From positions 1 through 32,000 of the forward strand of contig NZ_LGHJ01000011.1 in assembly GCF_001306055.1 (NCBI RefSeq): DNA of 32,000 bases. The letters run 5' to 3'. Shown one piece after another: positions 1-32,000 of this stretch (positions are counted from its first letter, which is position 1; every line of letters starts with the position of its first letter). This DNA comes from Bellilinea caldifistulae. Lineage in GTDB: Bacteria; Chloroflexota; Anaerolineae; Anaerolineales; Anaerolineaceae. Made by a program: the position numbers and the translations under genes. Below the pieces are notes generated by a model. That model had not been told where the DNA came from and did not search any database. It saw nothing but the letters and a program-made list of their open reading frames with translations.

Positions 1-524
1 TGGAGCAGCACCATGTCGAGAACTTCCTCAAGTACAACACCTTCTACCAGGATACCCACCGCTACCGCAACCCGCAGGTGCTGCGGGCTCACCAGTTCCG
101 TGCCGAACACTTTGCCTATGACCCAGCGAGCGACACCTTTATCTGCCCGGCGGGCAAACGCCTGCATTTTCAGTACACCTCGCGCTACACCAGCGACAAC
201 GGCTACCAGAGCCAGCGGCACACCTACGAATGTTTCGACTGTGCCGAATGCCCGCTGCGAAGCCAGTGCACCCGAGCCAAGGGCAACCGCAAGATCCGCA
301 TCTCCTTCCGCTTACTGGAATACCGCCGCAAAGCACGCGAGAACCTGACCAGCGCGGAGGGACAGCGGCTGCGCGCTGCACGCTCGATTGAGGTCGAGAC
401 GGTTTTTGGGCAGATCAAACACAACATGGCTTTCCGACGATTCCACCTGCGCGGGTTAGAAAAGGTCATAACCGAGTGGGGGCTGGTAAGCATAGCCCAC
501 AATCTACGAAAATTGGCTGCCTGA
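1..524 (+). CDS. IS5/IS1182-type DDE transposase, C-terminal part (5' end outside the window)
   Basis: Frame 3 is open from base 3 (EQHHVENFLKYNTFYQDTHRYRN...) into the listed ORF 78..524. A Cys-rich segment (CPAGKRL...CFDCAECPLRSQC) is followed by VETVFGQIKHNMAFRRFHLRGLEKV...AHNLRKLAA, the usual C-terminal signature of IS1182/IS5-group transposases. Confidence 0.7.
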   Translation, partial: EQHHVENFLKYNTFYQDTHRYRNPQVLRAHQFRAEHFAYDPASDTFICPAGKRLHFQYTSRYTSDNGYQSQRHTYECFDCAECPLRSQCTRAKGNRKIRISFRLLEYRRKARENLTSAEGQRLRAARSIEVETVFGQIKHNMAFRRFHLRGLEKVITEWGLVSIAHNLRKLAA

Positions 525-672
525 TCAACAGCCAATTTTTTTTTTGCTGGTCAAAACGGCTTTATTTGACCTGTTTTTCCTTACCAAAAGGGCTGCCTGG
601 ATGTTCTTTCCAGACAGCCCCTGGATGCGCCCTAACGATTCCCCAACATGAAACCTGCTTACATCATGTCAC

Positions 673-3465
673 TCAGTAGCCTCTATTAATCAGTGGCAGG
701 AACATCTGTCGGGCCGCCATTACCTGAGCGCTGGCGGTGTTATCGGAGGGATTCGGGTCCAGTTCAGCGGAGGTTATGCTCAGAGCGATGGGATAAAGAG
801 TGCCATACGCTGCAGACGGTGGTACCTGCACATAAAGGGTAAAGTTGACCTCTTCCAGGAAACCCAGGTCCGGTAGGTTCCATATCACTTGAGCGCCGCT
901 TACGGTGGGGGTGATCCCCGAAGTATCTCTTACATAAGTGAGACTGCTGTCGAGGGTGGCTCTCAGCACAACACTGGTGGCTTTGGCCGTGCCATGGTTG
1001 GCAGTTCGAATGTGTATCGCTGCATTTCCACCTGGTGGCGCACCGTAAAGGGAAGCAGAGAAAGTCGCTACCCCGTCCACACCCGTGGGCGGCGTCCAGC
1101 TATATGAAGTATTCCCATAGCCCTCACCATTGGTGAAGATAAAGGGATCTGAGGCTTGGGATGTGAGAAAAATCATCGGGTCAGTGAGCACATTGCCGTT
1201 ACCGTCTACGAGAGCGTAGTAAAGATTATTGAAGGAGGAGTAATCCCTCCAGGTGAGAATCCCATGACCGACGGCGTCGGCAGTCACCGAAACGGAATAA
1301 TCACCGGTGACGGCAGCTTCTGCCTTCAGGCACACTGGCGTCCCTACTGGGTTATAGGATGTATCTAACAGTGCAAACCGAATGCGAGGAACCTGTTCGC
1401 CAGGGTCACACCCAATGGTTTCCCAAACTGCCAGTATCTTTCCATTAGAAAGTTGTACAGCATCGTAATTTTCCCAGTTATTCCCATCCGCAGAAAGATT
1501 TGTCTCTGGTTTGACCAGAGTACCATCATTGCCAACAACGGCGTAGTAGATGTTGCCACCGCTCGCCCAGGAAATGAAAGCGCGATTGGACGACAGGGAC
1601 GCAAGTGCAGGGCCGTACTTCCCGCTCGATCCAGGGCTAGCATTGGTAAGGTTTGTGATAGCTTTGACTTGAACACCGTTCGCATCCCGTATAGCGTAGT
1701 ATATGTCGTCTTTTACACGACCATCGCTTACGCGATAATACTGCTTCCAGGCCAGAATGAAGCGGTTGTCGCCGGTGGCAGCAATGCGCGGAGAGTTGAA
1801 AAAGGGCACGTTCACGTCATCATAAGAGCCCCAGGCATTGTTGTTGGTTAGGTTCACCGGACCATAAGTCAGGTTGCCCGCGGGGTCCAGGATGGCGAAC
1901 CAGATGTTGTACTGGGAGGTGCTGCCGTTCCAGAGGTAGCGATACCACACCACCCCGATGCGTCCATTCGGCGCGACGGCCACGGCGGGATTCTCGTCCT
2001 TCCAGGTTTGCGTTGTCGCCCCGGAATGGTTGGTCAGTTTGTTCACCCCGCGCACGGTATTGCCGTAGCGGTCCAGGAGAGTGTACTCGATCTCTTTCAT
2101 CCATAAGTCGTACCAGAAGTAGGCAAAGCCATTGGGCATCTCGGCCACGGCCGGGGACCAGGGAAGGAAGAGATCTGCAGTAACCTTTTTTACGGCCTGG
2201 GCAGCAGGCTGAACAAGATAGAGGCTCATCGCTCCATCGTTGTCGCTATACACCTGGGCAAAGGGGGCGGGGATGGCTGTCTGTAATTTAACCGTCTCAC
2301 TCTTGCCGGTGTCACGCGAGGAGCGAACGGTGACAGCAGCAGCGTTGTCGTCACCCACATTAGATGTGGGCGGCGTTTGCACCTTGACGGTGATGGTGAG
2401 AGTGCTTCCCTGCGCCAGAGAGCCTGTGTCCACCGTGCCATCGGCATCGGTGTCGGTGAGGGGAGTGGTGCCATCAGCGGCGTAGAAGGAGATAGGCCAG
2501 GATGAAGAGGAAATCAGATCGTAGGTGTCAGCTCCCAGTTCACCAGTGTTGCGGATGAGCACATTGAAGGACTCCATCGCGCCGGCGCGGGTGAAGCGGC
2601 CGTCGTAACGCGGAGAGATTCCCACACGAGGGGCGGCAACTGGCCGGTAGATACGTACGGCGTGGTTAGAGCCAATCTGGTTACAAAAATCGGTGATAGT
2701 CAATCCGTCCCATCCGGTGGAATCCTCAATACCGGATGTCTGGCAATGCCAACCATGCCCACTATAATTCATATTTTGGTATTGAAAGACGATATCACCA
2801 TTCTCGTACAGAACTACTTCGAAGGTGTACTCATTTAAGAAATCATCCGTCACCCGGTTCCACTCGACAACAAACCAGCGGTTGGGGAATGTGCCCCCTG
2901 TGAGGTAGCGCACATAACCGTTGACATAATCGATCGGTCCCCAACTGGGGGCGATCACGTCATTGGGTTCCTCGGGACTGGGGATTTGTGATTGCTGGTC
3001 GTCGTTTTGTCCGGAGTTGAAGGATACGAATCCATACATCGAGATGTAGAGTTGGGTGTACGTGTTCTCGTAATACTTGAAGGGGAAGCCAATATCAATA
3101 GGGCCAGCCTCAACCCAGTAAGGAGGGTCAATGGTCGCATCAGTTCCACTACTGGCATCGATCCAGTTCAGCGCTACCGAATCGTCCCAGATGTAGCCAA
3201 AGTCGTCGGGGCCACCAGTGCTTTGAGGGGATAATTGAACAGATGCGCCAACGAACGGCTCTGCATCGTTGGGCATGTACCAGTTTCCGTCGGAATCACG
3301 ATAGGGGCCAACTCCGGGTGCTGGAGGGTGGCTGGGGAGCGAATTTGGAGGATACGGCGGTTCTGGTGCCTGAGCTGCTAGGGGGGTTGGGCTACCGACC
3401 AGAAGTACCAGAAGCAACGCCCCACAAATTAAAAGGCCGAATTTGGTAGAATTTCGTGCTTTCAT
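673..3465 (-). CDS. Large secreted protein: signal peptide, Ig/CARDB-like region, YYA-repeat beta-propeller, DUF11-like C-terminal domain
   Basis: 930-aa ORF with GGAAGGA upstream of the ATG. N-terminal signal peptide MKARNSTKFGLLICGALLLVLLVGSPTPLAAQA. Recurring blade-like ..IYYA(I/V/L)..DG.. repeats. A DTDADGTVDTG segment. The C-terminus (NFTLYVQVP...DPNPSDNTA) resembles DUF11/CARDB repeats. Function unknown. Confidence 0.8.
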   Translation of the reverse strand: MKARNSTKFGLLICGALLLVLLVGSPTPLAAQAPEPPYPPNSLPSHPPAPGVGPYRDSDGNWYMPNDAEPFVGASVQLSPQSTGGPDDFGYIWDDSVALNWIDASSGTDATIDPPYWVEAGPIDIGFPFKYYENTYTQLYISMYGFVSFNSGQNDDQQSQIPSPEEPNDVIAPSWGPIDYVNGYVRYLTGGTFPNRWFVVEWNRVTDDFLNEYTFEVVLYENGDIVFQYQNMNYSGHGWHCQTSGIEDSTGWDGLTITDFCNQIGSNHAVRIYRPVAAPRVGISPRYDGRFTRAGAMESFNVLIRNTGELGADTYDLISSSSWPISFYAADGTTPLTDTDADGTVDTGSLAQGSTLTITVKVQTPPTSNVGDDNAAAVTVRSSRDTGKSETVKLQTAIPAPFAQVYSDNDGAMSLYLVQPAAQAVKKVTADLFLPWSPAVAEMPNGFAYFWYDLWMKEIEYTLLDRYGNTVRGVNKLTNHSGATTQTWKDENPAVAVAPNGRIGVVWYRYLWNGSTSQYNIWFAILDPAGNLTYGPVNLTNNNAWGSYDDVNVPFFNSPRIAATGDNRFILAWKQYYRVSDGRVKDDIYYAIRDANGVQVKAITNLTNASPGSSGKYGPALASLSSNRAFISWASGGNIYYAVVGNDGTLVKPETNLSADGNNWENYDAVQLSNGKILAVWETIGCDPGEQVPRIRFALLDTSYNPVGTPVCLKAEAAVTGDYSVSVTADAVGHGILTWRDYSSFNNLYYALVDGNGNVLTDPMIFLTSQASDPFIFTNGEGYGNTSYSWTPPTGVDGVATFSASLYGAPPGGNAAIHIRTANHGTAKATSVVLRATLDSSLTYVRDTSGITPTVSGAQVIWNLPDLGFLEEVNFTLYVQVPPSAAYGTLYPIALSITSAELDPNPSDNTASAQVMAARQMFLPLINRGY

Positions 3466-3800
3466 TTTAGTCCTTCCTTTGATTGATCTTTGAAGTTGAG
3501 TATTTCCTCCTGCCAGTACTCATTGAGGCGATAAGAACGGGACTGTTATCTTTCCATAGTGCCCCCTTTCTACAAGAGACAAACCTCCCTGCCAATGATT
3601 AACCGTGCGATTTACTGGCTATACCCTTGCCGCCCGGGCGCTTGCTTTGCTGGAATCCATAGGTGCCAGAAAAGAGAAAACACGCTCAAAAGACGGTTTC
3701 GTATGGGGCTGGGTAAGGTGGTATCTTCTTTCTAACTTTCGTCCCCTCTAGGCGCTGCCCGTTTGATAAAGAACCCTGTACGTTGAGGGGGCATACCTGA

Positions 3801-5948
3801 TTACTGCACCCCCCATACCTCCAGAACTCCATTATTGCCCAGGATAAGCAAGTTGGCGCCATCTGGTGTGAAAGCCAGGTCAATCACGTCGCTTGCTGTG
3901 ATGCGAATATTTCCCACAATTTGGCGAGTCTCCATGGTCACCAAGGAAACCTCCCCACCCTCACGACTTACTGCAACCAATGTATCATTAGGTGAAATAG
4001 CCAGCTTGTGTCCAAAAAGGGGTAATTTACCGTCTTGTGACCCGCTCATAACATTCCACAGCCACACATAGCCTTTGGCAACAATGATTTCGCTTTCATC
4101 AGAGGTAAAGACAACATCTTCAACTGCTTTTTCTGATCCTTCCGGGATCAGTGACAGACCTCTGGGAGGATCAACTTGCCATAAGCGAATATCACCTCGA
4201 CAACCGCCAAATCCACAGATACTGCCACCTGAAGCGAAAAACTTCCCCCCCGGAGACATATCCAACCATCCAACAGAATAACCATCGCTAAAAATAAAAT
4301 CCTGAATTTTTTCCCCTTTGAGAATATCAAAGAGAGTGATTTTCTCACCACGCCCAATTGCAAGAATATCTGTGCCCGGTAAAAAGGCTAACACGCTGTC
4401 TTTACGACACGGGGTGGAGATCGTAAACGCTTCTTTTTCGAATGACCAGACCTCCAAACGGTCCATAAAACATCCGGCAACTTTCGCCCCATCGGAAGAG
4501 ATCACCGGCGCAGTAAGCAGGCCTTCTGAAAACGAGACCCAGTCCATTTGCCGGGTTAGCGGATTCCATCGCCAAATTGGATTCCAACCGCCCCATATAT
4601 AAACCTGATTTTCAGGAAGAGCAATGACCCCTCGGGGCTGCCAGCCAAAGCCAAGAGACAACCATTCTTCAGAATCATTTCTTGGAAGAGGAGTGTCTTC
4701 CTTTACTGATGGGGAGCCTTCGGAAATCAAGTTGAAATCCGGCACGGAATAAACGAGCTCACCGCCATTGACGATGATTTTTGACCCATCCTCCGAGAAT
4801 TCAGCCACTGCAGATTCTAAGTTGGTATAGAGCGTGCGTAAACGCACATATCGCGGTTGCACCTGGTCAATGTTAATATTCCCGTTGAGTGTGGTGACAA
4901 ACAGTTTTGAATCAGGAGAAAATGGCTTTTGACTCGCCACTCCGCCAATTTTAGCAATCGTACTTCCATCCCTTGAGTTGATCAGGTGAATCCGATATCT
5001 ATTATCACTTGCACTATACCAAGAATAACCAATAACATTAAAATCCGGGGAGATAAGGCCGATATCCAACGATCCCCATGCGTTGTTTATATACCAAAGC
5101 GCCTTCTCATTCTCCAAAGACCAATAGATTAACCTTCCTCCCATCGAAGCAAGATGCGTTCCGTCGGGAATAAACATAATCTGATACGGATACGAGTAGC
5201 CTGTTAAGTCGCTGTAGAGTTTGGCTTTGAGTTCTCCCGTTTCGACATTCCAGACGCCAATGGAAAAATCGGCATATCCACAAGCCAGAAAGCGGCTATC
5301 GGGTGAAAAAACCAAATCGGTCCTTTCTAAGGCCTCCCTAAGACTATCAGCCCTTTGTGTTTCGTCGAGTTTCTCGCTAAGATAAGATGGAATGTCACCA
5401 AGCGGAGGAAAGGAATGAATGACATTACCATCTTCAAGTTGGATAAGCAATAAAGACCCATCTGGAAAGCGAATTGACGCTTTTTCTTTATCAGGAGACC
5501 CCAAAAACCGAATTGCCCCGTAGTATTCCGCAATCATTTTCTTGTCTGATTCGCGGAATAAGTAAACACCTGCCGTTGACTTAATTAAGATCCTGTCTGG
5601 CCCCACTTTTTCTTCCTGCTGAATACTTCCGTATCCCCAATGGGTAAGAAGGGTCAATTGCCTGGCATTGCCAGAGTTGAGAACAGTGCGCGCCCATGGC
5701 AAAGGTGTTGGTGTGATTGTAGGGGTAAGCGTCACAGTAGGCGTATAGGTTGGTGCAGGCGTGATTGTCGGGGAGGATGTTATGGTAAACGTCAAAGTGG
5801 GTTTTTCAGTAGCCACAGGCAGGGTTGTGGTGGCTAAATCCGCTGGCAACGTTGCAGCGCCCCTCTGACATGAGGCGATCACGGACAAAGTGATTATAGA
5901 AATAAAAATAAATATGATTTTTTGAAGAATAATTGCTTCTCGCTTCAT
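3801..5948 (-). CDS. WD40-type beta-propeller lipoprotein with Pro/Thr-rich linker
   Basis: ORF 3801..5990 trimmed to MKREAIILQK..., which has GGAGG 7 nt upstream. Lipobox-like ...SVIASC. A TPTxT linker. WD-like strand endings (IGVWNVETGE, LEVWSFEK, GDIRLWQV, VLEVWGVQ). Confidence 0.8.
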   Translation of the reverse strand: MKREAIILQKIIFIFISIITLSVIASCQRGAATLPADLATTTLPVATEKPTLTFTITSSPTITPAPTYTPTVTLTPTITPTPLPWARTVLNSGNARQLTLLTHWGYGSIQQEEKVGPDRILIKSTAGVYLFRESDKKMIAEYYGAIRFLGSPDKEKASIRFPDGSLLLIQLEDGNVIHSFPPLGDIPSYLSEKLDETQRADSLREALERTDLVFSPDSRFLACGYADFSIGVWNVETGELKAKLYSDLTGYSYPYQIMFIPDGTHLASMGGRLIYWSLENEKALWYINNAWGSLDIGLISPDFNVIGYSWYSASDNRYRIHLINSRDGSTIAKIGGVASQKPFSPDSKLFVTTLNGNINIDQVQPRYVRLRTLYTNLESAVAEFSEDGSKIIVNGGELVYSVPDFNLISEGSPSVKEDTPLPRNDSEEWLSLGFGWQPRGVIALPENQVYIWGGWNPIWRWNPLTRQMDWVSFSEGLLTAPVISSDGAKVAGCFMDRLEVWSFEKEAFTISTPCRKDSVLAFLPGTDILAIGRGEKITLFDILKGEKIQDFIFSDGYSVGWLDMSPGGKFFASGGSICGFGGCRGDIRLWQVDPPRGLSLIPEGSEKAVEDVVFTSDESEIIVAKGYVWLWNVMSGSQDGKLPLFGHKLAISPNDTLVAVSREGGEVSLVTMETRQIVGNIRITASDVIDLAFTPDGANLLILGNNGVLEVWGVQ

Positions 5949-6010
5949 CTCCCCTCCTAATCCGATAGCAAATATTGTCTCCAGCATCATTTTAGCACCC
6001 TATTTCGCAA

Positions 6011-7380
6011 CTGTCAATTCTGCGCGTTGGTTCACATAAAATGTTACTGAAGTAAGATGGTTAGCTCAAAAGAAAATGTTACCGGAGAGCTAGCCATGGT
6101 CGAGATAGAACGAATGAGCATCAATGAACGCCGAAAATATCTGTACAAGATGTGGGAACGCTATCGCAACGCCAGTCGCAAGGAAAAGGGATATCTCTTG
6201 GACGAGATGCAAGCGGTAACGGGGATGCACCGCAAGTCACTGATCCGGCTTATGAGAGGACGGCTGTCACGGAAGCGACGCAGCCGTGAACGCGGGCGAA
6301 CCTACGGGGCGGCGGTGGAAGACGCGGTGCGGGTGGTTGCGCGCAGTCTGGATTATCCGTGTGCCGAACGGCTCAAGGGGGCGCTTGTACCCGTGGCGCT
6401 GCACCTGCAGCGCTTGGGGGAAGTGCGCCTTGAGCCGGAGACGCTGGAGTGCTTGAGACGGGTGAGCATTTCGACCTTGAAACGCATGCTCAAACGGGCA
6501 GGGCGGAGCGAGGCGAAACTGGCTTACCGCAAGCCGCCCCGCCCAAAGCGCCACTCGCTGCGCAGTGCCTACCCAATGCGGCGGATTGCCTGGGATGTGG
6601 CGGCTGCGGGACACTTTGAAGTTGACCTGGTCTTGCATTGTGACGAGGACACCCGTGGTGAATTCATTCACACCATCCAGATGGTGGACGTCAAGACCGG
6701 TTGGAGCGAAATTGAAGCCGTGTATGGGCGCAGTTATCTGGCGATGAAAGACGGCTTTGAGGCGATACTCCGGCGACTACCTTTCCCGATCCGGGAATTA
6801 CACCCAGATAACGGAAACGAGTTTTTCAACGACCATCTGCTGCGCTTCTGGCAAGACAAAATCCCGGCATTAGTTATCTCCCGTTCGCGTCCCTATCACA
6901 AAAATGACAACCGCTTTGTCGAAGAAAACAATCATAGTCTGGTGCGGGCCTATGTTGGTCATGGGCGTCTTGTTCGCCTCGATCAACTCCTTATCTTGCG
7001 CCAATTGTATGCCGCTTTGTGGTTGTATCATAATTTCTTCCAGCCAGTCATGCGCACCCAACAAAAAATGGTCGTCAATCCGCAACGCTACCGGCGCGTC
7101 TTTGACATCCCCAAGACCCCCTTCGAACGCTTGTGTGAGGTCGAAACTTTACCTCCCGCGCTCCTCACCCAACTCCAAACCCTCCACCGCCAAACCAATC
7201 CCCTCCAGTTACGCCAGCAGATCGCAGACCTGATTGACCAACTCTGGGCATCCTCTCCTCAAAAGACCGCTCAACCCGTGAATATCCACCATACCCTCAG
7301 AAAGGAGGTTGACCCTTTAGTAACCTTATTCTTTTGAACCATTCAACCACCCTCGGTAACATTATCTTTTGACTTGACAG
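6011..7380 (+). mobile_element. Insertion sequence carrying an rve-family transposase (boundaries approximate)
   Basis: Single transposase ORF. Both proposed ends start with TGTCAA (6012-6017; reverse complement of 7374-7379). Both carry an internal AATGTTAC block (6040-6047; reverse complement of 7347-7354), but with different spacing, so the inverted repeats are weak. No target-site duplication recognised. The right end truncates a small minus-strand HTH ORF. Confidence 0.45.
6057..7337 (+). CDS. DDE transposase, retroviral-integrase (rve) catalytic core
   Basis: 426-aa ORF with an N-terminal HTH-like region. Candidate DD(35)E triad: HFEVDLV ... HPDNGNEF ... about 35 aa ... RFVEENNHSLVR. 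An alternative start at 6096 (MVEIERM) has a better GGAG. Confidence 0.85.
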   Translation: MVSSKENVTGELAMVEIERMSINERRKYLYKMWERYRNASRKEKGYLLDEMQAVTGMHRKSLIRLMRGRLSRKRRSRERGRTYGAAVEDAVRVVARSLDYPCAERLKGALVPVALHLQRLGEVRLEPETLECLRRVSISTLKRMLKRAGRSEAKLAYRKPPRPKRHSLRSAYPMRRIAWDVAAAGHFEVDLVLHCDEDTRGEFIHTIQMVDVKTGWSEIEAVYGRSYLAMKDGFEAILRRLPFPIRELHPDNGNEFFNDHLLRFWQDKIPALVISRSRPYHKNDNRFVEENNHSLVRAYVGHGRLVRLDQLLILRQLYAALWLYHNFFQPVMRTQQKMVVNPQRYRRVFDIPKTPFERLCEVETLPPALLTQLQTLHRQTNPLQLRQQIADLIDQLWASSPQKTAQPVNIHHTLRKEVDPLVTLFF

Positions 7381-7450
7381 GGCGGGCCTCATCCAGCCCG
7401 TACTTGCGGGCGGCTTCGGCAACGGGTAGAAATGGGGGGAGTGTAACCAT
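7381..7450 (-). pseudogene. 5' stub of a small HTH (excisionase/MerR-like) gene truncated by the IS
   Basis: AGGAAGG-N6-ATG, then MVTLPPFLPVAEAARKYGLDEARP. This is an HTH-type 'AEAARxxGL' start, and it reads straight into the IS end after about 24 codons. Confidence 0.35.
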
Positions 7451-7466
7451 ACCTGACCTTCCTGCT

Positions 7467-7505
7467 GAAAACACAAAACGCACCCAGGGATCCATCGGGT
7501 GCGTT
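7467..7505 (-). terminator. Rho-independent terminator downstream of the tRNA-Lys fragment
   Basis: On the minus strand: AACGCACCC-11 nt loop-GGGTGCGTT followed by TTGTGTTTTC. Confidence 0.6.
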
Positions 7506-7568
7506 GCAGAATACAGGGATGGAGTCCCTGTTTTTAGAAAACACTGCTGGTAAAGTGCCCATTGGAAG

Positions 7569-7612
7569 TGACTCACCAGGGACTCGAACCCTGAACCCAC
7601 TGATTAAGAGTC
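7569..7612 (-). other. Orphan 3' half of tRNA-Lys(CUU): att-site remnant
   Basis: The minus strand reads GA-CTCTTAA-TCAGT-GGGTT-CAGGG-TTCGAGT-CCCTG-GTGAGTC-A. That is an anticodon loop with CTT, the 3' anticodon stem, the variable loop, a full T-arm, the 3' acceptor strand and the discriminator. No matching 5' acceptor strand or D-arm lies upstream; that position is occupied by the integrase terminator. Confidence 0.7.
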
Positions 7613-7615
7613 TGT

Positions 7616-7645
7616 AAAAAATAAAAAGCCCGCCATTAAGCGGGC
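7616..7645 (-). terminator. Rho-independent terminator of the integrase gene
   Basis: On the minus strand: GCCCGC-TTAATG-GCGGGC followed by TTTTTATTTTTT, 28 nt after the integrase stop. Confidence 0.65.
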
Positions 7646-7672
7646 ATAAAGAGAAATACCAGTTAGTTTGGA

Positions 7673-8497
7673 TCATTGTGACATTGGCACGCTCAAGTTA
7701 ACCATCGGGAAGTACTGTCCTAAATCAACGGCCTCTATTGTTCGAGTGTAATACTCAACCATTCGAATATCAGACCACCGACCCGCAACCTGTACCAATC
7801 GACTCGGCGCGCCTGCCTTGATTGCCATTACTGCAAAAGTTCGCCGAAAATCATGCGGAGAGAGTTTTATACCAATTTTTTCTCCCCAGCGCCGAATGAT
7901 AACCCTCAAACCATCCCTGGTCACCTGGAAAAGCCGCTCGTCTTGCGGATTTCTGTATTCTATCCATTTTTGCAACGCATCTTTGGTCAAAGGTGAAAAG
8001 AAAACCCTTTCCCAACGACCACCTTTTACTCTCACAAGAATCTCTCTCTTCTCAAGAGCCAGGTCTTTCATGTTGATTGTAACAATTTCGTTCACTCTTA
8101 ACCCGGTATCCAAAGCCAGACTTGCAATCGCGAAATCTCGACATCCTTTTGAAGTAGTCAAATCAAATGAAGCGAATAACTCACGGATTTGATGTTCATT
8201 CAGAGTTCTGCCGGGTCTCGTTTTTTCTCTCTTAATACGCACTCGCAAAACTGGATGATCACCAATTTTCCACTTGACAAATTGCCGAATAATTCCGCAG
8301 GCAACATATTGACGAGAATTTCCCCACCCCGTTGAACGAAGAAAGCTTAATAAATCAATTGCAGTGCAAGACTCAATATCTACTCTTTCCAGAAATGCTT
8401 TCAATATTGCCCGATATTGTTCTTCTGTTTTCGAACTGAACCCCTTTTCAGCGAAGAACAATTCCATCTCGGTATGATATTGTGTGAAAGTTGACAT
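7673..8497 (-). CDS. Tyrosine recombinase / phage-type integrase
   Basis: ORF trimmed to MSTFTQYH (GGAGG 7 nt upstream). N-terminal SAM-like core-binding region (EEQYRAILKAF). Catalytic-domain motifs: LDTGLRVNE (Arg I), SPHDFRRTFA (H-x-x-R), GRWSDIRMVEYYTR (catalytic Tyr). Confidence 0.9.
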   Translation of the reverse strand: MSTFTQYHTEMELFFAEKGFSSKTEEQYRAILKAFLERVDIESCTAIDLLSFLRSTGWGNSRQYVACGIIRQFVKWKIGDHPVLRVRIKREKTRPGRTLNEHQIRELFASFDLTTSKGCRDFAIASLALDTGLRVNEIVTINMKDLALEKREILVRVKGGRWERVFFSPLTKDALQKWIEYRNPQDERLFQVTRDGLRVIIRRWGEKIGIKLSPHDFRRTFAVMAIKAGAPSRLVQVAGRWSDIRMVEYYTRTIEAVDLGQYFPMVNLSVPMSQ

Positions 8498-8605
8498 GGT
8501 TTTTCCTCCGCAATGAAGTGGTAATTTTTTGGTTTTACGATTCTGCCACCTCAAAACGGTTCTGAAAATTAAAATTTTTTGCTATACTATTAACCGAAAA
8601 CAAAC

Positions 8606-8701
8606 CAGCCCCACCGTTATTCCACAGTGAGGCCGTGATGCAGGCGTGGGGGTATGGATGATTTCAAATCATCCTAGCAAATTTTTTCACCGCCCGCAAG
8701 T
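8606..8701 (+). repeat. Copy A of a ~95-nt structured intergenic element (upstream of the nuclease gene)
   Basis: Shares ordered blocks with copy B at the same spacing: CAGCCCCACCG, GTGAGGC, TGCA, TAGCAAA, CCGCCCGC, AAGT. First to last major block is 84 nt here and 82 nt in copy B. The CCCCAC/GTGAGG helix is retained in both copies. Confidence 0.5.
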
Positions 8702-8721
8702 TAGTCTAATATCAGCAATCC

Positions 8722-9732
8722 ATGTTCATAATTTCACAAATACAGCAGTCAATACCAACGGTTGTTATTCGATTTGCGTTCCGTAACTCAACCATGGCCG
8801 GTCAAATTTTCAAAAATCCTCAAACCAAAATTGCATTTCCAATTCTCCTATTGTTTGGGGTAGTTACATTGTGCTGCGGGTTATTTACAATCGGCAGTGT
8901 CATCTTGCCTGCTCCCAGCCCAACGGCAACCATTACCCCAACATCCACCTCTACTCCCACACCAACCGAAACGAACACACCAACTCCAACCATCACCCCC
9001 ACCCCCACCATTACTCAAACTCCTACGGAGACCCACACCCCAACGATCACACTGACGCCGACCATCACATCTACTCCGACCATCTCACCCACCCCAACGG
9101 TGACTTTGCCCTCAACCTCTTTGAACTGCGTTCCTCAAAACACCAAACGAGAAACGGGCACCGTAACCCGCGTGATCGATGGTGATACAATTGATGTCCG
9201 CATTGGAAACCAGACTTTTCGAGTGCGATACATCGGTATAGATACTCCCGAACGGGGAGATTTCTATTTCTACCAATCCACCGAAGCCAACCGCCGACTG
9301 GTTGAAGGTAAAAAAGTTACCCTTGTGAAGGATGTGTCCGAAGTAGATCGTTATGACCGCCTGTTACGGTATGTCTTCGTGGGAGATGTTTTTGTAAACC
9401 ACGAACTGGTCAGGCAGGGATATGCGTATGCTTACACCTATCCCCCCGATGTTGCCTGCGCCGATATTTTCGTTGCCGCACAACGGGCGGCGCGCGAATT
9501 AGAGCGGGGATTGTGGAAACCAACACCTACCTATGCCCCTCCCCCTGCCGTCCTGCCTCCGGCTGGTGTCAGCAGCGGGAATTGCCATCCGTCCTATCCA
9601 GGTGTTTGTATACCGCCACCGCCTCCGGATTTGGATTGCAAAGATATTCCCTTCCGCCGTTTCAAGGTCTTACCCCCCGACCCGCACCGCTTTGACGGCG
9701 ATAACGATGGCATAGGCTGCGAGTCAAATTAG
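8722..9732 (+). CDS. Membrane-anchored/secreted thermonuclease (SNase) with C-terminal Excalibur Ca-binding domain
   Basis: TM helix (IAFPILLLFGVVTLCCGLFTIGSVIL) and a long TPTPTxT linker. SNase core VIDGDTIDVRIGNQTFRVRYIGIDTPE...DRYDRLLRYVF...GYAY. C-terminal C..YPGVC...DLDCKDI...DGDNDGIGCE (Excalibur). The start could instead be 8794 (MAGQIF). Confidence 0.85.
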   Translation: MFIISQIQQSIPTVVIRFAFRNSTMAGQIFKNPQTKIAFPILLLFGVVTLCCGLFTIGSVILPAPSPTATITPTSTSTPTPTETNTPTPTITPTPTITQTPTETHTPTITLTPTITSTPTISPTPTVTLPSTSLNCVPQNTKRETGTVTRVIDGDTIDVRIGNQTFRVRYIGIDTPERGDFYFYQSTEANRRLVEGKKVTLVKDVSEVDRYDRLLRYVFVGDVFVNHELVRQGYAYAYTYPPDVACADIFVAAQRAARELERGLWKPTPTYAPPPAVLPPAGVSSGNCHPSYPGVCIPPPPPDLDCKDIPFRRFKVLPPDPHRFDGDNDGIGCESN

Positions 9733-9790
9733 TGTTTGGTTTTGGTTGATGTTCTGCTAAAAAACAGATATATTTAAGCCAGACATAAAT

Positions 9791-9886
9791 CAGCCCCACC
9801 GCTGTCTCGGTGAGGCTGAGGTGCAACGCGGTGAAGGCGCGTTGCGGCAAAAACAAGCATAGCAAACTTTTGCCGCCCGCGCAAGT
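9791..9886 (+). repeat. Copy B of the ~95-nt structured intergenic element (upstream of the R-M/HerA operon)
   Basis: See copy A. Copy B also has perfect hairpins GCAACGCG-N7-CGCGTTGC, GGCAAAA-N15-TTTTGCC and GCCCGCGC-N14-GCGCGGGC. Confidence 0.5.
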
Positions 9887-9960
9887 CAACCGCAACGCGC
9901 GGGCGAATCGTTATCGAGTCTTGAATTTCACAAGTCAAATATCTGCACAGGGAACTTCAA

Positions 9961-11904
9961 ATGGAAGAAACAATTACACTGATACCCCCCGGTAAGATTC
10001 AATGTGTTGTTACAGGTAAACTTCGCCCTGATACACCTGAAGAGAATGTCCGGCAACGCATAGCGCGTAGCCTGTTAGAAGACTACGGCTACGATAAATC
10101 AGACATCGAAATTGAATTTACTGTTAATCTGGGAAGCAGCAAAAAGCGCGTGGATATTGCTATCTTTCCGCCACATGTCGAGCATAAACAAGAGAATATC
10201 AAAATCATTGTGGAGTGCAAACGGGAAGAAGTCCGCCCTACCGACCGAGATAACGGTGTAGGGCAACTCAAATCCTATCTTGCTGCCTGCCCTAATGCTC
10301 GCTTTGGGATGTGGATTGGCTCAGAACTCCAGGTCTGGGAGCGGCTGGTTTCGGATGCGGGAGAAGTATCTTTTGCCGAAGCTACTGACATCCCGCGTTT
10401 TGGATACGATGCCCCACAACCCATACGATTTGATGAACTAGTCCCCGCTCATGAAGAATTAATTGCCATATTCAAGCGTTGCCATAACTACATTTACGGA
10501 AATCAGGGATTACAAAAGGAACCCGCTTTTCAGGAATTGCTTAAGCTCATTTTCTGCAAGGTCTATGATGAAGACACTTCTCTCGGTGAAATGCGCTTTT
10601 TCATCGGCAACAATGAACGGCGTTCCGAAATCGGACAAAGGCGGTTGAAGCAGACAATAGATCAGTTGTTTGAAGACGTGAAAAACCGCTATCCGTATAT
10701 CTTTGCCCGAGATGAACAGATTCGCCTTGACAACCGGGTGCTGGCTTATGTTGTCGGCGAACTTCAACGCTACTCACTTCTGCAGACGCTGGCAGATGTT
10801 AAGGGTGCTGCTTATGAACAACTTGTTGGGAGTAATCTGCGCGGTGACAGAGGTGAATTTTTCACGCCGCGTAATGTCTGCGAAATGGCAACGCAAATGG
10901 CGCTGGCAACCTACCCTCGGGATAAATGGCTGAAACTCCGTATTCTTGACCCTGCTTGCGGAACGGGCGGCTTCTTGGTATCAGTAATGAATGTCTGGCG
11001 CGAATACCTCGAAGAAGTTCAGCGGGTGAAATGGAAAGACGAGAGCAAAGCTCTTGAAGAAACTGCCCGGTTGTTGCGAGAAACGGCTAATCAACACCTC
11101 GTAGGCATAGATTTCAACCCTGTTTTGGTACGGGCTGCGCAGATGAATTTAGTCATGCACGGTGACGGTTCGACCAACGTGTATCATGCTAATTCGCTTT
11201 TGCCCCCCGGAGAGTGGATAGCCGAAGTCGCAAAGCATATTCAACTTGGCACGTTCGATATTGTTATCACCAATCCACCCTTTGGCTCGAAGATCCCAAT
11301 TGATGATCCACATATCCTAGCACAATTTGAGTTGTCGACATTCGAAATGCAAAATGGAACACACCGCGCATCCATGCCACCAGAGCAGCTGTTTATCGAA
11401 CGCTGTCTACAATTTTTAAAACCCGGTGGACGCTTGGCAATCGTACTCCCCGATAGTATTCTCTCCAATCCCGGATTAGCGTTCATCCGCCGCTGGATTC
11501 TTCGGCGGGCCCGGATAATCGCCAGCATAGACCTGCCACAAGCAACTTTTGAACCCTATACAGGCACGCAAACCAGTGTATTACTGCTGCAAAAAAAGAC
11601 GGAAGAGGAAATACGAATTGAGCAGCAAGCAGGCAAGCCATTTGATTACGAGATTTTTATGGCTACACCTGAATTCGTTGGACATGACCGACGCGGCGAG
11701 ACCATTTATTTACGAACCCCTGAAGGCGAACTCATTCAATATGACGGCATTGCTAAGTTTGTCCGTCGCAATCCAAACGGCAAACTGATCACCGAACAAC
11801 GCCAGCAGAAAATGCGTGAAAAGTTTGACCAACTGCCTGAAGTGGTGCGCTACTTCACCGAATGGGTTTCCAAACCTGAACGAATGAGGTGGCTCAATGG
11901 ATGA
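9961..11904 (+). CDS. Fused PD-(D/E)xK nuclease-like domain + gamma-class N6-adenine DNA methyltransferase (type IIB/BcgI-A-like or HsdM-like)
   Basis: N-terminus: KKRVDIAIF...IKIIVECKRE, a D...E-x-K nuclease motif of the HSDR_N type. Methyltransferase motif I ILDPACGTGGFLV and motif IV DIVITNPPFGSKI. Its last 8 nt overlap the S-subunit start. Confidence 0.85.
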   Translation: MEETITLIPPGKIQCVVTGKLRPDTPEENVRQRIARSLLEDYGYDKSDIEIEFTVNLGSSKKRVDIAIFPPHVEHKQENIKIIVECKREEVRPTDRDNGVGQLKSYLAACPNARFGMWIGSELQVWERLVSDAGEVSFAEATDIPRFGYDAPQPIRFDELVPAHEELIAIFKRCHNYIYGNQGLQKEPAFQELLKLIFCKVYDEDTSLGEMRFFIGNNERRSEIGQRRLKQTIDQLFEDVKNRYPYIFARDEQIRLDNRVLAYVVGELQRYSLLQTLADVKGAAYEQLVGSNLRGDRGEFFTPRNVCEMATQMALATYPRDKWLKLRILDPACGTGGFLVSVMNVWREYLEEVQRVKWKDESKALEETARLLRETANQHLVGIDFNPVLVRAAQMNLVMHGDGSTNVYHANSLLPPGEWIAEVAKHIQLGTFDIVITNPPFGSKIPIDDPHILAQFELSTFEMQNGTHRASMPPEQLFIERCLQFLKPGGRLAIVLPDSILSNPGLAFIRRWILRRARIIASIDLPQATFEPYTGTQTSVLLLQKKTEEEIRIEQQAGKPFDYEIFMATPEFVGHDRRGETIYLRTPEGELIQYDGIAKFVRRNPNGKLITEQRQQKMREKFDQLPEVVRYFTEWVSKPERMRWLNG

Positions 11905-13393
11905 GAGAAACGTGCCTATTATCACCCGGGAAGAACTCCGACAGCAATTTATCGAATTGGGGTGGTGGATTTCAATCCCCCTGACTACCGTCCCTGCGCA
12001 CTGGTTGAATCAGGGGGAAAACAGGCTAGACGCAAACTATTATGCCCAGGAAGGCCAATCAGTCTTTAGGATTGTTGCTGATAGTGGATTCCCTTTGAAG
12101 CAATTAGGGGAAATAGCAAAGGCAATATGGTATCCGTCAAGGTTCAAAAGGACGCGAACCGATAGCACAAAAGGGATCCCATTCATTGGCGCTACAGAGA
12201 TCATTCAGTATAGACCGGAGACGAAATACTACATTTCCCCAAACTCAAACACCGAAATAGAAAACCTTATAGCCAAAGAAAACTCCATTTTTGTTACGCG
12301 CTCTGGGTCGGTTGGCAGAATCTCATTTTTCAGTAAAAGACTGCAAGGTAAAGCATTAAGTGAACATGTTATCAGAGTAGAGGTGGATGAAGAATCAGGA
12401 TACGTATATGCTTTTCTGTCTAGTTCTATTGGGCAGGGTTTAATACTACGGAGTGTATTTGGTTCATCCGTTTCTGAGATTGAACCCCACCATCTAGCAA
12501 GTGTCCCTGTACCACTTCCGTCCAAAGACGTTCAGTTAGAAATCCACAATCAGATCATGCGGGCATATGCCCTGCGCGACGAGGCCAATGACTTGCTGGA
12601 TGAAGCTGACAGTCTCTTACACGAGAAGTTAGGGCTGCCTATCTTCGATGAAAGCCTTGTACCCTACCTGCCCGCGCCGACTGCGCCACGCCTGCCTACT
12701 AACCGCCCCGAAATTCCCCATCCCAAAGCGTTTAGCATTTGGGCTTCTGAACTGTCAGATCGTTTTGACGCTTCGTTTCACGTGCCGGTTGCGAGAACGG
12801 TGGTCAAACTTCTGCACGAAGGGAACTTTGCGCCCGTGCAACTGGAAAGCATTGCATCTCACATTTTTATTCCCCCACGTTTCAAGCGTATTTACGTACC
12901 TAAAGAATACGGCGTTCCTTTTCTGCAAGGGTCACATCTGCCACAAATGCGCCCGTATGATCTGAAATACGTCTCGCTAAAAGTAAATGCAAAGCATATT
13001 GACAAATGTCTGATTAGGATTGGATATGTGTTGGCTACTCGTTCTGGTACCATCGGACGGATAGGGTTGGTGTCCTCATATATGGACAAGTGGGCAGCCT
13101 CCGAACACTTGTTGCGCATTGTGCCTGATAACAGCAGGGGACATCCGGGCTATATTGCCGCCTTTTTGATGACGCCTTACGGGCAGCATCAATTGACGGC
13201 AAAAATTTATGGCGGTGTTGTAGATGAATTGACTGAAAGTGATACCGGTGAAGTATGGATACCCAACGCTCCGATGGAGATTCAACAAGAAATTGGTGAG
13301 AAGGTGGTTCAAGCCTTTGAAAAAAAGGATGAAGCCAACGTCATAGAAGAAGCGGCCATCCGTAAGGTTGAAAAATTACTAGAAAATGGCTAA
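11897..13393 (+). CDS. hsdS: Restriction-modification specificity subunit (HsdS-like, two target-recognition domains)
   Basis: Two internally repeated TRD halves: ...FVTRSGSVGRISFFS...SEHVIRVEV...YVYAFLSS..G and ...VLATRSGTIGRIGLVS...SEHLLRIVP...YIAAFLMTPYG. Each is followed by a conserved coiled-coil spacer (RDEANDLLDEA / KKDEANVIEEA). Confidence 0.85.
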   Translation: MDERNVPIITREELRQQFIELGWWISIPLTTVPAHWLNQGENRLDANYYAQEGQSVFRIVADSGFPLKQLGEIAKAIWYPSRFKRTRTDSTKGIPFIGATEIIQYRPETKYYISPNSNTEIENLIAKENSIFVTRSGSVGRISFFSKRLQGKALSEHVIRVEVDEESGYVYAFLSSSIGQGLILRSVFGSSVSEIEPHHLASVPVPLPSKDVQLEIHNQIMRAYALRDEANDLLDEADSLLHEKLGLPIFDESLVPYLPAPTAPRLPTNRPEIPHPKAFSIWASELSDRFDASFHVPVARTVVKLLHEGNFAPVQLESIASHIFIPPRFKRIYVPKEYGVPFLQGSHLPQMRPYDLKYVSLKVNAKHIDKCLIRIGYVLATRSGTIGRIGLVSSYMDKWAASEHLLRIVPDNSRGHPGYIAAFLMTPYGQHQLTAKIYGGVVDELTESDTGEVWIPNAPMEIQQEIGEKVVQAFEKKDEANVIEEAAIRKVEKLLENG

Positions 13394-13420
13394 ACCCTTT
13401 TGGAATCGTGCGACTTAGGT

Positions 13421-14320
13421 ATGAAAAATCGCCCTTACTACTCAATCCGAACGGGTAAACACCCTCACACAAAATACAACCTTGATTTGTTAAGGCGGTT
13501 GTTTATAGAGGTGTATCGTAAATTCGAATGGGATGAGTACTTTCAAGAAGCATTTGGATATAGATGTGTGGATGCTTACAATGGTTGGGTATCAGGCAAT
13601 CTAGGTAGGGACATTGAGGCCATAGTTTTTTTGCATCTTAGAAAAGACTCGCTCTGGCCAATTGAGGAAAACTACATCCACTACTCCGAAGAAGACTTAT
13701 TTGATGTGATTGAGTTTTTATATGATAACGTTTCTAAGCCTGTTGATGGCTTTTATCACGACTACAATAACTGCGGTTGGCATTATAGTTCCTTTGATCA
13801 GAACGCCGGTAAGAAAGAGTTTCGGGAAGCGATTAACTCCATCCTAAAAGATTATAAAAGTGGATATGAGCTCAGTACAGAAGGGGAAATTCTTTCATTG
13901 CCCCAGCACGGATTAGAAGCGTTATTTGAGTCCGAATTACCTCATTATGAATCTGATAATGTTGAAAAGCGATTGGAAACAGCAATAGAAAAGTTCAGAC
14001 GCTATCATGCCACCTGGGATGAAAAAAGAGATGCAATTCGAGACTTAGCAGATGTATTAGAGTACCTTCGCCCGAGATTAAAAGAGGTTCTGAGTTCAAA
14101 AGACGAGAATGATTTGTTCAACCTCGCGAATAATTTTGGTATCCGTCATCATAATGCAAATCAAAAGACCGACTATGATAAAGAGATTTGGTATCCTTGG
14201 TTATTCTACTATTACCTCGCCACAATCCGGGCTTGTATTAGCCTGCTTAGCAAAGCGGGAAATGAAACATCAGAAAAGAGTATGAATGAAGTCTCTACGG
14301 ATGACGGTATTTACTTCTAA
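13421..14320 (+). CDS. Hypothetical protein (299 aa), no domain recognised
   Basis: The ORF track starts at a TTG (13400); I prefer the ATG at 13421 (MKNRPYYSIRTGKHP). Trp/Tyr-rich N-terminal half and a helical, charged C-terminal half. It lies 28 nt after hsdS and 45 nt before the ATPase gene. Confidence 0.6.
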   Translation: MKNRPYYSIRTGKHPHTKYNLDLLRRLFIEVYRKFEWDEYFQEAFGYRCVDAYNGWVSGNLGRDIEAIVFLHLRKDSLWPIEENYIHYSEEDLFDVIEFLYDNVSKPVDGFYHDYNNCGWHYSSFDQNAGKKEFREAINSILKDYKSGYELSTEGEILSLPQHGLEALFESELPHYESDNVEKRLETAIEKFRRYHATWDEKRDAIRDLADVLEYLRPRLKEVLSSKDENDLFNLANNFGIRHHNANQKTDYDKEIWYPWLFYYYLATIRACISLLSKAGNETSEKSMNEVSTDDGIYF

Positions 14321-14364
14321 AAGAGGAAATTTCAAAGTAATTATACGAACAGGAGGATGATGCG

Positions 14365-16071
14365 ATGATCATCGTATTAACAGACCGTCCGGGAAGAGAG
14401 GGGCTGTATGTCACTGCTGTAAAGCAAGAAGGTAGCAGTGATCTCCAATTGTATGATTACGTGCGGATTACTCCCCCAAACACTTCTTATCAAACACCTG
14501 AAAGCAAACGAGAATGGATTGGTCAGATCACACGACCCAATCTCAATGTTTCTATGGTAACCGATAATCCCTTTGATCCATCACTCATTCACGCATTGTA
14601 TCTAACCCAATCCCGATCTGATACGATGATTGAGATGGCCAAAACCATCGAAACTTGGGAAATTCATTTGCTGGGTGAATACGATGGTCATCGCTTAACG
14701 ACTCTGCGGCGCAGGCCGCAACCGGGTTCACGAGTAGAACGATTGGATAGAGAAACCACCCTAAAAGTCCTCGAACTTCCAAAGTACGATGAAAAACAAG
14801 TGAATGCTATTGGCTACTTACTCAATGCGGATGATGTCCCGCTTTGTGTTAACAAAAGTATTTTTCGACATCACATGATGATTAGTGGCGGTACTGGTTC
14901 AGGCAAGTCCAATACCGGTGCCAATTTGGTTTATCAAGCTGCCAGAATAGGCTTCACTGTCTTTCTATATGATGCAAAGCCTGATTACACACTAATTGAT
15001 AAGCCTAATTCAGATGAAAGCGTCAAAGATGTTTGGGATGAAATGAAAAAATACGGCCTGCAGCCCTTTGGAGCTGACAATCTGGTTCGGGTAGCAATCT
15101 ATGGAATCGGTCGCGCCAAGAATCTACACTACAAAGGGTATCAAGCAATTTTAAGTTTCCGCGCTTCTGATTTTGACGCAGAATGGTTGGGATCTTTGTT
15201 CTTTACCGGTAAAGCAGACTATAACCAATATGAAGAATTTGTCAGCGTTTGTAAGGAACTTCGTGAAACCAAAAGAGAGTACAGCCTGAAGGATGTTTTA
15301 GATGTGATTCGTCAACGAAGTGATGGAGACAAAAAGGAAGAAGAGGAAGGGAAGAAAAATTCCAAAAAATCTGAGCGAACCGTTCACAAACAAACAGCAG
15401 ATGCGATCATCCGCAAGGTAGAACGGAAACAAAAAACAATGCCTTGGTTGGACTCGCTAAATCAAGAAGTGAGCGAAGTAACAGAGAAACAAACTCAATT
15501 GCCCTTTGAACAAACGACCGGACTAGCAACAAAACTCAAAACGCAGCCCTATAGGGTAGACAATTTTATCAGCAAAGGCAAGATTGTCTATATTGATCTT
15601 GCTGACGTAGATGCCGACAGTTATGCGCTATTTTTGGGATATTTCTTTCGCGAAAATCAACGATACTTATCTCAAAATCCGCAATTTCGCTCTTTAGGGA
15701 TACTGGAATTCGCTGATGAAGCGCATCGTATCTTTACGAATGACACGCGATACAGCGATTTGCTCGAATTTGAATTCAATCGTACAATGATGGAAGGAAG
15801 ATCGTTAGGACATGGTGTCATTATCAGTTTACAAAACGCCAGTCAGGTCCCATCTAGTATTCTTAACAACATCAATTCTCATATTGTGATGAGACAAAAC
15901 AATCGAGAAGTGGCGAAATTTGCCACACAGACTATGGGAGTTGACTTTGCCGATCAATCAATCAGTCTAGCACCTGGGCAAGCATTATGTCGGATGTTTG
16001 GCTCTACCGCAACAGTTTTAGCCCAAATGGCTCCATCTCCCTATGAATTGGAGAGAAGCGATAATGTTTGA
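14365..16071 (+). CDS. HerA/FtsK-superfamily (DUF87-like) ATPase with N-terminal HAS-barrel-like domain
   Basis: Walker A HHMMISGGTGSGKSNTGANLV. Walker B GILEFADEAHRIF. Sensor-like VIISLQNASQ. The N-terminal ~150 aa has a beta-barrel-like pattern. There is an inserted Lys/Glu-rich segment (DGDKKEEEEGKKNSKKSE). Confidence 0.8.
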   Translation: MIIVLTDRPGREGLYVTAVKQEGSSDLQLYDYVRITPPNTSYQTPESKREWIGQITRPNLNVSMVTDNPFDPSLIHALYLTQSRSDTMIEMAKTIETWEIHLLGEYDGHRLTTLRRRPQPGSRVERLDRETTLKVLELPKYDEKQVNAIGYLLNADDVPLCVNKSIFRHHMMISGGTGSGKSNTGANLVYQAARIGFTVFLYDAKPDYTLIDKPNSDESVKDVWDEMKKYGLQPFGADNLVRVAIYGIGRAKNLHYKGYQAILSFRASDFDAEWLGSLFFTGKADYNQYEEFVSVCKELRETKREYSLKDVLDVIRQRSDGDKKEEEEGKKNSKKSERTVHKQTADAIIRKVERKQKTMPWLDSLNQEVSEVTEKQTQLPFEQTTGLATKLKTQPYRVDNFISKGKIVYIDLADVDADSYALFLGYFFRENQRYLSQNPQFRSLGILEFADEAHRIFTNDTRYSDLLEFEFNRTMMEGRSLGHGVIISLQNASQVPSSILNNINSHIVMRQNNREVAKFATQTMGVDFADQSISLAPGQALCRMFGSTATVLAQMAPSPYELERSDNV

Positions 16072-17500
16072 GAGGCAGATTGTCCCGATAACAAATATCC
16101 GTCTAAATGGTCATTTGCGCACTCCAGAGGCAAGCAAGATCGAAGAAATTGCTGAAAGTATCGCAAAAGTCGGTCTTTTGCATCCCTTAGTCTTGTCAAG
16201 CGATTATTATCTCTTGAGCGGATTACACCGTTTGGAAGCCTTGAAACTGCTAGGGTGGCAGGAAGTTGAATGCAAAATAGCTCCTTTTCCTCACGAAAGC
16301 CCCGAGGCATCTCTCTGTGCCCTGGATGAAAATCTCATGCGTCATTCGTTGACTGCCCTTGAACAAGCGGAGTATCTGCTCAAACGAGATGAGCTCTTAC
16401 GGGCTTTGGGAATGCGCTCTGGGCATGGCGGACAAATCTCTAATCAGAATGCGAGGAAGAACAGCCAAAACGAACCGGCAAATTTTGCCGCTTCGTTTTT
16501 CTCTTCCCAAGACCTGGCCCGAGAAATAGGAATTTCGGAAAGGACATATCGAGATCGTATATCGATTGCACGCAAGCTCAGCCTTGAGGAACGCAATTTG
16601 ATTCGAACAACACCCCTTGCAGACAAACCCGCTTTGTTACTTGAAATTTCCCGCATCCAAGACCCGCAGCGAAGACGAGCTGTTATCGAGATGATGTCGA
16701 AACAGACATCAAATTTATCTGTCCGAGAAGTGATACGCCAATATCGCATCCAAAAAGGCGAAATTCAAGCGGAACTTGACATCATCAAACCATCAAATTG
16801 GTGGACTTTCGGACGTCCCAAATGGCTGCAAGAACAGTTTCCGGGCAGCATCCCCGGCGAGATTTATGCCAATGCACTGTATTATTTTGCCCCCGAGCAG
16901 GGAATTGCTGCTGACGGGATGGCTGGAAGCGGAATGTTACGGCGGGTTTATACGGATCGACATCTTTGGCAAAAAAACCGACAATTGAACTTGGAAATCC
17001 ACCTTTTTGACCTTTTCCCAAAGCAACCGTGGGCTAGCAAATACAGCATTCAAAAACATGACATGACTAAACCGCTTCCTATTCAGGTGGATTGGCTTTT
17101 CATAGACCCGCCCTATTTTCGTACTGCTACAAACTTTTTAGAAGGTGAATTAGCCAAAACGCAAGATTACAACCGATATCGGTCAATAATGAGACAGGTG
17201 ATTGAAGCCGGGCGGGATTCCCTGCGCCCAGGTGGTATCTTCTGCTTGTTGATTGTACCTTATACGAATATCAACGACCCTGAAAATCCTTTTATCGATA
17301 TCCCAGCAGATATGTATCAACTGGGAATTGAAAGCGGCTTCAAAGTTATTTTTCGAGCATATGTTAGCCGTGGTGAACAGCAACGGCGGGCGGCCGGAAT
17401 GATGAACCTCAAAGCAAAGCGTTTGCGGAAAATGTTCGGGGATGTGTGCGAATTGCTCGTGTTTCGGAGAGAGGAGAGAAGTGATGTCCAACCGCTTTGA
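16064..17500 (+). CDS. ParB/Srx-like N-terminal domain fused to an amino (N6A/N4C) DNA methyltransferase
   Basis: Start chosen at MFERQIVPI (ATGTTTGA overlap with the herA-like stop). ParB motif LLHPLVLSSDYYLLSGLHRLEALKLLG. C-terminal AdoMet motif AADGMAGSGM, acidic HLFDL, and catalytic WLFIDPPYF. Confidence 0.8.
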   Translation: MFERQIVPITNIRLNGHLRTPEASKIEEIAESIAKVGLLHPLVLSSDYYLLSGLHRLEALKLLGWQEVECKIAPFPHESPEASLCALDENLMRHSLTALEQAEYLLKRDELLRALGMRSGHGGQISNQNARKNSQNEPANFAASFFSSQDLAREIGISERTYRDRISIARKLSLEERNLIRTTPLADKPALLLEISRIQDPQRRRAVIEMMSKQTSNLSVREVIRQYRIQKGEIQAELDIIKPSNWWTFGRPKWLQEQFPGSIPGEIYANALYYFAPEQGIAADGMAGSGMLRRVYTDRHLWQKNRQLNLEIHLFDLFPKQPWASKYSIQKHDMTKPLPIQVDWLFIDPPYFRTATNFLEGELAKTQDYNRYRSIMRQVIEAGRDSLRPGGIFCLLIVPYTNINDPENPFIDIPADMYQLGIESGFKVIFRAYVSRGEQQRRAAGMMNLKAKRLRKMFGDVCELLVFRREERSDVQPL

Positions 17501-18563
17501 CTTTGAGGGATTGATCAACCGTTCCAAGCGATTTTCCCGCGATGAGTTTGTCGCAAATTTTGGCGGAATTGTGGAAGATGTATCTGCCATGCTGGCAAGT
17601 GACTTATCCCGTAAGGCAATTGCCGAGGCTCGCGAATACATCGAATCCAAAGGTGAAGAGTTATTGCCTAACCAGATGCCACGACTTCAAAGGTATGATT
17701 TTGGAAATTTGGAGTCCGCTTCTGAATTATTAGACGGTAAAGTAGCCGCTGTAGATGGTACCCCTGTTCTGCCACTTCAAAAGTATTCATTTGGTCAGGC
17801 TTTGTGCGTTGGTATAGGTAGCCGTTCGTATGTACGTCCGCTGGAAGATGTTCTACACGGCTATACAACCCAAGCAATAGTTAGGGGACTGTCTCACGAA
17901 AAAAGCGAGGATATGAAAGCCTTTTTCACACAGCTCGAAGAAGAAATTGCTGGCATCTCTCTGACTGCTTACATGAGGTACTTCGAGTCTGTTCATGCGT
18001 TGGAAATCAGCGAGCCATATATCTTCTGTGACGGAACCTTAATCTATCAATGGCTGAGCAACATAGAAATTGGCCGAAATCTATATAAAAAGCTGCTCAA
18101 AGAAAAAAAGGTTATTGGGGTTATCAAGAGCTTGAAAGAGAGTGTTCTTCTTTCTTGGTTGGGACGTGCCCTCAAAAGTGGCGAAGTGTTCTTCGCCCAA
18201 ACCTTTTATGAACATGTCGAGCGACAATCTACGGCACAACAGAGAGAAATTCAATGGCTGAACGACCAGGAATTTGTCCAAGAAGCTAAGCAAATCTGGC
18301 GCGGTGTTTTCAAACCTCGCCAAAAAGCCTTTGGTTTTGAAGTTCATCTGGATCATATAGCTCCAATGTTGCGGATTATGGTTGCTGACTGTCAGATGAA
18401 CCATCTGGGACATGAGATTCCCTTTCTGCTGAATACGGTTGATAAAGAGATTCGCAACTTCTTCAAGAGCAAAGTTTTGCAAACGCAAATTGCAGCCCAA
18501 CTTTCCGACTTATCGGAGAACATTTTTTTTGAAGAAATGGAAGAAAGACTTTTTAGAGAATAA
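17484..18563 (+). CDS. NurA-like nuclease candidate (partner of the HerA-like ATPase)
   Basis: Start at MSNRFDF (GAGGAG upstream; 17-nt overlap with the preceding gene). The motifs KVAAVDGTPVL and PYIFCDGTLIY resemble the two conserved DG(S/T) acidic motifs of NurA domains. It is adjacent to a HerA-type ATPase. The assignment rests on motifs and context only. Confidence 0.45.
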   Translation: MSNRFDFEGLINRSKRFSRDEFVANFGGIVEDVSAMLASDLSRKAIAEAREYIESKGEELLPNQMPRLQRYDFGNLESASELLDGKVAAVDGTPVLPLQKYSFGQALCVGIGSRSYVRPLEDVLHGYTTQAIVRGLSHEKSEDMKAFFTQLEEEIAGISLTAYMRYFESVHALEISEPYIFCDGTLIYQWLSNIEIGRNLYKKLLKEKKVIGVIKSLKESVLLSWLGRALKSGEVFFAQTFYEHVERQSTAQQREIQWLNDQEFVQEAKQIWRGVFKPRQKAFGFEVHLDHIAPMLRIMVADCQMNHLGHEIPFLLNTVDKEIRNFFKSKVLQTQIAAQLSDLSENIFFEEMEERLFRE

Positions 18564-18571
18564 AACAGCAA

Positions 18572-18593
18572 GAGAGGGCTTTTCTGCCCTCTC
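18572..18593 (+). terminator. GC hairpin just after the operon stop (weak terminator)
   Basis: GAGAGGGC-TTTTCT-GCCCTCTC lies 9 nt after the stop. The trailing sequence CTGCTTTCC is only moderately T-rich. Confidence 0.4.
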
Positions 18594-18595
18594 CT

Positions 18596-18628
18596 GCTTT
18601 CCGTAGTTCACGGATACCCTCACGAAGT
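18596..18628 (+). other. Degenerate, inverted partial copy of the 5' half of the neighbouring tRNA
   Basis: GCTTTCCGTAGTTCACGGATACCCTCACGAAGT on the plus strand. Compare the tRNA sense strand (minus strand): GCCTCCGTAGTTCAAGGGATAGAACAGCACCCTCACGAAGT. Exact blocks: CCGTAGTTCA (10 nt), GGATA, ACCCTCACGAAGT (13 nt). Confidence 0.65.
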
Positions 18629-18674
18629 AAATTCATCATACTCGCTATCCCTGAAAATTTCAAGCCCTTCCAAC

Positions 18675-18703
18675 AAAAAAGCGGGCTTACCCAGCCCGCT
18701 TTT
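18675..18703. terminator. Bidirectional rho-independent terminator (operon on +, tRNA on -)
   Basis: AAAAAA-GCGGGCT-TACCC-AGCCCGC-TTTT. A T-run follows the hairpin on both strands. Confidence 0.7.
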
Positions 18704-18714
18704 CGGCAAGCGGG

Positions 18715-18786
18715 CGCCTCCGGCGGGATTCGAACCCGCATTCACACTTCGTGAGGGTGCTGTTCTATCCCTTGAACTACGGAGGC
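18715..18786 (-). tRNA. tRNA: anticodon CAC (Val) in the canonical register, but with an Arg(ACG)-like body and an atypical anticodon arm
   Basis: Cloverleaf read by eye: acceptor GCCTCCG/CGGAGGC; D-arm GTTC-AAGGGATA-GAAC; anticodon arm GCACC-CTCACGA-AGTGT (C31.A39 mismatch, G37); 4-nt variable loop; T-arm GCGGG-TTCGAAT-CCCGC; discriminator G. CCA is not encoded. Confidence 0.8.
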
Positions 18787-18828
18787 ATGACACTTGCCGA
18801 GGTCACCCTGGGCGGAGTTGCACCGCCC
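18787..18828 (-). repeat. tRNA-proximal copy of the intergenic hairpin module
   Basis: Plus strand: ...CACTTGCCG-AGGTCACCCT-G-GGCGG-AGTTGCA-CCGCC. It has the same order as the modules at 22833-22883 and 24543-24595 (TTGC, TCAC(C)CT, then a stem with loop AGTTGCA). Confidence 0.55.
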
Positions 18829-18892
18829 CAAGACACTACGCAGGGTGAGATGGCCGGGCTCTTGTAAGCCCGGCTTTGTGTTACGCCGCCTG

Positions 18893-19162
18893 CTACACAC
18901 TCTGCTCGGTCAGCAGTTTCACCGCGGCAATGTGCTTGCAGGGTTTCTGCCGCTTGGTGAAGTCCGGGCAGGTACAAGCCCATGTGCCGTTTTTGGTGAC
19001 CATGTATTCATGGGGTTTCCCGCTCATCGTGGAATTGACCACCCACGCAATTCCGGGAATAAAGACGATGACGGTAAGCTGTTTCTGAATCAGCCCCATC
19101 ATCGCCCGGTAGGCCCGTGCGTTTTGGGGGTCGTCCAACAAGGCATCGCTGGTTTTCGACAT
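18893..19162 (-). CDS. SWIM zinc-finger protein
   Basis: Trimmed to MSKTSDALL (AAAGGAGG 9 nt upstream). SWIM signature WACTCPDFTKRQKPCKHIAAV (C-x-C-x(n)-C-x-H). Confidence 0.75.
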   Translation of the reverse strand: MSKTSDALLDDPQNARAYRAMMGLIQKQLTVIVFIPGIAWVVNSTMSGKPHEYMVTKNGTWACTCPDFTKRQKPCKHIAAVKLLTEQSV

Positions 19163-19210
19163 GGCAGTTGTCCTCCTTTTCCCGGTGCGCCGCACCACAC
19201 CGGGAGAGTA

Positions 19211-19450
19211 TTAGTCTCCCCGGTGCAGCGGGGTTCTGAAAGGTTTGCCAATTGACTTGATGACGGAAATCGGCTGGCCGTACACAATCCCACCATCAGC
19301 AGAACGCCAGGCGTGGGTCGTGTACAACCGCCTGCCCCGTCCCAAGAGCCTCATCCACACCACCCAAAGTTCATCACTCAGGTCAGTGACGATTGTGATG
19401 ACAAAGGTGCTTTTACCAATCCTGACGATTTCGCCCACTTCCGGTCTCAT
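19211..19450 (-). CDS. Hypothetical small protein
   Basis: ATGA start/stop overlap with the upstream gene implies translational coupling. The last ~6 codons run into a conserved leader hairpin, so the true stop or extent is uncertain. Confidence 0.5.
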   Translation of the reverse strand: MRPEVGEIVRIGKSTFVITIVTDLSDELWVVWMRLLGRGRRLYTTHAWRSADGGIVYGQPISVIKSIGKPFRTPLHRGD

Positions 19451-19812
19451 GGCGCATCCTCGATTTGAGCGGGTTCTTCTTCGTCAGTCAGCACCGCGCC
19501 GCAGTCGAGGCAGTGGACTTCCTCTTTCAGGTCGTCCCATACCTCCCCGGCGGAGTAGTGATACCCGCCGGTGGTGACAGCAGTGGTGCGCCGGTGAGGA
19601 CATTCTTCCTGCTGGTGCAGGTAGGCATCGGTCAGGTAGCGGATTTCATCGTAGACATGCTGGTTGAGCGCATCTGCCAGATGATCGGACAGGTACTCGA
19701 TGAAGTTCCGCCAGTCTTTGGGTTTCTCCCGCCGATAAGCCAATGCGTAGAAGATGTCCTCCTCCGTAACGGTGAGGCTGGCAACAATGTTGCCCGGTGT
19801 GATGGATACCAT
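19447..19812 (-). CDS. Hypothetical protein (121 aa) with C-terminal CxxC pair
   Basis: GGAAGGAGG 7 nt upstream of the ATG. Protein-like acidic composition. ...ECPH...HCLDCG... Confidence 0.65.
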   Translation of the reverse strand: MVSITPGNIVASLTVTEEDIFYALAYRREKPKDWRNFIEYLSDHLADALNQHVYDEIRYLTDAYLHQQEECPHRRTTAVTTGGYHYSAGEVWDDLKEEVHCLDCGAVLTDEEEPAQIEDAP

Positions 19813-19978
19813 AGCAATCCTCCTTCCCCCGGCGCGTCCCGCACCGCTCCGGGGAATGTGGTGATTCCCCGTGCGGGCGGGTTGATGGGAAAAGAAAGGT
19901 GCAGCGTTTTGCAGGCGTATGTAACCATGTTAAGGTGCAGAAAGTCGGCAGGGGCGGGGTGAGGCCCCTGCCTTTGCG

Positions 19979-20773
19979 CTAAACCGCTCCGTCCCCAACG
20001 GCGGGCTCTGCCAGCCCGCCGGCGATCTGATTGAACTTCACCAGCAGGTCATCCCGCAGGAAGGTCAAATGCAGATTGCCGTTGCCGTAGCGTTCCCACT
20101 TGAAGTACTCGGTCTCGCCCTTGCGGGCTGAGGACAGGCCGTCTACCAGCGGGCTGCTGTACGAATCGAACGGGAAGGGCTTGCCGTCCAGCAGGTGAAA
20201 GATTTTATCCACCTGAATCAGGTGGCGGCGGGGTCGTGGATAGATGTTCACATAGAAGGGCGTTTCGTGAACCAACCCTTCCAGGATGATTTTCTTCCCC
20301 ACACTCACCCGCCCGTTCTTCTGGTTGGTCTTGTACTCGTCATGCCAGCCTGCTCCGGGGCGAAGGAAGTCAAAGGCTTCGCGAATCATCTCCGCAAAGA
20401 GTTCCTTTGCCGCTCCACCGGCCAGCAGTTCCATGATGGCTTCCTCGCTCGGCTCAGGGATGTTTCTTATCCCCTGCCCGTTGCCTTCCAGAAACTGCTC
20501 GAAGCGTTCCAGCCGAGAGACGGACAAGACCTTTTCCACCCCGCTGGCTCCCAACAAAGCCTGCCAGGTCGAGCGTTTCAACTCCACCAGCCGGTCATCG
20601 CGGAACATGACTGCCCGGTAGGATACTGCCGAGCCAATCCCGGCGTTCTCTGCCGCTTTCAAGACAGCCTCTAACTCCCGGCAGTGGTACTCGATGGCGG
20701 CTTTGGTCTGCCGGTAAGCCGAAAGCACCTCGCTGACCGTGTAGGGTTTTTGGATTTCGCTAAAAACAGACAT
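19979..20773 (-). CDS. Hypothetical protein (264 aa)
   Basis: The listed 327-aa ORF is trimmed to MSVFSEIQKPYTV (GAAGGAGG 7 nt upstream). The removed N-terminal extension translates the structured leader. Any resemblance to DUF4942-type proteins is only a vague recollection. Confidence 0.7.
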   Translation of the reverse strand: MSVFSEIQKPYTVSEVLSAYRQTKAAIEYHCRELEAVLKAAENAGIGSAVSYRAVMFRDDRLVELKRSTWQALLGASGVEKVLSVSRLERFEQFLEGNGQGIRNIPEPSEEAIMELLAGGAAKELFAEMIREAFDFLRPGAGWHDEYKTNQKNGRVSVGKKIILEGLVHETPFYVNIYPRPRRHLIQVDKIFHLLDGKPFPFDSYSSPLVDGLSSARKGETEYFKWERYGNGNLHLTFLRDDLLVKFNQIAGGLAEPAVGDGAV

Positions 20774-20952
20774 GGTTTTCCTCCTTCTCCCGCCGTCTGC
20801 ACCCGGCGGGAAACTGATGTGTTTCCCCCGGTGCAGCGGGGTTGAAGGACGATTGGGACGGTTGCGGTATTCGCCTGTTAAGGTGCGGTGCAAACACCCT
20901 TGCGGGTGGTATTGCCGGATGGCGCAGGCAGGTAGCCTGCGCTTGTTTGAAA

Positions 20953-21360
20953 TCAGGCGCATTTCTTTTCGGCAATCTTTCGGATGGTGTACAGCACTCC
21001 AGAGATGAAGTCCTGGTCATCCCACTCGGCATTGATCCGTTCAACAACCTTGTCCAGCCCGTTTTCAGCCCAATATAGTTGGAACGCTAGAGGCAGCCGG
21101 TTTCGGACAAGACCGTACTGCAAAGCTGAGTAAATGACATACTCTCGTGAAAACGGTATAGAGTTGGCGAGCCGTTTTTCTATTTCTTGCAAGGCTTTCT
21201 CTATGGAGATTTCATGAATCACAATTGTGACAACACCTTTTTCCCGCCTCTCAATGTGAAAGCCGTTTTGCAAGGCTTTTTCTCGCAAGCGAAAACACTC
21301 CCAACCGTCTTTACACTCCTGCATTGACCCGCCATAATATTGAGATTTTCGCATTGCCAT
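20953..21360 (-). CDS. Hypothetical protein (135 aa)
   Basis: AGAGGAGG upstream of the ATG. Balanced composition in a region where spurious frames are Arg/Pro/Ala-rich. Confidence 0.65.
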   Translation of the reverse strand: MAMRKSQYYGGSMQECKDGWECFRLREKALQNGFHIERREKGVVTIVIHEISIEKALQEIEKRLANSIPFSREYVIYSALQYGLVRNRLPLAFQLYWAENGLDKVVERINAEWDDQDFISGVLYTIRKIAEKKCA

Positions 21361-21813
21361 CGTTTTCCTCCTCTGCCCCTGTCCGTGACCAGGGGCGAAT
21401 CTTGTGGATACGCCCCGTCACGGCGGGGAAAAGAGAAGGTTGAGAAAATGCGCCTGATATTCACCTGGTAAGGTTCGGAATGCGTTGTTTGGGCAGCCGC
21501 ATCCCTGCCGTTCCCACGTACGACTTTACCGGTGGTGCATTTGCACTCGCGGAAGTCTCGGCACTATTGTCGGAGCCGTGCCGCCCGGATGTTCCTGTGG
21601 TCGCTCCGGTCTGTCCGGCGTCCCGGTCTTTTGCTATCGCGCTCCTGGCGTGCGCTCACGCACAGCGGATAAGTGCCTAGCAAGTGCGTGGAATGGACTG
21701 GTTAAGGTGCAGTGCCAGATCAATCGCTCCGGCGGGCAGGAATTGGCGGTTAGAGCCGGACTGGGTAAGCCCGGCTCGTCCCCGCAGGGGGGTGCAGATG
21801 ACGGTCAATCGGA

Positions 21814-22626
21814 CTAGCCAGCGTAGGCGGCTTGTAGTGCGAGGAAGGCGCGCGCCATGCGCTGCAAGTGGACGTTTTCAGGCTTGCCTTGCGGGTCGAA
21901 GCCCTTGCCGTCCGTGTTGGCGCACCAGCGCACCCAGCCCTGACCTACCGGCCCGGACTGCCACACTTCGGCAATGGTCTTGTCCTTCTGCTTGCCGAAG
22001 TGGATGACCGTTTGCCCGGGGTCGGCCAGTTCGCCTTCCCCAGCCGGTTCAGCAGCGGCGGGAGCAGGCTGCGGTTTCGGCGCAGGGGCAGGTACAGGTT
22101 TTGGCGCATACGCTTTGCCATTACCGTTGCCGTTCGGGGCGGGTTGGAAGTCCTTGTGTGACCGCAAACCCAGATACACGCTTTCCTGGAAGCCGATGTT
22201 CGACACGGCATTCCCCAAAGCGTTGGTAATCGCCCCTTTCATGGCGTAGGCAATGTTGGCGTTCTCGCTCGCACCGGTGGCATGCACGGAGCAGTTGTAC
22301 TGGATATTCCCGTCAACGAGTTTGTACCAGAAGCGCAGGTGGGTGAGAATGGCCGCATACACGCCGTACTCGTTGCCCTTTGCGTTGGTGCGGGACTCGT
22401 AGCGGTATTCCAGATTGGCAGGGTCGTACTCATACCCCCAGCCCAGACCGCACAACCCGAACACATGGTTGAGGGTTTTCCTCATCCAGTTCGGGTCAAT
22501 ATCGGTTAAGTCAACCGCTCCCGGCAGTGCCTTGTACGCCCCGGCGGGCAGTTCTTGATCCAACTGCTGGATGGCTTCTTCCAGCGTCAGACCGGTCAGG
22601 GTGAAGATGTTGGAAAGTGTGGACAT
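21814..22626 (-). CDS. Rad52/22-family single-strand annealing protein (phage recombinase-like)
   Basis: GAAGGAGG upstream of the ATG. DPNWMRKTLNHVFGLCGLGWGYEY...ANIAYAMKGAITNALGNAVSNIGF matches the Rad52/Sak-type pattern (...kgA.TdAlkra...G). A Pro/Ala-rich linker leads to a small C-terminal domain. Confidence 0.65.
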   Translation of the reverse strand: MSTLSNIFTLTGLTLEEAIQQLDQELPAGAYKALPGAVDLTDIDPNWMRKTLNHVFGLCGLGWGYEYDPANLEYRYESRTNAKGNEYGVYAAILTHLRFWYKLVDGNIQYNCSVHATGASENANIAYAMKGAITNALGNAVSNIGFQESVYLGLRSHKDFQPAPNGNGNGKAYAPKPVPAPAPKPQPAPAAAEPAGEGELADPGQTVIHFGKQKDKTIAEVWQSGPVGQGWVRWCANTDGKGFDPQGKPENVHLQRMARAFLALQAAYAG

Positions 22627-22832
22627 GGTAAAAACCTCCTTCGTGAGATTGTTTCACGCCCCCGTCCGCAGCCGGGGGCAAACGAGTGTGTTGCCCTGCT
22701 GCGTCAGGGGAGTACCTGAACGGCCTCGCTCCACCGCTCACGCTTGACCGTCAGCGGCAGAGGGAGACCGTCCAGGCAGAAGGCTTTACCAGTCCCTGTC
22801 CCTTCGCCCTGCTTGATTGACCGTTTTCACCT

Positions 22833-22883
22833 GTTAATGTGCTGCCCCTTGCGGGGAAATCACCTGCCCGGAGTTGCACCGGG
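22833..22883 (-). repeat. Complete copy of the intergenic hairpin module
   Basis: Plus strand: GTTAATGTGC-TG-CCCC-TTGC-GGGG-AAA-TCACCT-G-CCCGG-AGTTGCA-CCGGG. Confidence 0.6.
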
Positions 22884-22938
22884 TAACCTCGTCAGGTGGA
22901 GTTTTCAGATGGGCAGGGCTGGGTAGCCCTGCCAAGTG

Positions 22939-23214
22939 TTACTCGCTCGCCTGAAATTCGGAAATCTGCGTCCGCCATATCAACTCCAACAAGGGAGTGA
23001 CCTGGCTCTGCCAGTCCGGGACTACCTTCGTGAGGCATTCCAGACACAAGGCGTCTCCATCCACCACAGGGACGGGACGCAGGGGTAAGTCGCTCAGACA
23101 CATATCGCAAATGACCTCGTCCGCCGCCAGAGTCGGGCCAACAACCTCGACATCGCCATAATGCAAAATATAGGCGGGGCGTTCTTCGGGTTCCCAAAGG
23201 GTAATCGTTGTCAT
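22939..23214 (-). CDS. Hypothetical small protein with CxxC...CxxC (zinc-ribbon-like)
   Basis: AAAGGAG upstream of the ATG. ICDMC...CLEC. It is the first gene of the leftward gene string, next to the operator. Confidence 0.6.
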   Translation of the reverse strand: MTTITLWEPEERPAYILHYGDVEVVGPTLAADEVICDMCLSDLPLRPVPVVDGDALCLECLTKVVPDWQSQVTPLLELIWRTQISEFQASE

Positions 23215-23331
23215 GGCTGTTCTCCTTTCGGGTCAGTGCCGCACCACTGACCCATGTAGGTATGAGTCAGTGGCTGGAGCGGCAGCCCGATGGAGAGAGG
23301 CGAGCGATATAACTTTGTTAAGGTGCGGGAG

Positions 23332-23360
23332 TTGACACTCGCAGTCATTTGTTATAACAT
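23332..23360 (+). promoter_or_regulatory. Sigma-70-like promoter for the RHH gene
   Basis: TTGACA (23332-23337), 17-nt spacer, TAACAT (23355-23360). It overlaps the palindromic operator. GGAG lies 8 nt before the ATG at 23395. Confidence 0.5.
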
Positions 23361-23376
23361 TGTTATAACAAATGAC
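23344..23376. promoter_or_regulatory. 33-bp perfect palindromic operator in the divergent control region
   Basis: GTCATTTGTTATAAC-ATT-GTTATAACAAATGAC: 15-bp perfect inverted arms with a 3-nt spacer. It also contains TTGTTATAACA twice in direct order. Confidence 0.75.
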
Positions 23377-23394
23377 CACTTGGAGAAATTCTCT

Positions 23395-23808
23395 ATGAAG
23401 ATCAAAGGCTTTCGTCTTTCTGACGAAACTCAGACCCAGATCGCCTGGCTGGCCAAACGAAAGGGGGTAACGGCTACCGACATCGTCCGCATGGCCGTCG
23501 CCGAGATGTTCCAGCAGGAAATCGCACGCCTGCCCCGCTTCCGGTTGCACGAACGGGTCTTGTATCTCAACGAACAGCCTGTGGTGTATTGCACCGACCG
23601 CTTGCTGACCGAACTCCCCGAAACGTTTCTGCTTCAACTGGAGCACGGTACGGCCGATCCCATAGAGACGATGATCTATCTCATCTTCACCATCGCCCGC
23701 ATCGGGGAGCCTGTTCAGATTGATGAACAGGCTCTGAATGACCTCATCGGCTGGTCGCTCCCCTTCCCCAAAAACGAGGAAAGCAATCAGGATGAGGGGC
23801 GCGGGTAG
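23395..23808 (+). CDS. Ribbon-helix-helix (CopG/Arc-like) regulator with C-terminal extension
   Basis: Trimmed to MKIKGFRLSDETQTQIAWLAKRKGVTATDIVRMAVAEMF. This is the classic RHH layout: beta strand (KGFRLS), then two helices. Confidence 0.7.
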   Translation: MKIKGFRLSDETQTQIAWLAKRKGVTATDIVRMAVAEMFQQEIARLPRFRLHERVLYLNEQPVVYCTDRLLTELPETFLLQLEHGTADPIETMIYLIFTIARIGEPVQIDEQALNDLIGWSLPFPKNEESNQDEGRG

Positions 23809-23818
23809 CGCCCCTCAT
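23792..23818. terminator. 11-bp GC hairpin between convergent genes
   Basis: ATGAGGGGCGC-GGGTA-GCGCCCCTCAT overlaps the RHH stop codon. There is no clear T-run, so terminator function is uncertain. Confidence 0.4.
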
Positions 23819-23828
23819 GGGGCAAGAG

Positions 23829-24062
23829 TCACGTCTTGGGGCGCATCATCTCGATGGACACCAGGATAAGACGGAGGGTCTCCAGGACTTCAGGTGAAAT
23901 CTCGACCTGCTGACCTGCGAGAAACTCTTCCACCTCCTTCCTGGCCTTCGGGTCTCGAATGCGCTTGCGAATCTCACGAACGAGTTCTTGCGCTTCTTTC
24001 TCCGAAAGAACACGCCCACCGATCCGCACCCCGTGCTCTTGCCAGTCACGGTTTTTAGGCAT
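23829..24062 (-). CDS. Hypothetical small protein (77 aa), helical and charged
   Basis: Trimmed to MPKNRDWQEH (GGAGG 7 nt upstream). The removed extension is Arg-rich leader translation. Confidence 0.55.
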   Translation of the reverse strand: MPKNRDWQEHGVRIGGRVLSEKEAQELVREIRKRIRDPKARKEVEEFLAGQQVEISPEVLETLRLILVSIEMMRPKT

Positions 24063-24542
24063 ACCGCACCTCCAGAAGGAATTGGGGCGGCAACCGTCCT
24101 GGCGGGTGACCTTCCCCCGTCTTTTCGAAATGAGACGGCGGAAAGTCACGCTTCCGAAAGCCTTTGCTGGTTGTTAAGGTGCAGTTCCGGGTTTATCCGC
24201 CCGGTCGGTGATGTCGGCATGGCAGGCAGGGAGGGTAACCCTGCCTGACGGGGGATTGGACGCCGCAACCCGTTCCCGGACTTGCCGGAGTTTGCGCCCG
24301 CTCCCCCTGACTAGGTTGGGGTCTTGCAGGCACTCACCTCCTTTCGGACGGACTTTGGCGTCCGGCGGGGCAGAGCCGGAATTGTGTCTGTACGGCTTCC
24401 GCTTTGCCGTACACATCCCCCAGTCTTGAAGAGGTCATCTCGATCCCTATCTTGCGGGGAACGCCTGATTTATTCTGCTCCCGCCGTGACCGCCCTGCCG
24501 GATTTGCACCGGCGCTACTGCGAGGGCGGTTTGGCTTGCTTT

Positions 24543-24595
24543 GGTAAGGTGCGATGCCCTTGCGGGTAGGTCACTCCTACTGGACTTGCACCAGT
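24543..24595 (-). repeat. Complete copy of the intergenic hairpin module
   Basis: Plus strand: GGTAAGGTGC-GAT-GCCC-TTGC-GGGT-AGG-TCACTCCT-ACTGG-ACTTGCA-CCAGT. Confidence 0.6.
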
Positions 24596-24656
24596 ATTTC
24601 GCACTCTGCGGAGTGGTGAATTTGGAGAGGGGCTTGTGGCCGCTCTCCGGGGGGAC

Positions 24657-24818
24657 TTACCGCCTGCGGTTCGTCAGGATTGCCAGTAACGCTTCTCGCT
24701 CCTCTTGGTCTCTTGCCTTCTGTATCAGCCGATAGAGCAGATATTTTTGGGAAAGGTCGTAAGCAATCAGCAGCACGGCAAGGACGATCAGCAGGGGTAT
24801 CACTTCGGTCAGGTTCAC
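24657..24818 (-). CDS. Possible small single-pass membrane protein (53 aa, GTG start)
   Basis: AAAGGAGG lies 10 nt upstream of the GTG. (V)NLTEVIPLLIVLAVLLIAYDL is a TM helix, followed by a basic/acidic tail. The rest of the listed 159-aa ORF is leader. Confidence 0.4.
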   Translation of the reverse strand: MNLTEVIPLLIVLAVLLIAYDLSQKYLLYRLIQKARDQEEREALLAILTNRRR

Positions 24819-25027
24819 ATTTGGCTCACCTCCTTTCGTTCCCCACGCCGGGGGAAGAGAGCAGCCCTCTCCCGCCGGAATGGAGAACGAAAGAGACTTG
24901 TCCCAGTGGACACCGGTGAGGGTGAACCGCTCGATTGTAAAAGTCCCGCCACGGGCTTTGTCAGCCGGTGGAATGTGGCTGTCCGGGAGTTGCACCCGAA
25001 AGCGGCTTTGACCGTCAGCCGATAACG

Positions 25028-25072
25028 AAAAAGCCCGTTGGCAAATGCTTTCACATTCGTCCAACGGGCTTT
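25028..25072 (-). terminator. Strong rho-independent terminator
   Basis: On the minus strand: AAAGCCCGTTGG-19 nt-CCAACGGGCTTTTTCGTT. Confidence 0.65.
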
Positions 25073-25195
25073 GTGGCCGGTTTGACGCTCTTTCAGGCGG
25101 AGGGTCTTGTGGACGCTCCTGTCCGTATTGTAGCAAAAGTCAAAACCGCACGCAAGTAATCTGATCTCGAATTGTATATTATTCCTGTTTGGCGC

Positions 25196-25224
25196 TTGAC
25201 GCCAAGCGTTGTGCGCTATATAAT
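25196..25224 (+). promoter_or_regulatory. Near-consensus sigma-70 promoter of higBA (probably leaderless)
   Basis: TTGACG (25196-25201), 17-nt spacer, TATAAT (25219-25224). The GTG start at 25231 is only 6 nt downstream and no SD is present. Confidence 0.7.
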
Positions 25225-25230
25225 AATCCT

Positions 25231-25515
25231 GTGATCAAGAGCTTCAAGGACGAAGAAACCCTGAAGATTTATCGCCGCGAGCGTTCTCGCAAGCTGCCTC
25301 TGGAAATCCAACAAGTCGCTCTGCGAAAATTGCGTATGTTGAACAACGCCACCTCTTTGAACGATTTACGCGTGCCACCCGGCAACCGCCTGGAAAAACT
25401 CAGCGGTGACCGCGATGGACAATGGTGCATTCGTATCAACGATCAATGGCGCATTTGTTTTGTCTGGCAGGAAGATCATGCTTATCAGGTTGAAATCGTG
25501 GATTATCACCGATAG
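25231..25515 (+). CDS. higB: HigB/RelE-family toxin (plasmid maintenance system killer type)
   Basis: (V)IKSFKDEETLKIYRRE...LRMLNNATSLNDLRVPPGNRLEKLSGDRDGQWCIRINDQWRICFVW...VEIVDYH is the canonical HigB pattern. It is followed by the cognate HTH antitoxin. Confidence 0.85.
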   Translation: MIKSFKDEETLKIYRRERSRKLPLEIQQVALRKLRMLNNATSLNDLRVPPGNRLEKLSGDRDGQWCIRINDQWRICFVWQEDHAYQVEIVDYHR

Positions 25516-25520
25516 AGAGG

Positions 25521-25838
25521 ATGATGATGAGCGAAAAGTTACATCCCATTCACCCCGGTGAGGTTCTTCTGGAAGAGTTCCTCAAACCGCTGAATTTGAG
25601 CCAGCACCGTCTGGCGATTGAGATCGGCGTGGACCCGCGCCGCATCAATGAAATCGTCCTGGGGGAACGCAGTATCACCGCCGACACCGCCCTGCGGCTC
25701 GGACGTTATTTTGGGGTTTCACCTCAGTTCTGGATGGGGTTACAGGCCGAATATGATCTAGATGTGGCTTTGGACAAACTGGGTGAACGCCTGGAACGAG
25801 AAGTCCGACCGCGCCGGGTCACCCCCACTGCTGCTTGA
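25521..25838 (+). CDS. higA: HigA-family antitoxin (XRE-type HTH, VapI-like)
   Basis: HPGEVLLEEFLKPLNLSQHRLAIEIGVDPRRINEIVLGERSITADTALRLGRYFGVSPQFWMGLQAEYDL. Confidence 0.9.
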   Translation: MMMSEKLHPIHPGEVLLEEFLKPLNLSQHRLAIEIGVDPRRINEIVLGERSITADTALRLGRYFGVSPQFWMGLQAEYDLDVALDKLGERLEREVRPRRVTPTAA

Positions 25839-25848
25839 TGGGATCATC

Positions 25849-26667
25849 TCACACCCCCTCCACTGCATCCTGTATTCGCTCCGCAGTCGGGTGCAGGTAA
25901 CGCCCGGTCGTTTCAATCCGGGAATGTCCCAGAATCGCCGCAAGCGTGGCCACATCCACCCCCTTTTCAATCGCACGGGTGGCAAAGGTGTGCCGTAAGG
26001 TGTGCGGGGTGGCTTCCACCCCGGCGATCCGCGCATACTCCGCTACCATGCGCTGCACATCCCGCTCCGCAAGCGGCCCACTGCTGCGGGAGAGAAACAG
26101 CCAATCCTCCGTCACCTTCGGTCTTTCGTCCAGCCAGGCTTTCAAAGCCTGACGCACCTCGCCGTTCAATGGCACACGGCGGGTCTTGTTACCCTTGCCG
26201 CCTCTCACCGTCAACCAGCCCGAACGCCCGTTCATCTCGACATCTCCCAGCCGCAGGCGCACCACCTCACCCACCCGCAAGCCTGCCCGTGCCATCAGGT
26301 TCAGGATGGCGGTGTCCCGCTGGCTGCCTTCGGCGGCGGCAAACAGCCTGCCCAACTCACGGGCGGAGAGAGCTTTGAGGGGCGGGGTGACCTGCTTTGG
26401 ACCTTTCACCTTCAAGGTGCGCCCCAGGTGGCGCAAGAGCGAGCGGATGGCTGCCAGGCGTAGATTGACGCTGGCCGGTGAGAGCCTGCGAACGGTTTGC
26501 AGGTAGGCGGTGTAGTCCTTCACTTCAACGGCGGTGAGCAGGTTCCAGTCCACGCCTGCGCCGGTGGTGCTGGTGTACCACTCGGCAAATTCGTCCAGTG
26601 CAGAGCGATAGCGTTCTGCCGTGCGGGGGCTGGTGAGGATTGACAGGAAGTCCTCTATGGGGTTCAT
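25849..26667 (-). CDS. Tyrosine recombinase (XerC/XerD-like integrase)
   Basis: 272 aa. N-terminal core-binding domain (TAERYRSALDEFAEWY...YLQ). Catalytic ARAGLRVGEV, TPHTLRHTFAT, LGHSRIETTGRYLH. Confidence 0.9.
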   Translation of the reverse strand: MNPIEDFLSILTSPRTAERYRSALDEFAEWYTSTTGAGVDWNLLTAVEVKDYTAYLQTVRRLSPASVNLRLAAIRSLLRHLGRTLKVKGPKQVTPPLKALSARELGRLFAAAEGSQRDTAILNLMARAGLRVGEVVRLRLGDVEMNGRSGWLTVRGGKGNKTRRVPLNGEVRQALKAWLDERPKVTEDWLFLSRSSGPLAERDVQRMVAEYARIAGVEATPHTLRHTFATRAIEKGVDVATLAAILGHSRIETTGRYLHPTAERIQDAVEGV

Positions 26668-26694
26668 TGGTGCGGTTTCCTCTCGTTAAAAACA

Positions 26695-26861
26695 TTGTGC
26701 GACGCAGTTTAGAGGGGTTTTTAGCCCCAAAAACGGGGGTTTTGAGGGGTTTTTGGGGTGTTTTGGGTCGTACAATGTGTATTGTACGACTATGTTGTGC
26801 GACGTGCAAAATGAGCCGATTGCACCTGAATTCTAAGGATTTGTTAACCTGTTGTTAACCT
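26695..26861. promoter_or_regulatory. Repeat-rich region upstream of the integrase (candidate arm-type/att sites and G-tract block)
   Basis: TTGTGCGACG at 26695-26704 and 26795-26804, exactly 100 bp apart. Palindrome GTCGTACAAT-GTGT-ATTGTACGAC at 26767-26790. Tandem TTGTTAACCT at 26841-26850 and 26852-26861. G-tracts at 26735-26767. Confidence 0.5.
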
Positions 26862-27036
26862 ATGCAACCTCAAAAATACCCTTACGGAAGCCTCCCTGGC
26901 AGCCTGCCCCTGAGTATCATAAAGAAAAGAAGCTTTTTTTCAACTTGAACTTGCCACTTCGACACCGCCCGATTGTTTCATCAAAAAATCACTATGGTTT
27001 GGCAGGCGAGAGTGAAACGATCGGGAGGTTTTCCTG

Positions 27037-30000
27037 ATGAACCCTATTTTGAACCTTCTTATTGTTCTAGTCCTTGTTCTCAACCCCTTTCTGACATCCT
27101 TCATCCCGCTCGGCACTTCCGTACCACCCAAGGGTTATTCAATACCTGATAACATCAATCGCCTCCTCGATTCTCTCCAGCAACAATCATCCCCTTTACC
27201 ATCCCCAGAACCCAATCCAACCCAAGAAATCACCCCGTCACCTCCTAACGAGGGGGAAGAATCCATCAACCCAACGGTGGATTTCACCCCCACACCTTCC
27301 CCGGCAATCCCGCCCGCAGCAAACGAAACCCCTACGCCGCCCCTCCAGGAAACGCAACCGACAGATATCCTGTCGTTTCAAGAGATACTGAGACAGGGTT
27401 TTTTCATCGAAGTCGCTTCTCCCTTGCTGGTCGAAAATGAAAAAATCCTCTTGCGATGGCATTTCCCGGAAACCTTCTCCACCAATGTCGGTGAACTTCG
27501 TCTTCAAATCATCCTGCCGCAGGGAATTCAACCATCCGAAGGGCAGGATGGCAAATGGGAAGAACCCATCTTTACACTTTACCCAAAAGAAACACAGGGA
27601 GAATTAATTCTGATCCCGCAAAAAGTGGAGGATAACCTGCTGGAGATTCGCGCAACCGGTTGGGTAAATGATGATCCCATCTTTTCGGATAACCTCTTTC
27701 TGGCCCGACCCAATTTAGTTGCGGGTATAACCGAAGCCAGGGCAGTAGATGCCCAAAATCGTGTTTCGGTAAGTTTTCCATCCGAATCTTTTTCAGAGGA
27801 ACTTTCGGTGGTGATCCTGCCGGTCTCGGACAAGCATAGATGGATCAGCGGTGCAGACCAGACAGCCTTTGAGATCCTTGCCATCAACAAGGCAGGTGAA
27901 ACGGTAAAACACTTCGAAAAACCGCTAAAAATCGAAGTCCAATATGACCCCGAATTGTATGGTGGCAACGAAGCAGCCCTTTATCTCTCCTACTTGGACG
28001 AAGAAAAAATGGAGTGGCTCTACCTGCCCAGTCGAGCAGATGCCGAAACCCATATTCTAACCGCATATACCGATCACTTCACCCTGTTCAACCTCAATTC
28101 CGACAACCTGCAGTCCCCGCTCATGAACCGGCCGGAAAGTTTTCAAGTCGCCGATTTCACCGGGGCAGGAACCTTCTCTATCCCAATCAATCTGCCACCC
28201 GGGCCGGGTGGTTTTCAACCTTCCTTGTCCCTCGAATACAACAGCCAGATCGTAGATACCGCCAACATTGTTACGCAGGCCAATTGGGTCGGCATGGGTT
28301 GGTCACTGGATGTTCCGTATATCTTCAGAGACATGCACGGCACTTCTTCGGATACCAGTGATGATACTTTTCATCTGATCCTTAACGGCGTGTCCCATCG
28401 CCTTTTGAAGGATGCCAACGGCGTTTATCACACCGAAAGTGAAACCTTCATCAAGATCAATTATTACCAGTACACCTCATACGAACCCTGGTGGGAGGTG
28501 TGGGACAAAGAGGGTAACCGCTACCTCTTTGGACAACGATATGTCCATTTCCGCGACGCTCCCGATAATCGCTACATCAGCCGCTATCTTCGTATAAGAG
28601 GGCAGGATTGGGCATTTGAAAACTACCGCTGGTCGGTCAATACCATCACTAACAAGTTCGGCAAGGAAATTCGCTTTACATATACCGAGTTTACCAAGCC
28701 GGTCGACCGCGATGACAATGGCTATAACGATGATTATTACGACCGTTCGGTGCTTCCCGAGTCGATCATCTACCCGAATAACCGTTATCGGGTATTCTTT
28801 ACCTTTGCTCATGATCGAACCGACTACCGCACCTGGTGGGACAGCACGCCGCTCAATTTCTTCTACGACAAAAGTCGTCTGGTTTCTCTAAAAATCCAAC
28901 ACAATCCCGACGGCAATCCCGCTTTCACCAACGCCACCACCGTATATCAATACAATTTCTTCTACAATCTGGACAACGTCTCCGGCATGAGTTCTGCCCC
29001 CATCTTCCCTAACTATACCTGGGAGGCCGGTGGAAAGACGCTGGCACTGAATGCCGTGCAACTGGTTGCCTTTGACAGCAATAATCAGCCCTCTTATCAG
29101 CCCATGGTCAAATTTTATTACAATGATCAAATGCATCTGACCAAAGTGGACAATGGTTTCGGGGGCATTTACGAATTCACCTACTCCCGATGGTACTCGT
29201 GGGCGAGTCCGGGCAGTGATTTCGATAACGGCAACCCATGGGATAACCCTAACTTCCCCGCCGTTTGGAGAAAAAATCTCAGCCATTACATCCAACCCGG
29301 CCAGGATTTGAACAATGTAGTCGAATATGAGTGGGGGATTGGCAGTGAGGATATGCTCGTCAGAACTCAATTCCCGTATAAGGAATATCAAAATGTCTTC
29401 CTGGGCAGTCAATATGAATTGCACATCAAAATTCAAATGCCCGCAATCGCTCCAAATCCTTCCTCGATGAATCTTTTCATCGGCATGGATGATGGGCTGG
29501 GAAACACCTACAACACTGGCGGACAAACCGGGATGGATGTTTTCCCAATGAGCAAACCAAATAACGCCACGCTCAATCTCAACTTAAGTTATACCCTTCC
29601 TGCTTCTTCCCGACCCGTCAACTGGGCCAATAACGGCAGTGGTCTAACCAAATTTCGCATTGGCTGCCGCTGGTCCCCCAATAATTATTGCCGTCTCATC
29701 GAACTGCAATTCCGCCGATTACCCACTTACTACCGCGTGAGCAGCAGAAAATTGACCGAGCAGATCACCGGCAAAAGCTACACGTTTTCCTACACCTACG
29801 AAGGCGCTTCGATGAACAACGAAATCGGTTTCGGCGAGTTCAACCAACCATTATCTACATTTTACGACCCACCCTTCACCGTCTTTCGCGGTCACAAGAA
29901 AGTCATCCAGATCGGCCCCGATCAACGTAAAACAACTACCGAGTTCTACCAGCTCACCAAAGACCGGCCTTATTACAGTGAATTCTATGTAACCGGCTCG

Positions 30001-32000
30001 CCGATGAAGATTACCATACAAAACGGTTCCAATCAAAAACTAACCGAAACGATCCTCTACTACGCTTATGATGCATGGACGCCGCAGTATCCCTTCAGCA
30101 CAAAAGCAGATCTTCGTATTCGCTGGGTACGAAAAGCCAGTGAAGAGAACCTGGTGTACTCTTCCAATGGATCGACCTGGACGGCATCCAAAAAATACTT
30201 TTACTACGACCCGCTCCGGCAAAACGGCCAGCAATATGGCAATTTGACCAACCTGGTCGAATCATTCTGGAATGGAAGCACCTGGCAGGATTACCGCGTC
30301 CATTGGTGGGGATATTATCCCAATAACTCCGGTAACCTCTACCTGGTCGGCCTGCCCGGTTATCATAATGTGTATGCCTGTCCCGGCGGTTCTCAAAACG
30401 GAAATTGTTATACCATCGGTCAGGCAGGTATCTCCGCCAGCCTTGTCCATTATTCCTTGTGGTATCTATACGATAATCAAAATATGTACAATCTCTCTCC
30501 AACTGCCGGGGTTCTGACCGGCCATCGGTTGCTGCTCTACTGGCAGGATCCGGTCAATCTAACCGGCCCCGTTTATCAGGACACCGCTTATTCCTACGAT
30601 AGTTGGGGTAATCAAATCTCGGTCAATCGCTACATCCAGCCCAACACCTTCAACGGCTTTGCTGCCGGTTCGTTTCAGAATACATCTTCCTGTTACGGGG
30701 TGGCCAATCAACCGGCCGGTTGCAACGATGACGGTTATTACACTTTCCTGAAATGGGAAAAGAACGCCCTTTCACACGTGACCACTTATCAGGATTTTGA
30801 CTTCCGCATCGGCAAACCACGCCGGGTTACCGACCCCAATAACAACGATGTCTGGTTGACCTATGACAGTTTTGGCCGATTGACCAGTGAAGTCCACCCC
30901 GGGGATAGCTCCACCCTGCCCACCACTCGCTATGTCCATTGCGACACCTGTTATCCCTATATGTTTGCCGTTGTTCAACGCATCGAGGCCGGGAACGACA
31001 GTCTGCTGTTCAAAAAGCGTTTCTTCTTCGATGGCTTGGGCAGGATCATCCAGACTCACATTCCCAACGCCACTTTGCAAAAACCCGACCAGAGTGGTGT
31101 TGAATCTCGCGACATCGTGGTGGATTACGATTATGATGCTTACGACCGCCTCATTCGCGAAACAGTCCCCTACGATACAAACCTTACCATGGGCTACAAA
31201 GGTCAGGCGTTCAGTGTGCAACCTTTCACCACAACCACTTACGATATACTGGGCAGACCGTTACAGATCATTCGGCCGGACGGGACGATCGAAAGCACTT
31301 ACCAGTACAACGGTTTGGAAACCTCGATCACCAATGCCAACAATCAGACCACCTACCAGACCCAGGACGTATGGGGGCGAATTATTGAGGTCAAGCCACC
31401 CACCGGGCCGAAAACTCGCTACCTGTACGACCCGCTCGACCGGTTAACCGCTGCCCAGCAGATCGAACGCAACAGCACTACCCCCTTTGCGGTAACAAAC
31501 ATTTCCTACGATTACGGCGGGCGTAAAACCTCGATGATTGACCCCGACATGGGCTACTGGAGCTATGCCTACGATGCGCTTGGTAACCTCACCCGCCAGA
31601 CCGATGCCCGCGGGCAGCGAATTTGTCTCTATTACGATCCGCTCAACCGTTTGCTCGGTAAACATTATCGCAGCGATGATGCCTGCCCATCCTCTCCAAC
31701 CTATCAAGTCAGTTTTGCCTACGATCAGGGCACAAACGGCAAAGGCCAGCGCACTTCGATGAGCGACCCCAGCGGCAGCACCAGCTGGACGTACGATGCG
31801 CGCGGTAGAATGATCTCCGAAACCAAAACCATCAGCGGGCATGGCACCTACCGCATGGAATGGGTCTATAATTCCGCTGACCAGATCCAGCAGATCAAGT
31901 ACCCCGGTGGTAACGATGGCAGTCTGGGCGAAACAGTCACCTACACCTATCATCCCCAATTGACCGTGAGTACGGTCAACGGCGCCACCCCGTATGCCCC
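27037..32000 (+). CDS. Very large secreted SpvB-domain / RHS (YD-repeat) polymorphic-toxin protein, 3' end outside the window
   Basis: Frame 1 is open from the ATG at 27037 (GGGAGG 8 nt upstream) to the window end. That is why it is absent from the ORF track. Signal peptide MNPILNLLIVLVLVLNPFL. SpvB/TcdB-type N-terminal motif FQVADFTGAGTFSIPINLPPGPGGFQPSLSLEYNSQ...GMGWSLDVPYI. Many YD repeats (YSYDSWGNQISV, LTYDSFGRLTSE, YDYDAYDRLIRE, YAYDALGNLTRQTDARGQ, YYDPLNRLLGK, WTYDARGRMISE). Confidence 0.9.
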   Translation, partial: MNPILNLLIVLVLVLNPFLTSFIPLGTSVPPKGYSIPDNINRLLDSLQQQSSPLPSPEPNPTQEITPSPPNEGEESINPTVDFTPTPSPAIPPAANETPTPPLQETQPTDILSFQEILRQGFFIEVASPLLVENEKILLRWHFPETFSTNVGELRLQIILPQGIQPSEGQDGKWEEPIFTLYPKETQGELILIPQKVEDNLLEIRATGWVNDDPIFSDNLFLARPNLVAGITEARAVDAQNRVSVSFPSESFSEELSVVILPVSDKHRWISGADQTAFEILAINKAGETVKHFEKPLKIEVQYDPELYGGNEAALYLSYLDEEKMEWLYLPSRADAETHILTAYTDHFTLFNLNSDNLQSPLMNRPESFQVADFTGAGTFSIPINLPPGPGGFQPSLSLEYNSQIVDTANIVTQANWVGMGWSLDVPYIFRDMHGTSSDTSDDTFHLILNGVSHRLLKDANGVYHTESETFIKINYYQYTSYEPWWEVWDKEGNRYLFGQRYVHFRDAPDNRYISRYLRIRGQDWAFENYRWSVNTITNKFGKEIRFTYTEFTKPVDRDDNGYNDDYYDRSVLPESIIYPNNRYRVFFTFAHDRTDYRTWWDSTPLNFFYDKSRLVSLKIQHNPDGNPAFTNATTVYQYNFFYNLDNVSGMSSAPIFPNYTWEAGGKTLALNAVQLVAFDSNNQPSYQPMVKFYYNDQMHLTKVDNGFGGIYEFTYSRWYSWASPGSDFDNGNPWDNPNFPAVWRKNLSHYIQPGQDLNNVVEYEWGIGSEDMLVRTQFPYKEYQNVFLGSQYELHIKIQMPAIAPNPSSMNLFIGMDDGLGNTYNTGGQTGMDVFPMSKPNNATLNLNLSYTLPASSRPVNWANNGSGLTKFRIGCRWSPNNYCRLIELQFRRLPTYYRVSSRKLTEQITGKSYTFSYTYEGASMNNEIGFGEFNQPLSTFYDPPFTVFRGHKKVIQIGPDQRKTTTEFYQLTKDRPYYSEFYVTGSPMKITIQNGSNQKLTETILYYAYDAWTPQYPFSTKADLRIRWVRKASEENLVYSSNGSTWTASKKYFYYDPLRQNGQQYGNLTNLVESFWNGSTWQDYRVHWWGYYPNNSGNLYLVGLPGYHNVYACPGGSQNGNCYTIGQAGISASLVHYSLWYLYDNQNMYNLSPTAGVLTGHRLLLYWQDPVNLTGPVYQDTAYSYDSWGNQISVNRYIQPNTFNGFAAGSFQNTSSCYGVANQPAGCNDDGYYTFLKWEKNALSHVTTYQDFDFRIGKPRRVTDPNNNDVWLTYDSFGRLTSEVHPGDSSTLPTTRYVHCDTCYPYMFAVVQRIEAGNDSLLFKKRFFFDGLGRIIQTHIPNATLQKPDQSGVESRDIVVDYDYDAYDRLIRETVPYDTNLTMGYKGQAFSVQPFTTTTYDILGRPLQIIRPDGTIESTYQYNGLETSITNANNQTTYQTQDVWGRIIEVKPPTGPKTRYLYDPLDRLTAAQQIERNSTTPFAVTNISYDYGGRKTSMIDPDMGYWSYAYDALGNLTRQTDARGQRICLYYDPLNRLLGKHYRSDDACPSSPTYQVSFAYDQGTNGKGQRTSMSDPSGSTSWTYDARGRMISETKTISGHGTYRMEWVYNSADQIQQIKYPGGNDGSLGETVTYTYHPQLTVSTVNGATPYA

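Follow-up and report, generated by a model that had tools for sequence, protein, structure and literature searches.

We have found that two overlapping genes in the genome of Bellilinea caldifistulae probably code for an autonomous restriction-modification (R-M) enzyme of type IIB, similar to BcgI and BsaXI, in which one RM protein works together with a separate specificity subunit (S). The pair is located in a stretch of 32,000 nucleotides that was analyzed as a whole (the window) and looks like an ordinary, uncharacterised member of an already known kind of enzyme. The original prediction had described it as BcgI-like (type IIB) and possibly complete on its own, and this has gained support from the homology to BsaXI over the nuclease, connector and methyltransferase (MTase) regions, the preserved catalytic residues and the partnerless character of the cassette, with cleavage as a prediction drawn from them.

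The first gene, g1 (9961..11904, + strand), codes for the 647-aa RM-type subunit, which is composed of a PD-(D/E)xK nuclease domain (9961..10410, + strand, aa 1-150), a helical connector leading from nuclease to MTase (10429..10794, + strand, about aa 157-278), a gamma-class N6-adenine MTase domain (10795..11607, + strand, aa 279-549) and a C-terminal tail. The second, g2 (11897..13393, + strand), codes for a 498-aa specificity subunit and shares 8 nt with the first (ATGGATGA). The ORF check returned the coordinates, lengths and overlap as predicted, and the motifs VDIAIF (aa 64-69, with D65), IVECKRE (aa 83-89, with E85 and K87), DPACGTGGF and NPPFG are located in g1 where they had been claimed. 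That the nuclease-like motif goes beyond chance is indicated by the Pfam match of residues 26-121 to HSDR_N_2 (E=3.7e-19). The N6_Mtase family spans residues 279-549 (E=2.5e-33), and the motif order is that of the gamma class, since motif X (EFFTPR, 10855-10872, aa 299-304) precedes motif I (DPACGTGGF, 10948-10974, aa 330-338); motif IV (NPPFG) is found at 11272-11286 (aa 438-442).

When the Protein Data Bank was searched with g1, RM.BsaXI was the top match both in the sequence search (E=2e-38) and in the profile search (9.2e-49), and it also ranked first among the fold matches of the full-length model (E=3.8e-18 over 628 columns). Type I HsdM structures were matched as well by the MTase region in the sequence and fold searches. 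Built from 15 close homologues, the AF2 model of the whole protein was of poor quality (pLDDT 56) and served only for ranking fold hits; its low confidence counts against the type IIB reading, and the helices that it predicts at residues 157-292 have to be taken with the same caution. The sequence and profile alignments paired residues 164-552 of g1 with 210-628 of BsaXI, covering connector and MTase, and they start within the multi-helical connector of BsaXI (193-348).

The nuclease domain required a different approach. A single-sequence search of PDB with the isolated N-terminal 160 aa gave no significant match, and the similarity to BsaXI emerged only through the family profile and the structure model. 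The AF2 model of aa 1-154 (pLDDT 92) has an alpha-beta-beta-beta-alpha-beta topology, and in the Foldseek comparison with PDB only BsaXI reached E<=1e-3 (1.5e-4), followed in the ranking by an REase-like protein, an HsdR fragment and Cas4. With hhalign the domain was aligned to BsaXI 51-122 with a probability of 74% (E=2.7e-5). Taken alone this similarity is weak (HMMER domain score of 6.7 bits, hhalign 74%, Foldseek TM about 0.42), a point against the type IIB reading. In the sequence, profile and hhalign alignments D65, E85 and K87 of g1 pair unambiguously with D90, E105 and K107 of BsaXI, whose alanine mutants abolish cleavage (PMC11997821). The first glutamate can be aligned in more than one register, which also weighs against this reading, as either E50 or E52 could correspond to E73 or E75 of BsaXI, the conserved E52 being at most two residues from E73. 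It counts further against this reading that g1, ~24% identical to BsaXI, has neither the knob nor the paddle, and BsaXI paddle mutants are inactive (PMC11997821); both elements are also missing from the enzymes of the BcgI group, which g1 resembles in its size (647 aa) and its plain C-terminal tail.

The putative catalytic residues are E52 (10114-10116), D65 (10153-10155), E85 (10213-10215), K87 (10219-10221) and Q102 (10264-10266). Among 150 family representatives, drawn from 50%-identity clusters and covering a range of about 36-90% identity, all five were conserved at 95-99%, with the positions 50 and 86 beside them being variable. The nuclease domain of g1 is thus intact-looking as judged from its kept residues, and the question of whether the N-terminal D/E/K would be preserved has been answered affirmatively by the HSDR_N_2 match, the BsaXI alignment and the family conservation. 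This bears on the possibility of a solitary methyltransferase, in which the pair would methylate the genome for purposes other than defence and the nuclease domain would be a relic. The names in the databases, where the family appears as 'N-6 DNA methylase' or 'type I M protein', and the lack of a separate endonuclease gene go in this direction. A relic, on the other hand, would not be expected to keep E, D, ExK and Q at 95-99% over such a range of identities, and the cassette is mobile, accompanied by integrases and transposases in defence islands, with a swapping of target recognition domains (TRDs) that is typical of defence and not of housekeeping methylases of fixed specificity. We consider this explanation quite unlikely.

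Pfam recognised two Methylase_S stretches in the S subunit, in agreement with the two TRDs that had been proposed: TRD1 (12047-12496, about aa 51-200) and TRD2 (12797-13321, about aa 301-475), separated by a central conserved region (about aa 201-300). PADLOC matched it to mad5, Specificity_I and Specificity_II, and a sequence search of PDB with it found nothing. Its identity to relatives is a mosaic, and the TRD1 has been replaced with regard to relatives whose M proteins are 85-89% identical. This mosaic shows TRD swapping, a diversification typical of the specificity subunits of restriction systems.

The genomic neighbourhoods support a cassette of only two genes. The M family is large, with at least 7962 relatives at E<=1e-10 in a search limited to 8000 scored candidates; the databases label its members 'N-6 DNA methylase' or 'type I M protein' and the partner 'subunit S'. 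M was present in every one of 80 metagenomic loci (44-89% identity), and S lay next to it in 75-77; after these, the neighbours seen most often were an integrase in 6 loci and a transposase of the IS1595 kind in 5, and the flanks consisted of integrases, transposases or housekeeping genes. No helicase or HsdR was found next to the pair in any of these 80 loci, nor was there a conserved third gene in them or on plasmids. A 22-kb Skermanella plasmid carries the pair by itself, with an integrase on one side and a ParDE toxin-antitoxin pair on the other, and the contexts of close relatives and plasmids agree with M and S standing without a fixed partner. Since only M and S recur, with mobile genes at their flanks and swapped TRDs in S, the comparison of loci has shown the pair as what appears to be an autonomous and mobile two-gene cassette.

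[quoted passage not shown] What we found in the pair are the N-terminal nuclease with its catalytic residues, the connector and gamma MTase, the two-TRD S and a neighbourhood without partners. Like in the RM + S group (BcgI, BsaXI, BaeI, BveI), g1 carries nuclease, connector and gamma-class N6A MTase in one chain, S is a separate protein with two TRDs, and neither HsdR nor an ATPase partner is present as judged from gene neighbourhood. It differs from that group in the long S (498 aa). With the M2S1 core of type I enzymes (EcoKI, EcoR124I) it shares the MTase fold, the order of motifs and the two-TRD S, and a bipartite target is expected as in them. However, the g1 N-terminus is HSDR_N_2 and not HsdM_N (Pfam), and HsdR is missing both from the 32-kb window and from the surroundings of the cassette in related loci; without a motor, translocation-dependent cleavage would not take place. 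The lack of HsdR in the window had been predicted and holds, the only two ORFs longer than 650 aa outside the operon coding for one DUF11 and one WD40 protein. A type IIG enzyme (MmeI/BpuSI-like) was considered for g1 and rejected, as specificity is on a separate two-TRD protein and not in a single chain with one TRD; the PADLOC IIG models cover only the MTase part (residues 242-624).

If the pair behaves like BcgI and BsaXI, two of the 647-aa subunits would bind one S, whose two TRDs would read a bipartite target. In host DNA the gamma-class MTase domains would methylate one adenine per half-site, and unmethylated foreign DNA would be cut at fixed positions flanking the site by the PD-(D/E)xK domains (E52, D65, E85, K87), probably on both flanks and with no ATP-driven motor. 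Type IIB enzymes cut at either side of their bipartite site and thereby release a short fragment, for which they require Mg2+ and usually AdoMet. The nuclease activity of g1, the 2:1 stoichiometry and the double-flank cleavage are all extrapolated from these relatives.

The nearest sequence family of both proteins is however MAD2/MAD5 of MADS, the methylation-associated defence system (a family that the original prediction did not mention), an eight-gene system of Pseudomonas aeruginosa SMC4386 whose MAD2/MAD5 pair methylates a bipartite motif. The NCBIfam MAD2 model aligned with residues 11-634 of g1, nuclease-like domain included (605.5 bits, cut-off 720), and MAD5 with g2 (381.1 bits, cut-off 400). 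In MADS mad3-4 and mad6-8 are required for defence in spite of the presence of MAD2 and MAD5, and therefore a homologous M.S is there insufficient, an argument against the type IIB reading. It could be that g1 and g2 are a MADS-like sensor module, which only methylates DNA and reads its methylation state, with the nuclease fold devoted to DNA binding, regulation or recruitment and restriction carried out by proteins encoded elsewhere or in the downstream cargo. Besides the full-length similarity and the essential additional MADS genes, the variable cargo slot directly after S would fit this possibility. Yet neither score reaches its equivalog cut-off, no third gene is conserved in the 80 loci or on plasmids, and a pure binding role would not need such strongly conserved catalytic residues. 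MAD3, 4, 6 and 7 are lacking in the window, where no ORF codes for the MADS kinase, DptG-like protein, OLD-type ATPase or DUF4276 protein; the MacSyFinder model of the MADS authors has the MAD6 kinase, the DptG-like MAD7 and the HerA-like MAD8 as mandatory. The HerA-like g4 matched PADLOC mad8 (2.9e-14) less well than the generic HerA model, through the shared HerA ATPase fold only, and gave no NCBIfam MAD8 match. Moreover, g1 and g2 are adjacent and overlapping and their family members are two-gene cassettes, whereas in MADS mad3 and mad4 separate M from S. We regard this explanation as unlikely. Klebsiella and Streptomyces plasmid matches, sought as true MADS operons for the MAD2 sequence, turned out not to be MADS.

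The pair is part of a defence island. At its left, the backbone consists of a tyrosine integrase (7673-8554, - strand) and a secreted SNase-family nuclease (8722-9732, + strand), both identified by Pfam. After S there is a 299-aa AbiJ_NTD4/PDC-S32-like protein, g3 (13421..14320, + strand; PADLOC PDC-S32 9.5e-15, Pfam AbiJ_NTD4 weak), and a three-gene cassette (14362..18563, + strand, Pfam) that codes for a HerA-like ATPase (g4, 14365-16071, + strand), a protein with ParB_N and a small putative MTase (g5, 16043-17500, + strand) and a NurA-like protein (g6, 17484-18563, + strand). The right end has a hairpin of 13 pairs (18567-18598) directly after the last gene and a tRNA-Val (18712-18787, - strand). 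Att-like direct repeats were searched between the integrase and tRNA-Val sides and only short, chance-looking matches appeared. The literature search did not find a description of a HerA/NurA/ParB-methyltransferase defence system, and a PDB search with the NurA-like family profile found nothing.

All six genes follow each other closely on the same strand (spacings of -8, +27, +44, -29 and -17 nt through 9961-18563) with no strong internal terminator, and the original prediction had contemplated, as an alternative, an inactive nuclease in g1 and a six-gene hybrid in which M.S marks self DNA while HerA as motor and NurA as nuclease replace HsdR. MADS would be a precedent for M.S acting with a HerA-family ATPase, and the gap of 44 nt between g3 and g4 suggests that the HerA cassette depends here on upstream transcription. 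The related loci speak against the hybrid. In 36 genome loci, and also in its closest relatives, the HerA-(ParB/MTase)-NurA cassette is conserved as a block that lacks M+S: homologues of g1, g2 or g3 were found within 10 kb in none of the 36, and are equally missing beside it in relatives at 75% and 59% identity. Conversely, g3-g6 did not accompany M+S in any of the 80 metagenomic loci, so that M+S, g3 and the HerA cassette never co-occur in these 36 + 80 loci or in the nearest relatives. The borders of the homology blocks (9951-13373 and 14362-18563) coincide exactly with those of the cassettes, the nucleotide homology of one locus (L037) covering precisely 14362-18563. A Chloroflexota MAG (L130) has the same integrase-SNase-M-S backbone (72.5% nucleotide identity over 5.9 kb) and the same right end, with a common segment at 18569-18640 that overlaps the hairpin, but different cargo, revealing a variable slot directly after S. 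The HerA cassette also has a putative MTase of its own (g5). With the catalytic residues intact and the modules never together, the hybrid is not supported and is the least probable of the explanations considered. The integrases were uninformative here, that of the window being ~28% identical to those beside related HerA cassettes.

We conclude that g3 and the HerA cassette are, by this comparison, separate cargo of the defence island and not functionally required partners of M+S. From its distribution the HerA cassette (14362-18563) is apparently independent of M+S, and g3, whose family has more than 2100 members with homologues standing alone in unrelated contexts and absent from all 80 M+S loci, is apparently an independent single-gene module outside that system. 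The cargo may nonetheless be co-transcribed with M+S. It had been proposed that terminators appear only after 18563. Indeed the strongest hairpin is located just past the last gene, but no T-run accompanies it on the + strand; the terminator-like matches of the region, weak internal ones included, were 16 versus 10.9 +/- 3.7 in shuffled sequence; neither promoter nor terminator scans were above the shuffled expectation.

A very improbable possibility, although with wider consequences, is that M.S is a minimal licensing module of the MADS type, whose readout of methylation, with or without cutting of its own, controls an effector in the downstream cargo slot. This slot holds the PDC-S32-like gene and the HerA cassette in the window, and DUF6978 and DUF1828/1829 proteins in L130. 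Were it true, the island would be a plug-and-play platform of a sensor plus exchangeable effector, and not three unrelated systems.

The example calls for caution, since tight packing on the same strand within a defence island does not make a single system. Because annotation pipelines label the family as type I M or N-6 DNA methylase plus subunit S, the pairs look like incomplete type I systems; if they are autonomous type IIB-like enzymes, complete R-M systems are being undercounted in surveys of defence systems. The resemblance to MAD2/MAD5 along the full length suggests, in addition, that MADS may have been built around a type IIB-like core. If our reading is true, the family would also be a large and as yet unexploited reservoir of double-cutting enzymes like those employed in 2b-RAD, with specificities already shuffled in nature.

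The M+S pair consists of g1 (M, the RM subunit; 9961-11904, + strand, 647 aa) and g2 (S, the specificity subunit; 11897-13393, +, 498 aa), which overlap by 8 nt (ATGGATGA). In the ORF table they stand in a row of six genes, all in the same direction, together with g3 (13421-14320, +, 299 aa), g4 (14365-16071, +, 568 aa), g5 (16043-17500, +, 485 aa) and g6 (17484-18563, +, 359 aa); database copies of the same proteins served to adjust where g3 and g6 begin. The nuclease motif and gamma-class methyltransferase (MTase) that the original prediction had read in the 647-aa protein are where it placed them. VDIAIF (aa 64-69) and IVECKRE (aa 83-89) go with a Pfam HSDR_N_2 match, i.e., a PD-(D/E)xK domain (aa 26-121, E=3.7e-19), and DPACGTGGF (motif I, aa 330-338) and NPPFG (aa 438-442) with N6_Mtase (aa 279-549, E=2.5e-33). 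With motif X (EFFTPR, aa 299-304) ahead of motif I, the order is that of the gamma class. Two Methylase_S stretches in g2 agree with the two-TRD S subunit, overlapping M, that had been described. The predicted absence of HsdR also held: an HsdR is impossible in the 32-kb window, where outside the six genes just two ORFs exceed 650 aa, and these encode DUF11 and WD40 proteins.

Of the solved structures, the BsaXI RM subunit (8w0p), from a type IIB enzyme, comes closest to g1 (E=2e-38 for the single sequence and 9.2e-49 for a 53-sequence family profile), residues 164-552 of g1 being aligned to 210-628 of BsaXI, its helical connector and MTase. The N-terminal domains align weakly (HMMER domain 6.7 bits, conditional E=1e-4; hhalign against BsaXI 51-122, probability 74%, E=2.7e-5). 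In every register D65, E85 and K87 of g1 correspond to BsaXI D90, E105 and K107, and the conserved E52 falls at most two residues from BsaXI E73, its exact register being ambiguous. These are the four endonuclease-domain residues of BsaXI where alanine substitution abolishes cleavage (PMC11997821). The AlphaFold model of g1 aa 1-154 (pLDDT 92) has an alpha-beta-beta-beta-alpha-beta core and BsaXI as its sole PDB fold match at E<=1e-3, followed by a restriction-endonuclease-like protein, an HsdR fragment and Cas4. Even for the full-length model, which is poor (pLDDT 56), BsaXI ranks first among the fold matches, over 628 aligned columns. Among the best 150 of 960 cluster representatives (E<=1e-3; 36-90% identical over the nuclease domain), E52 (95%), D65 (98%), E85 (98%), K87 (97%) and Q102 (99%) are conserved and positions 50 and 86 vary freely, which indicates that the active site is intact and under purifying selection. 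The inactive nuclease domain supposed by the alternative in the original prediction is thus not supported. BsaXI differs from g1 in having a knob and a paddle, both absent here, and the short C-terminal tail of g1 resembles the BcgI-group RM subunits described in PMC11997821.

We have found at least 7962 relatives of g1 at E<=1e-10 among the 8000 candidates scored. All 120 relatives among the matches listed have the same HSDR_N_2 and N6_Mtase architecture, under generic names where one is given (type I M protein, N-6 DNA methylase, restriction endonuclease subunit M). In 80 metagenomic loci with g1 relatives (44-89% identity) M was present in all and S adjacent in 75-77, with homologues of g3, g4, g5 or g6 in none, and all-against-all clustering of their 657 ORFs found no third conserved family. 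The commonest other families were tyrosine integrases (6 loci) and IS1595 transposases (5 loci); 34 loci had at least 2 kb of flank upstream and 35 downstream. Ten large neighbours scanned with Pfam included no SF2 helicase: they were two AAA_13/SMC-type ATPases, a DNA polymerase A, an RNase H-like protein, housekeeping enzymes and one protein with no Pfam match. The ATPases, of about 800 aa, lie directly beside M+S on the same strand in two of the 80 loci (L051, 2375-4780; L074, 4183-6561), too rare for a core partner, and could be accessory. On a 22-kb Skermanella plasmid M+S stands alone, with an integrase on one side and a ParDE toxin-antitoxin pair on the other.

Type IIB enzymes combine an N-terminal PD-D/ExK domain, a gamma-class MTase and a two-TRD S subunit as 2RM:1S, and function without a partner, with cuts on either side of their bipartite target (PMC4081073). 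The homology to BsaXI, the conserved active site and the autonomy of the cassette support the first reading of the original prediction, a complete type IIB/BcgI-like R-M system, and g1+g2 is probably an autonomous type IIB-like enzyme that fits this textbook definition. The comparisons show directly the domain architecture, the homology, the conserved active site, the autonomy of the cassette and the shuffling of TRDs described below, whereas its nuclease activity, stoichiometry and cut geometry we infer: the nuclease would be active, RM and S would assemble as 2RM:1S, and the enzyme would cut both flanks of its site.

The nearest NCBIfam families belong to MADS, an eight-gene methylation-associated defence system: MAD2 (the MTase) for g1, at 605.5 bits against a cut-off of 720, with the model covering aa 11-634 and so including the nuclease-like domain, and MAD5 (the S subunit) for g2, at 381.1 bits against 400. 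MADS encodes an HTH regulator, the MTase, an OLD-type ATPase, a DUF4276 protein, the S subunit, a kinase, a DptG-like protein and a HerA-like protein, and mad3-4 and mad6-8 are required for defence (bioRxiv 10.1101/2023.03.30.534895). It is chiefly this precedent that calls for caution, because the homologous M.S is not enough for defence there, and it counts in favour of a MADS-like sensor dependent on unlinked effectors. We consider such a sensor unlikely. Both scores are under the cut-offs, the window has no other MADS gene, M and S overlap directly and the family members are two-gene cassettes, unlike MADS; by these comparisons M+S is related to MADS without belonging to it.

The variation of S bears on another possibility, a solitary methylase. 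TRD1 of g2 (aa 51-200; window ~12030-12480) is 12-52% identical in most relatives with M 85-89% identical, in which the conserved regions of S keep 60-96% identity. Measured against relatives with an M gene 76-78% identical in nucleotide sequence, TRD1 has been replaced, and TRD2 is common to some of these relatives and not to others. Judged from sequence comparison this is the pattern of classical TRD swapping, a natural domain shuffling by which specificity is diversifying. It is expected of a restriction system but not of a housekeeping methylase, and the solitary methylase seems improbable. A DDE transposase insertion splits the S gene of one relative (L129, 10943-13543; M 88% identical), whose copy of the cassette is decaying.

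Most of 8-19 kb has a G+C content of 41-49% (52% at 9-10 kb), compared with 55-59% for most of the sequence on either side. To the left of M+S there are a tyrosine integrase (7673-8554, -), an rve transposase and a secreted SNase-family nuclease (8722-9732, +), and a tRNA-Val gene (18712-18787, -) is located just to the right. The region is a horizontally acquired island, for which no att repeat was found. The SNase protein (336 aa) has an N-terminal hydrophobic segment, a long Thr/Pro-rich repeat linker, a staphylococcal-nuclease domain and an Excalibur-like C-terminus. Right of the tRNA, the 55-59% G+C region 19000-27000 contains a DUF4942 protein (19979-20962, -) and a second tyrosine integrase (25849-26667, -), and may be another integrated element.

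A locus from a Chloroflexota MAG (L130) has the same integrase-SNase-M-S backbone (window 7568-13359; 72.5% nucleotide identity over 5.9 kb), with a shorter SNase at the matching position, and the same right end, a 73-nt segment (18569-18640, 86% identity) that overlaps the hairpin 18567-18598. Between S and this end it carries DUF6978 and DUF1828/1829 genes where the window has g3-g6, so the stretch 3' of S is a variable cargo slot.

The g6 (NurA-like) family has 196 database relatives, and its members were located at 36 loci of GTDB species genomes. In about 28 of these the NurA-like gene neighbours the gene for HerA (a HerA-like ATPase, g4 here), and in about half the ParB/MTase gene, coding for ParB_N and a small SAM-MTase with a DPPY motif (g5 here), lies between the two, being missing in many Poribacteria. 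None of the 36 has g1, g2 or g3 homologues within 10 kb. The relatives with NurA-like proteins 75% and 59% identical have the three-gene cassette alone, adjoining integrases or other R-M/DISARM-like genes, and nucleotide homology to the former runs over 14362-18563, from 3 nt before the g4 ATG to the g6 stop codon. The AbiJ_NTD4 family of g3 (PADLOC candidate PDC-S32; more than 2100 proteins, ~283 aa) is a separate one, common in cyanobacteria and Chloroflexota, whose members stand alone in the three unrelated contexts checked. The proposed six-gene hybrid, with HerA/NurA in place of HsdR, is very improbable and we reject it on these comparative grounds: the 80 M+S loci, the 36 g6-family loci and the different cargo behind the same backbone in L130. 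The six genes are best described as three independent modules; since 44 nt alone precede g4, co-transcription is plausible, without implying functional coupling.

Cyanobacteria, Poribacteria, Armatimonadota, Gemmatimonadota and other MAGs have the HerA-ParB/MTase-NurA cassette as a conserved unit of its own, often beside integrases or other R-M/DISARM-like genes. PADLOC does not include the cassette and lacks a model for the NurA-like protein, and we found no description of the cassette in the literature searched; 14362-18563 is a candidate uncharacterised defence system. The M+S pair, itself uncharacterised, is of a kind already known, and this cassette, found across phyla and in defence islands, is the more unusual item of the region.

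What the first reader, a model, noticed from the sequence alone, without database searches (positions are those of the whole stretch)
13421..18563. Candidate undescribed defence module: unknown protein + HerA-type ATPase + ParB::methyltransferase + NurA-like nuclease, translationally coupled
What the sequence shows:
- Four co-directional genes have minimal or negative spacing: a 45-nt gap, then 8-nt and 17-nt overlaps.
- They encode an unknown 299-aa protein and a HerA/FtsK ATPase (GGTGSGKS, FADEAH).
- They also encode a ParB/Srx domain fused to a DPPY amino-methyltransferase, and a protein with two DG(T) acidic motifs arranged as in NurA.

Established knowledge:
- HerA-NurA is a translocase-nuclease pair, known from archaeal DNA end resection with bacterial homologues.
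- HerA ATPases act as scaffolds in the Sir2-HerA and DUF4297-HerA antiphage systems.
- ParB-fused methyltransferases are typical of mobile DNA.

Inference:
- A HerA/NurA effector pair with its own dedicated methyltransferase would be an R-M-like system. Self DNA would be marked by the ParB-MTase and foreign DNA destroyed by a ring translocase plus nuclease.
- I do not recognise this gene set as BREX, DISARM, Dnd/Ssp, Hma, MADS, Druantia or Zorya.
- Its location supports a defence role: a tRNA-flanked, integrase-bearing, AT-rich island, directly downstream of another R-M system.
Basis: partly seen in the sequence, partly recalled or inferred. Interest (0 to 1): 0.88.

Follow-up and report, generated by a model that had tools for sequence, protein, structure and literature searches.

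The report
HerA–methyltransferase–NurA three-gene DNA-degrading cassette
Three of the four flagged genes form a rare, mobile cassette (ring ATPase, DNA-binding methyltransferase, NurA-type nuclease) that probably marks self DNA and shreds foreign DNA, but its only studied look-alike, in a Thermus mobile element, exports DNA instead.

Summary
The sequence observation holds: the genes, spacings and motifs are as described. The 359-aa protein is NurA-like by fold: AlphaFold2 pLDDT 87, and the top three PDB matches are NurA.

The conserved unit has three genes, not four: HerA (14365-16071), ParB/Noc::DPPY-methyltransferase (16064-17500) and NurA-like (17484-18563).
- This trio recurs in Chloroflexota relatives, Cyanobacteria, Poribacteria, Armatimonadota and two temperate-phage contigs.
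- Gene order varies, and other methyltransferase classes sometimes stand in.
- The 299-aa protein never accompanies it. It belongs to a large stand-alone family (PADLOC candidate PDC-S32).
- The upstream M+S pair (MAD2/MAD5-like, nuclease motif intact) is also unique to this genome.

No PADLOC model matches the NurA-like protein, and no paper I found names the trio.

Best reading (about 0.45): a restriction-modification-like module with a HerA-NurA degradative arm. The main rival is the Thermus ICETh1 "DNA secretion" operon (type IIG R-M, NurA, TdtA, methylase), which needs these functions for DNA donation. Phage recombination-module contexts and one methyltransferase-less Poribacteria clade also weaken a strict R-M model.

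Verdict: a new variant of a known kind; defence function unproven.

The parts
14365..16071 (+). HerA/FtsK-family hexameric ATPase (568 aa). First gene of the conserved cassette.
   Evidence: Pfam DUF87 E 6e-17. PADLOC HerA 1e-16 and mad8 3e-14. PDB sequence hit to Sulfolobus HerA 4d2i, E 7e-10. Across 19 homologues the Walker A residues G175-G180-K181-S182, the Walker B residues D451-E452 and R479 are invariant. The gene is adjacent to the NurA-like gene in nearly all complete loci.
16064..17500 (+). ParB/Noc-like N-domain plus HTH, fused to a (D)PPY amino-methyltransferase (478 aa). Second gene of the cassette. It overlaps HerA by 8 nt.
   Evidence: NCBIfam Noc E 1.5e-11. AF2 pLDDT 82. Foldseek matches residues about 1-230 to Noc/ParB 7nfu at E 7.6e-10, and the C-terminal half to class I SAM methyltransferases including Trm11 and PrmC. 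Invariant residues are D284, M286-A-G-S-G-M291, D316, D348, P349 and Y351; P350 is replaced by serine in a few members. The N-terminal half is swapped or fast-evolving between clades, while the methyltransferase core is conserved.
17484..18563 (+). Divergent NurA-like RNase-H-fold nuclease (359 aa). Third gene of the cassette. It overlaps the methyltransferase gene by 17 nt.
   Evidence: AF2 pLDDT 86.9. The top three Foldseek PDB hits are NurA: 2ygk at E 2.6e-7 with TM 0.49/0.54, then 3tal and 3taz. PIWI domains and TM1739 follow. 18 of 39 family members hit Pfam NurA, best E 4.6e-7. D91, E168, H171, D183, E286, D302 and E311 are invariant. No PDB sequence hit even at E 10.
18567..18598 (.). 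13-bp G+C-rich hairpin immediately after the NurA-like stop codon. It marks the end of the cassette transcript and/or acts as the terminator of the convergent tRNA-Val.
   Evidence: Terminator scan; sequence read.
13421..14320 (+). NEIGHBOUR, not part of the cassette: a 299-aa protein like PADLOC candidate PDC-S32 and Pfam AbiJ_NTD4.
   Evidence: PADLOC PDC-S32 E 9e-15. Pfam AbiJ_NTD4 E 1e-4. At least 2100 homologues. In three contexts inspected it stands alone among unrelated genes. It is absent next to the cassette in all other loci.
9961..13393 (+). NEIGHBOUR: a two-gene R-M-type unit. The first protein (647 aa) joins an N-terminal PD-(D/E)XK domain (HSDR_N_2, with the motifs VDIAIF and VECK) to an N6-adenine methyltransferase. 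The second is an S subunit (498 aa). They are MAD2- and MAD5-like.
   Evidence: Pfam. NCBIfam MAD2 605.5 bits against a cut-off of 720, and MAD5 381 bits against 400. PADLOC MTase_II E 7e-145 and mad5 E 7.5e-35. Not found beside the cassette elsewhere.
7673..8554 (-). CONTEXT: tyrosine recombinase (integrase) at the left end of the low-GC island.
   Evidence: Pfam Phage_integrase E 7e-27.
18712..18787 (-). CONTEXT: tRNA-Val(CAC) at the right edge of the island.
   Evidence: ARAGORN. No second copy of its 3' end exists in the window.

Best explanation
The feature is a self-contained, horizontally mobile three-gene cassette: a HerA ATPase, a methyltransferase with a DNA-binding head, and a NurA-like nuclease.

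Proposed mechanism:
- HerA forms a hexameric ring translocase, and the NurA-like protein docks on it. This step is inferred by analogy with solved archaeal and Deinococcus HerA-NurA complexes.
- Together they thread and degrade double-stranded DNA in an ATP-dependent way, starting from free ends or nicks.
- The third protein is a catalytically intact (D)PPY amino-methyltransferase. In this clade its exchangeable DNA-binding head is a ParB/Noc N-domain plus HTH. It methylates resident DNA.
- That mark, or occupancy by the methyltransferase, spares self DNA. Unmarked incoming DNA (phage, plasmid, or fragments released by the neighbouring R-M enzyme) is destroyed.

The result is an R-M-like defence or exclusion module. 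A ring translocase plus an RNase-H-fold nuclease take the place of the SF2-helicase/PD-(D/E)XK restriction subunit.

Shown here: the gene content, the folds, the conserved catalytic motifs, and the conserved linkage across phyla, gene orders and methyltransferase classes.

Inferred: complex formation, DNA as the methylation substrate, protection by methylation, and the defence phenotype.

The 299-aa gene and the M+S pair are separate neighbours in a composite island.
For: 1. Linkage.
- HerA and the NurA-like gene are adjacent in nearly all complete loci.
- The A2-family methyltransferase gene lies between them in about 17 GTDB loci and in all close relatives.
- It is also present in other gene orders: MT-HerA-NurA in L029 and NurA-HerA-MT in L054, where the A2 profile scores E 2.7e-46.

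2. Other methyltransferase classes occupy the same place.
- A PF01555 methyltransferase, with a BsaWI-type endonuclease, in L052.
- A methyltransferase in L053.
- A D12-class Dam methyltransferase in L051.
- This points to DNA methylation as the linked function.

3. Catalytic residues are intact.
- Methyltransferase motifs I and IV.
- HerA Walker A, Walker B and an arginine.
- NurA-like D/E/D/H residues.
- NurA fold.

4. The methyltransferase N-terminal half behaves like a specificity module. Identity there is 13% between clades and 29-37% within the non-ParB clade, against 63-81% for the methyltransferase core. In the window protein it folds as Noc/ParB plus HTH.

5. The family is rare and patchy. 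There are 178 homologues among 5.8e9 proteins and 153 hits among 1.84e9 representatives, spread over unrelated phyla. That is typical of accessory, horizontally transferred genes.

6. Defence or mobile-element neighbours occur in several loci.
- The window: R-M unit, PDC-S32-like gene, integrase.
- L038: integrase, a type III-like R-M pair, HEPN AbiU2.
- L040: DISARM-like genes.
- L056: type I R-M.
- L055: CRISPR-Cas.
- Single hits to Lamassu, PDC-M19, PDC-M44 and toxin-antitoxin genes.

7. Recent biochemistry shows that archaeal HerA-NurA digests both strands from DNA ends. Its authors suggest an antiviral role (PMC12977600).
Against: - One monophyletic Poribacteria clade (10 species-level genomes in the tree) keeps HerA-NurA with intact catalytic residues but no methyltransferase. 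There the pair sits among housekeeping genes, in some genomes inside an ABC-transporter operon. The nuclease is therefore tolerated without this methylase, which a strict R-M logic does not predict.
- Most immediate neighbours in other genomes are housekeeping genes.
- In two temperate-phage contigs the pair lies in the replication/recombination module.
- In the only experimentally studied operon with the same inventory (ICETh1), NurA and TdtA are needed for DNA donation, and deleting the methylase has minor effects (PMC5365140, PMC7767461).
- Nothing identifies a reader of the methyl mark in HerA or NurA.
- The nearest solved folds for the methyltransferase domain are not DNA methyltransferases.
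- No phenotype or methylome data exist.
Confidence: 0.45

Rival explanations
1. It is a DNA-mobilisation ("DNA secretion" or transjugation-like) module of an integrative element, as in Thermus thermophilus ICETh1. An R-M-type enzyme nicks or cuts DNA, NurA trims it, and the HerA-family ring ATPase pumps it out of the donor. The methylase plays a minor or protective part.
For: The window island has the same inventory as ICETh1.
- Tyrosine integrase.
- An R-M enzyme with a fused nuclease and N6-methyltransferase.
- A 568-aa HerA-family ATPase. TdtA is also 568 aa.
- A NurA-like nuclease.
- A methylase with PF01555 affinity.
- A flanking tRNA gene.
- Lower GC than the surrounding genome (PMC5365140; PMC7767461).

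L054 has the ICETh1 gene order, NurA-HerA-MT. In ICETh1 the functions of NurA, TdtA and the R-M enzyme were shown genetically.
Against: - In every other locus the cassette lacks the R-M enzyme, and it usually lacks an integrase.
- No attL/attR repeat of the tRNA was found.
- There are no tblastn hits in 72,556 plasmids.
- Family-level homology to TTC1878-1880 could not be tested. The ICETh1 proteins are described as ordinary NurA and HerA relatives (31% identity to HepA), whereas this family is very divergent.
- Nothing suggests membrane association.
Confidence: 0.2
2. It is a DNA end-processing module that serves a mobile element's or phage's own replication and recombination, or the host's break repair. 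HerA-NurA resects or trims ends. The methyltransferase is an ordinary anti-restriction methylase of mobile DNA that happens to be linked.
For: - In the IMG/VR contig L051 the pair lies in one tight block: Sak4 annealing protein, DUF2800 exonuclease, HerA, NurA, Dam. A primase and a ParB-methyltransferase lie further downstream.
- In L050 it lies between a ParB-like methyltransferase and virion genes, with DnaB upstream.
- Canonical HerA-NurA is classically assigned to end resection.
- ParB-fused methylases are common in phages (phrog_498 and phrog_620 hits).
- The methyltransferase-less Poribacteria clade looks domesticated.
Against: - There are no hits among 50,697 GenBank phage records, and no significant match in the viral fold library.
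- Most loci have no phage genes nearby.
- The methyltransferase is family-specific and co-inherited with the pair across gene-order changes. That is more than casual linkage.
- The distribution is too rare and patchy for a repair function.
- Phages often carry defence or exclusion cassettes in such positions.
Confidence: 0.15
3. All six co-directional genes (9961-18563) form one MADS-like system. M and S (MAD2 and MAD5) supply methylation and specificity. HerA (Mad8-like), NurA, the ParB-methyltransferase and the 299-aa protein form the restriction arm.
For: - Spacing is tight throughout: an 8-nt overlap between M and S, then a 27-nt gap, a 44-nt gap, and overlaps of 8 nt and 17 nt.
- The MAD2 and MAD5 models score just below their cut-offs.
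- HerA hits the PADLOC mad8 model at E 3e-14.
- MADS is reported to have incomplete or variant forms.
Against: - No relative of M, S or the 299-aa protein lies beside the cassette in any of about 45 other loci, including 94%- and 75%-identical ones.
- There is no kinase (MAD6), DptG-like protein (MAD7), OLD-type protein (MAD3) or DUF4276 protein (MAD4). The published model makes MAD6, MAD7 and MAD8 mandatory.
- HerA scores as well or better against generic HerA models.
- The M protein keeps its own PD-(D/E)XK motif, so the pair can be a complete R-M unit.
Confidence: 0.07

Closest known systems
Thermus thermophilus ICETh1 "DNA secretion system" operon: TthHB27I/Tth111II type IIG R-M, NurA-like TTC1878, TdtA TTC1879 and the PF01555 methylase TTC1880 (PMC5365140, PMC7767461)
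   Same: - The protein inventory matches: HerA/FtsK-family ATPase (568 aa in both), NurA-like nuclease of about 360-377 aa, and a methylase of about 400 aa with PF01555 affinity.
- Both lie next to an R-M enzyme with a fused nuclease and methyltransferase, and next to a tyrosine integrase.
- Both flank a tRNA gene in a lower-GC island.
- The ICETh1 gene order, NurA-ATPase-methylase, recurs in a distant member of this family (L054).
   Different: - The gene order here is HerA-MT-NurA.
- The methyltransferase carries a ParB/Noc head.
- The R-M neighbour is of M+S type and occurs only in this genome.
- The NurA-like and HerA proteins here are far more divergent from canonical NurA and HerA.
- Sequence homology to TTC1878-1880 could not be tested.
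- The demonstrated ICETh1 function is DNA donation, not defence.
Archaeal and Deinococcus HerA-NurA translocase-nuclease complex
   Same: - A HerA ATPase paired with, and translationally coupled to, a NurA-fold nuclease.
- The Walker motifs and the RNase-H-type acidic residues are conserved.
- The best fold matches are NurA structures 2ygk and 3tal.
- HerA's best PDB sequence hit is 4d2i.
   Different: - There is no Mre11-Rad50 linkage.
- The NurA-like family does not merge with canonical NurA, either in an exhaustive profile search (153 hits) or in a PDB sequence search (0 hits).
- A dedicated methyltransferase is present.
- The distribution is patchy and mobile.
HerA-scaffolded antiphage systems (Sir2-HerA, DUF4297-HerA) and the "HerA/FtsK capture systems" concept (PMC10853773, PMC12839542)
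   Same: - A HerA-family ATPase is paired with an effector enzyme in a small mobile operon.
- PADLOC HerA models match at E 1e-16.
- The concept is a ring translocase that feeds invader DNA to a nuclease.
   Different: - The effector here is NurA-like, not Sir2 or a Cap4-type nuclease.
- A methyltransferase is added.
- Neither of the two comparative papers mentions NurA.
MADS (methylation-associated defence system)
   Same: - The neighbouring M and S proteins are MAD2- and MAD5-like.
- HerA resembles Mad8 weakly.
   Different: - MAD1, 3, 4, 6 and 7 are absent.
- M and S do not travel with the cassette.
ATP-dependent R-M systems (types I and III) as a functional analogue
   Same: - The proposed logic is the same: a methyltransferase with a variable DNA-recognition module, an ATP-driven DNA translocase, and a nuclease.
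   Different: - The motor is a hexameric RecA-fold ring rather than an SF2 helicase.
- The nuclease has an RNase-H fold rather than a PD-(D/E)XK fold.
- No S subunit or recognisable TRD is present.
- Dependence on methylation has not been demonstrated.

Membership tests
NurA nuclease family (Pfam PF09376) | The sequence matches the family model above the curated threshold. | tested here: inconclusive
   The window protein scores 20.3 bits against a cut-off of 21, E 4e-4. 18 of 39 family members match at E <= 0.01, best 4.6e-7. A profile search finds no PDB sequence match even at E 10.
NurA nuclease family (Pfam PF09376) | RNase-H-like NurA fold. | tested here: met
   AF2 pLDDT 86.9, pTM 0.83. 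Foldseek ranks 1-3 are NurA 2ygk, 3tal and 3taz, E 2.6e-7 to 4.6e-5, TM about 0.5.
NurA nuclease family (Pfam PF09376) | Conserved metal-binding D / E / D / (H or D) residues on the core strands and helices. | tested here: met
   D91 lies on the first core strand, E168 and H171 on a helix, and D183 at a strand end. D302, H310 and E311 lie near the C-terminus. All are invariant or nearly so in 39 sequences. Their spatial arrangement was not measured.
NurA nuclease family (Pfam PF09376) | Operon partner is a HerA ATPase. | tested here: met
   Adjacent HerA in nearly all complete loci.
HerA/FtsK ATPases | DUF87/HerA central domain with Walker A, Walker B and an arginine finger. | tested here: met
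   Pfam DUF87 E 6e-17, above its cut-off. GxxGSGKS, DE and R479 are invariant. Hexamer formation was not tested.
ParB/Srx (ParB N-terminal) domain | ParB N-domain fold with the GxxR and ENxxR motifs, followed by an HTH. | tested here: met
   Foldseek match to Noc 7nfu at E 7.6e-10, TM 0.66 on the target. NCBIfam Noc E 1.5e-11. The sequence shows SGLHRLEA and DENLMR. The Pfam hit is below its cut-off. CTP binding was not tested. The domain is present only in the window's clade of the methyltransferase family.
Amino (N6-A / N4-C) DNA methyltransferases | SAM-binding motif I and catalytic (S/N/D)PP(Y/F/W) motif IV on a Rossmann fold. | tested here: met
   D-x-MAGSGM and DPPY are invariant or nearly so. 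A few cyanobacterial members have DPSY. The fold is a class I methyltransferase. The Pfam N6_N4_Mtase hit is below its cut-off.
Amino (N6-A / N4-C) DNA methyltransferases | DNA is the substrate and a defined sequence motif is methylated. | not testable with these tools
   Support is indirect only: the fused DNA-binding head, and replacement by Dam-type or PF01555 methyltransferases in related loci. The nearest solved folds include RNA and protein methyltransferases.
MADS | MAD6 (kinase), MAD7 (DptG-like) and MAD8 (HerA-like) are mandatory in the published model. | tested here: not met
   The operon has no kinase and no DptG-like protein. There is only a weak mad8-type hit for HerA.
MADS | MAD2 methyltransferase and MAD5 specificity subunit. 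| tested here: inconclusive
   NCBIfam MAD2 scores 605.5 bits against a cut-off of 720, and MAD5 381.1 against 400. Both matches are full length but below the cut-offs.
ICETh1-type DNA secretion operon | Co-transcribed R-M enzyme, NurA-like nuclease, TdtA-type HerA/FtsK ATPase and a PF01555 methylase, on an integrase-bearing element in a tRNA gene. | tested here: inconclusive
   All components are present in the window. However, the order differs, an unrelated gene intervenes, no att repeats were found, and the R-M unit is not conserved with the cassette.
ICETh1-type DNA secretion operon | Sequence homology to TTC1878, TTC1879 and TTC1880. | not testable with these tools
Known antiphage systems in PADLOC-DB v2.0.0 | All cassette proteins match the models of one named system. 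| tested here: not met
   NurA-like: 0 hits. Methyltransferase: only weak generic MTase_II hits. HerA: generic HerA models. DefenseFinder and later model sets are not available here.

The most novel reading that the evidence does not exclude
This would be a previously unrecognised class of methylation-based immunity.
- The restriction arm is a HerA hexameric ring translocase coupled to a NurA RNase-H-fold nuclease, instead of an SF2 helicase with a PD-(D/E)XK nuclease.
- The modification and recognition arm is a methyltransferase carrying an exchangeable DNA-binding head.
- In the Bellilinea clade that head is a ParB/Noc-type domain. It may be a CTP-gated clamp that loads on DNA and spreads, so that "self" could be marked regionally rather than at short motifs.

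If true, this would also give the long-debated HerA-NurA pair a defined antiviral role.
Probability: 0.3. Interest if true: 0.85.

Novelty: new variant of a known kind. Interest (0 to 1): 0.62.

Why it matters
Whether HerA-NurA is a repair machine or a defence machine is an open question. A 2026 study of the Thermococcus complex argues against end resection and for an antiviral role, without proof (PMC12977600).

This cassette is a compact, portable HerA-NurA unit of about 4.2 kb with its own methyltransferase. It recurs across phyla, gene orders and methyltransferase classes. That makes the question directly testable:
- clone the three genes;
- read the methylome;
- challenge with phage and plasmid;
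- mutate the Walker A lysine, the DPPY motif and the NurA aspartates.

If it restricts DNA, it adds a new motor-nuclease architecture to R-M-like immunity. It would also invite re-reading the Thermus ICETh1 "DNA secretion" operon as a related system. If instead it promotes DNA export, it extends transjugation-type machinery to Chloroflexota, Cyanobacteria, Poribacteria and phages.

Tried and rejected
- Four-gene module. Rejected: the 299-aa gene is never linked elsewhere. Its family is large and stand-alone.
- Six-gene MADS-like operon. Rejected on comparative grounds and for missing MAD3, 4, 6 and 7.
- Named system in PADLOC. None matches the NurA-like protein or the trio.
- Island borders. 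No direct repeat of the tRNA-Val 3' end was found, and the only 17-nt repeat is probably chance.
- Promoter and terminator scan. Counts are near shuffle expectation. Only the hairpin after the NurA-like gene is notable.
- Sequence-level link to solved structures. There was none for the methyltransferase profile or the NurA-like profile. Folds were needed.
- Plasmid or phage origin. tblastn found no NurA-like or HerA hits in PLSDB or the GenBank phage records. The methyltransferase query matched only ParB-domain genes on plasmids. The viral fold library gave nothing significant. IMG/VR gave two phage-like loci.
- Neighbour enrichment for defence genes. A batch PADLOC and Pfam scan of 116 and 111 flanking ORFs gave only a minority of defence hits. 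The mad3 and mad8 "hits" there most likely come from ABC-transporter ATPases.
- Direct test against ICETh1 proteins. Not possible. Literature and cluster look-ups did not yield the sequences.
- Literature. Searches for NurA with defence, methylase or ParB found no description of this trio.

Full report
**Source and observation.**
- The window comes from Bellilinea caldifistulae (Chloroflexota). The NurA-like protein and the 299-aa protein are 100% identical to BECAL_03384 and BECAL_03381.
- The spacings are a 44-nt gap (with AGGAGG before the HerA ATG), then overlaps of 8 nt and 17 nt.
- The quoted motifs are all present.
- Context is as described. tRNA-Val(CAC) lies at 18712-18787 on the minus strand. 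An integrase lies at 7673-8554 on the minus strand. GC is 0.41-0.49 across 10-19 kb, against 0.55-0.60 downstream of 19 kb.

**What the proteins are: HerA and the methyltransferase.**
- HerA has Pfam DUF87 at E 6e-17 and matches PADLOC HerA models at E 1e-16. Its nearest solved sequence is Sulfolobus HerA 4d2i. Walker A, Walker B and an arginine are invariant in 19 homologues.
- The 478-aa protein gives only sub-threshold Pfam hits to ParB_N and N6_N4_Mtase.
- Its AlphaFold2 model (pLDDT 82) matches Noc/ParB over the N-terminal domain plus HTH (7nfu, E 7.6e-10). It matches class I SAM methyltransferases over the C-terminal half, including the (D/N)PPY enzymes Trm11 and PrmC.
- Motif I (D-x-MAGSGM) precedes motif IV (DPPY). 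Both are conserved across the family.

**What the proteins are: the NurA-like protein.**
- It is very divergent. Pfam NurA scores 20.3 bits against a cut-off of 21.
- 18 of 39 relatives match Pfam NurA at E <= 0.01.
- No PDB sequence hit appears even at E 10.
- Its model (pLDDT 86.9) has NurA structures as its three best PDB fold matches: 2ygk at E 2.6e-7, then 3tal and 3taz. PIWI domains and TM1739 follow.
- D91, E168, H171, D183, E286, D302 and E311 are invariant.

**Which genes belong together.**
- A scan of one genome per GTDB species with the NurA-like profile returned 37 loci.
- tblastn and ORF clustering show HerA adjacent to the NurA-like gene in nearly all complete loci. The methyltransferase gene lies between them in about 17.
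- Closer relatives from assemblies (94%, 75% and 59% identity) all carry the same HerA-MT-NurA trio.
- Not one locus has a relative of the 299-aa protein, or of the upstream M and S genes, next to the cassette. This includes the 94%-identical relative.
- The 299-aa protein matches PADLOC candidate PDC-S32 (E 9e-15) and, weakly, AbiJ_NTD4. It has at least 2100 homologues. In three inspected contexts it is a lone gene among unrelated neighbours.
- The unit is therefore three genes. The window shows a composite island: integrase, a secreted SNase-type nuclease, an M+S unit, the PDC-S32-like gene, the cassette, then the tRNA.

**Depth of the methyltransferase link.**
- Remote members of the NurA-like family were found by an exhaustive profile search of 1.84e9 representatives, which gave only 153 hits. 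They again sit beside HerA and a methyltransferase, but in other arrangements.
- L054 has NurA-HerA-MT, with the same methyltransferase family (A2 profile E 2.7e-46).
- L053 has MT-NurA-HerA.
- L052 has a PF01555 methyltransferase, a BsaWI-type endonuclease, then NurA and HerA.
- L029 (Microcystis) has MT-HerA-NurA.
- The phage-like L051 has HerA-NurA followed by a D12-class Dam methyltransferase.
- Within the methyltransferase family only the window's clade has the ParB head. The other clades have an unrelated N-terminal region. Identity there is 13% between clades and 29-37% within the non-ParB clade, against 63-81% in the catalytic part. This is what one expects of an exchangeable DNA-recognition module on a conserved catalytic core.
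- The loci without a methyltransferase form one monophyletic Poribacteria clade nested among methyltransferase-bearing lineages. There the pair is embedded among housekeeping genes, in some genomes inside a Bmp/ABC-transporter operon. The methyltransferase is therefore ancestral and was lost once. HerA-NurA evidently persists without it.

**Genomic company.**
- Defence or mobile neighbours occur in several loci:
  - the window itself;
  - L038 (integrase, Dam, a large N6_N4 methyltransferase with a ResIII helicase, an SMC-like ATPase, HEPN AbiU2);
  - L040 (DISARM-like helicases and methyltransferase);
  - L056 (a complete type I R-M);
  - L055 (archaeal CRISPR-Cas genes);
  - single hits to Lamassu, PDC-M19, PDC-M44, PD-Lambda-2, PD-T4-6 and toxin-antitoxin genes.
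- Most flanking genes in the GTDB loci are nevertheless ordinary metabolic or transport genes.
- No relatives were found in 72,556 plasmids or 50,697 GenBank phage records.
- IMG/VR holds two loci that look like real temperate phages. L051 has an integrase, a Sak4 annealing protein, a DUF2800 exonuclease, HerA, NurA, Dam, a primase and a ParB-methyltransferase. L050 has DnaB, a DUF5131-methyltransferase, a ParB-like methyltransferase, HerA, NurA and an internal virion protein.

**The upstream pair and MADS.**
- The 647-aa protein joins an HSDR_N_2 PD-(D/E)XK domain to an N6-adenine methyltransferase. The motifs VDIAIF and VECK can be read directly in the sequence. The 498-aa protein is an S subunit.
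- NCBIfam places them just under the MAD2 and MAD5 cut-offs, at 605 against 720 and 381 against 400.
- Canonical MADS also needs an OLD-type ATPase, a DUF4276 protein, a kinase, a DptG-like protein and a HerA-like Mad8. MAD6, MAD7 and MAD8 are mandatory in the published model.
- None of these is present except for a weak mad8-type similarity of HerA. M and S do not co-occur with the cassette elsewhere.
- I treat the pair as a separate unit that may be self-sufficient as an R-M system.

**Literature.**
- I found no paper describing a HerA, methyltransferase and NurA defence trio.
- The two comparative surveys of HerA/FtsK "capture systems" do not mention NurA.
- The closest described system is the Thermus thermophilus ICETh1 operon. 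It encodes the type IIG R-M enzyme TthHB27I/Tth111II, a NurA-like protein (377 aa), TdtA (a HerA/FtsK-family hexameric ATPase of 568 aa) and a 410-aa PF01555 methylase.
- That operon lies beside an integrase in a lower-GC element inserted in a tRNA gene. NurA, TdtA and the R-M enzyme are required for DNA donation ("transjugation"). The methylase has minor effects.
- The inventory parallels the window island closely. I could not obtain the Thermus sequences, so family-level homology is untested.
- Separately, a 2026 study shows that Thermococcus HerA-NurA digests both strands from DNA ends. Its authors suggest an antiviral rather than a resection role.

**Mechanism.**
- Shown: three conserved, translationally coupled genes encode an apparently active ring ATPase, an apparently active amino-methyltransferase with a DNA-binding head, and a NurA-fold nuclease with conserved catalytic residues. 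Their linkage survives gene-order changes and substitution of the methyltransferase class.
- Inferred: HerA6-NurA2 assembles as in the solved complexes and processively degrades DNA entered from ends or nicks. The methyltransferase marks resident DNA, or reads unmarked DNA, so that degradation is directed at incoming DNA.
- Circular chromosomes lack ends. That could explain why the methyltransferase-less Poribacteria pair is tolerated.
- I put this R-M-like defence or exclusion reading at about 0.45.
- Rivals: an ICETh1-like DNA-export module at about 0.20, an end-processing role for a mobile element or in repair at about 0.15, and a six-gene MADS-like system at about 0.07. The remainder is unassigned.

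**Verdict.**
- The feature is real, rare, conserved and unnamed as a defence system. But it has three genes rather than four, it has an experimentally studied compositional analogue with a different assigned function, and its defence role is not demonstrated.
- I rate it a new variant of a known kind, with interest 0.62.

Noticed in passing
window 13421-14320: The 299-aa protein belongs to a large (at least 2100 homologues), well conserved (about 60% identity), roughly 283-aa family. It matches PADLOC candidate PDC-S32 and, weakly, AbiJ_NTD4. In three other genomes it stands alone among unrelated genes. It looks like an independent single-gene candidate defence gene.
   Followed up: partly
window 9961-13393: An M+S pair scores just under the NCBIfam MAD2 and MAD5 cut-offs, but no other MADS gene is present. 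M carries an intact-looking N-terminal PD-(D/E)XK motif. This may be a minimal two-gene R-M form (type IIB or IIG-like) of the MADS methylation core.
   Followed up: partly
window 8722-9732: A protein with a membrane anchor or signal sequence and a long Pro/Thr-rich linker, followed by a staphylococcal-nuclease domain and a C-terminal Excalibur motif. It sits between the integrase and the R-M unit and looks like a secreted or surface nuclease.
   Followed up: no
window 19979-26667: Beyond the tRNA lies a higher-GC (0.56-0.60) block of minus-strand genes. It contains a DUF4942 protein (19979-20962), several ORFs with no family match, and a second tyrosine integrase (25849-26667). This is probably another integrated element at the same tRNA hotspot. 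An rve-type integrase or transposase lies at 6057-7337.
   Followed up: no
L016, L017, L024, L030 (Poribacteria), about 7300-12600: The methyltransferase-less HerA-NurA pair is inserted between a Bmp-family substrate-binding protein gene and the ABC ATPase gene of the same transporter operon. All methyltransferase-less loci form one clade, which indicates a single loss followed by vertical persistence.
   Followed up: partly
L051 5197-10072 and L050 4229-8788 (IMG/VR contigs): Temperate-phage-like contigs carry HerA-NurA inside their replication/recombination modules, next to Dam or ParB-fused methyltransferases. In L051 the order is Sak4, DUF2800 exonuclease, HerA, NurA, Dam.
   Followed up: partly
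L055 1068-8742: A distant archaeal (Thermofilum-like) NurA-like/HerA pair lies directly beside CRISPR-Cas genes: a Cas_APE2256 (CARF) protein, Csa3-like, Cas6 and Cas2. This echoes the nurA-csm6-herA clusters reported in Pyrobaculum.
   Followed up: no
L006 4845-6817 and L012 235-2144 (Poribacteria): Immediately upstream of the three-gene cassette lies a conserved pair: a SAM-methyltransferase-like protein (PADLOC 'C3a159 methyl transferase') and an AlkB-type 2OG-Fe(II) oxygenase. A dioxygenase that could remove alkyl or methyl groups, sitting next to a methylation-linked nuclease cassette, is curious.
   Followed up: no
alignment A2 (P0209, P0214, P0221, P0235): Several cyanobacterial members of the methyltransferase family have DPSY instead of DPPY in motif IV, while keeping motif I. 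They may have altered or reduced catalytic activity.
   Followed up: no
L038 / L039 (GCA_038873835.1, GCA_038871735.1): The 75%-identical cassette sits in MAGs labelled Candidatus Micrarchaeaceae (archaea), yet it is closest to a Chloroflexota sequence. This suggests either recent inter-domain transfer or a binning artefact.
   Followed up: no
L001 112-1104 (-) and 11945-12937 (+): Two copies of the same 330-aa ORF, in inverted orientation, flank the cassette in Gloeomargaritales. A PemK toxin gene and a DUF433/DUF5615 pair lie in between. This may be a composite-transposon-like arrangement.
   Followed up: no

Follow-up and report, generated by a model that had tools for sequence, protein, structure and literature searches.

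Repeated linear boxes and tRNA-like minihelices in the intergenic spacers of a mobile element of Bellilinea caldifistulae

The element and its intergenic module

The window (the whole stretch of DNA analysed, 32,000 nucleotides) carries a small, integrated, GC-rich mobile element of Bellilinea caldifistulae (Chloroflexota), the genes of which are read leftward, on the minus strand. A tyrosine recombinase (integrase) gene lies at one end, and no direct repeat of at least 10 nt was found to join the element ends. Gene order is shuffled among related elements. The element also has genes for an RHH regulator, whose own operator is a perfect palindrome (23344-23376), and for several small uncharacterised proteins, one of which has an Arg/Lys-rich stretch; neither a sigma factor gene nor a member of the N-like or Q-like antitermination protein families was found in it. 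Most genes are followed by a GC hairpin without a U-tract. Candidate sigma-70 promoters lie at 25178-25247; downstream of them, and close to where the first leftward unit begins, stands a strong intrinsic terminator (25027..25077, minus strand; -29.6 kcal/mol, then UUUUU). It should be noted that the promoters of both leftward units are no more than tentative, and that any box with a promoter downstream of its position would stay untranscribed from that promoter. Downstream of the last gene and the last tRNA-like minihelix, and co-oriented with both, lies tRNA-Val(CAC) (18712..18787, minus strand).

An earlier note on this DNA had described a repeated intergenic module consisting of a linear box and hairpins. 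The module is real: every position quoted for it matches the sequence, and all the quoted stems are complementary. Nothing in the sequence at hand marks it as a genome-wide REP/MITE-like repeat, which that note had considered. The features described below are given on the minus strand unless stated otherwise.

The linear box and its counterpart in rRNA operons

The box, GTTAAGGTGC on the plus strand and GCACCTTAAC(AA) in gene sense, is present in the spacers between almost all element genes. Its eight copies, from 19927 to 24552, are all intergenic and occupy one strand throughout; five are exact and two have one mismatch (19929 to 24552, plus strand), while the eighth, at 21467-21476, is a variant that was also confirmed in the sequence. 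At no more than one mismatch the window holds nine matches to GTTAAGGTGC, including two unrelated one-mismatch matches outside the box set, against 1.6 expected, and no shuffle reached nine. The box is longer than first described, about 12-20 nt, comprising GCACCTTAACAA followed by (C/G)TGAA(T/A)A; this extension explains the longer TTC(A/G)CCTG(T/G)TAA context noticed earlier. In related Chloroflexota elements the box expression gave 62 sense and 3 antisense matches.

In five of the eight boxes a start codon follows 112-126 nt downstream. Thus, GCACCTTAACAT (19927..19938), of the same 12-mer class as the Chloroflexi rrn leader boxA and preceded by a GC hairpin, stands 126 nt before the ATG of a 121-aa gene; GCACCTTAACAG with GCGAATAC (20875..20886) lies 113 nt upstream of that of a DUF4942 gene; and the variant GAACCTTACCAG with GTGAATAT (21465..21476) lies 116 nt upstream of that of a 135-aa gene. 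GCACCTTAACAA itself occurs 112 nt upstream of a 91-aa gene (23315..23326), opening the second leftward unit beside the RHH operator/promoter region; box and flank are conserved here in the related elements L004 and L011. It recurs 120 nt upstream of a 77-aa gene (24171..24182), after a hairpin, CCGGG-CGGAUAAA-CCCGG, that covaries in the same two elements. The remaining copies are GCACCTTAACCA (21699..21710), the first of two in a 453-nt spacer after a Rad52-like gene; the variant GCACATTAACAG with GTGAAAAC (22831..22842) in the leader of that gene; and the variant GCACCTTACCAA (24541..24552), which also occurs in rrn spacers. Clearly C-rich, G-poor segments follow only 3-4 of the eight boxes.

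The box was compared with rRNA operons in unlabelled metagenome contigs, placed in Chloroflexi by two probe targets, rather than with the operon of B. caldifistulae itself. The 16S contigs were picked by the GNSB941 target, and 68 of 74 also contain that of CFX1223 (probes as in PMC7387413). In these contigs 26 of 35 16S leaders carry G[ACGT]ACCTTAACAA, mostly 95-111 nt upstream of the 16S start; by chance, about 0.016 matches to the box expression would be expected per leader. One of GCACCTTAAAAA, GCACTTTACCAA, GAACCTTACCAA and GTACCTTAACAA is found in approximately 27 of 55 16S-23S spacers, typically behind a hairpin or tRNA-Ala; GAACCTTACCAA is the spacer form noted for the box at 21465..21476. 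Across 371 kb of rrn contigs the expression matched 75 times in sense within leaders and spacers and 10 times elsewhere. The downstream (C/G)TGAA(T/A)A is common to element and rrn copies, and a 22-nt matrix trained on the latter found four of the boxes of the earlier note as its four best matches in the window. Its scores are 15.8 at 20875..20886, 16.3 at 21465..21476 and 16.4 at 22831..22842.

BoxA on a nascent transcript is the binding site of NusB and ribosomal protein S10 (NusE), which nucleate a Nus-factor antitermination complex on RNA polymerase. Several boxA per operon are unusual among known Nus targets. Because the same 12-mer recurs in Chloroflexi rrn leaders and spacers and is similar to the E. 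coli and cyanobacterial signals (gamma-proteobacterial GYTCTTTAANA, PMC5725501; spacer boxA GAACCTTGAAAA, PMC8461337), we read GCACCUUAACAA, with the variants GAACCUUACCAG and GCACAUUAACAG, as the Chloroflexota rrn BoxA, to which NusB/S10 would bind. BoxA recruits NusB/E for both rrn and lambda antitermination complexes (PMC12360218); since it can also act by promoting termination by Rho or by repressing translation (suhB, hisG; PMC5725501, PMC12360218), the sign of the box effect is uncertain.

The earlier note had suggested an element-specific promoter/operator with a TTAACA -35-like hexamer. In a broader form, the boxes would be promoter elements that give each gene its own promoter, whether through TTAACA as -35 or by binding an alternative sigma factor or an activator. 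This explanation draws on the constant distance of five boxes from start codons, on the similarity of TTAACA to TTGACA, on TTAACA-N17-TAGAAT in the integrase promoter region, and on GAAC(C/T)TT variants, which we take to be similar to ECF sigma -35 elements. However, no conserved -10 at a spacing of 16-18 nt after the boxes emerged from inspection of the window and related-element copies, a promoter scan reported none at the boxes, and the element encodes no sigma factor. Moreover, in Chloroflexi rRNA operons the leader box comes after a canonical TTGACA-N17-TAnAAT promoter, 15-25 nt past its -10, and the box appears again in the internal spacer; it is therefore transcribed sequence. We regard the promoter explanation as improbable.

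Mycobacteriophage stoperators are asymmetric intergenic sites that all point along transcription and block elongation in the silent state. The box resembles them in being asymmetric (12 bp), present once per spacer and strictly co-oriented with the genes. It could by analogy be a double-stranded DNA site at which an element-encoded regulator, for instance a small basic protein or the RHH protein, halts elongation, and the RHH regulator does have a perfect palindromic operator. That operator, at 23344-23376, is nevertheless a different sequence, and the 12-mer with its downstream extension belongs equally to Chloroflexi rRNA leaders and spacers. Immunity-type operators normally diverge fast, whereas the box is kept among elements with proteins just 45-50% identical. 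Such a role is very improbable.

A tRNA-like minihelix in the same spacers

The loop motif GGANTTGCACC has five exact copies, all on the plus strand, at 18814, 22870, 24500, 24582 and 24986. The earlier note had correctly described a 5-bp stem with a fixed loop; its separate TCAC(C)CT is in fact one strand of an outer covarying stem that encloses the hairpin. Together these form a tRNA-like minihelix (TLS) of 45-50 nt, in which a 6-7 bp acceptor-like stem (P1) is stacked on a 5-6 bp T-arm (P2) with a 7-nt T-loop. A segment of 9-17 nt, often with a 3-bp mini-hairpin, holds the outer strands apart as a short D-arm substitute; an anticodon arm is absent. The T-loop is UGCAAnU; in distant elements it is the canonical tRNA UUCGAnU, and GG-containing D-loop-like junctions are present. 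The TLS differs from tRNA in having a loop G in place of pseudouridine-55 and no CCA downstream, and ARAGORN calls no copy as tRNA.

The copy at 18800..18850 (P1 UCACCCU/AGGGUGA, P2 GGGCGG-UGCAACU-CCGCCC; model E=4e-9) ends about 14 nt before tRNA-Val rather than abutting it as first reported, an arrangement repeated in L011 and L030. In the leader of the Rad52-like gene, the TLS at 22857..22901 (P1 CACCTG/CAGGTG, junction ACGAGGTTA, P2 CCCGG-UGCAACU-CCGGG; E=1e-9) is also the minimum-free-energy fold. Two further copies lie at 24487..24531 (P1 ACCGCCCU/AGGGCGGU, P2 GCCGG-UGCAAAU-CCGGC; E=1.5e-4, fold z-score -3.7) and 24568..24618 (P1 CACUCC/GGAGUG, mini D-arm GCA-GAG-UGC, P2 UACUGG-UGCAAGU-CCAGUA; E=2e-13, z-score -2.9). 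A divergent subtype (24975..25022; P1 GGCUG/CAGCC, an inner hairpin, P2 UUCGGG-UGCAACU-CCCGGA), missed by the class-1 covariance model, directly follows the strong intrinsic terminator and is conserved in L004 and L010. The antisense of the copy at 24487..24531 weakly matches an antisense-tRNA-like Rfam model over the acceptor and T arm only. Outside the GC-rich element, a TLS with the canonical UUCGAGU loop and a boxA-like GCACTTTACCAG (7547..7614) adjoin the 3′ side of a second tyrosine-integrase gene.

In related Chloroflexota elements, UGCAAnU hairpins number 30 in sense and 3 in antisense, and 27 of 28 covariance-model matches at E<0.01 are in sense. Compensatory changes occur in 13 of 15 pairs of a manual alignment, in which the percentage paired is partly circular because rows were picked for pairing ability, and in 11 of 14 pairs of a model-derived alignment, where 98.6% of cells are paired. 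Conserved position and compensatory changes coincide upstream of the Rad52-like gene, where the site at 22857..22901 has orthologues with such changes in five other elements, i.e., across six in all. G-U pairs appear in the stems only in the gene-sense reading; together with the tRNA T-loop consensus, they argue that the TLS acts as RNA. The TLS was found only in one family of Chloroflexota elements and is previously undescribed. The earlier note could match the module to no named motif; the TLS is absent from Rfam, and its model has no match in the 371 kb of rrn contigs.

These features bear on another early proposal, a folded single-strand DNA site for a recombinase. In a broader form, the hairpins would be recombination sites for the Xer-like integrase, either folded single-stranded or duplex, or tRNA remnants of repeated integration, and the genes would be integron-like cassettes. 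The integrase gene at the element end, the shuffled gene order, the adjacency of one hairpin to a tRNA and of another to the second integrase, and a presumed loose likeness of GTTAAGG to the attC core GTTRRRY are what it would explain. The integrase, however, is a plain Xer-like enzyme without the IntI insertion, and its score falls far short of the threshold for integron integrases; there are no attC-type R″/R′ pairs, and the box has no inverse core-site partner. Nor would one expect of att remnants such conservation of junction and loop, gene-strand G-U covariation, orthologous copies upstream of one same gene in six elements, or element ends without a direct repeat of at least 10 nt. We give this proposal very little credence.

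In most cases a boxA follows the TLS at a distance of 5-40 nt. The CCC-TTGC-GGG motif is, judging by its sequence, a boxB-like GNRA hairpin placed before the box as is rrn boxB; at other boxes a different GC hairpin takes this position. Its copies are ACCC-GCAA-GGGT just upstream of the box at 20886 (20896..20907), CCCC-GCAA-GGGG between TLS and boxA (22845..22856) and ACCC-GCAA-GGGC (24556..24567), the first read directly from the sequence. The second is conserved in L004, L007, L010, L011 and L012, as are orthologous copies of the box at 22831..22842. GNRA hairpins of similar kind precede boxA in Chloroflexi 16S-23S spacers (L086, L120); this order, hairpin then boxA, matches rrn and differs from lambda. 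The nut-like site proposed in the earlier note was thus right in kind, the box being the rrn BoxA 12-mer. That note had, however, tied the idea to the covarying fixed-loop hairpin, which is not a boxB but a separate, element-specific TLS; the recognisable antitermination signal is the linear box.

The TLS could still be the element-specific component of a nut-like site to which a protein or the polymerase binds. It would then work with the adjacent boxA, either as the boxB analogue of an unrecognised N-like protein or as a put-like RNA with a direct effect on RNA polymerase. A fixed loop on variable stems is typical for a protein-recognised hairpin, the TLS is limited to the element family whereas the box is a host-type signal, a strong terminator precedes the first copy, and the small proteins, one Arg/Lys-rich in part, could be partners. 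Yet the canonical T-loop and D-loop-like junctions of distant relatives suggest mimicry of tRNA more than a site private to one protein, no member of an N/Q-like family turned up in the element, and three TLS copies have a true tRNA, not a boxA, downstream. We consider this role doubtful.

A possible mode of element expression

We favor, at a probability of roughly 0.6, a reading in which both are minus-strand RNA signals, boxA serving host Nus antitermination and the TLS serving as an RNA processing signal. Host Nus factors would load at boxA, and because a box follows almost every gene, the complex would be set up or refreshed in each untranslated spacer. The polymerase would therefore read through the GC-rich post-gene hairpins and withstand Rho even where spacers are long, structured and partly C-rich, so that both leftward units may be transcribed to their ends, the first from about 25.2 kb to 23.8 kb and the second from about 23.35 kb to the tRNA at 18.7 kb. 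The context fits antitermination: GC hairpins stand after most genes, a strong terminator occurs early in the first unit and, in distant relatives, boxA and the Rad52-like gene are separated by an intrinsic terminator. Against it counts the lack of U-tracts in the post-gene hairpins, so that it is unclear which termination needs to be overcome.

RNase P measures the acceptor/T-arm stack and elbow (PMC4919913), and in plant mitochondria mRNA ends are marked by tRNA-like t-elements (PMC1920247). The TLS may analogously be an RNase P site at its 5′ edge and/or an RNase Z site past the unpaired A next to its 3′ end. The polycistronic RNA would thereby be split into units, with 3′ ends protected by the preceding GC hairpin. 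The element order of TLS, hairpin and boxA parallels that of tRNA, hairpin(s) and boxA in the host 16S-23S spacer. Since its boxes match the Chloroflexi rrn signal, several of them behind a TLS, the element seems to borrow the host rRNA transcription machinery for its own gene expression.

The repeated box and the rRNA operons of Chloroflexota

The GC-rich stretch at approximately 18.8-26.7 kb, with a GC content of 55-61% compared with 42-50% in the flanks, is a small integrated element. It encodes an Xer-like tyrosine recombinase (25849-26667, minus strand), HigBA (25189-25838, plus strand), and a ribbon-helix-helix (RHH) regulator (23395-23808, plus strand), together with ten leftward genes or small ORFs, among them those of a Rad52-like protein (21814-22626), a DUF4942 protein (19979-20773), and a SWIM-finger protein (18893-19162). 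Homologues of the Rad52-like protein number in the hundreds in Chloroflexota metagenomes, and a paralogue is present in a second element of the same Bellilinea genome; no relatives were found in viral contigs or GenBank phages. The loci used for comparison comprise the second Bellilinea element with this paralogue (L004), relatives taken from metagenomes (L005-L009), and 35 loci of labelled Chloroflexota genomes (L010-L044).

The box described in the earlier note, GTTAAGGTGC, is present in five exact and two one-mismatch copies at 19929-24552, every one on the plus strand, compared with 1.6 matches expected in the whole window at up to one mismatch. The loop motif claimed alongside it, GGANTTGCACC, likewise recurs in five exact copies, on the plus strand without exception. 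All copies of both motifs are intergenic, and 8 of 8 boxes lie on the gene strand, in which sense they read GCACCTTAAC(AA) (minus strand), or GCACCUUAACAA as RNA. As regards a possible genome-wide repeat of the REP/MITE type, copies of the box and of the minihelix described below are confined, within the 32-kb window, to the element, apart from one of each that stand together beside a second integrase gene.

In gene sense, the stop codon is followed by a GC-rich hairpin without a U-tract, then in some spacers by the covarying hairpin and by CCC-GCAA-GGG, and then by the box. Hairpins with GNRA loops are found upstream of boxes at 20896-20907, 22845-22856, and 24556-24567; the remaining boxes, like those of relatives, have some other GC hairpin 1-12 nt in front of them. 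In relatives, the box is typically 1-12 nt past a hairpin and 105-140 nt ahead of the Rad52-like gene. The distance from box to start codon is 112-350 nt overall and 112-126 nt in five cases; in these five, the box is followed by a C/T-rich stretch, two further GC hairpins, and the Shine-Dalgarno sequence. A C-rich, rut-like composition after the box characterizes 3-4 of the 8 copies and is suggestive only. In the related loci (L004-L044), the generalised box G[ACT]AC-N-TTA[AC][ACG]A has 62 matches on the gene strand and 3 on the opposite strand, while hairpins with a TGCAAnT loop are distributed 30 to 3. Because of this strand-biased recurrence, neither motif is due to chance: the box and the hairpin are conserved, strand-specific features of an element family.

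Several box variants (GCACCTTAACAA, GAACCTTAACAA, and GTACTTTAACAA) resemble the BoxA of ribosomal RNA (rrn) operons, which in E. coli is TGCTCTTTAACAA. The box agrees with the gamma-proteobacterial boxA consensus GYTCTTTAANA (PMC5725501) at 9 of 11 positions and with the cyanobacterial spacer boxA GAACCTTGAAAA (PMC8461337) at 10 of 12. No rRNA genes are present among the first 44 loci, so metagenomes were scanned for contigs carrying the target of the Chloroflexi 16S probe GNSB941, which gave an rrn set of 371 kb. The target of a second phylum probe, CFX1223, is also present in 68 of the 74 GNSB941 loci long enough to check (both probe sequences as printed in PMC7387413).

Among the 35 loci of these metagenome contigs with a 16S leader of at least 120 nt, 26 contain G[ACGT]ACCTTAACAA or a near variant. 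For most leader copies the distance to the 16S 5' end is 95-111 nt, and a canonical TTGACA-N17-TAnAAT promoter lies 15-25 nt upstream of them; the leader copies continue with CTGAAGAGTGATAGGAAG. In approximately 27 of 55 16S-23S spacers the box is present as GCACCTTAAAAA, GCACTTTACCAA, GAACCTTACCAA, or GTACCTTAACAA and continues with CTGAATAG; these spacer copies come after tRNA-Ile and tRNA-Ala, in most cases immediately behind a hairpin, whose loop is sometimes GNRA. In the 371 kb as a whole, the box expression has 75 sense matches in leaders or spacers and 10 elsewhere, 6 of which represent one conserved antisense 16S site. The longer context TTC(A/G)CCTG(T/G)TAA noted earlier is, in gene sense, the downstream extension (C/G)TGAA(T/A)A, which the element boxes have in common with the rrn leader and spacer copies. 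Moreover, the four best window matches of a 22-nt matrix trained on the rrn copies are four of the boxes listed in the earlier note.

From these sequence comparisons we conclude that the box is the Chloroflexota rrn BoxA, as represented by probe-assigned metagenome contigs. The CCC-GCAA-GGG hairpin occupies the position of boxB, in the rrn order (boxB, then boxA); a boxC-like element was not identified. The earlier suggestion of a nut-like RNA site is supported in kind by the box and the GCAA hairpin; the covarying hairpin belongs to a separate minihelix. The likeness to rrn BoxA includes the sense orientation in spacers that would be transcribed but untranslated, and the hairpin immediately upstream, whereas here eight copies are distributed over 6.5 kb of a protein-coding mobile element, at one per spacer; an rRNA operon has a single copy in the leader and another in the spacer. 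BoxA acts at the RNA level: NusB/NusE are recruited to it, and the rrn and lambda antitermination complexes nucleate there; depending on context, it can also promote Rho termination or repress translation (PMC12360218; PMC5725501).

Two further readings had been offered for the module. An element-specific promoter is not borne out, in that inspection of the loop and box as sigma-54, sigma-70, or ECF promoters revealed no consistent spacing or second element. A folded single-stranded site for a recombinase fails as well, in its integron/attC form: the integrase is not of the IntI type, scoring 93 bits against the TIGR02249 cutoff of 265 and aligning as two separate segments that leave out the IntI insertion, the boxes have no inverse core as partner, and paired R''/R' cores (RYYYAAC...GTTRRRY) are absent.

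A hairpin directly upstream of one boxA (24187-24204, minus strand) carries the conserved loop CGGAUAAA in the boxB position. Hairpins with this loop are also found at approximately 8345-8366 in L004 and 4872-4890 in the Anaerolinea thermolimosa locus (L011), and their stems covary (CCGGG/CCCGG vs GACGGGA/UCCCGUC). Most leftward genes have in common a second repeated leader layout, namely a C/T-rich stretch and then two GC-rich hairpins with UGCA or UGCG in their loops, e.g., CCCC-GCUGCACC-GGGG, the second of which abuts the Shine-Dalgarno sequence. It is found on the minus strand at 19180-19233, 19826-19881, and 20788-20841, with matching arrangements in the 60 nt before the ATGs at 21360, 22626, and 23214, and it also precedes the Rad52-like gene in the distant elements L013, L022, and L024; this two-hairpin leader may act in translation, as an operator or a standby site. 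Upstream of the integrase gene, a tandem AGGTTAACAA repeat (26840-26866, minus strand) overlaps a promoter-like TTAACA-N17-TAGAAT; it has nothing but TTAACAA in common with boxA, to which it is probably unrelated.

A covarying tRNA-like minihelix

The 5-bp covarying hairpin of the earlier note is a real stem but not the whole structure. It forms the inner stem (P2) of a tRNA-like minihelix (TLS) of 45-50 nt, whose outer stem (P1) comprises 6-7 bp. The 3' strand of P1 directly follows P2, while its 5' strand is 9-17 nt away; P1 pairs include TCACCCT/AGGGTGA, CACCTG/CAGGTG, ACCGCCCT/AGGGCGGT, CACTCC/GGAGTG, and GGCTG/CAGCC. In the commonest subtype, the segment between P1 and P2 is a 3-bp mini-hairpin, GCA-nAG-UGC, which covaries too (GCG-CAG-CGC), and minimum-free-energy folds reproduce this three-part shape.

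The claim that the stems change while staying complementary holds at an orthologous site. Upstream of the Rad52-like gene, compensatory changes are present in six elements, with P1 as CACCCT/AGGGTG, CACCCC/GGGGTG, CACTCC/GGAGTG, or CACCTG/CAGGTG and P2 as GGCGG, GCCGG, or CCCGG. Stems of different subtypes are not alignable by MAFFT; an N-padded manual alignment and a model-derived alignment were used instead. In the manual alignment of 37 copies, both sides change in 13 of 15 pairs, a count in which only the diversity of pair types is meaningful and not the percentage paired, the rows having been picked for pairing; MAFFT shifted two rows of the N-padded alignment, and these two rows are scored against the structure. 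In the model-derived alignment 11 of 14 pairs are compensatory, and it should be noted that this alignment was fitted to the structure of the model, so its counts lean towards the structure. The covariance model, built from 9 copies and run over 434 kb, has 28 matches at E<0.01, of which 27 are in gene sense; in the window it detects four TLS copies (18800-18850, 22857-22901, 24487-24531, and 24568-24618). G-U pairs occur in the gene-sense reading only, which points to the transcript, or to that DNA strand, as the one that folds.

In its predicted geometry, the TLS corresponds to a tRNA acceptor/T-arm minihelix with a rudimentary D-arm. A stem of 6-7 bp is stacked on one of 5-6 bp (11-13 bp in total), and the 7-nt loop keeps the T-loop residues U1, C3, A4, and A5; in distant elements the loop is the canonical UUCGAGU or UUCGAUU, and the junctions contain GG, as in UGGUAG. 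On its 5' side the TLS usually has a pyrimidine; on its 3' side come an unpaired A and then a trailer rich in U and C. In the window, Rfam, at both gathering and E-value thresholds, and ARAGORN detect only tRNA-Val at 18712-18787, the TLS having no anticodon arm and not being a full cloverleaf. Its antisense gives a weak Rfam match covering the acceptor and T-arm only, and the same antisense-tRNA-like model also matches the antisense of the real tRNA. Neither a regular expression nor the covariance model finds a TLS in the 371 kb of Chloroflexi rRNA-operon contigs, which means that it is not itself part of the rrn operon. The TLS appears to be a new, element-specific structured RNA, absent from Rfam. 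Two alternative assignments of local structure were rejected: a pseudoknot between GCACC of the box and GGUGC of the hairpin, as the hairpin shows no changes to match those of the box variants GAACC and GUACC, and a cobalamin-riboswitch-like GGUGnAAnUCC hairpin, which has no Rfam match even at E<=10.

Known tRNA-like signals (t-elements, tRNA punctuation, the precursors of phage P1 C4 and P4 CI RNAs, and the tRNA-like domain of tmRNA) share with the TLS the acceptor/T-arm stack, the 7-nt T-loop, and a substitute for the D-arm; the tmRNA domain, like the TLS, is without an anticodon arm. As with tRNA-like processing signals, the TLS is located between cistrons, with the unpaired A and trailer after it. 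Unlike them, it has a UGCAAnU loop in the Bellilinea group, carries no CCA, escapes tRNA finders and Rfam, and resides in a bacterial integrative element. RNase P is known to recognise the stack of acceptor stem and T-arm together with the elbow (PMC4919913), and plant mitochondrial mRNAs are punctuated by tRNA-like t-elements (PMC1920247). The main alternative is that the minihelix is a partner of boxA specific to the element, be it a put-like RNA or a boxB analogue bound by an unrecognised protein. Likeness to RNase P substrates, the flanking bases, and the t-element precedent favour a processing role, and with modest confidence we regard the minihelix as a candidate RNase P/RNase Z processing site.

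A second minihelix and box are found outside the GC-rich element, at 7547-7614 (minus strand), where a tyrosine-integrase gene (ORF 7673-8554, minus strand) is followed by a terminator, the minihelix, and the box. This copy has the canonical UUCGAGU loop and the boxA-like GCACTTTACCAG, and adjoins an rve-family transposase ORF (6057-7337, plus strand).

The terminal tRNA and the surroundings of the element

A tRNA-Val(CAC) gene (18712-18787, minus strand) follows the last gene of the element. After this tRNA and its terminator, the window contains, at 18565-18663 (minus strand), a sigma-70 promoter (TTGAAA-N17-TATGAT, 18663-18635) and downstream of it an RNA of about 65 nt that ends in a terminator hairpin (18598-18567). 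The 5' part of this RNA, ACUUCGUGAGGGU-AUCC-GUGAACUACGGA, is complementary to the anticodon arm and the 5' acceptor/D-stem of tRNA-Val. Comparable sites are present at 7960-8100 of L011 and 615-760 of L030. In A. thermolimosa (L011), the anticodon arm on the same tRNA backbone is that of Asp (GUC), and the downstream RNA is altered correspondingly; predicted duplexes amount to -46 to -49 kcal/mol for cognate pairs vs -31 to -35 for non-cognate ones. The small RNA may be an anti-tRNA RNA, and the element may carry the tRNA as cargo instead of using it as a target site. The exchangeable anticodon arm (Val or Asp on one backbone) and the complementary small RNA hint at a linked, tRNA-centred function.

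No direct repeats of at least 10 nt that could be attachment sites join both ends of the element. The end of a very large RHS/YD-repeat toxin gene adjoins the integrase gene in both Bellilinea copies of the element family (window 26668-27040 and beyond; L004 1-5900). The other side of the window element borders defence-type genes (type I restriction-modification, a HerA/DUF87 ATPase, and a ParB_N protein), that of L004 borders helicase and methylase genes, and L005 and L007 also adjoin restriction or DUF499/DUF1156-type genes. Within the element, a perfect 16-nt inverted repeat, GTCATTTGTTATAACA / TGTTATAACAAATGAC, at 23344-23376 overlaps the promoter of the RHH gene (TTGACA-N17-TAACAT) and is likely the RHH operator governing divergent promoters. 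An imperfect inverted repeat with 30-nt arms of 80% complementarity (24833-24893) ends at the Shine-Dalgarno sequence of an ORF for a small predicted membrane protein (approximately 24657-24818, minus strand).

A possible mimic of the ribosomal spacer

In the mechanism that we propose, NusB-S10 would bind each box on the nascent RNA, and the Nus complex would make RNA polymerase resistant to the hairpins that follow the genes and to Rho in the long, structured, partly C-rich spacers; the box in every spacer would renew the complex. A strong intrinsic terminator (-29.6 kcal/mol, 25027-25077), with a minihelix directly after it, lies near the start of the first leftward unit, and distant relatives have a terminator between boxA and the Rad52-like gene; both positions fit antitermination. 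The promoters of the leftward units are candidates only. The order minihelix, hairpin, boxA parallels the tRNA(s), hairpin(s), and boxA of the 16S-23S spacer.

A precedent is lambda nut, likewise a case of a mobile element with boxA on its own transcripts beside a small GNRA-type hairpin, presumably reading through terminators with host Nus factors. A lambda-type nut site was nevertheless rejected: the hairpin precedes boxA, reversing the boxA-boxB order of lambda, and Pfam, NCBIfam, and PHROGs recognise no N- or Q-type antiterminator, nor a sigma factor, in the element. In addition, the boxes have the full rrn-type consensus and not that of the weakened lambda boxA, and there are many instead of two. 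Other rrn-like BoxA sequences precede non-ribosomal genes (the suhB leader, CRISPR array leaders, and a ParE-like toxin gene), where they modulate Rho-dependent termination. Those are single copies, often less than 50 nt from the start codon, and can be repressive, whereas the boxes here are far upstream and are repeated through the operon. Mycobacteriophage stoperators and start-associated sequences are also short asymmetric motifs present in many intergenic regions and co-oriented with transcription. Stoperators, however, are phage-specific repressor sites on DNA and start-associated sequences are linked to ribosome-binding sites, whereas the box is a host rRNA-operon signal found phylum-wide.

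A further-reaching reading, with a probability of roughly three in ten, is that a family of small integrative elements in Chloroflexota has rebuilt its intergenic regions as mimics of host rRNA spacers. Each would consist of a minihelix, a boxB-like hairpin, and a full-consensus BoxA, and would recruit the ribosomal antitermination/RNA-chaperone complex and tRNA-processing enzymes at every gene boundary without an antiterminator of the element's own; the element would end in a tRNA with an exchangeable anticodon arm and a complementary small RNA. BoxA itself, and the use of lambda nut by a mobile element, are known. The use made of BoxA here differs in its rrn-like order, full-strength consensus, eight copies, and lack of an evident N-like protein, and the minihelix motif is new; the literature searched contains no report of rrn-order, multi-copy use of BoxA by a mobile element.

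BoxA/Nus antitermination is regarded as a device of rRNA operons, exploited by lambdoid phages via their own N protein, and to our knowledge its other targets are few and single-copy. The working Chloroflexota consensus, G[CAGT]AC[CTA]TTA[AC][AC]AA followed by CTGAA, can serve in the annotation of rRNA leaders and in searches for further Nus targets in a phylum whose transcription control is almost unstudied. The TLS is a well-supported new class of structured RNA and poses RNase P/Z punctuation of bacterial mRNA as a hypothesis. If the proposed reading is true, full-strength rrn BoxA throughout a protein-coding operon would represent a factor-free escape of foreign DNA from Rho silencing, and the element family would offer a ready natural system in which to study the frequency of Nus-complex reloading that is needed.
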